NCBI GenBank assembly: GCA_019056805.1
Contig: DXJG01000014.1
Location: forward strand, 1-27,913
Source of the DNA: Candidatus Baldrarchaeota archaeon
GTDB taxonomy: Archaea > Asgardarchaeota > Baldrarchaeia > Baldrarchaeales > DXJG01
Length of the DNA: 27,913 nt
Direction: 5' to 3'
In this document: piece after piece, positions 1-27,913 of the stretch
Numbering within the stretch: position 1 is the first letter of the stretch
Layout: each line of letters begins with the position of its first letter
Made by a program: the position numbers and the translations under genes
Notes under the pieces: generated by a model
Told to the model about the DNA's origin: nothing
The model's input: only the letters and a program-made list of their open reading frames with translations
The model's database searches: none

Positions 1-1
1 T

Positions 2-310
2 TTGGCGAGGGATGCAATTAATTCTGCGAGAAATGCTATTTCAGAAGCTAAGGCTCAAGGCTTCAACGTTGAAGAAGCCGAAAACCTGCTTTCCCAAGCT
101 GAACAGGCATATGATTCGGGAGACTACGAGAAAGCTAGGCAACTTGCTGAGGAAGCTGAATCTATCGCTTTAGATGTTGATAGGGATGGGGTTCCAAACG
201 ATAGGGACTTTGCTCCAACAATAAACAACTACTACATTTATGCTGCTATTGCAATTTCTGTTATTGCAGTATGTTTGGCCTATGGAATAAGAGTGAAGAG
301 GGGAAAGTAG
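2..310 (+). CDS. C-terminal part of a membrane-anchored extracellular protein (truncated by the window edge)
   Basis: Helical Ala/Glu-rich segment, then a DVDRDGVPNDRDFAP Ca-binding-like (thrombospondin type 3-like) motif, then a hydrophobic helix YIYAAIAISVIAVCLAYG and a basic tail RVKRGK. The frame is open at the window start. Confidence 0.7.
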   Translation: MARDAINSARNAISEAKAQGFNVEEAENLLSQAEQAYDSGDYEKARQLAEEAESIALDVDRDGVPNDRDFAPTINNYYIYAAIAISVIAVCLAYGIRVKRGK

Positions 311-613
311 AAGAAAGCTATGAGAGGGGAAAAGTAAGTTAGAGAACAATATTCTACTTCCATTTTTTATACAGGTTTTCTCAATTAATTTTAAAGTTTA
401 TTAAAAAGTATTTTGATTTGCTTTATTGGTATTATTATTGCGTATTCTCCGTTTGAAGCTGCTACAAGCTTCCTTATAAATTTACTAACTACCCAAAAAT
501 ATTTTCTTCCTAAAACCTTCTCAATCTTCTTAACAATACTTACTCTCTAAAAAATAATGTATAGTTAGTATATACGTTATATGACGGCTTCTTTACACGT
601 TGTGTGAATTTTG

Positions 614-1033
614 TTAGGTTTTAGTAGTTTTGTTTAATTTCTCTGTGATTTCTTTTAGATTGTTGAGGAATTCTTCGACCTTCATGATTATTGTTTCTCT
701 TTTCTTTCCGTTTTTAATGGCTTCCATGATGGGTTCTGCTTTGAAAACAAGTAGTTCGTCCAATCTTTTGTAAAGGTCTTCTAATTCTTTTTCTGATGAA
801 ATTTTTACATGTATGTCTCTTAGAATTGAGTATGCTGAGATAAATCCTCCTATAGCTGGTTCACGTGTATAAGCTCCTAAGAAAGGTCCTGGAGAAGATG
901 CTATGAGACCGAGAAATTGATCCAATAAACGGACGATTCTAGATCTCTTCTTTGATTTCTCAACCCCTTCCTCCAGACTTTTAACAACATTTTCTAAACT
1001 ATCTATAATACCTTTCACATTGAAGGTACTCAT
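614..1033 (-). CDS. Hypothetical helical protein (139 aa)
   Basis: ATG start preceded by AGAGGG; typical Lys/Glu-rich composition; no family recognised. Confidence 0.7.
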   Translation of the reverse strand: MSTFNVKGIIDSLENVVKSLEEGVEKSKKRSRIVRLLDQFLGLIASSPGPFLGAYTREPAIGGFISAYSILRDIHVKISSEKELEDLYKRLDELLVFKAEPIMEAIKNGKKRETIIMKVEEFLNNLKEITEKLNKTTKT

Positions 1034-1146
1034 TTATGTATACCCTCTTTTAGTCGTCAAATATACTTTAGATGAACTCGCATATATTTTTGACGGTAAA
1101 GGCAACGTGTAAGGTGAAAAGTAATGGAAATATGGTTTCTTGACAT

Positions 1147-1184
1147 GTAATAACTATTACAAACATTTCAGATATCTGAATGTT
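1147..1184. promoter_or_regulatory. Two adjacent palindromes in a divergent intergenic region
   Basis: GTAATA-AC-TATTAC (1147-1160) and AACATT(T)CAGATATCTGAATGTT (1162-1184, with a perfect 14-bp core TTCAGATATCTGAA). Confidence 0.35.
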
Positions 1185-1421
1185 AAAAGTGTACATCTTT
1201 AAAGGTTGTTTCTGAATACTAATACTATAATTTTTACGTTGGAATAGGTTAAAGACTGCTGAAATAAAGTTTATTTTATGCATCTATCTCTACATTTAAA
1301 TACCGCATGCTGTATTCATTTGTAATAGATGTAGAAAGCTAAGTACTTATCTTACTTTGATGAAGTTTCTTTAACATCTGGTTTGCAGCTTTAAAAGTAA
1401 AATAATTATTAGGAACGGGAT

Positions 1422-2243
1422 TTGAATATGTATGTTGTTCCTCCATCTAAAGTAACCAAGAAAGACATAGAGATGGTGATACAAAAAGCGTTAAAAAATG
1501 TTAGAGAAGAAGGTTATAAGCTGGTTGATGTCTCATTTTTGTGGATGCCATATTTTAGGGTGGAATGTATTTATCAAGATGAAATTGGGATTTCTGAGCA
1601 GGGTGAAACATCTTTAAATGCTATGCTCTACAGTGATGTTTTGAGTAGCGAAGATTTGATGGTTCTTTTTAGACCGAAATTTCTGAAATATGGGTTTAAG
1701 ATGTTGAGAGAGATCCGTATTGAGGAGTCTTTGAGAAAGTATAGGGAGATAGAGGGTTCAGTTGCAGATGTAGATTTCCGCAAGGTTAGTGGTAAGTTAC
1801 TTACTTTAATAAAGAATATAAAGGAAAGTCTTGCTGAGTTGAAGCCTAAACTTGAAACAGAACAGGATTTCGGTGTTGCTAGACTTTTTGTTGGTTCGCG
1901 ATACGCTTATGAAAGATTAACTTCAAAGCTTCATCGAGAAGGTTTTGAAGCATTGGAAAAAGAGGTTGCTCATTATAGATCTATGGAAATATTGATAAAA
2001 CTGTTTTTAGACTTGGATGTTTTACCTCAAACACTTCAAATACGTAAAAAAGAAGAATTTTACTTCCCATATCTGCTAATTCGCGTAGAAAAAGAGGAAG
2101 AAGGAGAAACTCAAAGAAAATATCTTTTTGTAGAACTGGTAAAGCAAGGAAAAATCTTTAAGAAATTCTATGAAGATTCTATTTTTACGCGTTTAATTGA
2201 GAACTACAAAGAACTACAGCAAATAATGGAAAACTTAACCTAA
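1422..2243 (+). CDS. Hypothetical protein (about 273 aa; start may be ATG 1428)
   Basis: Long ORF with two similar motifs, LWMPYFRVE and FYFPYLLIRVE; no family confidently recognised. Confidence 0.75.
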   Translation: MNMYVVPPSKVTKKDIEMVIQKALKNVREEGYKLVDVSFLWMPYFRVECIYQDEIGISEQGETSLNAMLYSDVLSSEDLMVLFRPKFLKYGFKMLREIRIEESLRKYREIEGSVADVDFRKVSGKLLTLIKNIKESLAELKPKLETEQDFGVARLFVGSRYAYERLTSKLHREGFEALEKEVAHYRSMEILIKLFLDLDVLPQTLQIRKKEEFYFPYLLIRVEKEEEGETQRKYLFVELVKQGKIFKKFYEDSIFTRLIENYKELQQIMENLT

Positions 2244-2424
2244 TGTTAATATATTAGTGTAAGTGAAATCTGAATTTCGTAATTGAAAAACGATCATTTT
2301 AGGAAAGTATTATCATGTGTGAACTAATCAAATATTCTACTATTTGATGGATGCTTCATTCTGAGGAAAATAAAGTATTGTAAGGTTTGAATTTCCAGAA
2401 ATGGAAAATTTTGTCACCGTTATC

Positions 2425-2441
2425 AAGATTAACTTATATAT
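2425..2441 (+). promoter_or_regulatory. TATA promoter of the PLP-enzyme/kinase/RLP operon
   Basis: TTATATAT at 2434-2441, about 25 nt upstream of AGGTGA. AGGTGA is probably the RBS for a TTG start at 2475. Confidence 0.55.
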
Positions 2442-2465
2442 TTGTTTATTGTAATAATTTTTTAG

Positions 2466-3860
2466 GTGATAATTTTGGCGGAGGAGATTAAACCGTCAGT
2501 ATTATCAAAAGAAGAGATTGAAACTTTTCTAACAAAAATTTCGCCGGAGGAAATAGAGAAAGCTAAGAAAATTAGCCTTACTCCATTGAAAGAAACAATA
2601 TTATTTAAAGGTGAGCCGAGTGGAGCTATCATTATGGATATTGATGGAAACAAATATATTGATTGTACTGCTCAAGCTTGGACTTTAAATATCGGATATT
2701 GCCAACCTGATGTTCTATACGCAGTATTAATGCAAATGAAGCGGCTTACTCATGTAAGATACGGATATCCTACGATTCCAAGATTAAAACTTTTGTTGAA
2801 ACTTTCAGAAATAGCTCCTGGAAACTTAAAGCGAGTATCTTTTAATAATGAAGGAGGAGGTATGGCAATAGAGGCAGCAATGAAGCTAGCGATGGTAAAC
2901 ATTAAGAAAATCGGTGCACATACTTTCATAACGTTTTGGAGAGGTTACCATGGTGCTACTCTTTCCACAATCCCAGCAAGTATGATTATAAGAGTAGTTA
3001 CAAGATTTCCAGGCTTTGGACTCGATAGATTTGTCAAATTACCTTACCCCTATTGTTATAGATGTCCTTTTGGAGAAAAAGAGTATCCAGATTGTGGACT
3101 TGTTTGCATTTCCTTCATAGAAAGAGCAATAACTGAAGCTGTAAGTGCTCCAGTTGTCGGTATGATAATAGAGCCTATGCAAGGGCCTGGAGGCCAGATT
3201 CCTGCACCTCCTGAGTTTCTTAAGGAGCTTAGAAGGATATGCAATGAGAATAACATTTTTCTGATTTATGATGAGGCGCAGGTTGCTTTTGGAAGATGTG
3301 GAAGAATGTTTGCAGCAGAATATTACAATGTTATTCCAGATATCATAGCGCTGACAAAAGCTTTGGGTGGAGGATTCCCTATAGGAGCAATTCTTGCAAG
3401 AGAAGATCTAAAAAACTTTACGGAGGCTGAGGAGCATACTACTTTTGGAAGTAATCCAATAATGTTTGCCGCTGCGCTTGCAAGTATTGAAGTTATTCAG
3501 CGATTAAATCTTCCGAAACGTGCTGAGGAGATGGGTAATTATATTATGGGTCGAATACGTGAGATGCAGGAAACTTATGAAACAATAGGGGATGTTAGGG
3601 GTGCAGGGCTCTTTATTGGGGTTGAATTGGTGAAAAATAGGAAAACAAAAGAACCGTTAGATTTCTTGAAGGTAGATATGTTTTTGAAACAGGCCTTTAA
3701 GAGAGGGGTAATTTTTGATGTCAGTATGCCGATAATATCGGAAAGGGGACAAATTATTAGGAATGTGATAAAAATTAAACCTCCGCTTACCATAACACGT
3801 GAACAGGTAGATAAGGCTTTAGAAGTTTTTGAAGAATGTTTGAAAATGGTTTCTAAGTGA
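2466..3860 (+). CDS. Class III PLP-dependent enzyme (aminotransferase-III fold) with phospho-lyase-like motifs
   Basis: Motifs YIDCTAQAWTLNIGY, GYHGAT, IIEPMQGPGGQI, IYDEAQVAFGRCG, DIIALTKALGGG (PLP Lys), TTFGSNP, GDVRGAGLFIGVELV, NVIKIKPPL. Confidence 0.9.
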   Translation: MIILAEEIKPSVLSKEEIETFLTKISPEEIEKAKKISLTPLKETILFKGEPSGAIIMDIDGNKYIDCTAQAWTLNIGYCQPDVLYAVLMQMKRLTHVRYGYPTIPRLKLLLKLSEIAPGNLKRVSFNNEGGGMAIEAAMKLAMVNIKKIGAHTFITFWRGYHGATLSTIPASMIIRVVTRFPGFGLDRFVKLPYPYCYRCPFGEKEYPDCGLVCISFIERAITEAVSAPVVGMIIEPMQGPGGQIPAPPEFLKELRRICNENNIFLIYDEAQVAFGRCGRMFAAEYYNVIPDIIALTKALGGGFPIGAILAREDLKNFTEAEEHTTFGSNPIMFAAALASIEVIQRLNLPKRAEEMGNYIMGRIREMQETYETIGDVRGAGLFIGVELVKNRKTKEPLDFLKVDMFLKQAFKRGVIFDVSMPIISERGQIIRNVIKIKPPLTITREQVDKALEVFEECLKMVSK

Positions 3861-5008
3861 TAGGGAGGGTGAAGTCAACGGGAACAATTCCTTCCAGCTT
3901 TTTTAAGCCGTATGTGAGAGAAACTAAGAGGTATATGGAAGATGAAGTTCAGAAGTATGGTTCCCGTATTTTGAATATGGTGTGGCAAAGTGAAGATTTT
4001 ATTCGACTTATGGGGAATGAAAATCCCTATGGACCTTCACCCAAAGTTATAGATGCATTAAAGAAAGCTACTCAACGTATCAATAAGTATCCTAGTCCTA
4101 CTTATGCTGATCTTGTTGAAAAAATAGCTGAATATGCTTCTGTAGAACCTGAAAACATACTTTTAGGAGCAGGCTCGCTTGAAATAATGGATGCAGTTTT
4201 CAGAGCATTTTTAAATCCTGGAGATAACGTTATTTTGTCAGCGCCTACATATAAACCCTATATTTTGAGAATAAAGGTGTGTGGTGGAAATTCGACATTA
4301 ATTCCAATGAAGAAAAGCGAAAACGGATTTTCGAGAGATATAGAAAAAATATTAGAAGCTATAAATTCGAAAACAAAAGCCGTAGTTTTTATGAATCCTA
4401 ATAATCCGACAGGAATACCTTTGACCCGAGAAGAACTTGAAAAAGTTTTAGACAAACCAATACTTATAGTAATAGATGAAGCATACTATGAATTCTGTGG
4501 GAAAACTTTTGCGCCACTTATAGAGGATAATGAAAATATAGTAGTGATAAGAACTTTATCAAAGGCTTTTGCTATGGCGGGATTAAGAATTGGATATGCA
4601 ATTGCTGATCAAAGTATCGTGGACTATATTAGTCGTGTACAATTGCCTTTTAGAGTTACAGAACTCACTGTCCATGCGGCAATAGCTGCTTTAAATGATA
4701 TGAAGTATGCAAAGGAAACTATAAGAAAAATATTGGATGAGAGGGAAAGACTTTTCAACGAATTGTCAAAAATGGAAGGTTTAAAACCTTATCCGTCAGC
4801 GGCAAACTTTATTCTTGTTAAAGTTACTCATGAAAAGTATTCTACAGAAAAACTGTCTTCTCTACTTTTAGGTAAACGTATAATAGTTAGAGGATTTACG
4901 GGAACGCCGGGACTTGAAGATGGAGGCTATATACGTATAAGTGTTGGAACTCGTGAGCAAAATGATAAACTTATTTCTGCTCTTAAATCCATTTTAGGTG
5001 GTGACTAA
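3857..5008 (+). CDS. Histidinol-phosphate aminotransferase-like (class I/II) PLP enzyme
   Basis: Motifs GNENPYGPSP, NPNNPTG, IDEAYYEF, RTLSKAFAMAGLRIGY, SAANFIL, YIRISVG. GTGA overlap with the upstream gene. No his genes nearby, so the true substrate is uncertain. Confidence 0.88.
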   Translation: MIGRVKSTGTIPSSFFKPYVRETKRYMEDEVQKYGSRILNMVWQSEDFIRLMGNENPYGPSPKVIDALKKATQRINKYPSPTYADLVEKIAEYASVEPENILLGAGSLEIMDAVFRAFLNPGDNVILSAPTYKPYILRIKVCGGNSTLIPMKKSENGFSRDIEKILEAINSKTKAVVFMNPNNPTGIPLTREELEKVLDKPILIVIDEAYYEFCGKTFAPLIEDNENIVVIRTLSKAFAMAGLRIGYAIADQSIVDYISRVQLPFRVTELTVHAAIAALNDMKYAKETIRKILDERERLFNELSKMEGLKPYPSAANFILVKVTHEKYSTEKLSSLLLGKRIIVRGFTGTPGLEDGGYIRISVGTREQNDKLISALKSILGGD

Positions 5009-6563
5009 ATTGTCTGAAGAATATATTTTAACGTATGATATTGGAACTGGAAGTACAAAAGCAACTCTTATCAGTATTGATGGAAAAATAGCTGCATCTT
5101 CTACGGAAGAATATGGATTAAGTCATCCACATCCAGGATGGGCTGAACAAGACCCTGAAGACTGGTGGAGAGCTGTTGTTACAACTACGAGAAATATTCT
5201 TCAAAAAAGTAAAATTTCCCCGAAAGACATCATAGGGACATCTTTTGATGCTCAAATGATTAATGTTATTCCAGTAGATAAAGAGGGAAAACCTCTTAGA
5301 CCATCTATAATATGGATGGATGCTAGGGCTGGTGAAGAGGCAAGGGAACTTGAAGAACGGGTATCTATAATTTTAATGGTTTCTGCAGGTCTTTTACCTA
5401 TGTTATCAGCAAAAGATGTGACTCCACGTATACTCTGGTTAAAGAAGAATGAACCGCGTGTTTTTGAGAAGACCTATAAGTTTCTTGACTGCAAAGACTA
5501 TCTAATATACAAGCTTACTGGTAAATATGCTACTGATTGGACATGTGCTTTTCTTACTGGTATGTTACATGTACGTGATAAAAAATGGTGTGAAGAATTT
5601 CTTGAATATCTTGGCATAAGTGTTGATCAGTTACCGGAACCACTAAAAACCACGGATATCGTGGGAACATTAACTGATGAAGCTGCTAAAGCTCTTGATC
5701 TTCCTAAAGAAACTCCGGTAATATGTGGAGCGGGAGATGTACCTGCCACCGCGTTAGGATCTGGTGCGGTTGGAAATGGAGAGGCACATGTTTATATAGG
5801 GACTTCTTCATGGATAGGAGTTCACTTAGACCCTGAAATGTACACTTTGGATCCTGATACGGGAATGGGAACTATTTTTTCAGGGGATCCTGAAAAGCTT
5901 CTTCTTACGGGGGAAATGGAGAACTCTGGAAATTGCTATAGATGGTTTAGAGACGAACTTGCATATAAAGAAGTAGAGGAAGCCAAAAAGGCAGATAAAG
6001 ATCCATATTATGTCCTTGACCAAGAAGCTTCAGAAATACCGCCTGGATCGGATAAATTAATATTTTTGCCGTGGATGCTTGGAGAAAGAGCACCACTACA
6101 AGATCATACAGTTCGTGGAGGTTTCGTAAACTTATCTCTTAGACATACACGTGCACATATGATTAGAGCAGTTCTTGAGGGAGTTGCATATCATTTAAGA
6201 TGGATTGTAGATTGTGTAGAAAGGCTTGGATTTAATATAGAATGGTTAAACGCGTGTGGCGGAGGAGCACAAAGTCCTCTTTGGATGCAAATCCTCGCCG
6301 ATGTTACCGGTAAAGAAATACGGCGGGTACATGCTCCACTTGATGCTCCTTCACTTGGTGTTGCAATGATTGTTGGAGTTGGATTAAAAGTTTACGAAGA
6401 CTTTGAAACAGCTGCTAAGAAGCTAATCGGGATAGAAAAAGTGTTTACACCTAATGAAAATAATAGAGGTGTATATGAGAAGCTTTATGGTTGTTTTAAG
6501 GAAATCTATAGGAATCTTAAGGATGTATTTTATGATTTAAATGAAAAGGAGGGAGAAATATGA
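4998..6563 (+). CDS. FGGY-family carbohydrate kinase (xylulokinase-like)
   Basis: Motifs YDIGTGSTKA, EQDPEDWW, IWMDARA, GAGDVPATALG, YIGTSSW, LPWMLGER, RAVLEGVAY, GGGAQSPLWMQILADV. Overlaps the upstream stop. Confidence 0.92.
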   Translation: MVTKLSEEYILTYDIGTGSTKATLISIDGKIAASSTEEYGLSHPHPGWAEQDPEDWWRAVVTTTRNILQKSKISPKDIIGTSFDAQMINVIPVDKEGKPLRPSIIWMDARAGEEARELEERVSIILMVSAGLLPMLSAKDVTPRILWLKKNEPRVFEKTYKFLDCKDYLIYKLTGKYATDWTCAFLTGMLHVRDKKWCEEFLEYLGISVDQLPEPLKTTDIVGTLTDEAAKALDLPKETPVICGAGDVPATALGSGAVGNGEAHVYIGTSSWIGVHLDPEMYTLDPDTGMGTIFSGDPEKLLLTGEMENSGNCYRWFRDELAYKEVEEAKKADKDPYYVLDQEASEIPPGSDKLIFLPWMLGERAPLQDHTVRGGFVNLSLRHTRAHMIRAVLEGVAYHLRWIVDCVERLGFNIEWLNACGGGAQSPLWMQILADVTGKEIRRVHAPLDAPSLGVAMIVGVGLKVYEDFETAAKKLIGIEKVFTPNENNRGVYEKLYGCFKEIYRNLKDVFYDLNEKEGEI

Positions 6564-7891
6564 GTAAAGAAGAAATTAAGGAAAAAGATGAATATGTATA
6601 TTTAGATACCCCAGAAGCATTGCCAGAAGGAGTAGATCCAGAAGAATATATTATAGCGACCTACTATGTATCGTTGCCATTTGGACTTGATATAATAAAG
6701 ATATCTCAAATGGCAGCTATAGAACAAAGTACAGGAACTTGGGTGCCAGTTCCGGGGGAAACTCCTGAGGTGCGAAGGAAACATGTGGCTAGAGTGATAG
6801 CAATATATGAAGTTCCACAATATGAATGGCATGTTCCCAGCGATGTAAAATGGCGACAATACATTGTTCAAATAGCGTATCCAATTATCAATCTATGTGG
6901 ATATCAAATTCCAATGTTGCTATCTACGGTTGCAGGTAATATTCTTAGTGGAGGTAAAATTAAGCTTTTAGACTTATGGTTCCCTAAGAATTACCTTAAG
7001 GGATTTAAAGGACCAAAATTTGGAATAGAAGGGGTTAGAAAGCATCTTGGAGTTAAAGAGAGACCTCTGCTTAACAATATGATAAAGCCATGTACAGGTT
7101 ATCCACCAGAAGTAGGGGCTCGTCTTTTCTACGAGGCTGCGCTGGGAGGAGTAGATATAGTGAAAGACGATGAACTTCTTGCAAATGCAGACTTTAACAA
7201 GGTTGAGGATCGTGTTGTGAAATATATGGAACTGGCAGACAAAGCATATGAAGAAACTGGAGAAAAAACAATGTATACTCCTAACATTACGGATACGCCG
7301 CAGAAAGCATTAGAACTTGCAGAGAAGGTCATAGAGCTTGGCGGCAACGGTCTTATGATAAATTATTTGACTGCTGGATTTGAAGTTATGAGAACATTGG
7401 CTGAGGATCCAAGTATAAACGTTCCAATTCTTGCACATATGGACTTTTCCGGAGCTCTCTACGAAGACCCATACTCTGGCTTATCATCAACACTCGTATT
7501 AGCAAAGCTTCCAAGACTTACTGGAGCAGACATTCTCGTATATCCAGCACCTTACGGAAAAGCACCATTTTTGAAAGAAAGATACATTATGATTGGAAAA
7601 ATGCTCAGATACCCGTTCCTCCACATAAAACCAACATTTCCAATGCCAAGTGGAGGAATAATTCCAAACATAGTTCCGAAAATAATTGAAGACTTTGGAA
7701 ACGAAGTTATAATTGCGGCTGGCGGTGCAATTCATGCGCATCCAATGGGACCTGTTGCTGGTGGAAAAGCATTTAGACAAGCTATTGAAGCAGCAATGAA
7801 AGGCATTCCTCTAAAAGAATATGCACAGGAACACGAAGAACTTAAAGTAGCATTAGAAGCTTGGAAAACTTCGAAACTCCTACCCATCTAA
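6560..7891 (+). CDS. RuBisCO-like protein (Form IV RLP)
   Basis: Motifs IEQSTGTW, AGNIL, MIKPCTG, DIVKDDELL (carbamate Lys and Mg ligands), LAHMDFSG, PYGK, PSGG, AAGGAIHAHPMG. Lacks the RuBisCO K177, R295 and H327 equivalents. ATGA overlap with the kinase gene and a GGAGG RBS. Confidence 0.93.
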   Translation: MSKEEIKEKDEYVYLDTPEALPEGVDPEEYIIATYYVSLPFGLDIIKISQMAAIEQSTGTWVPVPGETPEVRRKHVARVIAIYEVPQYEWHVPSDVKWRQYIVQIAYPIINLCGYQIPMLLSTVAGNILSGGKIKLLDLWFPKNYLKGFKGPKFGIEGVRKHLGVKERPLLNNMIKPCTGYPPEVGARLFYEAALGGVDIVKDDELLANADFNKVEDRVVKYMELADKAYEETGEKTMYTPNITDTPQKALELAEKVIELGGNGLMINYLTAGFEVMRTLAEDPSINVPILAHMDFSGALYEDPYSGLSSTLVLAKLPRLTGADILVYPAPYGKAPFLKERYIMIGKMLRYPFLHIKPTFPMPSGGIIPNIVPKIIEDFGNEVIIAAGGAIHAHPMGPVAGGKAFRQAIEAAMKGIPLKEYAQEHEELKVALEAWKTSKLLPI

Positions 7892-7919
7892 ATTTTCCTT
7901 TACCTCCCTTTTTATTTTG
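7892..7919 (+). terminator. Pyrimidine/T-rich archaeal terminator of the RLP operon
   Basis: Pyrimidine-rich tract with several T runs directly after the TAA stop. Confidence 0.55.
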
Positions 7920-7992
7920 TACCAAAAAGAAGAAATAAATTTCTTGTCCATTTAATGAATCCTTGACTTTTTATCACGGTGTTGTAATAGGC

Positions 7993-8006
7993 TGACAAAT
8001 TTGTCA
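7993..8006. promoter_or_regulatory. Perfect 14-bp palindrome, candidate transcription-factor site upstream of the GYD gene
   Basis: TGACAAATTTGTCA, lying 13 bp upstream of AGAAAAC-TTAAATA (BRE/TATA, TATA at 8020-8026). Confidence 0.5.
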
Positions 8007-8058
8007 TTTATAAGAAAACTTAAATATTATGGTTAGTAGTGATTAAAAGGGTGAAATT

Positions 8059-8352
8059 TTGCCTATTTATATAACTCTTGGCAAGTTTACTCAAGAAGAG
8101 ATTACAAAGATAAAAAAGTCGCCGGAACGGTTGGAGGCAGCTCGAAAAGTGCTCAAGTCAGTTGGAGGGGACATCAAGGAGTTCTACTATACCTTGGGAC
8201 AATACGATTTTGTTGTAATATCTGAAGCTCCAAGCGATGAAGCGATGATGAAGGCTTTGTTTATTATCTGCAGTAGGGGGACGGTAAGGACAGAGACACC
8301 AATAGCGATCCGGGCTGAAAAAGGAGCAGAAATTATTGAGGAGCTGCCTTAA
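8059..8352 (+). CDS. GYD domain-containing protein
   Basis: MPIYITLGKFT...GGDIKEFYYTLGQYDFVVISEAP...RGTVRTET fits the GYD family pattern. TTG start after a GGTGA RBS. Confidence 0.85.
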   Translation: MPIYITLGKFTQEEITKIKKSPERLEAARKVLKSVGGDIKEFYYTLGQYDFVVISEAPSDEAMMKALFIICSRGTVRTETPIAIRAEKGAEIIEELP

Positions 8353-8609
8353 GGCTACCCAGTAATGTCTGTCAATCTTTTCCTCTTCTTTATTTGTCTC
8401 TATCATACTATTTATGAAAGCTATTAGATTGATAAACACTAATCGAAATTGGACAATTACATTCTGTAACTCTGTATCTAGAATTCAAAATTTTTCTAAA
8501 GATCAGTTAAAGTTTCAGCATACTTCTGCAACAGCTAGTTTCTCTAGGTTGGAGGTGAAGGTTCCTACTAAGTTTAGACAGTTTGATTTGAGTACATAAT
8601 ATCAATATC

Positions 8610-9431
8610 TTACTGGTTTAGGCATGTACCCCTACCAGTCTGAATCTTTTTCTCTTCCTCTTTTATTTTGTTCCAAAAATGAAGAAATAAGTTCTTTGCC
8701 CATTCAACGAATTCTTGACTTTCACTGTAAAAAGTAGTTCCATAGTCCATTTTTCCGTCTAGGAATGGTAGATTTAGTTCTGCGGATCTATTATCTACTA
8801 AAAGGACGAAGGGTATTTTGTCTAGATACTTTACCTCTATGTTCTCAGTTATTTTACTGGGTAGTGTTGACAGTATTTCTTTTATTTTTTCTTTTAGGGT
8901 ATTTGGGAATATTAATCTGATTTTTAGTCCTCGTTCTGCACATTTTTTAAATGGTTCTATGAATGCAGATAAAATTCTTGGACTTATAACCCATGAGAAT
9001 TTTTCTGCTTTTTCTAATCTTTGCATTGTGAGGTTAAATCCTTCAATAGTTCCCCCTATCACAGAAATATTTTTCATTCGTGAAAAATCAAATAGGAAGT
9101 GAAAAGGGATCACGGAGATATCGTGTTCAAGTAGAATATCTCGATAGCTTACAGAAAAGTTGAGAAGTGAAAGTATGTGATTTAATATGTGGCCGATTGA
9201 TGTAAGTGAGTAAGTATTATCAGCATGTTTTAGAATTATTCCTGAAGATGATAGTTTTTTCAAGTGGCGAGAAACTTCTGAGAATGATAGATTTGTATGT
9301 TTTACAATTTGAGACGGTTTCTTTAACCCGTTATAAATCGAAAGAAAGACCCTAAGCCTATTAGGGTTGCTTAATACTAGCATTAATTCGCAAATATTGT
9401 TAACAGTATTATCCATATAATCACCGAACAT
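8610..9431 (-). CDS. Archaeal transcriptional regulator, ArsR-like winged HTH plus DUF1724-type sensor domain
   Basis: N-terminal LSNPNRLRVF...SEVSRHLKKL...YSLTSIG wHTH. C-terminal LEHDISVIP, KIRLIFP, DGKMDY and FVEWAKNLFLHFW, typical of this family. Confidence 0.8.
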   Translation of the reverse strand: MFGDYMDNTVNNICELMLVLSNPNRLRVFLSIYNGLKKPSQIVKHTNLSFSEVSRHLKKLSSSGIILKHADNTYSLTSIGHILNHILSLLNFSVSYRDILLEHDISVIPFHFLFDFSRMKNISVIGGTIEGFNLTMQRLEKAEKFSWVISPRILSAFIEPFKKCAERGLKIRLIFPNTLKEKIKEILSTLPSKITENIEVKYLDKIPFVLLVDNRSAELNLPFLDGKMDYGTTFYSESQEFVEWAKNLFLHFWNKIKEEEKKIQTGRGTCLNQ

Positions 9432-9551
9432 TAACGAGACTTTCTTAATGAAAATATTGAATTGCTTAAATTTTTGTTTTATGTTTTATTAATCTTATAC
9501 TGAAAGGTTCAGAGAGCCGTGATCCCTGTTCTACTAGCAAAGTAAAAAATG

Positions 9552-9585
9552 TATTGTCATTATTTGGAACCATATAATTACAATA
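9552..9585. promoter_or_regulatory. Inverted repeat (11/12 match, 10-nt spacer) between the regulator and the divergent membrane-protein gene
   Basis: TATTGTCATTAT-ttggaaccat-ATAATTACAATA. Confidence 0.45.
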
Positions 9586-9656
9586 ATGAACAACTGTACG
9601 AAATGAACACGAAAAGTATTAATAAAACCCTTGTGCATTATTTATTTCTGTAAAAA

Positions 9657-10127
9657 TTGATGGTGGAGAGGAAAATGCTATCTCCTAAGGAAAGAGAAAA
9701 ACAAGCAAGACAAGCTCGAGCTGTAATTATCCTGTCAGGTATCCTTTTACTTCTTGGAGGAGTGACTGGTATTGTTACTTTTACGAATTGGATTAAAGAG
9801 GGCATTGCTGGATCAACATATATTTTTTTAGTCTTTAGCGTCATAGTATTACTTGGCGGACTTGCAGTAGTTATGGGAGGATACGGTTTACCTGAAGGAA
9901 AACTTCTTGATGGAATTTCATTTGGTTATTCTCTTAGTCTTCTCGGGTTCATTGGAACAATATTTGCGGGAGCATGGTTTCACGCTATTAATATCGGAAA
10001 AATATTTCCATCCTTCCTTGCAACGTTATCACTGGAGTTTCTAGGTTTGCTCTTCGGTCTCTACGTGCTCTTATCGGTCTCAGTGAACTTGCTAAAGACG
10101 TTTCTATTCCCAACGCTTCCAAAATAA
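9657..10127 (+). CDS. Hypothetical integral membrane protein (about 4 TM helices)
   Basis: Four hydrophobic Gly-rich segments. The start may be ATG 9675, after GGAGAGG. Confidence 0.75.
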   Translation: MMVERKMLSPKEREKQARQARAVIILSGILLLLGGVTGIVTFTNWIKEGIAGSTYIFLVFSVIVLLGGLAVVMGGYGLPEGKLLDGISFGYSLSLLGFIGTIFAGAWFHAINIGKIFPSFLATLSLEFLGLLFGLYVLLSVSVNLLKTFLFPTLPK

Positions 10128-10163
10128 CTATATACTTCTTTTTTAATTCGAGACACCAGGAGG

Positions 10164-10748
10164 ATGCCATTTATGGAGGAGTTAAATCCAGTTTCTAAAG
10201 TCTTAAAATTTATTGCAAAGACTCTTAATGAAAAGGGTATTTCATGGATTCTTGCTGGTAGCACAGCTAGTTATCTAAACGGTCTAGATGTTAAGCCTAA
10301 GGATTTAGATATTTTGACTGATGAGGAAAATGCTTATAAAATCGATGAGATATTTGCAGAAGGCTTTGAAGTATTAAGGAAAATGAGTTACGGTGAGACA
10401 GAAATATATGCAAGCCATTTTGGGAGATATAAAGTGCAAAATGTTTTTGTAGAAGTCATTGGCGACCTGAAAATCAAATATGGAAAATGGGAGTTTTTTG
10501 TGCCTCTAGATATACTTCTAAAATATAGTAAGGTAATTAAGTTAAATGATACGTTGATTAGAGTTATACCGTTGGAAGCACAGTTGATTTACAATTTAAT
10601 GATCCCTGATAAAAAACAGCGTGTTAAGAAAATTATCTCATATTTTAAAACTTCTAAGCAAATTAACTATGAAGTATTAAACCTTTTTCTAGGTTTTGCT
10701 CCAAAAGAAATAAGAACCAAAGTATTTGAAATAAGTAAAAATCTCTAA
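10164..10748 (+). CDS. Pol-beta superfamily nucleotidyltransferase
   Basis: WILAGSTASYLNG..PKDLDIL carries the GS and DxD signature, with a later VEVIGD acidic residue. The likely start is ATG 10173, given AGGAGG spacing. Confidence 0.8.
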   Translation: MPFMEELNPVSKVLKFIAKTLNEKGISWILAGSTASYLNGLDVKPKDLDILTDEENAYKIDEIFAEGFEVLRKMSYGETEIYASHFGRYKVQNVFVEVIGDLKIKYGKWEFFVPLDILLKYSKVIKLNDTLIRVIPLEAQLIYNLMIPDKKQRVKKIISYFKTSKQINYEVLNLFLGFAPKEIRTKVFEISKNL

Positions 10749-10754
10749 TTAACC

Positions 10755-10837
10755 TTATCTAAAAGATCTTTTAGCGTTAATTTACAGGTATTCTTTTAAT
10801 GTCTAAGAATAATCTTCGTCTCTTTTAGATAAAAGAG
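10755..10837. repeat. Cluster of palindromes and inverted repeats
   Basis: Perfect 16-bp palindrome CTAAAAGATCTTTTAG (10759-10774); CTCTTTT-AGAT-AAAAGAG (10820-10837); TTATCTAAAAGA (10755-10766) is the reverse complement of TCTTTTAGATAA (10821-10832). Confidence 0.5.
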
Positions 10838-10885
10838 GCAATGTTACTCGTCATTTTATGCAGAAAGATATCTCCTAGAAGAAGA

Positions 10886-10900
10886 GGAAAGGTTTATATA
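10886..10900 (+). promoter_or_regulatory. Consensus-like BRE/TATA promoter with no ORF downstream
   Basis: GGAAAGG-TTTATATA (TATA at 10893-10900). Predicted start site 10922-10925, exactly where the GC-rich island begins. Confidence 0.65.
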
Positions 10901-10921
10901 CTTTATTTTCATCTATTATTT

Positions 10922-11077
10922 GCTGCCTGGGAATTGGATGGCTTGATTGAGTTGGATGGTTCTGAAACGGCAACGGAGTAGGGACTTGAATTCTCGTTGA
11001 CTGTCTGAGTAACTGGGTGGCCTATCGGGTAGGAGGGTCCCGAAATGGCGACAGAGTAGGGACCTGAGTCCCGATAG
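10922..11077 (+). ncRNA. Candidate novel structured non-coding RNA with two homologous hairpin domains
   Basis: 84/156 nt are G+C (54%) in AT-rich DNA; promoter upstream and T-tracts downstream (11089-11102). Two copies 78 nt apart each form a 6-bp stem, a GAA/AGUA bulged-G motif, 2 bp and a GNRA loop, with a compensatory C-G versus U-A pair between copies. Confidence 0.7.
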
Positions 11078-11159
11078 TTAATTATTAATTTTAACTGTTT
11101 TTCGGATTTAATTAAAATAAGCTTTGTAATGTGATTTTATTAAGCAAGCTGTCAAATGT

Positions 11160-11314
11160 TTTTAGTCGCTAATCTTCAAAGCCCATGTTAGTCGAAAGTT
11201 TCGTATAGCATCTATCAATTTTTCTCCCAAAATCCTTATTTTTGTCTAAATACGGGTTCTAAGCTTTTTATTCATTAATTGTAGGTATTCTGGTTTTCTA
11301 AGATCTATACCTAT
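11160..11314 (-). pseudogene. Decayed 3' fragment of a DUF362 paralog
   Basis: Translates as IGIDLRKPEYLQLMNKKLRTRI*TKIRILGEKLIDAIRNFRLT/GFED*RLK, matching MGIDPRKAKFLQLMSKK...SKIKVLGENLMEVTRNFRLAYGFEDWRLK of 13414-14298. Contains two stops and a frameshift. Confidence 0.85.
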
Positions 11315-11728
11315 TTGTTATCGTGAACATGCACACTAACTATAGTTCCTTAAGTTTCTTAAATGAAATATTATATCCACCAAACATGTTAGTACAATTG
11401 CGTCAAAAAGTGATCTCCTCCCTATTTGAGTACGGAGTTTCTTTGCTGGCTCTGAAGCCTCTATCATGGCTACCGAGTTTTTGGCTGAGTTTTTATAACC
11501 ATTTCTACATCAACATAAGATATTATATGCACAGCACCTATGGTCTCTTTTTTAGAAGACTTACGCATGATTAGATTCAAGCTGGCTAAATTGACCTTTA
11601 TATAGAGAAATAAGGCAAAATACTTAAATTTGTAATATTTTTAGACAGTTATGGGATATTTGTAAATGCACATAATCTACAATATCCTATTTCACAGAGA
11701 CTGTTTCCCATAGAAAGAGGAGATACCA

Positions 11729-12352
11729 GTGGTTAAGCTTGTCAAAGAGACAGATGGTTTCATTTCTAAACATATTAATCGAAAGATTTCAACCAGAATC
11801 AGTGTTTTTCTAGTTAACTCAGGGCTTGATATCTCTCCTAATGAAATGATCTTCTTAAGCTTCTTTATAGCCACGGTTAGCGCCTGCCTTTTTTTGTTAA
11901 ATCTTCCTCTTTTCGGTGGTATTATAGCTCAAGTTTCAAGTATATTAGATGGGTGTGATGGAGAAATAGCTAGGTTAACAAATAGAACATCTAAAGAGGG
12001 TGAGATATTAGACTCTGTTCTTGATAGATTCGCGGATGGACTCATTATCATGGCTATAACAATTCTTGCGTACAACACTGTTCCTCCTTTGGTCGTGGGA
12101 AAGTCTCTAATAATAGTGCTGGGTTTTCTAGCTTTGATGGGGTCCTTTAGTGTGAGTTATTCCGCCGCTAGGGCTATAAGCGTTGGGTATAAATATAAAA
12201 GACGTTGGGCAGGGAGAGATGTAAGACTTTTTGTCATTATGCTTGCGGGAATCCTCGCAGCGTTCATTCCAGTGTCTTTGTTTTTCTTCCTTCTTATACT
12301 TGTGGTGCTTACTTTTTCTGAAACGATTCTCAGAATTAAAGAGACTTTTTGA
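11729..12352 (+). CDS. CDP-alcohol phosphatidyltransferase family, DIPP-synthase-like
   Basis: Family signature ILDGCDGEIARL...GEILDSVLDRFAD. N-terminal DGFISKHINRKISTRIS and C-terminal RDVRLFVIML resemble the DIPPS domain of archaeal IPCT/DIPPS. Confidence 0.85.
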   Translation: MVKLVKETDGFISKHINRKISTRISVFLVNSGLDISPNEMIFLSFFIATVSACLFLLNLPLFGGIIAQVSSILDGCDGEIARLTNRTSKEGEILDSVLDRFADGLIIMAITILAYNTVPPLVVGKSLIIVLGFLALMGSFSVSYSAARAISVGYKYKRRWAGRDVRLFVIMLAGILAAFIPVSLFFFLLILVVLTFSETILRIKETF

Positions 12353-12467
12353 AGAAAAATCCGCTTTCGGTTAAATTTAAGAATTAAATATTTGTATTCC
12401 ATTAAATTATTTGAGAGCCGCTATTGTTGAATTCAATTCCTTAAGATTGAAGATCTTGGGTTAAAGG

Positions 12468-13304
12468 GTGAAAACTATGAAAATTGGATCTGCAACATTT
12501 GTTGATGTAGAAAACGATTTTTTCGGTTTTTTGGAATTTCTAAGGAATAACGGGTTAGATGTCATTGAGTTTAGATGCGAATGGCCGTTTTTCGACCCTG
12601 AAGAAATCTTACATCAAAAAAGTTTCATTAAAAAATTAAAGGACTTGTTGCAGACATTAGAAATGACCCCATTAGTGCATGGGAGCTATATAGATGTAAA
12701 TCTTGCAAGTATGAGTAACTTGTTAAGAAGGTCAGCAGTAAAACGTATAATAAAATGTGTGGAAGTAGCGTATCTACTTGATGCAGAATATGTGACTCTG
12801 CATCTTGGTTATCTTCATGGGGATTACCTTCCTAAGAGATTAGACATAGCAAGAAGGTTGGCAAAGGAATCACTGATATCAATATTAAATGTTGCACGTG
12901 AACATCAAGTAAAGATATGCATAGAAAACAAAGAGAAGAAACGAACAAGACATTTAATGACGAATCCTTTCGAAATCATGAAGTTTATTAGTAGTTTGAA
13001 TGAGTATCGTGAACTTCTTTTCGTGACATTTGATGTTGGTCATGCAAATACCTGGAACTGTGATTTAAAAACGTTTTTTGATGTAATAAAGGATAAAGTC
13101 CGTGTGGTGCACCTGCACGATAATCATGGATCTGAAGATGAACATTTAGCAATTGGTGACGGTTTAATAGATTTTGAAACTTTAATTCCCTACATTATTT
13201 CTAAATGTCATGACGTCATATTAGTATTAGAAATACATTCTTGGGATGGTTTACTCAAAAGTATAGAGTATATTAAAAACAAAACAAGGACGCTGATGCC
13301 CTAA
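12468..13304 (+). CDS. Sugar-phosphate isomerase/epimerase (xylose isomerase-like / AP endonuclease 2 TIM barrel)
   Basis: Metal-binding motifs VTLHLG, ICIEN, TFDVGHA, VHLHDNHG..DEHLAIGDG, VLEIH. Confidence 0.85.
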   Translation: MKTMKIGSATFVDVENDFFGFLEFLRNNGLDVIEFRCEWPFFDPEEILHQKSFIKKLKDLLQTLEMTPLVHGSYIDVNLASMSNLLRRSAVKRIIKCVEVAYLLDAEYVTLHLGYLHGDYLPKRLDIARRLAKESLISILNVAREHQVKICIENKEKKRTRHLMTNPFEIMKFISSLNEYRELLFVTFDVGHANTWNCDLKTFFDVIKDKVRVVHLHDNHGSEDEHLAIGDGLIDFETLIPYIISKCHDVILVLEIHSWDGLLKSIEYIKNKTRTLMP

Positions 13305-13413
13305 ATGATTTTAAAAATTTTGCTTCAAACAACAAGGATCAGAGTAAGAAAAGATGGCAAATTTTAACCTAAGACCTAATTTTAAAACTTATATGAGATA
13401 GAAAAATAGACTG

Positions 13414-14298
13414 TTATTGTTTAAGCAGGTTACTTAATGGTTCTTTTAAACGCCAGTCTTCAAAGCCATATGCTAATCGAAAGTTTCGCGTAACTTCCAT
13501 TAAATTTTCTCCTAAAACCTTTATTTTGCTTGGATCGTATATTCCGAGGGCCTTTTTACTCATTAATTGTAGGAATTTTGCTTTTCTAGGGTCTATACCC
13601 ATGACAAGGCAACCTATCGTGTCTGTTGCAACTATATCTAAGCCAGCAATAATCAAATCCATTTTTACTGGATCTCCATAAATTTCATCTCTTTCTGAAC
13701 CTAGGGTGCCATCTATGATGTTTATATGCGGCTTAACTATGCTTGCTAGATCTGCAAGTTTTTCGTGTATATTTGTGTGCATTATTCCTTTGGGCCAAAT
13801 GCAGCCCATTAAGTTTTTTGCGCATAAAGTTACTCCTGCAATATGGTGAATTTTAAGTTTAGCAACATTGATGATGCAATCTGCCTCCAAAATTGTTTTA
13901 GCAATATTTACTTCTTTCAAAACATAGGCATCAGGAACTTTTATCGTAACAAATCTGTCTTGATTTAAATTAACAAGTTTAATATCGTATTTATCAGCCA
14001 ATTTTGTTAGACCTGTAATTTCAAAAGCTCTATCAGCAGTATCTAATGATAATCCACCCTCAGCAACGGTAATGTCTTCTATACCGAGATTTTTAAGCCA
14101 TACGACTAATGCCTCAATTATTTTTGGATCTGTGACATGAACATATTTGGGTCCCTCTGCAATAATATAATTCGGCTTAATAAGAACTTTTTCATCTTTA
14201 ATTACAGTTTTTTCAGCATCTATCAATTTTAATGCTTTTTCAACATCTTTTAAAGGATCAAAACATTTGACAACAGCAACCTTAACACTATTACACAT
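13414..14298 (-). CDS. DUF362 family protein
   Basis: Motifs VLIKPN, TDPKIIEALV, VAEG, INVAKLKIHHIAGVTLCAKNLMG, IIDG, DIVATD. Confidence 0.85.
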   Translation of the reverse strand: MCNSVKVAVVKCFDPLKDVEKALKLIDAEKTVIKDEKVLIKPNYIIAEGPKYVHVTDPKIIEALVVWLKNLGIEDITVAEGGLSLDTADRAFEITGLTKLADKYDIKLVNLNQDRFVTIKVPDAYVLKEVNIAKTILEADCIINVAKLKIHHIAGVTLCAKNLMGCIWPKGIMHTNIHEKLADLASIVKPHINIIDGTLGSERDEIYGDPVKMDLIIAGLDIVATDTIGCLVMGIDPRKAKFLQLMSKKALGIYDPSKIKVLGENLMEVTRNFRLAYGFEDWRLKEPLSNLLKQ

Positions 14299-14398
14299 TT
14301 TATCAAGCGCCCCTTCTAAAGTAACACGTAATCATGTAAAATGTTCTCAGGATACGAAAATACAGTTTTACTAAATGTTAGTGGTTTAAATTAGATGG

Positions 14399-15853
14399 TT
14401 AAACTATTGGTGTTAAGTTTACTTCGTATTTTCCTTCCTCCACATATATGCTTGGGTGGAGATTTGGGGTATATGGTATGATTCCATATGTTAAAACTGT
14501 TCCTTCATGGGCATCAATTACAAAATGTGTATCTGCAAGGTGATTTAAAGCATCAAGTATCCTTTGGCCATATTTAACTAAGCAGAGTAACACGTCACCA
14601 GCCTGTTTTGCATCAATAACTAGAGAACCAATTATAGATGAAAGTTTATCTTCACCATATATTTGTTGCAAAGTATCTAGACCTATAACCATTAAAGTAG
14701 GTTTACCTATCGTTTCGATCTCAGAAACCATTGTTCTGATTCTTTCATAGTCTTCAAGTATGTTTTCTCCCATTAAATTCGATATATGAGGGTCGTATAC
14801 TTCGCTTTCATTGTAAACAATTTTCTTTGTAAAGTCAACCAATCTAACTAGTTCATTAAATCTCTCTGGTGAAACTAGAGGAACAAGTTTTCTTAACATG
14901 TTTTTAAAAGCTCTTGCAGGAATTCCCGCGGGTGGAATTATAAATGCAGGTTTTTCATTTAGAATTTGGTTTATAATTGTGGGCAGATACATATAATCAT
15001 ATCTGTCTCCTACCTCTCTCCGTATTTCAATTATGTTTAGACTACCGCTTCGATAACCATTCCCCAAAATCTTATCAAGGTACTTTATTCCAGTAGATAC
15101 GAAGTTTTCGGCACTTTCAAGCTGACTAAATGTTTTAAATTCGAGGTTAATAACTTCGTCATAGAAGGACTGCATTTGGAAACATAAAGTTCTAAATTCT
15201 CCATCAACCAGTGTAAATATTGGAACCGGGTTTTTTATTTCTTTTCCTCTAATTTTAATGATTTTTAGATATCTTATTAGTCTTCCATTTTTAGATTTCT
15301 CAAGTTCAACTATTCCATCTACAATATAATCAAGAGGAGTTACGCAGATGTTTTCTGATACAAAAATTACATGGCTCTTGGTGTCTCTCGATATTTCAAG
15401 TATTGCTTCTTCAAGAGAAAAGTCGTCGTTTGGTATGTGTAAATCTGATTTTAAGGCTTCAACGCTGTCAATGACTATTATTGCAGATTTTTCAGTCTTT
15501 TTTATAAGTGAATATAGTTGCTGTAGGAAGACTGGTTTATCAGAAAATTTAAATGTAACAGCGAAATCTTCAGATGAAACAACGGTGGTATTGACTGCAT
15601 CTAAGATGTTGTTTGGAGATAAGAAATCTTTAATAAAAGGATAATCTGTGCAAAGCTCTTCGGGTGTAACTCTTGTCGTTATGTAAAAAGGAACATACCC
15701 ATTTTTCAAAGCTTTGCATAGGGTTAAGGTGAAAAGAGTCTTTCCAGTTCCTGGTTCACCTTTAACTAAAAGTCTAAAACCTCTTAATCTTTTAAAGGTT
15801 GTTAAAATTTCTTTAGGAATAGGATAAGGATCGAGTACCATTATGCTCCCCAC
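14399..15853 (-). CDS. RAD55/KaiC/GvpD-like RecA-superfamily ATPase with two domains, the second degenerate
   Basis: Walker A GEPGTGKT and Walker B IVIDS, plus DYIVDGIVEL and KIRG. The second domain starts STGIKYLDKILGNG but has no Walker A. Confidence 0.8.
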   Translation of the reverse strand: MGSIMVLDPYPIPKEILTTFKRLRGFRLLVKGEPGTGKTLFTLTLCKALKNGYVPFYITTRVTPEELCTDYPFIKDFLSPNNILDAVNTTVVSSEDFAVTFKFSDKPVFLQQLYSLIKKTEKSAIIVIDSVEALKSDLHIPNDDFSLEEAILEISRDTKSHVIFVSENICVTPLDYIVDGIVELEKSKNGRLIRYLKIIKIRGKEIKNPVPIFTLVDGEFRTLCFQMQSFYDEVINLEFKTFSQLESAENFVSTGIKYLDKILGNGYRSGSLNIIEIRREVGDRYDYMYLPTIINQILNEKPAFIIPPAGIPARAFKNMLRKLVPLVSPERFNELVRLVDFTKKIVYNESEVYDPHISNLMGENILEDYERIRTMVSEIETIGKPTLMVIGLDTLQQIYGEDKLSSIIGSLVIDAKQAGDVLLCLVKYGQRILDALNHLADTHFVIDAHEGTVLTYGIIPYTPNLHPSIYVEEGKYEVNLTPIV

Positions 15854-15913
15854 CTAATCACTTATGGCAAACATTATAGAATATTACGATATTTTGCTAT
15901 AAATTTTTTGAAA

Positions 15914-16115
15914 TAGACGGTATTTTAAATTTATTTCTTTTTTCTAAGATAAAAATTATAATAAGGCAAGAGAAGGGAGAATACCATTAATAAATGATAT
16001 CATTGATTATCGTGTTGCGTGGAAAATTATTTATTGAACTTTTTAGTTTATTCTCAAACTGAATTTAAATTGCAGTTCCCTTAGAATACTATTTTTTTAA
16101 AACAAATACCGTCTA
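15914..16115. repeat. 12-bp perfect inverted repeat pair in a divergent promoter region
   Basis: TAGACGGTATTT (15914-15925) and AAATACCGTCTA (16104-16115). Confidence 0.5.
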
Positions 16116-16200
16116 GCAACATAAATATGAATTTTTAGCCTTTAACAGACTTTTTAGAAATGATTCATTGAAATGTATCGAAATATTTATAACACGTTGA

Positions 16201-16226
16201 TAATACTTTTTTACAAAAAAGTATTA
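16201..16226. promoter_or_regulatory. NikR-like operator over the start site of the Ni/Co ECF operon
   Basis: Perfect inverted repeat TAATACTTTTTT-AC-AAAAAAGTATTA (TAATAC-N14-GTATTA), just downstream of TATA TTTATAA (16186-16192) and upstream of the RBS. Confidence 0.65.
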
Positions 16227-16241
16227 CTAGGGTGATGAGGG

Positions 16242-16898
16242 TTGCATATTCCTGATGGATATCTAGACCCGTGGGTTCTGGCGATTTTCTTTATCTTAAC
16301 GGCAATTATGTGGTTTTTAGCATTTAGAAAGGCAAATAAAGTAATAGAAGACAAACATATCCCATTGTTCGCTGTGTTGACCGCAGCGGTCTTTGCTGCG
16401 CAAATGATAAATTGGCCAATAGGACCAGGAGGAACAACCGCACATTTAGTTGGAGGAGCATTAGTTGCAATTTTCCTAGGAGCATACGGCGGACTTATCT
16501 CAATGACAGTTATACTTTTAATACAAGCGCTTCTCTTCGGTGACGGTGGAATAACTGCCCTTGGCGCAAATATTTGGAACATGGGAGTTGTTGAATGCTT
16601 TGTCGGCTATTATCTCTATAAAACAATTAGCAAAGCTCTAGGCGATACATCACGAGGAAAAATTGTAGGCGCATTTTTCGGAGGATGGATAGGAATAACA
16701 CTTGCAGCATTCTTCTGCGGATTACAAATAGGAATCTCAACAATATTTCCCTATGACATTGCTGTTTCAGTCCCAGTTATGACCATATATCACGGCCTCC
16801 TAGGAACCATAGAGGGACTTATCACAGCATTCGTAGTCGGCTATACCCTTAAGGTGAGACCTGACCTCTTGGAATTACCGAAAATAGATCCTCTGTGA
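16242..16898 (+). CDS. nikM: Ni/Co ECF transporter S component (NikM/CbiM)
   Basis: N-terminal metal-binding MHIPDGYL (Nik-type; CbiM usually has MHIMEG), plus AQMINWPIG, TTAHLVGG, QALLFGDGGITALGAN, H..LGTIEGLIT. Confidence 0.88.
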   Translation: MHIPDGYLDPWVLAIFFILTAIMWFLAFRKANKVIEDKHIPLFAVLTAAVFAAQMINWPIGPGGTTAHLVGGALVAIFLGAYGGLISMTVILLIQALLFGDGGITALGANIWNMGVVECFVGYYLYKTISKALGDTSRGKIVGAFFGGWIGITLAAFFCGLQIGISTIFPYDIAVSVPVMTIYHGLLGTIEGLITAFVVGYTLKVRPDLLELPKIDPL

Positions 16899-16909
16899 GG
16901 TGAAACAAA

Positions 16910-17209
16910 ATGAGCGTATTCGTCGAATATATTAAAAGTCGTTGGGTTCTTCTTAGCATAATCGTCATGATAGTAATTGTACTTATAAGCCCTCTATTCG
17001 GATATGCTTATGAACCCATGGACTACGTTGTTGAACAGTTTCATGCCGTTGAACAACAGATTTATGAAGCTCCAATGCCAGATTACATTATTCCTGTACT
17101 CGGAGAAACAGCGATCAGTGGTATACTGGCGGGTCTTATTGGTCTCTTTATTACATTGTTTGTCTGTCTTGCACTAGGCTATGTGCTAAGGGCTCGTAGA
17201 AAAGAATAA
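16910..17209 (+). CDS. nikN: NikN-like / PDGLE-domain auxiliary membrane subunit
   Basis: Two TM helices flanking APMPDYIIP; located between the M and Q genes. Confidence 0.75.
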   Translation: MSVFVEYIKSRWVLLSIIVMIVIVLISPLFGYAYEPMDYVVEQFHAVEQQIYEAPMPDYIIPVLGETAISGILAGLIGLFITLFVCLALGYVLRARRKE

Positions 17210-17242
17210 CCTTATTATTCCTTTATTCTTTCATTATTTTAT

Positions 17243-18106
17243 TTGGTGGCTGAGATTCAAATGCGTAGAATGATAGAAGCATCAACTAAGGAAATTTTGA
17301 AGATATTTAGAGATACTGTGCTATGTGAAAGATATACAAATATTGAGGGCCTTTTTCAAAGATTGGATCCTCGCGTAAAATTTCTTGCAACTATTGCTCT
17401 TATAATAACGGCTGTAGCGTCCGGAAAAATTATAATTCAGCTTGCAATATTGGTATTGACTTTTTTGTTAGCTCTAATTTCTAGAATAAGTTTCAAGTTT
17501 TTCATTGTGAGAACTTTCTTGTTTATACCACTATTTGCTGTAGTAATAGCTCTTCCCTTGCCTTTCATAATAAGTGGCGAAATTGTTGCATCATTTAAAA
17601 TTAATGGTATGTTAATTATGGTTAGTAGGGAAGGCTTATGGGAGATGTTAATTTTTGTGTTGAGAGTATGGGCATGTGTTTCTCTCTCCATCCTTCTTAT
17701 ACTTACAACTAAATGGAATAGTTTATTACATGGATTATCAAAACTTCATGCTCCTCGTCTTCTCATTGTAATTTTAAACATGACATATCGCTACATCTAC
17801 TTTTTCACAGATATGTTGTATAAAATGCTTATAGCAAGGGAAAGCAGGTTAACAGGTCCCGTAGGTACGCTTGAAGCCATAAAGGGGGGAGCTTCAGCTT
17901 TAGGCTCGCTTTTTATAAGGGCTTATGAAAAGGGTGAAAAAATATATTTAGCAATGAAATCACGTGGATATAACGGAGAAATGAAAACAATGGATGACCT
18001 TAAAATTCATAAACTTGACATTATATTCTCCGTACTTGTCGGCGCAATCATAGTCATGATGTTGGTTATGCAGATGTTTCATGAATTTCCCTTTCCTGTG
18101 TTTTAG
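17243..18106 (+). CDS. nikQ: Ni/Co ECF transporter T component (NikQ/CbiQ)
   Basis: Motifs LFQRLDPRVK, TYRYI, ARESR, LFIRAYEKGEKIYLAMKSRGY. Confidence 0.88.
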   Translation: MVAEIQMRRMIEASTKEILKIFRDTVLCERYTNIEGLFQRLDPRVKFLATIALIITAVASGKIIIQLAILVLTFLLALISRISFKFFIVRTFLFIPLFAVVIALPLPFIISGEIVASFKINGMLIMVSREGLWEMLIFVLRVWACVSLSILLILTTKWNSLLHGLSKLHAPRLLIVILNMTYRYIYFFTDMLYKMLIARESRLTGPVGTLEAIKGGASALGSLFIRAYEKGEKIYLAMKSRGYNGEMKTMDDLKIHKLDIIFSVLVGAIIVMMLVMQMFHEFPFPVF

Positions 18107-18109
18107 AGG

Positions 18110-19003
18110 ATGATAAAAGTGCGGCACACGGTATTTGAACTTGAAAACATAACACACATTTATCCGGATGGAACATTGGCGCTCCAAGACGTTTCTCTCA
18201 AAGTTTACGAAAAAGAGAAAGTCGCTGTTTTAGGTCCTAATGGTGCTGGAAAATCTACACTTCTCATGATAATGGATGGACTTATTAAACCAACTAAGGG
18301 TACTGTTCGATTTCTTGGTGAAGAAGTTAAGTTTAATGATGATAAGTTTCTTTATGAGATGAGGAAAAAGGTTGGACTTGTTTTTCAGGATTCTGATGCT
18401 GCTCTTTTTTCCTCAACCATATGGGAAGATGTAATTTTTGGTCCACTTCATATGGGGCTTCCAAAAGAAGAGGTTATTAGGAGAGGTGAAGCTGCTCTAC
18501 AACTTTTGGGAATAGAGCATTTAAAAGATAAGCCTCCGTTTCAGTTAAGTGAGGGGGAGAAGAGAAAAGCTGTAATAGCCTCGGTTTTGTCAATAAATCC
18601 TGAGATTCTTTTACTTGATGAGCCTCTCATTAATCTTGATGCAGCAACTCAAACGATGATCGTAAATCTTCTGGAATCGATGCACAAAGAAGGAAAAACC
18701 ATTGTTACAGCGACTCATGACATAAATGTTGTGCCTTTGATCGCGGATAGAATTATTGTACTTAATAAGACGGTTATTGGCGAAGGCAGTATTGAGGAAG
18801 TGTTTTCTAATGTCGATTTAATGAAGAAAGCAAATCTACATCCACCAGTTATTACCGAACTATTTGTTAAACTTAAAGAATACGGAATCTCAGAACCTTC
18901 TACAAAAATTCCACTAACTGTTAATGAAGCCATCAACTATATACTAAAATTACTAAATGGAACCAGCAAAAATGTCAAAAATGGGAAAAAAGAGCAAACA
19001 TAA
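18110..19003 (+). CDS. nikO: Ni/Co ECF transporter ATPase (NikO/CbiO)
   Basis: Walker A GPNGAGKST, Q-loop VFQD, signature LSEGEKRK, Walker B LLLDEP, H-loop ATHD. Confidence 0.92.
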   Translation: MIKVRHTVFELENITHIYPDGTLALQDVSLKVYEKEKVAVLGPNGAGKSTLLMIMDGLIKPTKGTVRFLGEEVKFNDDKFLYEMRKKVGLVFQDSDAALFSSTIWEDVIFGPLHMGLPKEEVIRRGEAALQLLGIEHLKDKPPFQLSEGEKRKAVIASVLSINPEILLLDEPLINLDAATQTMIVNLLESMHKEGKTIVTATHDINVVPLIADRIIVLNKTVIGEGSIEEVFSNVDLMKKANLHPPVITELFVKLKEYGISEPSTKIPLTVNEAINYILKLLNGTSKNVKNGKKEQT

Positions 19004-19024
19004 GAGATTGTTAAACTAAATTTG

Positions 19025-19795
19025 TTAAGTTTTCTTTCGCCAGTAGGCCCAAGCTCTACCGAGATAAAAACCGGATGGACCAAACATCGTTCTTGGTTTG
19101 CAAATTATTTCTCGAATTTCAAGGCCAATTTGAGGATCAAAGAGAGAATCTGAATACGAAGGTTTAACTACAATTGCTGTATCTAGTCCTCTTTCTGTTC
19201 CACCCATAGAAACAACTTCCTTATCAATTGGAATCACACCTGCATCCGCGGCGGTTACAGCTGAAAGAACAGAAACTTTTAGCCCAGGACAAAATGGATA
19301 AAAGGTTTCATTCATAACGATTTTTGGAGAACTAACTCCAAGATCATGTTCCATTGAACATTCAATATCAGCACCCATATCTGTAGCTGTAACTATGGTT
19401 ACACCAAGTTCTTCAAGTTTCTTTTTCATAGGTCTTCCAGGAAGAAATGGTACTTTCTTTAATCCTTCTTTTTTCCATTTTCTTATTTCTTCCGCCATTT
19501 CTGGAATATCAATCCAGTAACGAGAAGATTCCTTCTCAAGTTTTTTAGAAAGCTTTTCAACATCGTAATAACCGCCAGCCCTAAAAGTAACACAAATGAT
19601 CTTAAAGTTTTTATCTTTTGCAGCTTCAGCGGTCTTTAAAGCACTCCTACCCGTAAGAGATGAAACAACAATATGTTCAATGTTTAATTCTTCGACTCTT
19701 TCTAAGGCAAGTTTTATGGTCATATCAGTATTAACCAGCCCTGGACGCTCAAAATAAAAAATCTTTCTCTCAATTACAGACATTATCACCACCAA
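19025..19795 (-). CDS. Pyruvate kinase C-terminal-like alpha/beta protein (MTH1675-like family)
   Basis: Motifs YFERPGLVNT, HIVVSSLTGRSA, VCVT-like ICVTF, GLKV...AADAG, GG...GLDTAIVVKP, EIICKPR. Confidence 0.8.
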   Translation of the reverse strand: MVVIMSVIERKIFYFERPGLVNTDMTIKLALERVEELNIEHIVVSSLTGRSALKTAEAAKDKNFKIICVTFRAGGYYDVEKLSKKLEKESSRYWIDIPEMAEEIRKWKKEGLKKVPFLPGRPMKKKLEELGVTIVTATDMGADIECSMEHDLGVSSPKIVMNETFYPFCPGLKVSVLSAVTAADAGVIPIDKEVVSMGGTERGLDTAIVVKPSYSDSLFDPQIGLEIREIICKPRTMFGPSGFYLGRAWAYWRKKT

Positions 19796-20100
19796 ATAAG
19801 GGTTTCAGCTATGTTAATAAATCTGTTATGATAAATAAAATTTTACTCAATAATTAGGTAGATATTACATAGTTATAAATCATTTAAGCCAAGCAACTTG
19901 CCAAATAAAATGTGGAAAAGTCATTCATTAAAATTCAATACTCTGACAAAAGGCTCTTCTACCCAACTTTATTACACAGAAAATTCCGGAAAAATTATAT
20001 ATCTGTAACTACGCTACAAAATATGTACACATTTAACACATACTGGATGATGTCTTCCTCATAGCGTAAGATATAAGGCGCTACAATATATACAACAAAA

Positions 20101-21396
20101 ATGAGGGGAGTGAAACATATGAAGAAAACAATTTCAGCTTGTCTTATACTAATATTCATAGGTGCCATGCTTATTCTACCAACATCTGCAACAGCCTTTA
20201 CAACCCCGACGACCATGACAAGAAGCTTAGTAAGCAGTAATTTCTATGTTGAAGCAACACAAAAAGATCCGTTTGCTGACATCACTGACATTACTCCCTT
20301 TCCCGAAAAACAATGGACTTTCATGGTATATATGGCTGCTGATAACAACCTGGACCCTGCCGCTCTTGATGATATAAACGAAATGGAAATGGCAGGATCA
20401 ACCGGAGATGTTAATATTATTGTTTTGCTTGATCGCTGGGACGAAAAAGCGCCGTCAGGGACATGGGTCTATTACATACAACCCGACACAGATCCAGATG
20501 ATATAAATTCTGAACTAATTGGAGAGTTGGACGAAATAAATATGGGTGATCCATTTATATTACAATGTTTTGTTCGATTTGTGACTACGTATTTTCCAGC
20601 GGAGAATTATGGTTTGGTGTTGTGGGATCATGGACATGGTTGGTTTGGAGTTTGCTGGGACTGGACAGATGGAGACTACTTGGATATAGATGAAATTCAA
20701 TGGGCACTGACTGATTTGCCAAAGTTGGCTCTTATTGGTTTTGATGCTTGCTTGATGTCAATGATAGAAGTGGCTTACGATTTTGTTGATCTAGCCGATG
20801 TTATGGTTGCTTCAGAGGAATATGAGCCATGGGATGGCTGGCCTTATGATATGTTTTTAGTGGACTTAGTGAATAATCCATGGTGGACGGCGAAGGAGTT
20901 AGCAAGGGAGATAGTTGATGATTATATAGAGTCGTATAGTACGGATGGTTTTCTACGTGCCTTTGTAACGATGGCAGCCATTGATCTTAAAGAGTTACCC
21001 ACGCTGGTAGAGTTGATCGATGAGCTTGCAGTGTTCTTAATAGATCATTTATCCGAATATTATGGTGTAATTACGAAGGCTAAGAACTCTGCGGATAGAT
21101 ATCCGTTCGGCTTCGCGCCCAGAGGTTCTTTCATTGACCTATATCACTTTGTCAGTTTACTAGAAACGGATAATGGAAACTTAAAACTCCTAGTCGAGAA
21201 AATCTTGAATACATGGGAAGATGTTGTGATTGCTACCAAGTCTTATAATAAGATGCATAAACATGCTCTAGGCTTAACCATATATTTCCCAGTAAATGCT
21301 AAGCTTGGATACTACCCAGAAAAGTATTCAACAGCGGGACTCGACTTCGTGGAAGAAACATACTGGAATGAATTTCTAGCTGCGTACTTTGGTTAA
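20101..21396 (+). CDS. Secreted clostripain-family (C11) cysteine peptidase
   Basis: Signal peptide MKKTISACLILIFIGAMLILPTSATA (likely start ATG 20119), WTFMVYMAADNNL, catalytic WDHG and FDACLM. Confidence 0.88.
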   Translation: MRGVKHMKKTISACLILIFIGAMLILPTSATAFTTPTTMTRSLVSSNFYVEATQKDPFADITDITPFPEKQWTFMVYMAADNNLDPAALDDINEMEMAGSTGDVNIIVLLDRWDEKAPSGTWVYYIQPDTDPDDINSELIGELDEINMGDPFILQCFVRFVTTYFPAENYGLVLWDHGHGWFGVCWDWTDGDYLDIDEIQWALTDLPKLALIGFDACLMSMIEVAYDFVDLADVMVASEEYEPWDGWPYDMFLVDLVNNPWWTAKELAREIVDDYIESYSTDGFLRAFVTMAAIDLKELPTLVELIDELAVFLIDHLSEYYGVITKAKNSADRYPFGFAPRGSFIDLYHFVSLLETDNGNLKLLVEKILNTWEDVVIATKSYNKMHKHALGLTIYFPVNAKLGYYPEKYSTAGLDFVEETYWNEFLAAYFG

Positions 21397-21501
21397 AAAT
21401 GGCAACAATCCACCTATAACATTAAACCACCTTATTTTTTACATTTTAGAGATGTTAAATTAAAAATAGTTGAAATAAGTGACAATTATGGTTAAAATTG
21501 A

Positions 21502-22290
21502 TTAGTTAGTTTTTGTTTTTCTAAATTTGGCTGCTCTGTTTGCGATTAGTGCTGCGATTGCTCCCGCTGCAACTCCGCCATCGATGTTGACTACTGCTAG
21601 TCCGAGGGAGCATGCTTGAAGCATCGCTGTTAGCGCGCTAATTCCCTTTTCGCCTAGACCATAGCCAATTGATGTTGGAACACCTATTACTGGAATATCG
21701 ACCATGCCTGCTACCACAGATGGTAGTGCTCCTTCTCTTCCAGCAACAACTATTAGGACGTCAACATCTTTTTCTATGAGTTCTTTTAGGGAAGGGAATA
21801 GTCTGTGGATTCCAGCTACACCTACGTCATAGGCGGTGATTACTTCGCATCCCATTTCTTCAGCTATTATTCTAGCTTCCTCAGCAACAGGAATATCCGA
21901 AGTACCAGCTGTAATTATACCAACCTTTCCCCCAGTTTTATTAACTGTGAAGCCTTCTTTCTTGACTACAATCATTCTTGCTTTTTTATTTAATTGTACA
22001 CTTGTGTTACTTGAAATTATTTTATTAATAGCTTCTACATGCTTGTTTTCTATTCGGCTAATGATAGCTCGTCCACTTCTTTCTAAAGCTTTTATCACTA
22101 TTTTTGCAAGATCCTCAGAATCTTTTCCTTCAGCTAATATTACCTCTGGAACACCTGCCCTCATATGTCTTTTTACATCTAGTTTAGCTATTGTTTCAAC
22201 TTCTTCGATAGCAGCGATTTTTAAGAGTTTTTCCGCCTCTTCTACTGAAATTTCACCTTTTACGAGTCGCTCTAATATTTCTCTTATCAT
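21502..22290 (-). CDS. larB: Nickel-pincer cofactor biosynthesis protein LarB (PurE-like carboxylase/hydrolase)
   Basis: Motifs GVPEVILAEGK, TAGTSDIPVAEEA, DVGVAGIHRL, AGREGALPSVVAG, PTSIGYG, CSLGLAVVNIDGG. Confidence 0.93.
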   Translation of the reverse strand: MIREILERLVKGEISVEEAEKLLKIAAIEEVETIAKLDVKRHMRAGVPEVILAEGKDSEDLAKIVIKALERSGRAIISRIENKHVEAINKIISSNTSVQLNKKARMIVVKKEGFTVNKTGGKVGIITAGTSDIPVAEEARIIAEEMGCEVITAYDVGVAGIHRLFPSLKELIEKDVDVLIVVAGREGALPSVVAGMVDIPVIGVPTSIGYGLGEKGISALTAMLQACSLGLAVVNIDGGVAAGAIAALIANRAAKFRKTKTN

Positions 22291-22356
22291 ATGAATCCTC
22301 CACTACTATCTGTTCAATTTATAACTTGTCAGATAATTAAGTAATTTAGGTGTATT

Positions 22357-23613
22357 ATGATGATTAAGCGTATCGTTGTTATCGACTGTCAAATGGCTGG
22401 AATATCAGGTAATATGCTTCTAGCTGCTTTAATAAGTTTAGGTGCAAATTTCAACAATATCTCTAAGGTAGCAGTTTCCGTTAAAAAACACCTTGAAGGC
22501 TGTGAAGATGTAATTTTGGATTTGAAAGATGTTGTTTGTGGAGGAATTCAAGCTAAAAGAATAGAGGTTAATGTGAAGGAAAGTTTTGATAAAAGGAGTG
22601 GCAAACAACTTAGAGATACTCTAATTCAATGCTTAAAAGATTTGAAACTTTCATTGGAGGCTCAAAGGTTTGCTTTAGCCTCTTTGGACACATTGCTTGA
22701 GACAGAAGCCAAAGTTCACAAGAAGCTTGTTGAAGATGTACATTTGCATGAGTTGGGCTCTGCTGACACTCTGATCGATATTTTGGGTGTTGCAATGGCT
22801 ATTGAAGAATTAGGATTCTTTAAAGATACTTTAATATATTCAACTCCTGTATCTATTGGCGGGGGTATCTTTAAGTTTTCTCATGGTACTTTTTCTAGTC
22901 CTGCCCCAGTTACCTTAGAAATTTTAAGGTCAAAAGGCTTTGCAATGGTTGGTGGGCCTGTGGAGGCTGAACTTGCAACTCCTACTGGGGTCGCTTTGCT
23001 TGTTAATTTGGTTCATGAGGTTGTTCGTTTTTATCCATCTATGATACCTGTTGTTGTAGGTTATGGTGCAGGGTCTAAAAATTTCAAAGATGTGCCAAAT
23101 GTTTTGAGGATTGTTGTTGGTGAGCCTTTGGATTATGGTCTTTTAAGAGATGAAGTATGTGTTCTTGAAACTAATCTTGATGATGTAGCTGGTGAGGTTA
23201 TTGGTCATACTATGGATAGATTGTTGAGTGAAGGTGTTAGGGATGTTAGTGTTATTCCGATGTTTACGAAGAAAAACCGTCCTGGATATATTGTGAAGGT
23301 AATTGTTGATCGTGAAGATGTTGAAAGAATATCGCGGATTTTAATGGAGGAAACAGGTACGCTTGGTGTTAGAATTATTCCATGTAATAGACATATTTTA
23401 GCGCGAGAAATGATTTCTATTGAAATAGATACAAGACTAGGTAAGGAAACAGTTAGATTAAAAGTTGCTAAAGATAATAAAGGTAAAATTCTTCATGTGA
23501 AACCTGAATACGATGATGTTAAAAGGTTGGCTGAAAAACTTAACAAGTCCCTCAAAGAAGTAGTAAAACTAATTATTAAAAATATTAATTCTATTAAGAA
23601 TAGGTTCGACTAA
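22357..23613 (+). CDS. larC: Nickel-pincer cofactor nickel insertase LarC
   Basis: Motifs DCQMAGISGNM, VHLHELGSADTLIDI, PAPVT, ELATPTG, GYGAG, ETNLDD, KKNRPG, ETGTLGVR, KPEYDD. Single continuous frame. Confidence 0.93.
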   Translation: MMIKRIVVIDCQMAGISGNMLLAALISLGANFNNISKVAVSVKKHLEGCEDVILDLKDVVCGGIQAKRIEVNVKESFDKRSGKQLRDTLIQCLKDLKLSLEAQRFALASLDTLLETEAKVHKKLVEDVHLHELGSADTLIDILGVAMAIEELGFFKDTLIYSTPVSIGGGIFKFSHGTFSSPAPVTLEILRSKGFAMVGGPVEAELATPTGVALLVNLVHEVVRFYPSMIPVVVGYGAGSKNFKDVPNVLRIVVGEPLDYGLLRDEVCVLETNLDDVAGEVIGHTMDRLLSEGVRDVSVIPMFTKKNRPGYIVKVIVDREDVERISRILMEETGTLGVRIIPCNRHILAREMISIEIDTRLGKETVRLKVAKDNKGKILHVKPEYDDVKRLAEKLNKSLKEVVKLIIKNINSIKNRFD

Positions 23614-23922
23614 CCTTTCAAAACAACTTTCTTTTGCAATATCTAGCTGATAAGCCTTGGAAACAATAATGACATGTATAAAATGGGAAAGAAAAGGTAA
23701 AATTTTAAATTTCTAAGTTTTCAATAATTTAGCAGGAGAAATGAGCTAGAATGGAAAACTTAAAGAATCTTAGTAAGTTTATTTTAATTTTATGTCCACC
23801 ACTAGCCATAGGATCCCGCAAACAATCACGCATAAGTTACAGTTCGTAGAATAAGCGGTTACTTACAATATCATCATATTTTTCAAGAAACTTTTTTAAT
23901 TTCTGAAAAGATTCTTTAAAGT

Positions 23923-24012
23923 ATGAGTAAAGTTTTAGAAACTGTTAAACTTGTTATTGAAAGGTCTCAGCATGTAAAGATAAACAAAGAGAATATTAAT
24001 ATTGGACCTTAA
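23923..24012 (+). pseudogene. Possible 5' remnant of a queuosine-salvage (DUF2419/QNG1-like) gene
   Basis: MSKVLETVKLVIERSQHVKINKENI resembles the N-terminus of that family as recalled from memory. The ORF stops after 29 codons. Confidence 0.3.
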
Positions 24013-24155
24013 AATAATCTATATTTGAGAGAATGGAGTGTAGAATTGTTTAAAGGTTTATGAATATTTTTATTTATCTTGTTAAAGTCTATTGTCTTTC
24101 CATACGTTAGCAGCTAAAGTTCCCATTAGGATGTTATGTTCGAGGTTGGTTAGTA

Positions 24156-24554
24156 ATGAGTCGCTTTAAAGAAGTTGAATTACTTAAGAAACGATCAAAA
24201 ATAATGCTTGAGGACTCTAAGGAAGAATTATCTAAAGGTCATTACGATTTAGCAGTATTCCTAGCAGAACAGGCAGTTCAGTTATATTTGAAAGCAGTTA
24301 TATTAAATGCAACTGGGACAATGTCTAGAACTCATACTATACGAGATTTAATGGGTGCCTTAAGGGTTATTTATCCACAAAAAGTTGATGACATTGATAG
24401 TTTTGTTAAGCAAAATCGTAGTCTCTTTATTAGATTAGAGGATGCATATATATCCTCTAGATACCTCTTTAAGGAATATGAGAAAGAGGAAGCAGAGGAA
24501 CTTGTTACTTTTGCTCATAAGGTGATAAAATTTGTTGGAGATATTGAAATATAG
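24156..24554 (+). CDS. HEPN domain protein of a HEPN-MNT module
   Basis: Motifs YDLAVFLAEQAVQLYLKA, RTH, LEDAYISSRY; overlaps the downstream MNT gene. Confidence 0.88.
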   Translation: MSRFKEVELLKKRSKIMLEDSKEELSKGHYDLAVFLAEQAVQLYLKAVILNATGTMSRTHTIRDLMGALRVIYPQKVDDIDSFVKQNRSLFIRLEDAYISSRYLFKEYEKEEAEELVTFAHKVIKFVGDIEI

Positions 24555-24876
24555 AATGAAGCTTATGAAGCTTCTTAATGAATGGGTAAAATGGAGTAAA
24601 AGGATAGCAGATGCATCAAAGGAAATATTAGGGGAATGTAAAGTCTTCGTATTTGGTAGTGTTGTCGAGGAGAAAGCTGTGGGTGGAAGCGATGTAGACA
24701 TCTTAATTGTTTATAACAAACTTCCAGAAAGCAAGAGGGAAAGAGCTGAGATTATAGCAAAAATCGAGGAAGAAGCAGAACTACCACTCTATCATCCATT
24801 CGAGATACATCTGGTTAATGAAGAAGAAGCAAAATGGTACTTTAGACATATTAATAAATTTGTCCGAATCTTATAG
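24532..24876 (+). CDS. Minimal nucleotidyltransferase (MNT) of the HEPN-MNT module
   Basis: VFVFGSVV...GSDVDILIV (GS and DxD) and PFEIHLV; 114 aa. Confidence 0.88.
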   Translation: MLEILKYRMKLMKLLNEWVKWSKRIADASKEILGECKVFVFGSVVEEKAVGGSDVDILIVYNKLPESKRERAEIIAKIEEEAELPLYHPFEIHLVNEEEAKWYFRHINKFVRIL

Positions 24877-25020
24877 CAAAATGGGAAAACTGAAAGAGTT
24901 GTTTATAAAGATGGTTTGATTGAAGAGGAAAATAGTAAATTCTCTTAATGATGTGTTAAAAGCGAGTTTAATCATATATTGGAAATGTTCATAGATTTTG
25001 AGATATTTTGATAAATTTAT

Positions 25021-25212
25021 TTAATATCCTTTATGTTTCCTTATGAGTACTATGATGATGAGAACTATTGCTACAGCCATAGCTGAAAAAACCATTCTCC
25101 ATATAAATTCTTCAACACTCAATGTTTCTCCACCTATTCCTCCAATTTTTCCTACATGCCTTTCCCTGCTTATTCGGTAACTTTTCTTCAGCTTCTTGAG
25201 AATTTTCTTCAT
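25021..25212 (-). CDS. Small single-TM membrane protein (63 aa)
   Basis: Basic N-terminus, TM segment MVFSAMAVAIVLIIIVLI, basic tail RKHKGY. Confidence 0.55.
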   Translation of the reverse strand: MKKILKKLKKSYRISRERHVGKIGGIGGETLSVEEFIWRMVFSAMAVAIVLIIIVLIRKHKGY

Positions 25213-25420
25213 AATTATCTCTTAATTTTGGAAGAACTAAGCTCGGAAAGTGATAGCTTTCATTCTAATTGTTTAATAGTGTGATAGCAATATCATATTT
25301 AATTTTTACATACTTACCATATTAGATGCGTGAGTAAACGAAAGAAGGAGGTAGTAATTGAAATTAAAAATCGATACAAATATATTAAAATAAAGTGATA
25401 GGAACGGGAATATATCTGTG

Positions 25421-25620
25421 TTAGTGTTTTTTAAGTTTCACTCTGATTAGTGCGACGACGATTACAATAGCAGCGACTACAGGTGTTATTTTAATATAAG
25501 ATAGGTGGTTCCTGCAACCCATAATCTCGGGTTTCTTTCAAAATTGTAGAATCTTCGGTTCCATTTTGAAGTTTTGAAGGAGCCCTTTGACGAATCTCTG
25601 GATGTATCTGAACTTTCCGA
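25421..25620 (-). pseudogene. Decayed gene or 33-aa mini-ORF ending in a TM anchor
   Basis: One frame reads ...MEPKILQF*KKPEIMGCRNHLSYIKITPVVAAIVIVVALIRVKLKKH*, with more stops further upstream. Confidence 0.3.
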
Positions 25621-25736
25621 ATCAGAAAGCCTATTATGGTAGCATGTTTCATTTAAAGTAAATTTTAAATGGGACAATTGTAACCAGTTGCAATCCATAC
25701 ATTTTAATTAGGAAAAACAACAAAATTTATGCATCA

Positions 25737-27725
25737 ATGTTAAAGGAGATGGGATGTGGTTCAATGGAAGCGGAAAAACTCCTTTCCTTACTGAGAGAGG
25801 AAATTTCTGGTATTCGTGCGAGGGAATATGTTGCAAATATTGCACGTTTTCATAGAATTCAAGCTTCACCTGGATTTCATGAAGCTGCAATCTATGTTTT
25901 TGAAGAATTAAAAAAGAGTGGTATAGAAGTAGAGTTGTGGAAGTTTAAGTCAGATGGAAAGAAGAAATATTTCGAATTTATTTCGCCAATTGGTTGGGAT
26001 ATAGAAGAAGGATATCTTGAAATGATAGAACCTGAAAAGAAAAAGCTTGCAGATTTTTATCAAATCCCTACTTCGATTGTTGCCCATAGTAATTCAACAC
26101 CTGAAGAAGGAATAATTGCGGAAGTTGTTTATGTTGGAAAAGGAGAGTCGGGCAAAGATTATGAAGGAAAAAATGTAAAGGGAAAGTTTGTACTTGCCTA
26201 TGGAACTCCACGCAGGGTTCATAAAGAAGCTGTAGTAAAGAGAGGTGCTGTGGGGGTTATTCTTTATAGGAAAATGATTGATGCACCTGACGCGGTTCCA
26301 TATAGAGCTTTTTGGCCAACTGCTGATGAGCTTAAAAATTTAGGAGTGGGATATTCAATATCTTTAAGACAAGCAGAACAATTAATTTCAAAATTGGAGA
26401 AAGGAGAAAAAATTAAAGTAAAGGGTTATGTAAAGGCAAGGTTTTTTGATAGTTGGTTGGAAGTGGTTACAGCAGTAATAAGAGGAGAGAAAAGACCTGA
26501 AGAAGAGATTCTTTTAATAGCTCATCTTTGTCACCCGAAACCAAGTGCAAATGACAATGCGTCTGGTTCAGGACTACTCATAGAAATCGCAAAAACATTG
26601 AAGAGATTAATTGACCGTGGAAAAATCCCGAAACCCGAGAGAACGTTGAGGTTTATGTGGATTCCAGAATACTATGGAACTGTTGCTGTAGTTTCAGAGA
26701 AGATGAGACAGCTCGGTAAAATAGTTTCTGTTATAAATTTGGATATGGTTGGAGAAAACCAGGAACTTTGTGGATCAACAATTACTATTACGGAAACCCC
26801 ATTCTCTCTACCATCATTTCTACCTTTCCTATTGGAAGAGTTTATTGAAGAGGAGGCTAAGAGAGGTTTAAAACAGTTTGGTGGAACAGATGCCTTATAC
26901 TCATTAAGATTCAAAGCCACTACCTATTCTGCTGGGAGCGATCACGATGTTTTTGTAAATGTAGATCTATGTGTCCCCGCTGCCTCAATTACTTGTTGGC
27001 CAGATAGATTTTACCATTCAAGCGATGATACCATTGATAAGGTTGATCCAAAGGTTCTAGAAAAAATTGGAATAGCAGCTGCATCCACAGCTCTAATCTG
27101 TGCAAACTCGAATTCTAAATATGCTTTGAAGTTGGTAGGTAAAGTTCTTAGAGAAGCTTTCACGAAAATGAAGAAACTAGAAGAAAGAGCATCTATTTCC
27201 AAAGATAAAAAAGAAATCTATTTACTCTATAGGTCTGCTTCCATTCTTAAGAAATGGGCAAGTAAAGCACTTTCATCTCTACTGCTAGTTTTTTCAAGTA
27301 AAGATTTAGAAGACTTGGTTGATGAGAGTATTAAGGAAGTAAATGATATTGCTTTGAGAACAGAGAATAAAATAAAAATTATTGCTGCTTCGCGAGGCTT
27401 TAAGGTGGAGGAGTATGAACTTAGCGATATGGAGAAAGAATTGCAGAAAACATTTCCTGTAAAGAAGTTTAAGTTTCTTCTTCCTTATAGAATTCTCACA
27501 GAACAGAAAGATGAAAAGAAAGCTTTATTTTATTTAGAGAAGAGGGAGAAAAACGATATTTTAATGGCTCAAATACCGGAGATCATCAACTTAATGGATG
27601 AGAAACATTCTATCTTCGATATTTACCTCACTTTATTTGCAGAGTACGGCAAAGCAAACATAGAAGACTTAAAACATCTATGTGACGACTTAAAAAACCT
27701 AAAACTAATAGAACTCAAAAAGTAA
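25737..27725 (+). CDS. M28-family zinc peptidase with PA domain (DUF4910-type)
   Basis: Motifs RIQASPG, IAHLCHPKPSANDNASG, WIPEYYG, INLDMVG, SDHDVF, WPDRFYHSSDD. The start may be ATG 25761. Confidence 0.85.
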   Translation: MLKEMGCGSMEAEKLLSLLREEISGIRAREYVANIARFHRIQASPGFHEAAIYVFEELKKSGIEVELWKFKSDGKKKYFEFISPIGWDIEEGYLEMIEPEKKKLADFYQIPTSIVAHSNSTPEEGIIAEVVYVGKGESGKDYEGKNVKGKFVLAYGTPRRVHKEAVVKRGAVGVILYRKMIDAPDAVPYRAFWPTADELKNLGVGYSISLRQAEQLISKLEKGEKIKVKGYVKARFFDSWLEVVTAVIRGEKRPEEEILLIAHLCHPKPSANDNASGSGLLIEIAKTLKRLIDRGKIPKPERTLRFMWIPEYYGTVAVVSEKMRQLGKIVSVINLDMVGENQELCGSTITITETPFSLPSFLPFLLEEFIEEEAKRGLKQFGGTDALYSLRFKATTYSAGSDHDVFVNVDLCVPAASITCWPDRFYHSSDDTIDKVDPKVLEKIGIAAASTALICANSNSKYALKLVGKVLREAFTKMKKLEERASISKDKKEIYLLYRSASILKKWASKALSSLLLVFSSKDLEDLVDESIKEVNDIALRTENKIKIIAASRGFKVEEYELSDMEKELQKTFPVKKFKFLLPYRILTEQKDEKKALFYLEKREKNDILMAQIPEIINLMDEKHSIFDIYLTLFAEYGKANIEDLKHLCDDLKNLKLIELKK

Positions 27726-27913
27726 CTCAGAAAACAAGCAATTGAGATATATTTCATTAACGCAGATCTACTAAGGTGGCTATTACAGTGATTTTATTCA
27801 AAAAACTGAAAACAAACTCCTTTATTTCTTTCTTCCTTTTAATATTTAGAGACATGAGGTGGTTACGTAAGCTAATAATTTAAAAAAGTAGATTATATTA
27901 TGTTATGGGATGG

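Follow-up and report, generated by a model that had tools for sequence, protein, structure and literature searches.

What would a cell make, or take apart, with a RuBisCO-like protein (RLP), an FGGY-family kinase and two enzymes that use pyridoxal phosphate (PLP), all encoded side by side? The question is raised by a group of four genes in the stretch of Candidatus Baldrarchaeota DNA studied here, 27,913 nucleotides long (the window). A first, sequence-only reading had taken this group for a candidate undescribed pathway acting on an amino-polyol or an amino-sugar. We ask here which parts of that proposal are sustained, and what the enzymes, taken together, might do.

Gene layout

The four genes run in the same direction and overlap or abut (Table 1), a layout which suggests that they form one operon. 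Coordinates, Pfam families and junctions agree with the original description of a same-strand gene cluster lying between a TATA box and a T-rich end. The class III and HisC-family genes meet in a GTGA (3857-3860, read from the sequence), and those of the kinase and the RLP in an ATGA (6560-6563) with AAGGAGGG just before it; both junctions stand as first noted. The third, an overlap of 11 nt between the HisC-family and kinase genes (4998-5008), holds only if GTG 4998 is the kinase start, and TTG 5010, placed 6 nt past AGGTGGTGA and 1 nt past the TAA stop, is no less likely. With either start, the two genes abut. At the head of the group AGGTGA (2461-2466) may alternatively be read as a Shine-Dalgarno site for TTG 2475.

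Three further Baldrarchaeota contigs (L001, L002 and L041, with 81-94% protein identity) carry the same four genes in identical order, so that the arrangement is not due to chance. In L001 and L002 the gene of the ArsR/FilR1-type regulator also lies 3' of the operon, a position from which it would possibly control it. Neither tRNA genes nor Rfam families were found in the window.

Table 1. Features of the operon region.
Feature	Position	Strand	Length and context	Basis
TATA-like box TTATATAT, candidate	~2433..2440	+	~25 nt 5' of GTG 2466	read from sequence
Class III aminotransferase-family PLP enzyme	2466..3860	+	464 aa; start may be TTG 2475	Pfam PF00202 (Aminotran_3), E 1e-85
HisC-family paralogue, proposed amino-alcohol-phosphate aminotransferase	3857..5008	+	383 aa	Pfam Aminotran_1_2, E 9e-67
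FGGY-family kinase	4998..6563	+	521 aa; alternative start TTG 5010	Pfam FGGY_N PF00370 + FGGY_C PF02782
Form IV RuBisCO-like protein (RLP), A. fulgidus 'IV-Aful' lineage	6560..7891	+	443 aa	Pfam RuBisCO_large_N PF02788 + RuBisCO_large PF00016
T-rich tract, candidate archaeal terminator	7893..7918	+	T-runs 7905-7918, 3' of stop 7889-7891	read from sequence
ArsR/FilR1-type winged-helix regulator	8610..9431	-	convergent with operon	Pfam HTH_5 + FilR1_middle

A kinase-RLP module

Neighbourhoods were counted at the 42 RLP loci whose flanks reach 3.5 kb or more on each side, genes within 8 kb being taken as neighbours. An FGGY kinase is present near the RLP in 40 of the 42. A class III orthologue accompanies the RLP at 16 of the 42 loci and a saccharopine-dehydrogenase-like gene at another 20: one or the other is found at 36 loci, and nowhere do both appear together. 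Homologous RLPs do co-occur, then, with the enzymes of the original proposal, the saccharopine-dehydrogenase-like protein standing in for one of them. The pairing with two PLP enzymes is, by contrast, a trait of the Baldrarchaeota only: the conserved core consists of the kinase, the RLP and one amine enzyme. Of 21 Asgard genomes, 10 have the RLP orthologue, and these also have an FGGY match with 39% identity or more, whether or not the genes are linked; in 10 of the 11 RLP-less genomes no FGGY match at that level was found. Orthology of the Asgard kinases was checked by means of a tree.

The kinase has both FGGY domains, and in the tree it falls within a clade of RLP-linked kinases. It scores 337 bits against the XylB model TIGR01312 (cut-off 380) and 329 against the gluconokinase model (cut-off 649). 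We rejected its identification as the xylulokinase XylB: it lies under the TIGR01312 cut-off, and the true xylulokinase of the genome, on contig C16, scores 425 and is excluded from the RLP-linked clade.

A FucA-like class II aldolase belongs to the module in Bathyarchaeia and in one other archaeal lineage (L095/L096). The class II aldolases near the module are similar to FucA or ribulose-1-phosphate aldolase and not to MtnB. There, an FGGY ketose kinase with a class II aldolase is reminiscent of the modules for fucose or rhamnose (FucK/FucA, RhaB/RhaD), and the aldolase suggests, by analogy, that a ketose-1-phosphate intermediate is cleaved to DHAP and an aldehyde. The RLP operon differs in having no sugar isomerase and in the insertion of the RLP and an amine enzyme; furthermore, the Baldrarchaeota genome, unlike such modules, lacks a class II aldolase. 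We found no published description of a module joining kinase, RLP and amine enzyme. Recurrent in many uncultured anaerobes, this combination probably marks an undescribed metabolic route.

The active site of the RuBisCO-like protein

The best Swiss-Prot match of the RLP, and by a wide margin the nearest named protein, is A. fulgidus AF_1587 (UniProt O28685), with 62% identity over 425 residues. The predicted structures of the two proteins superpose with a TM of 0.94 and an rmsd of 1.0 (pLDDT of the AlphaFold model of the RLP, 93.6). AF_1587 represents the lineage that Tabita et al. 2007 named 'IV-Aful' (tabulated in PMC10173188), and it is by similarity, rather than by position in our tree, that we place the RLP there. 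The protein being uncharacterised, the match gives a lineage, not a reaction. The RLP scores below all NCBIfam equivalog cut-offs.

E60, T65, W66, N123, K175, K201, D203, E204, H294, K334, S379, G381, G403 and G404 are kept, and they comprise the carbamate/metal and enolisation residues (K175, K201, D203, E204, H294, E60, N123 and K334). Five positions are substituted (T173M, K177C, R295M, H298S and H327L), and the whole pattern is nearly invariant in a clade of 70 sequences (support 0.90). The second-phosphate and catalytic residues K177, R295, H298 and H327 have thus become C, M, S and L, where the form III enzyme of the same genome has K, R, H and H. The active site retains its metal, enolisation and first-phosphate residues; judged from the substitutions rather than from a ligand-bound model, its second-phosphate site would be apolar.

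How does this protein compare with family members of known function? With form III RuBisCO, of the archaeal pentose-bisphosphate pathway, it shares the fold and 14 of 19 classical active-site positions; it is about 46-48% identical to the genome's own form III enzyme, encoded on C16. Unlike form III it has no second phosphate site, and while the form III gene adjoins that of ribose-1,5-bisphosphate isomerase, the RLP gene adjoins those of the kinase and the PLP enzymes. As K177, R295, H298 and H327 are all replaced, we discarded a bona fide RuBisCO of forms I-III.

The nearest characterised family is that of the 2,3-diketo-5-methylthiopentyl-1-phosphate enolase MtnW/YkrW (G. kaustophilus 2oek, B. 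subtilis 2zvi; 290 bits, 36-39% identity). It has in common with the RLP the KDDE carbamate/metal motif, the equivalents of K175 and H294, an apolar pocket at the distal end and only one phosphate site, so that by analogy the RLP probably catalyses a similar Mg2+-dependent enolisation of a 1-phospho-2-keto compound. MtnW differs in having lost the equivalents of E60 and K334; the two proteins fall in separate clades, and the partners of the RLP are an FGGY kinase and amine enzymes. The RLP is not itself an MtnW: the alignment with 2oek puts Asn127 in place of the catalytic Lys98, and the scores stay under both MtnW cut-offs (362 against 409 bits for NF007095, 330 against 514 for TIGR03332). 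The Lys98 position, which is that of RuBisCO Asn123, is Asn throughout the 70-member RLP clade, whereas members of the MtnW clade have Lys there.

OiaX and OiaC of apiose catabolism are also RLPs; their substrate is a keto-sugar-acid monophosphate, and they belong to a catabolic cluster that includes a kinase. The kinase of the apiose pathways is of the DUF1537 family, not FGGY, and we know of no PLP enzyme in them. With the OiaX model NF042437 the RLP reaches 185 bits, where 700 would be required, and a 3-oxo-isoapionate-4-phosphate decarboxylase was rejected on that score. The expectation that the RLP lies outside the characterised clades is therefore upheld in the comparison with MtnW, OiaX and the RuBisCOs of forms I-III: its closest relatives form the function-less A. 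fulgidus lineage, devoid of the MtnW lysine.

The amine enzymes

The HisC paralogue is the sole protein of the genome above the cut-off of TIGR01141 (345 bits against about 276-277). It keeps Tyr20, Asn157, Asp184, Tyr187, Lys214, Arg222, Arg322 and Arg335 (E. coli numbering), a set comprising the PLP residues as well as Tyr20, Arg322 and Arg335, which bind the phosphate in the E. coli enzyme (1fg3). It departs from HisC in that Asp85 is replaced by Leu and its neighbour is an FGGY kinase in place of a hisD/hisB context. All seven kinase-linked paralogues have L, T or M at position 85, where 66 of 72 HisCs from his operons have Asp; the residues for phosphate and PLP vary in neither group. We take Asp85 of E. 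coli HisC to be a contact of the imidazole ring, and Arg322 and Arg335 to bind the phosphate.

Might this be simply a housekeeping histidinol-phosphate or aromatic aminotransferase, the functional unit being a kinase and an RLP that act on an ordinary ketose? The gene passes an equivalog cut-off, it is the best HisC-like gene of the genome, and in most lineages the module works without it. The loss of Asp85 in every kinase-linked paralogue goes against this view, as does the fact that hisD and hisB (IGPD) were not found in this 91%-complete genome (MAG); one genome of the same genus, with 9% contamination, does carry hisD. Genome G004 has a hisC within its his operon (30% identical) as well as the kinase-linked paralogue (56% identical). 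Moreover, the paralogue sits beside the kinase in G004, G014, G015 and Atabeyarchaeia, with kinases that belong to the RLP-linked clade, and four or five Asgard lineages preserve this adjacency even where identity has fallen to 38-45%. All this makes the housekeeping role very improbable. The HisC-type enzyme had been proposed to act on an O-phosphorylated amine, and the retained arginines, the lost aspartate, the missing histidine genes and the conserved kinase neighbour speak for it: by analogy, the reaction is probably of the HisC type, on a 2-amino-alkyl phosphate.

The class III enzyme falls below every NCBIfam cut-off; among solved structures it comes closest to 7vno, an omega-aminotransferase of P. 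horikoshii, and to amino-acid racemases. It keeps the PLP lysine and has A, P and K at the positions of GabT R141, E211 and R398, a pattern common to all RLP-linked class III orthologues; the paralogue on contig C6 retains R, E and R. In GabT (E. coli numbering, the E. coli residues verified in the sequence) R141 and R398 presumably bind the carboxylate and E211 acts as a switch. With these replaced, an ordinary 2-oxoglutarate omega-aminotransferase of the GabT/OAT type was dismissed, and the earlier idea that this enzyme exchanges amine and carbonyl is not safe.

Proposed pathway

Our preferred reading, which we hold at somewhat less than an even chance, is that kinase, amine enzyme and RLP process a small molecule headed by an amino alcohol, in which the carbon adjoining a terminal CH2OH would bear the amine. 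The FGGY kinase would phosphorylate the terminal hydroxyl. The HisC paralogue would then turn the amine-bearing carbon beside the phosphate ester into a ketone, as HisC does with histidinol phosphate, giving a 1-phospho-2-keto(-3-hydroxy) compound, similar to a ketose 1-phosphate, with an unphosphorylated and probably apolar tail. Bound through its first-phosphate and Mg2+/carbamate sites, this compound would lose its C3 proton to the RLP, and the enediolate would be resolved as an isomerisation or an epimerisation. In other lineages the FucA-like class II aldolase would split the product into DHAP and an aldehyde. The class III enzyme, or its saccharopine-dehydrogenase-like substitute elsewhere, would handle the same amine or a second one, by transamination, elimination or epimerisation. 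The order of steps is deduced from the enzyme families alone. The first reading had an amino-polyol or an amino-sugar as substrate; the apolar distal pocket would suit an amino alcohol whose tail is non-polar better than a polyol or a sugar.

Some features fit less well. No class II aldolase was found in the 91%-complete genome, where the proposal does not account for the fate of the RLP product, and two amine enzymes in a single operon do not fit it cleanly. In Chloroflexota and Bathyarchaeia no HisC paralogue goes with the module, so the head-group argument rests on the Asgard genomes; the amine enzymes of those two lineages may act before phosphorylation.

Alternative readings

The altered class III site would also suit a route in which the kinase phosphorylates a hydroxyl next to the amine and the class III enzyme, as a lyase of the ETNPPL/PbfA type, frees phosphate or ammonia to leave a carbonyl, while the substrate also gives rise to another phosphate, of the sugar type, on which the RLP acts. 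Class III lyases on 1,2-amino alcohols do exist (PMC8154272), and the RLP-linked clade lacks the GabT residues that the ordinary paralogue has. The PbfA model, however, gives 264 bits, far under its cut-off of 525, the nearest structures are not lyases, and eliminating the phosphate would remove the very group needed by the conserved first-phosphate site. A saccharopine-dehydrogenase-like oxidoreductase as substitute fits the oxidation of an amine to a carbonyl better than an elimination. We consider this route improbable, and much the same can be said of a variant of methylthioadenosine/5'-deoxyadenosine salvage, where the RLP would take 5-methylthioribulose 1-phosphate (MTRu-1-P) or 5-deoxyribulose 1-phosphate from MtnP and MtnA, with the aminotransferases acting later, for example in methionine regeneration. 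The Rhodospirillum rubrum RLP, an MTRu-1-P isomerase of the IV-DeepYkrW type, is known for such a role. The absence of mtn genes, noted at the outset, is true of the window; mtnP and mtnA do occur elsewhere in the genome, both products scoring over their cut-offs (MTAP, 283 bits; MtnA, 417 bits). Neither MtnB nor MtnK (MTRK) was found in the 91%-complete genome, which leaves MTRu-1-P without a known consumer there; this ketose 1-monophosphate, with its apolar tail, fits the phosphate sites of the RLP, and MtnW is its closest characterised relative. Yet MtnP and MtnA would yield MTRu-1-P without the FGGY kinase that nearly always adjoins the RLP, and methionine salvage offers no reason for amine enzymes of two unrelated families to replace one another. 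In addition, the arginines for binding amino or keto acids are absent from the class III enzyme, and the RLP is without Lys98.

Finally, the flow might be biosynthetic: a phosphorylated ketose would pass through the RLP as isomerase and then receive its amine from the PLP enzymes, to become an amino-polyol phosphate, for instance a solute or the head group of a lipid or glycan. Aminotransferase and isomerase steps are reversible, and in G004 an acetyltransferase, a flavin amine-oxidase-like protein and two GT28-type glycosyltransferases come after the HisC-kinase pair. Against this, in several lineages importers (MFS; LIV-type and Opp-type ABC with binding proteins; APC permease), a class II aldolase and an aldehyde:ferredoxin oxidoreductase adjoin the module, which hence looks catabolic, and no carrier or nucleotide-activation gene is conserved. 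We deem this direction quite improbable.

A very slim chance, lastly, is that RLPs of the IV-Aful lineage form and cleave carbon-carbon bonds on a monophosphate, in a true carboxylation of the RuBisCO type. They keep all the residues for enolisation and CO2 addition (E60, N123, K175, carbamylated K201, H294 and K334) and lack K177, R295, H298 and H327, which would make such chemistry on a monophosphate possible. If so, a 1-phospho-2-keto-3-hydroxy-alkane, once carboxylated, would give 3-phosphoglycerate and a carboxylic acid; this would be a second natural substrate class for the reaction, and it would explain why the genome needs no aldolase.

An operon conserved in content and order

The sequence-only reading had announced an operon of four genes, and this stands: four open reading frames of the same strand occupy the interval, in an order that is shared by Baldrarchaeota relatives. 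Their Pfam domains are, in turn, Aminotran_3, Aminotran_1_2, FGGY_N with FGGY_C, and RuBisCO_large_N with RuBisCO_large, for a class III aminotransferase-like protein, a paralogue of HisC, an FGGY kinase and a RuBisCO-like protein (RLP). The nearest public relatives, all Baldrarchaeota MAGs, keep the four genes in unchanged order at 81-94% identity. The overlapping junctions that had been claimed hold for the first pair of genes (GTGA) and for the ATGA that joins kinase to RLP, with AAGGAGGG ahead of it; the 11-nt overlap between the HisC paralogue gene and the kinase exists only if the latter starts at GTG, the other candidate, TTG, lying 1 nt past the stop and 6 nt past AGGTGGTGA. A TATA-like box is found about 25 nt upstream of the first start codon, T-runs follow the last stop codon, and we infer that the genes are co-transcribed. 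The contig belongs to a 1.92-Mb genome, 91% complete.

Coordinates of the features discussed in the text
Sequence	Positions	Strand	Feature
Window	1422-2243	+	ORF of 273 aa, its position upstream of the operon conserved in two other Baldrarchaeota contigs (L001, L002)
Window	2466-7891	+	four-gene operon
Window	3857-3860	+	GTGA junction, class III and HisC paralogue genes
Window	4998	+	candidate kinase start, GTG
Window	5010	+	candidate kinase start, TTG
Window	6560-6563	+	ATGA junction, kinase and RLP genes
Window	13414-23613		DUF362 gene, CbiM/CbiN-like/CbiQ/ABC ATPase metal-uptake set, LarB-like (AIRC) and LarC-like (Ni_insertion) genes together
Window	14399-15853	-	GvpD/KaiC-like P-loop ATPase, 484 aa
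L092 (contig C16, same genome)	265-6257		form III RuBisCO locus
L097 (G004:C42)	23-11422		HisC paralogue-kinase pair unlinked from RLP
L051 (Hodarchaeota contig)	about 2100-9270		two kinase-RLP pairs back to back, saccharopine-dehydrogenase-like gene between
L172 (MAG labelled Tepidanaerobacter acetatoxydans)	7347-12638		FGGY kinase, RLP, class III gene and TetR regulator in a row
L114 (G010:C1, Jordarchaeales)	3729-6072		RLP orthologue (66% identical) adjoining 3-hydroxyacyl-CoA dehydrogenase
L116 (Atabeyarchaeia)	G015:C1:2712783-2713631		RLP orthologue frame of only ~300 aa, residues 15-299

A RuBisCO-like protein that is very probably not MtnW

The AlphaFold model of the RLP (pLDDT 93.6) has as its top Swiss-Prot match the Archaeoglobus fulgidus RLP O28685 (TM 0.94, 62% identity), which by similarity places it in the 'IV-Aful' subgroup of form IV; MtnW proteins, the enolases of methionine salvage, come next at 36-39% identity. 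The A. fulgidus-type lineage was reportedly named in 2007 and, to our knowledge, its members have stayed without an assigned function ever since. Clustering at 90% identity gives ~2,600 clusters for the clade (E below 1e-100), and its members are named only 'RuBisCO large subunit C-terminal-like domain-containing protein' by the NCBI pipeline and annotated as MtnW enolase by JGI; 'IV-Aful' is listed without function in PMC10173188.

The top NCBIfam models for the RLP are two MtnW equivalogs, each scoring under its cut-off (362 against 409, and 330 against 514), as do the form III and OiaX models. Alignment with Geobacillus kaustophilus MtnW (2oek) shows that the KDDE motif and the equivalents of K175 and H294 are kept and that Asn127 replaces the catalytic Lys98 of MtnW, as Asn does in true RuBisCO. 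Lacking Lys98 and falling under the cut-offs, the protein was rejected as MtnW, which it very probably is not. The sequence-only reading had staked its case on the RLP standing outside characterised clades, and this is borne out with respect to MtnW: in a tree of 166 sequences, which leaves the R. rubrum, C. tepidum and A. fulgidus reference RLPs outside, it groups with relatives from the collected loci in a clade of 70 members (support 0.90) with an almost invariant signature, apart from an MtnW clade (support 0.85) where N123 becomes K, E60 becomes G and K334 becomes S. Intermediate forms lead back toward form III.

Comparison at 19 classical active-site positions with the form III enzyme of the same genome shows that the RLP retains E60, T65, W66, N123, K175, K201, D203, E204, H294, K334, S379, G381, G403 and G404, and carries the substitutions T173M, K177C, R295M, H298S and H327L. 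Judged by these residues, the RLP has kept its metal/carbamate site, the residues for enolisation and the site for the first phosphate, and apolar or small residues occupy the second-phosphate site, which argues for a substrate that is a monophosphate and has a non-polar tail.

The kinase and a separate form III locus

RLP-linked kinases fall into one clade, outside which lies the genuine xylulokinase of the same genome. Xylulokinase was rejected as the identity of the operon kinase, a true XylB being present on contig C16, near form III RuBisCO, ribose-1,5-bisphosphate isomerase and a PRPP-synthase-like gene. There, a bona fide-looking form III RuBisCO gene adjoins those of the isomerase and of a ribose-phosphate diphosphokinase, with the xylulokinase and a fructose-6-phosphate aldolase/transaldolase convergent to this group; the locus (L092) encodes the archaeal pentose-bisphosphate route, distinct from the RLP operon. 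The same separate form III gene and isomerase led us to reject the RLP as a CO2-fixing or nucleoside-pathway RuBisCO.

A widespread module with alternating amine enzymes

The closest 80 RLP loci come from Bathyarchaeia, Hadarchaeales, Asgard archaea, Anaerolineae, Thermoflexales, Dehalococcoidia, Actinomycetota and Caldisericota; in two genome-collection scans, each giving the best 80 loci, A. fulgidus did not appear. Neighbours, defined as lying within 8 kb, were counted at the 42 of these best 80 loci with at least 3.5 kb on either side of the RLP. An FGGY kinase is present at 40 of the 42, an orthologue of the window class III enzyme (at least 45% identity) at 16 and a saccharopine-dehydrogenase-like protein (by Pfam) at 20; one or the other accompanies the RLP at 36 loci, and the two are never found together (0/42). 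Homologous RLPs do keep company with the kinase and a PLP enzyme, a point on which the earlier proposal depended. This either/or pattern is what one expects of two unrelated enzymes with the same job, and both families are known for converting an amine to a carbonyl. Kinase, RLP and amine enzyme are very probably three enzyme types of one pathway.

Ten of 21 Asgard genomes have an RLP orthologue, and in these it is accompanied, linked or not, by an FGGY hit at 39% identity or higher; no such hit was found in 10 of the 11 Asgard genomes without the orthologue. Recurring neighbours of the module are a class II aldolase (FucA/ribulose-1-P-aldolase-like, not MtnB-like), four kinds of importer (MFS, LIV-type ABC, Opp-type ABC and APC permease) and aldehyde:ferredoxin oxidoreductase, with occasional beta-oxidation genes. 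The surroundings of more distant RLPs gave no further clue: in Anaerofustis, such an RLP stands alone next to a sugar-binding regulator.

What the window itself contributes is a specialised paralogue of HisC, which narrows the substrate class. In G004, a genome of the same order, hisD has an adjacent hisC whose product is only 30% identical to the window protein, of which a 56%-identical orthologue is encoded elsewhere, directly upstream of an FGGY kinase (66% identical). Around this latter pair lie genes for an APC amino-acid permease, a hexapeptide acetyltransferase, a flavin amine-oxidase-like protein and two GT28-type glycosyltransferases. HisC paralogue-kinase pairs also occur in G014, G015 and two more Atabeyarchaeia/Promethearchaeati records (38-45% identity), and their kinases group within the RLP-linked clade; the next-best ~70 relatives of the paralogue are ordinary Dehalococcoidia HisCs adjoining hisD and hisB. 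Alignment to E. coli HisC, with the residue numbers confirmed in that sequence, shows Tyr20, Asn157, Asp184, Tyr187, Lys214, Arg222, Arg322 and Arg335 to be invariant in kinase-linked and his-operon enzymes alike, whereas Asp occupies position 85 in 66 of 72 his-operon HisCs, against Leu, Thr or Met in all seven kinase-linked paralogues. We take Arg322, Arg335 and Tyr20 to hold the substrate phosphate and Asp85 to contact the imidazole; if these roles hold, the paralogue should still accept a 2-amino-alkyl phosphate, no longer histidinol phosphate, implying a 2-amino-1-ol head group on the pathway substrate.

Aligned to E. coli GabT, the class III enzyme keeps the PLP lysine. Where GabT has Arg141, Glu211 and Arg398, nearly all aligned RLP-linked orthologues, archaeal and Chloroflexota ones alike, carry Ala/Ser, Pro/Ala and Lys; another class III paralogue of the genome (on contig C6) has Arg, Glu and Arg there. 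With these residues replaced, the enzyme is not an omega-transaminase of the ordinary 2-oxoglutarate-dependent kind; its ligand may be a phosphate ester, or it may catalyse elimination or epimerisation.

A proposed pathway and its rivals

The data show how the operon is built, that a kinase, an RLP and one amine enzyme recur as a conserved module, which active-site residues the RLP carries, and that the HisC gene is a paralogue. For the pathway we propose an outline to which we give slightly less than an even chance. The kinase would phosphorylate a terminal hydroxyl beside the amine-bearing carbon, which the HisC paralogue or, in other lineages, the class III or saccharopine-dehydrogenase-like enzyme would turn into a ketone. 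The resulting 1-phospho-2-keto(-3-hydroxy) compound would suit a RuBisCO-type pocket with the first phosphate site only, where the RLP would enolise it and resolve the enediolate to an isomer or epimer; where a class II aldolase is present, this would be split into DHAP and an aldehyde.

The strongest rival is salvage of MTA or 5'-deoxyadenosine, the RLP consuming MTRu-1-P. That compound would fit the pocket, MtnP and MtnA are encoded in the genome, and MTRu-1-P is there without a known consumer because neither a class II aldolase nor MtnK was found; such a route, however, requires no FGGY kinase and leaves the alternating amine enzymes unexplained. Another rival concerns the HisC gene, which might be an incidental housekeeping HisC: its product exceeds the HisC equivalog cut-off, as no other in the genome does, yet hisD and imidazoleglycerol-phosphate dehydratase were not found in this 91%-complete genome. 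The class III enzyme could also be a phospho-lyase; among solved structures, its nearest relatives are the Pyrococcus horikoshii omega-aminotransferase 7vno and amino-acid racemases from archaea or lactobacilli, not known lyases, and the paper on the class III lyase PbfA (PMC8154272) offers no rule at the level of residues by which to judge it. Finally, the enzymes of our outline might run in the biosynthetic direction.

Full-text literature searches for an RLP with FGGY, with saccharopine dehydrogenase, or with aminotransferase and xylulokinase gave no match, broader ones returning generic mentions only. The operon is real and comes from a widespread pathway, made of known enzyme families, for which we found no published description. 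Thousands of A. fulgidus-type RLPs carry the database label of methionine-salvage enolase, which their active site contradicts. The conserved kinase partner, the either/or amine enzyme and a HisC paralogue predicted to use a non-histidine amino-alkyl phosphate reduce the range of candidate substrates, and a bench screen is now realistic. Since the clade lies between form III RuBisCO and MtnW in its sequence features, its reaction is also relevant to the diversification of RuBisCO chemistry. Its carriers (Bathyarchaeia, Anaerolineae, Dehalococcoidia, Asgard archaea) are abundant anaerobes of the subsurface and hot springs, where the pathway may therefore be important in the turnover of carbon and nitrogen.

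Other observations

Within the window, neither tRNA genes nor Rfam families were found, the family search with the ORF upstream of the operon gave no match, and no other gas-vesicle genes were seen near the GvpD/KaiC-like ATPase. Of the two RLPs at L051, the second shares just 40% identity with that of the window, and the arrangement suggests that one genome holds modules which were duplicated or have diverged. The short RLP frame of L116 is possibly truncated or a pseudogene; its genome still has the class III orthologue and the HisC paralogue-kinase pair. Apart from the 3-hydroxyacyl-CoA dehydrogenase at L114, acyl-CoA dehydrogenases lie near the module at four other loci (L007, L061, L072, L076); these neighbours may be coincidental, or they may point to a substrate with a fatty tail. 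At L172, the RLP is 60% identical to that of the window and the class III aminotransferase-family product has 492 aa; this species has cultured strains and may offer an experimental handle.

Follow-up and report, generated by a model that had tools for sequence, protein, structure and literature searches.

A DUF362 protein predicted to be a single-domain homologue of the LarA N-domain, encoded near nickel-transport and larB/larC genes in a Candidatus Baldrarchaeota genome

The window, i.e. the whole stretch of 27,913 nucleotides that was analysed (contig DXJG01000014.1), was searched with gene and profile models, and the genes around the DUF362 gene were assigned as follows.

13414..14298, minus strand: DUF362 protein, 294 aa (PF04015, 172.5 bits)
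14399..15853, minus strand: KaiC/GvpD-like P-loop ATPase, 484 aa (PF07088 and PF06745)
16242..19003, plus strand: ECF-type Ni/Co transporter, four genes
16242-16898, plus strand: CbiM/NikM (PF01891)
16910-17209, plus strand: PDGLE/NikN-like (PF13190)
17243-18106, plus strand: CbiQ (PF02361)
18110-19003, plus strand: CbiO ATPase (PF00005)
19025..19795, minus strand: small protein, weakly matching a pyruvate-kinase C domain (PK_C-like; PF02887, 29 bits), an unrelated spacer
20101..21396, plus strand: clostripain-family (C11) peptidase (PF03415, 194 bits), an unrelated spacer
21502..22290, minus strand: LarB (NF033503, 253 bits; cut-off 175)
22357..23613, plus strand: LarC, LarC1 and LarC2 fused (PF01969, 374 bits; TIGR00299 and NF052512 over cut-off)

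An earlier note on this DNA had named nikMNQO, larB, larC and a DUF362 gene here, with larA and larE missing, and the profile searches bore it out: each gene was recovered in its place, and neither larA nor larE was found in the window by gene or profile calls. The NikMNQO-type set was complete in the Pfam search, with M, N (PDGLE-type), Q and O in consecutive genes; TIGR02454 was over its cut-off in the transporter genes, and the NCBIfam cobalt equivalogs were all below theirs. The LarC1 and LarC2 models both exceeded their cut-offs on the LarC gene, and the small protein had zero NCBIfam matches. LarB is the first enzyme of nickel-pincer nucleotide (NPN) biosynthesis, and LarC is the nickel-inserting cyclometallase. 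It was also clear, as had been said before, that these genes are not one operon: the DUF362 gene and the ATPase gene, which lies 100 bp upstream of it on the same strand, diverge from the transporter genes, and the PK_C-like and peptidase genes separate the transporter from larB. The DUF362 and ATPase genes are possibly a two-gene unit. Neither a bacterial promoter/terminator scan nor a search for inverted repeats in the divergent intergenic region yielded anything that could be used for an archaeon.

The PF04015 match of the DUF362 protein covered residues 38-230 on model positions 1-199 of 200 (cut-off 24 bits), an ESM Atlas search with the protein returned DUF362 clusters only, and no literature came up under the NCBIfam family name Npun_F2552. 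The fold was then taken from an AlphaFold (AF2) model with a pLDDT of 95. When this model was compared using VIA-align, 12 LarA-family entries were retrieved at Z 15.6-19.0 (rmsd 2.5-4.0 A over 204-227 residues), the next entry being an unrelated fold at Z 6.0, and Foldseek returned LarA entries only (E 1.7e-6 to 1e-4, probability 1.00); the kinship with LarA first suggested from a motif was in this way upheld by structure. Model residues 11-272 matched the N-domain of LarA and nothing beyond it (residues 35-270), and the tightest structural alignments ended at LarA residue 270. At the sequence level, the Lar_N profile (PF09861) scored 14.8 bits (E 0.017), below its gathering cut-off of 23.3, NCBIfam LarAH6 matched weakly (21.9 bits against a cut-off of 500), and a search of PDB chains with the protein gave zero matches even at E 10. 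The LarA_C profile (PF21113) had no match in the protein, which stops at residue 294. As judged from the predicted model, the resemblance is one of true homology, restricted to the N-terminal cofactor-binding domain. The kinship of DUF362 and LarA is already on record through the common Pfam clan CL0471 (PMC11770544), and the N-domain of LarA is its NPN-binding domain (PMC12611868).

The motif of the DUF362 protein was exact, H151-HIAGVTLCA-K161 and then H174, at the very positions given earlier. The bare H-x9-K pattern is not significant, because shuffled DUF362 sequence often gives the same pattern: it occurred in 50% of the shuffles, and in 11% together with a His 10-20 residues past the Lys. 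It is homology and invariance, not the bare pattern, that give the motif its meaning. H151, K161 and H174 were invariant in a 40-sequence subfamily alignment and were present in 71-72 of 72 orthologues taken from 80 genome loci, regardless of LarB/LarC in the genome; the triad is family-wide and not particular to this gene or locus. Further invariant positions were K41-P-N43, T56-D57, E80-G-G, K149, T157, N162, G165, D196, E202, E205 and D226, among which the carboxylates E202, E205 and D226 are peculiar to DUF362, with no LarA counterpart. The motifs K-P-N, E-G-G, K-x-H, T-x3-K-N-x2-G and M-H were common to the paralogues and hundreds of orthologues.

LarA carries the motif H174-FFAGFSGGR-K184, in which K184 tethers NPN, and its H200 is the Ni ligand. 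Both hhalign and MAFFT aligned K161 with the tether Lys184, and H151 with H172 of the LarA of this genome, which is His174 of L. plantarum, just as the earlier note had matched them; the Lys column was invariant across 6 DUF362 and 2 LarA sequences in the MAFFT alignment. The position of H174 was less direct: it lies 13 residues past the Lys, compared with 16 for the Ni-ligand His in LarA, and in the second helix past the Lys, as does the Ni-ligand His of the LarA model, and an extended hhalign paired it with LarA His217 rather than with His200. On the models, a correspondence of H174 to His200 is only topologically plausible. A global hhalign of DUF362 against LarA was discarded as meaningless (probability 0.7). 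LarA His108 is missing, with Leu83 of the E-G-G-L segment facing the LarA G-x-H in hhalign. In LarA, Asp72 binds the ribose of NPN and Arg75 (Arg/Lys) its phosphate (PMC12611868); the corresponding region of DUF362, where the alignment is unreliable, holds K41-P-N43, a 12-residue longer loop and T56-D57, and the LarA D-x-T-R motif is missing from it.

Six DUF362 copies were found in the genome, with K161 invariant in all of them and H151 in five of the six. Three of the six carry 4Fe-4S domains, inserted in several paralogues between the Lys and the His, and the neighbours of the paralogues include a LutB-like LUD+Fer4 protein, a CCG-domain (HdrB/LutA-like) protein and a FolE2/MptA GTP cyclohydrolase. 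For the copy studied here, neither an Fe-S domain nor a redox neighbour was found.

To see how far the linkage with lar genes extends, the neighbourhoods of 80 DUF362 orthologues were compared. A larB gene was near the orthologue in only one locus, that of the nearest relative, and larC, larA and cbiM were found in none of the 80. Only the two closest relatives, L012 and L078, also have the ATPase gene next to the orthologue. Neighbourhood clustering revealed no gene family in more than 9 loci, and the commonest neighbours (radical SAM, FtsY, eIF-6 and prefoldin) were uninformative. Among 80 related metagenome LarC loci, on the other side, larB and larE were each present in 67, a CbiM-type transporter in 17, DUF362 in 2 and LarA in 1.

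LarC was detected in 256 of 301 sampled Asgard genomes, in 81 of 101 genomes of the phylum of the Armatimonadota matches and in 86 of 91 of the phylum of the Methanocellales matches; with LarC near-universal in all of these phyla, phylogenetic profiles say nothing on a link between DUF362 and lar genes. LarA reaches its highest known prevalence, 87.5%, in Asgard archaea (PMC11770544); with that and the LarC count there, any Asgard gene co-occurs with lar genes. Thirty of the 50 orthologue-bearing genomes were without LarB/LarC, an absence that was dropped as evidence against NPN since LarA homologues show the same pattern. These were present in 48 of the 50 genomes, with catalytic residues intact in the three that were checked; intact ones occur in Bathyarchaeia also without larB/larC, and LarA was found in matched LarC-negative and LarC-positive Asgard genomes alike. 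In a LarA-less Armatimonadota genome with a DUF362 orthologue, no obvious cofactor user was found around larBC.

The genome itself holds two canonical LarA homologues on other contigs, one of them Mar2-like (E 1.4e-96 to PDB 6d6z), and both retain D, T, R, H, H, K, H, Q and K at the LarA key positions. LarB and LarC are single-copy genome-wide. No LarE (TIGR00268) was above cut-off in the 91%-complete assembly, and one was found in a congeneric genome (318 bits). The earlier note had taken the neighbouring genes to serve DUF362. This part was not supported, given two LarA homologues with complete catalytic sets, synteny limited to the nearest relative and the rarity of DUF362 at relatives' LarC loci; larB and larC are better explained by the LarA homologues elsewhere in the genome than by DUF362.

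The reading we favour, at roughly even odds (a probability of about 0.5), is that this is a typical DUF362 protein and a lone homologue of the LarA N-domain, that the lar/Ni unit is a separate one for the two LarA-type enzymes, and that their proximity is accidental. The invariant polar set (K41, N43, T56, D57, K149, E202, E205 and D226) would line, together with the LarA-like residues, a single pocket at the C-terminal ends of the β-strands, which would hold a metal or small cofactor, not necessarily NPN; H151 would be an acid/base and K161 a ligand-contacting residue, and the protein may act together with the co-oriented ATPase. The Ni/Co transporter with larB and larC would form a separate unit feeding NPN to the two canonical LarA-type enzymes, its closeness to DUF362 being a lineage-specific accident. 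With an unrelated ligand, on the other hand, the conservation in DUF362 of LarA's three cofactor-holding residues is hard to explain.

That conservation is where a rival explanation begins, in which DUF362 binds NPN made by LarB, LarE and LarC, with K161 tethering or holding it and H174 on the nickel, either as a hydride-shuttling enzyme with H151 as sole acid/base or as a carrier or store. We consider this tentative and on the whole unlikely. The LarA N-domain fold (Z up to 19), the alignment of H151 and K161 to His174 and Lys184, the placement of H174 in a helix topologically equivalent to the Ni-ligand helix and the invariance of all three residues are consistent with it, as are LarB, LarC and a Ni-type transporter within 10 kb; moreover, the controls include LarA-less NPN producers that have DUF362 along with LarB/LarC, namely Synechococcus elongatus and Haloferax volcanii, and a non-LarA NPN enzyme is known in the aldo-keto-reductase (AKR) NphT (PMC13524815). 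However, this subfamily is without conserved lar synteny, the LarA enzymes of the genome already explain larB/larC, and the substrate-binding domain is absent; K-P-N and the longer loop appear to stand in place of the ribose Asp and phosphate Arg, Leu83 stands in place of His108, and the extended profile alignment puts H174 on another LarA His. Among the control genomes, Bacteroides thetaiotaomicron has DUF362 with neither LarB nor LarC, and in Methanocaldococcus jannaschii LarB and LarC occur while both LarA and DUF362 are missing.

The 4Fe-4S insertions between Lys and His in several paralogues also speak against NPN, as they point to one-electron chemistry, and they lead to another explanation, a metal-dependent or redox module in which the substrate sits beside a metal coordinated directly by His/His/Glu/Asp, with the short form relying on a separate electron carrier or catalysing a redox-neutral step. 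The Fe-S domains in half of the paralogues, their LutB-like, CCG-domain and FolE2/MptA neighbours and the invariant E202, E205 and D226 peculiar to DUF362 would fit such a module, but the present copy has neither an Fe-S domain nor a redox neighbour, and we regard the idea as improbable. It is very improbable indeed that DUF362 has no catalysis of its own and serves the KaiC/GvpD-like ATPase as a partner or client, e.g. as a regulated ligand sensor: the two genes share a strand across a 100-bp gap and stay paired in the two nearest relatives, but the pairing is missing in the other 78 orthologue loci, and about 20 strictly invariant polar residues resemble an active site.

On the favoured reading, the lar genes in the window serve other enzymes, and their linkage to DUF362 is accidental; to the NPN case the window adds little, confirming the fold and the conserved Lys and His residues. 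A broader proposal, which we put forward as a doubtful one, is that the whole DUF362 family consists of single-domain NPN proteins that keep, on a bare cofactor domain, the nickel His and the tether Lys together with one of the catalytic His residues. If true, DUF362 would perform hydride chemistry without the substrate domain of LarA, with some paralogues wired to Fe-S clusters, and both a cofactor and a chemistry would be assigned to a large uncharacterised family that is widespread in anaerobes. In about 15% of genomes NPN is made with LarA missing altogether (PMC11796402), and DUF362 would be one missing NPN user in such genomes.

A cofactor user other than LarA is already at hand in NphT, an NPN-dependent hydride transferase of the aldo-keto-reductase fold, which was discovered through larBCE linkage and a His/Lys pair (PMC13524815). 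For NphT a mass gain of about 450 Da, from 32,559.7 to 33,009.6 Da, has been seen (PMC13524815). Its TIM-barrel fold is unrelated to DUF362, and it occurs in 427 clusters beside larBCE (PMC13524815), a linkage with no parallel in this DUF362 subfamily. LarA_Bw and LarA_Sp show that a single acid/base His is enough for the NPN scaffold to function; in these His108 is kept and His174 is changed to Asn, so that DUF362 is the reverse case, and unlike DUF362 they retain both domains and the Asp/Lys cofactor contacts (PMC12611868). Compared with the uncharacterised DUF362 family (PF04015, COG2006-type), the protein is a full-length match that differs in nothing notable; it is of the short form and has none of the 4Fe-4S domains or Tat signals that occur in other members. 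Compared with the LarA racemases and epimerases (PF09861 and PF21113; 5HUQ, 6D6Z, 2YJG, 9EIA and 9Q3J), it is without the C-terminal substrate-binding domain and His108, and apparently without the ribose Asp and the phosphate Arg, but it has the N-domain fold, belongs to the same clan (CL0471) and shares with them the tether Lys and a catalytic His of the His174 type.

All the genes that the earlier note had named between 13414 and 23613 proved to be present, and the window was found to be laid out as listed below; the closest relatives of its proteins were from Odin- and Baldrarchaeota MAGs, which marks the source as an Asgard archaeon.

Genes of the window around the DUF362 gene
2466-7891, plus strand: class-III aminotransferase, class-I/II aminotransferase, FGGY carbohydrate kinase and RuBisCO large-subunit-like protein, four tightly packed genes
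Before DUF362 in window coordinates: CDP-alcohol phosphatidyltransferase; ArsR/FilR1-like regulator
Before DUF362 in window coordinates, convergent: xylose-isomerase-like TIM-barrel gene
13414-14298, minus strand: DUF362 (PF04015, 172.5 bits)
14399-15853, minus strand: KaiC/GvpD-like ATPase, 100 bp upstream of DUF362 on the same strand
16242-19003, plus strand: ECF transporter operon of CbiM/NikM, PDGLE (NikN-like), CbiQ and CbiO, divergent from the DUF362 side
Between transporter and LarB: weak PK_C-like protein and C11 peptidase, unrelated genes
21502-22290, minus strand: LarB (NF033503, 253 bits, cut-off 175)
22357-23613, plus strand: LarC (PF01969, 374 bits)
24156-24876, directly after larC: HEPN (132 aa) and minimal nucleotidyltransferase (114 aa), overlapping
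Past larC, along with the preceding pair: M28 peptidase

An inverted repeat with perfect 12-nt arms (TAATACTTTTTT, 2 nt, AAAAAAGTATTA) was observed at 16201-16226, its end lying 16 bp short of the cbiM/nikM start. This could be an operator or simply reflect AT-rich sequence. The HEPN/nucleotidyltransferase pair at 24156-24876 is a typical HEPN-MNT toxin-antitoxin module.

It had been proposed that the neighbouring genes serve the DUF362 protein, but such a functional linkage was not supported by the gene content of the genome or by synteny. Two canonical LarA homologues were found on other contigs of the same genome, one of them Mar2-like (E 1.4e-96 to PDB 6d6z), and both retained all nine key LarA residues; the genome moreover carries six DUF362 copies, together with a single LarB and a single LarC. 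When up to 10 kb of flank was searched by tblastn at 80 orthologue loci of the window's DUF362, LarB was seen near the orthologue of the closest relative only, a Baldrarchaeota MAG, LarC, LarA, CbiM and CbiQ were seen at none of the 80, and no other neighbour recurred beyond 9 of 80. Conversely, among 80 metagenome LarC loci (50-88% identity), 67 had LarB and 67 LarE, 17 carried a CbiM-type gene, two a DUF362 gene of any kind and one LarA, indicating that the conserved unit is larB-larC-larE, with or without the transporter. Since even LarA, a true user of the cofactor, seldom adjoins LarC, closeness to these genes, or the lack of it, says little.

The search for larA and larE beyond the window thus recovered only the former, no LarE being found above cut-off in the 91%-complete assembly. 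LarE was present in a congeneric genome (318 bits; locus L092, contig G089:C195) and in two other Asgard genomes, and it adjoins LarC in 67 of the 80 related metagenome loci, yet in none of the six closest. Its absence is most simply read as a gap in the assembly.

The claimed resemblance to LarA, on the other hand, was supported in its structural part. The AlphaFold2 model of the DUF362 protein (mean pLDDT 95, pTM 0.94) gave significant Foldseek matches in the PDB to LarA-family entries only (E 1.7e-6 to 1e-4, probability 1.00), and VIA-align against 12 such entries gave Z of 15.6-19.0 with rmsd 2.5-4.0 Å over 204-227 residues, the next, unrelated fold reaching Z 6.0. In the tightest alignments, model residues 11-272 matched LarA residues 35-270, and the DUF362 protein thus corresponds to the LarA N-terminal domain alone, the domain that binds NPN, the C-terminal one binding substrate (PMC12611868). 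By hhalign, the DUF362 subfamily matched the LarA alignment at E 5.6e-4, placing H151 on H172 and K161 on K182 of the window genome's own LarA (in L. plantarum LarA, His174 and Lys184); a MAFFT alignment of the six DUF362 paralogues and two LarA homologues of this genome likewise put H151 opposite the LarA His and left just two columns without variation, one of them K161. This kinship is not new, as Pfam clan CL0471 already unites DUF362 with Lar_N and implied as much, and DUF362 sequences formed the outgroup of the LarA tree of Desguin and co-workers (PMC11770544). In the literature searched, we found no paper testing or proposing NPN binding by DUF362.

The motif H151-HIAGVTLCA-K161 with a later H174 was found as described in the earlier note. 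As a bare pattern, H-x9-K is weak, for it occurred in half of the shuffles of the protein, and in 11% together with a His 10-20 residues past the Lys; its meaning comes from conservation. No variation was seen at H151, K161 or H174 among 40 aligned relatives with identities as low as 41%, and of the 72 orthologues that the 80 loci yielded, 71-72 kept these residues. Further invariants were K41-P42-N43, T56-D57, E80-G-G, K149, T157, N162, G165, D196, E202, E205 and D226. The closest genomic orthologue (L078:7499-8376, a Baldrarchaeota MAG, 78% identity) reads as a pair of ORFs, 110 and 167 aa long, a frameshift that is either real or an assembly error.

Co-occurrence, a check put forward in the earlier note, was found to be void as a discriminator for DUF362 in the clades covered. 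Of the Asgard genomes sampled, 256 of 301 have LarC, and LarA is reported from 87.5% of Asgard species (PMC11770544). For the phylum of the Armatimonadota matches the LarC count was 81 of 101 genomes, and for that of the Methanocellales matches 86 of 91, both phyla being reached through orthologue-bearing genomes. LarC is thus near-universal in three phylum-level samples, far above LarA in archaea overall (29.5% of species, PMC11770544). Among 50 orthologue-bearing genomes, mostly Bathyarchaeia, LarC was found in 20 and LarB in 19, and the DUF362 orthologues of LarB/LarC-negative genomes retained every invariant residue. The missing LarB/LarC was considered as evidence against NPN use by DUF362 and dropped, because 48 of these 50 genomes have LarA homologues, so that LarA itself fails the co-occurrence in these archaea. 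Three such LarAs (L094, G042:C1:293400-296200; L095, G017:C1:418000-420800; L096, G090:C54:6800-9600) had intact catalytic sets, keeping the ribose Asp, Arg, both catalytic His, tether Lys, Ni His, Gln and Lys, while neither LarB nor LarC was detectable in their genomes; one of these LarAs is from a complete Bathyarchaeota chromosome, and another from an Asgard genome that lacks LarC and is 100% complete. Such cases suggest that the cofactor is scavenged or made by an unknown route, or that these LarA homologues do not depend on NPN. Profiling of LarA, DUF362, LarB and LarC in 14 control genomes gave a mixed picture: LarB/LarC and DUF362 occur without LarA in S. elongatus and H. volcanii, DUF362 occurs without LarB and LarC in B. 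thetaiotaomicron, and LarB/LarC occur with neither LarA nor DUF362 in M. jannaschii and C. glutamicum. On a complete Armatimonadota chromosome (L097, G035:C1:2393000-2410000), a ribulose-phosphate 3-epimerase gene and a DUF1537 sugar-acid kinase-PdxA fusion precede larB-larC, an orthologue of the window's DUF362 lies 112 kb away, and LarA is absent at E <= 1e-10.

Our preferred reading, to which we give a probability of about 0.5, is that the window encodes an ordinary DUF362 enzyme with a LarA-like pocket for some metal or cofactor, its place beside the genes for nickel uptake and NPN synthesis being a lineage-specific accident and those genes supplying the genome's two LarAs. Direct use of NPN by the DUF362 protein is rather unlikely, but it stays live because the residues retained are precisely those with which LarA holds its cofactor. 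Three of the paralogues in the genome carry 4Fe-4S domains, and in two a 2x[4Fe-4S] domain sits between the conserved Lys and the next His; paralogue neighbours (L007:15-938; L008:2604-3746 and 576-1274; L009:111-1094) include a FolE2/MptA GTP cyclohydrolase, a CCG-domain (HdrB/LutA-like) protein with a ferredoxin, and a LutB-like LUD+4Fe-4S (Fer4) protein. These domains and neighbours hint that DUF362 proteins serve as a catalytic module which is frequently coupled to electron carriers. No Fe-S domain or redox-type neighbour was found in the window for its own copy.

Compared with LarA, the DUF362 protein departs at several points. The substrate-binding domain is missing, and by hhalign Leu83 stands where LarA has its other catalytic residue, His108. 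Whereas the Asp that binds the ribose and the Arg that binds the phosphate lie in the D-x-T-R segment of LarA (PMC12611868), DUF362 has K-P-N, a longer loop and T-D in place of that segment. Two lines of evidence disagree on H174 as the putative counterpart of the nickel ligand: going by the order of secondary-structure elements, it ends the second helix past the Lys in the predicted model, the element that bears His198 (His200 in L. plantarum) in a model of the window genome's LarA, while relaxed hhalign instead pairs it with a later LarA His, also conserved. The invariant carboxylates E202, E205 and D226 of DUF362 are without counterpart in LarA.
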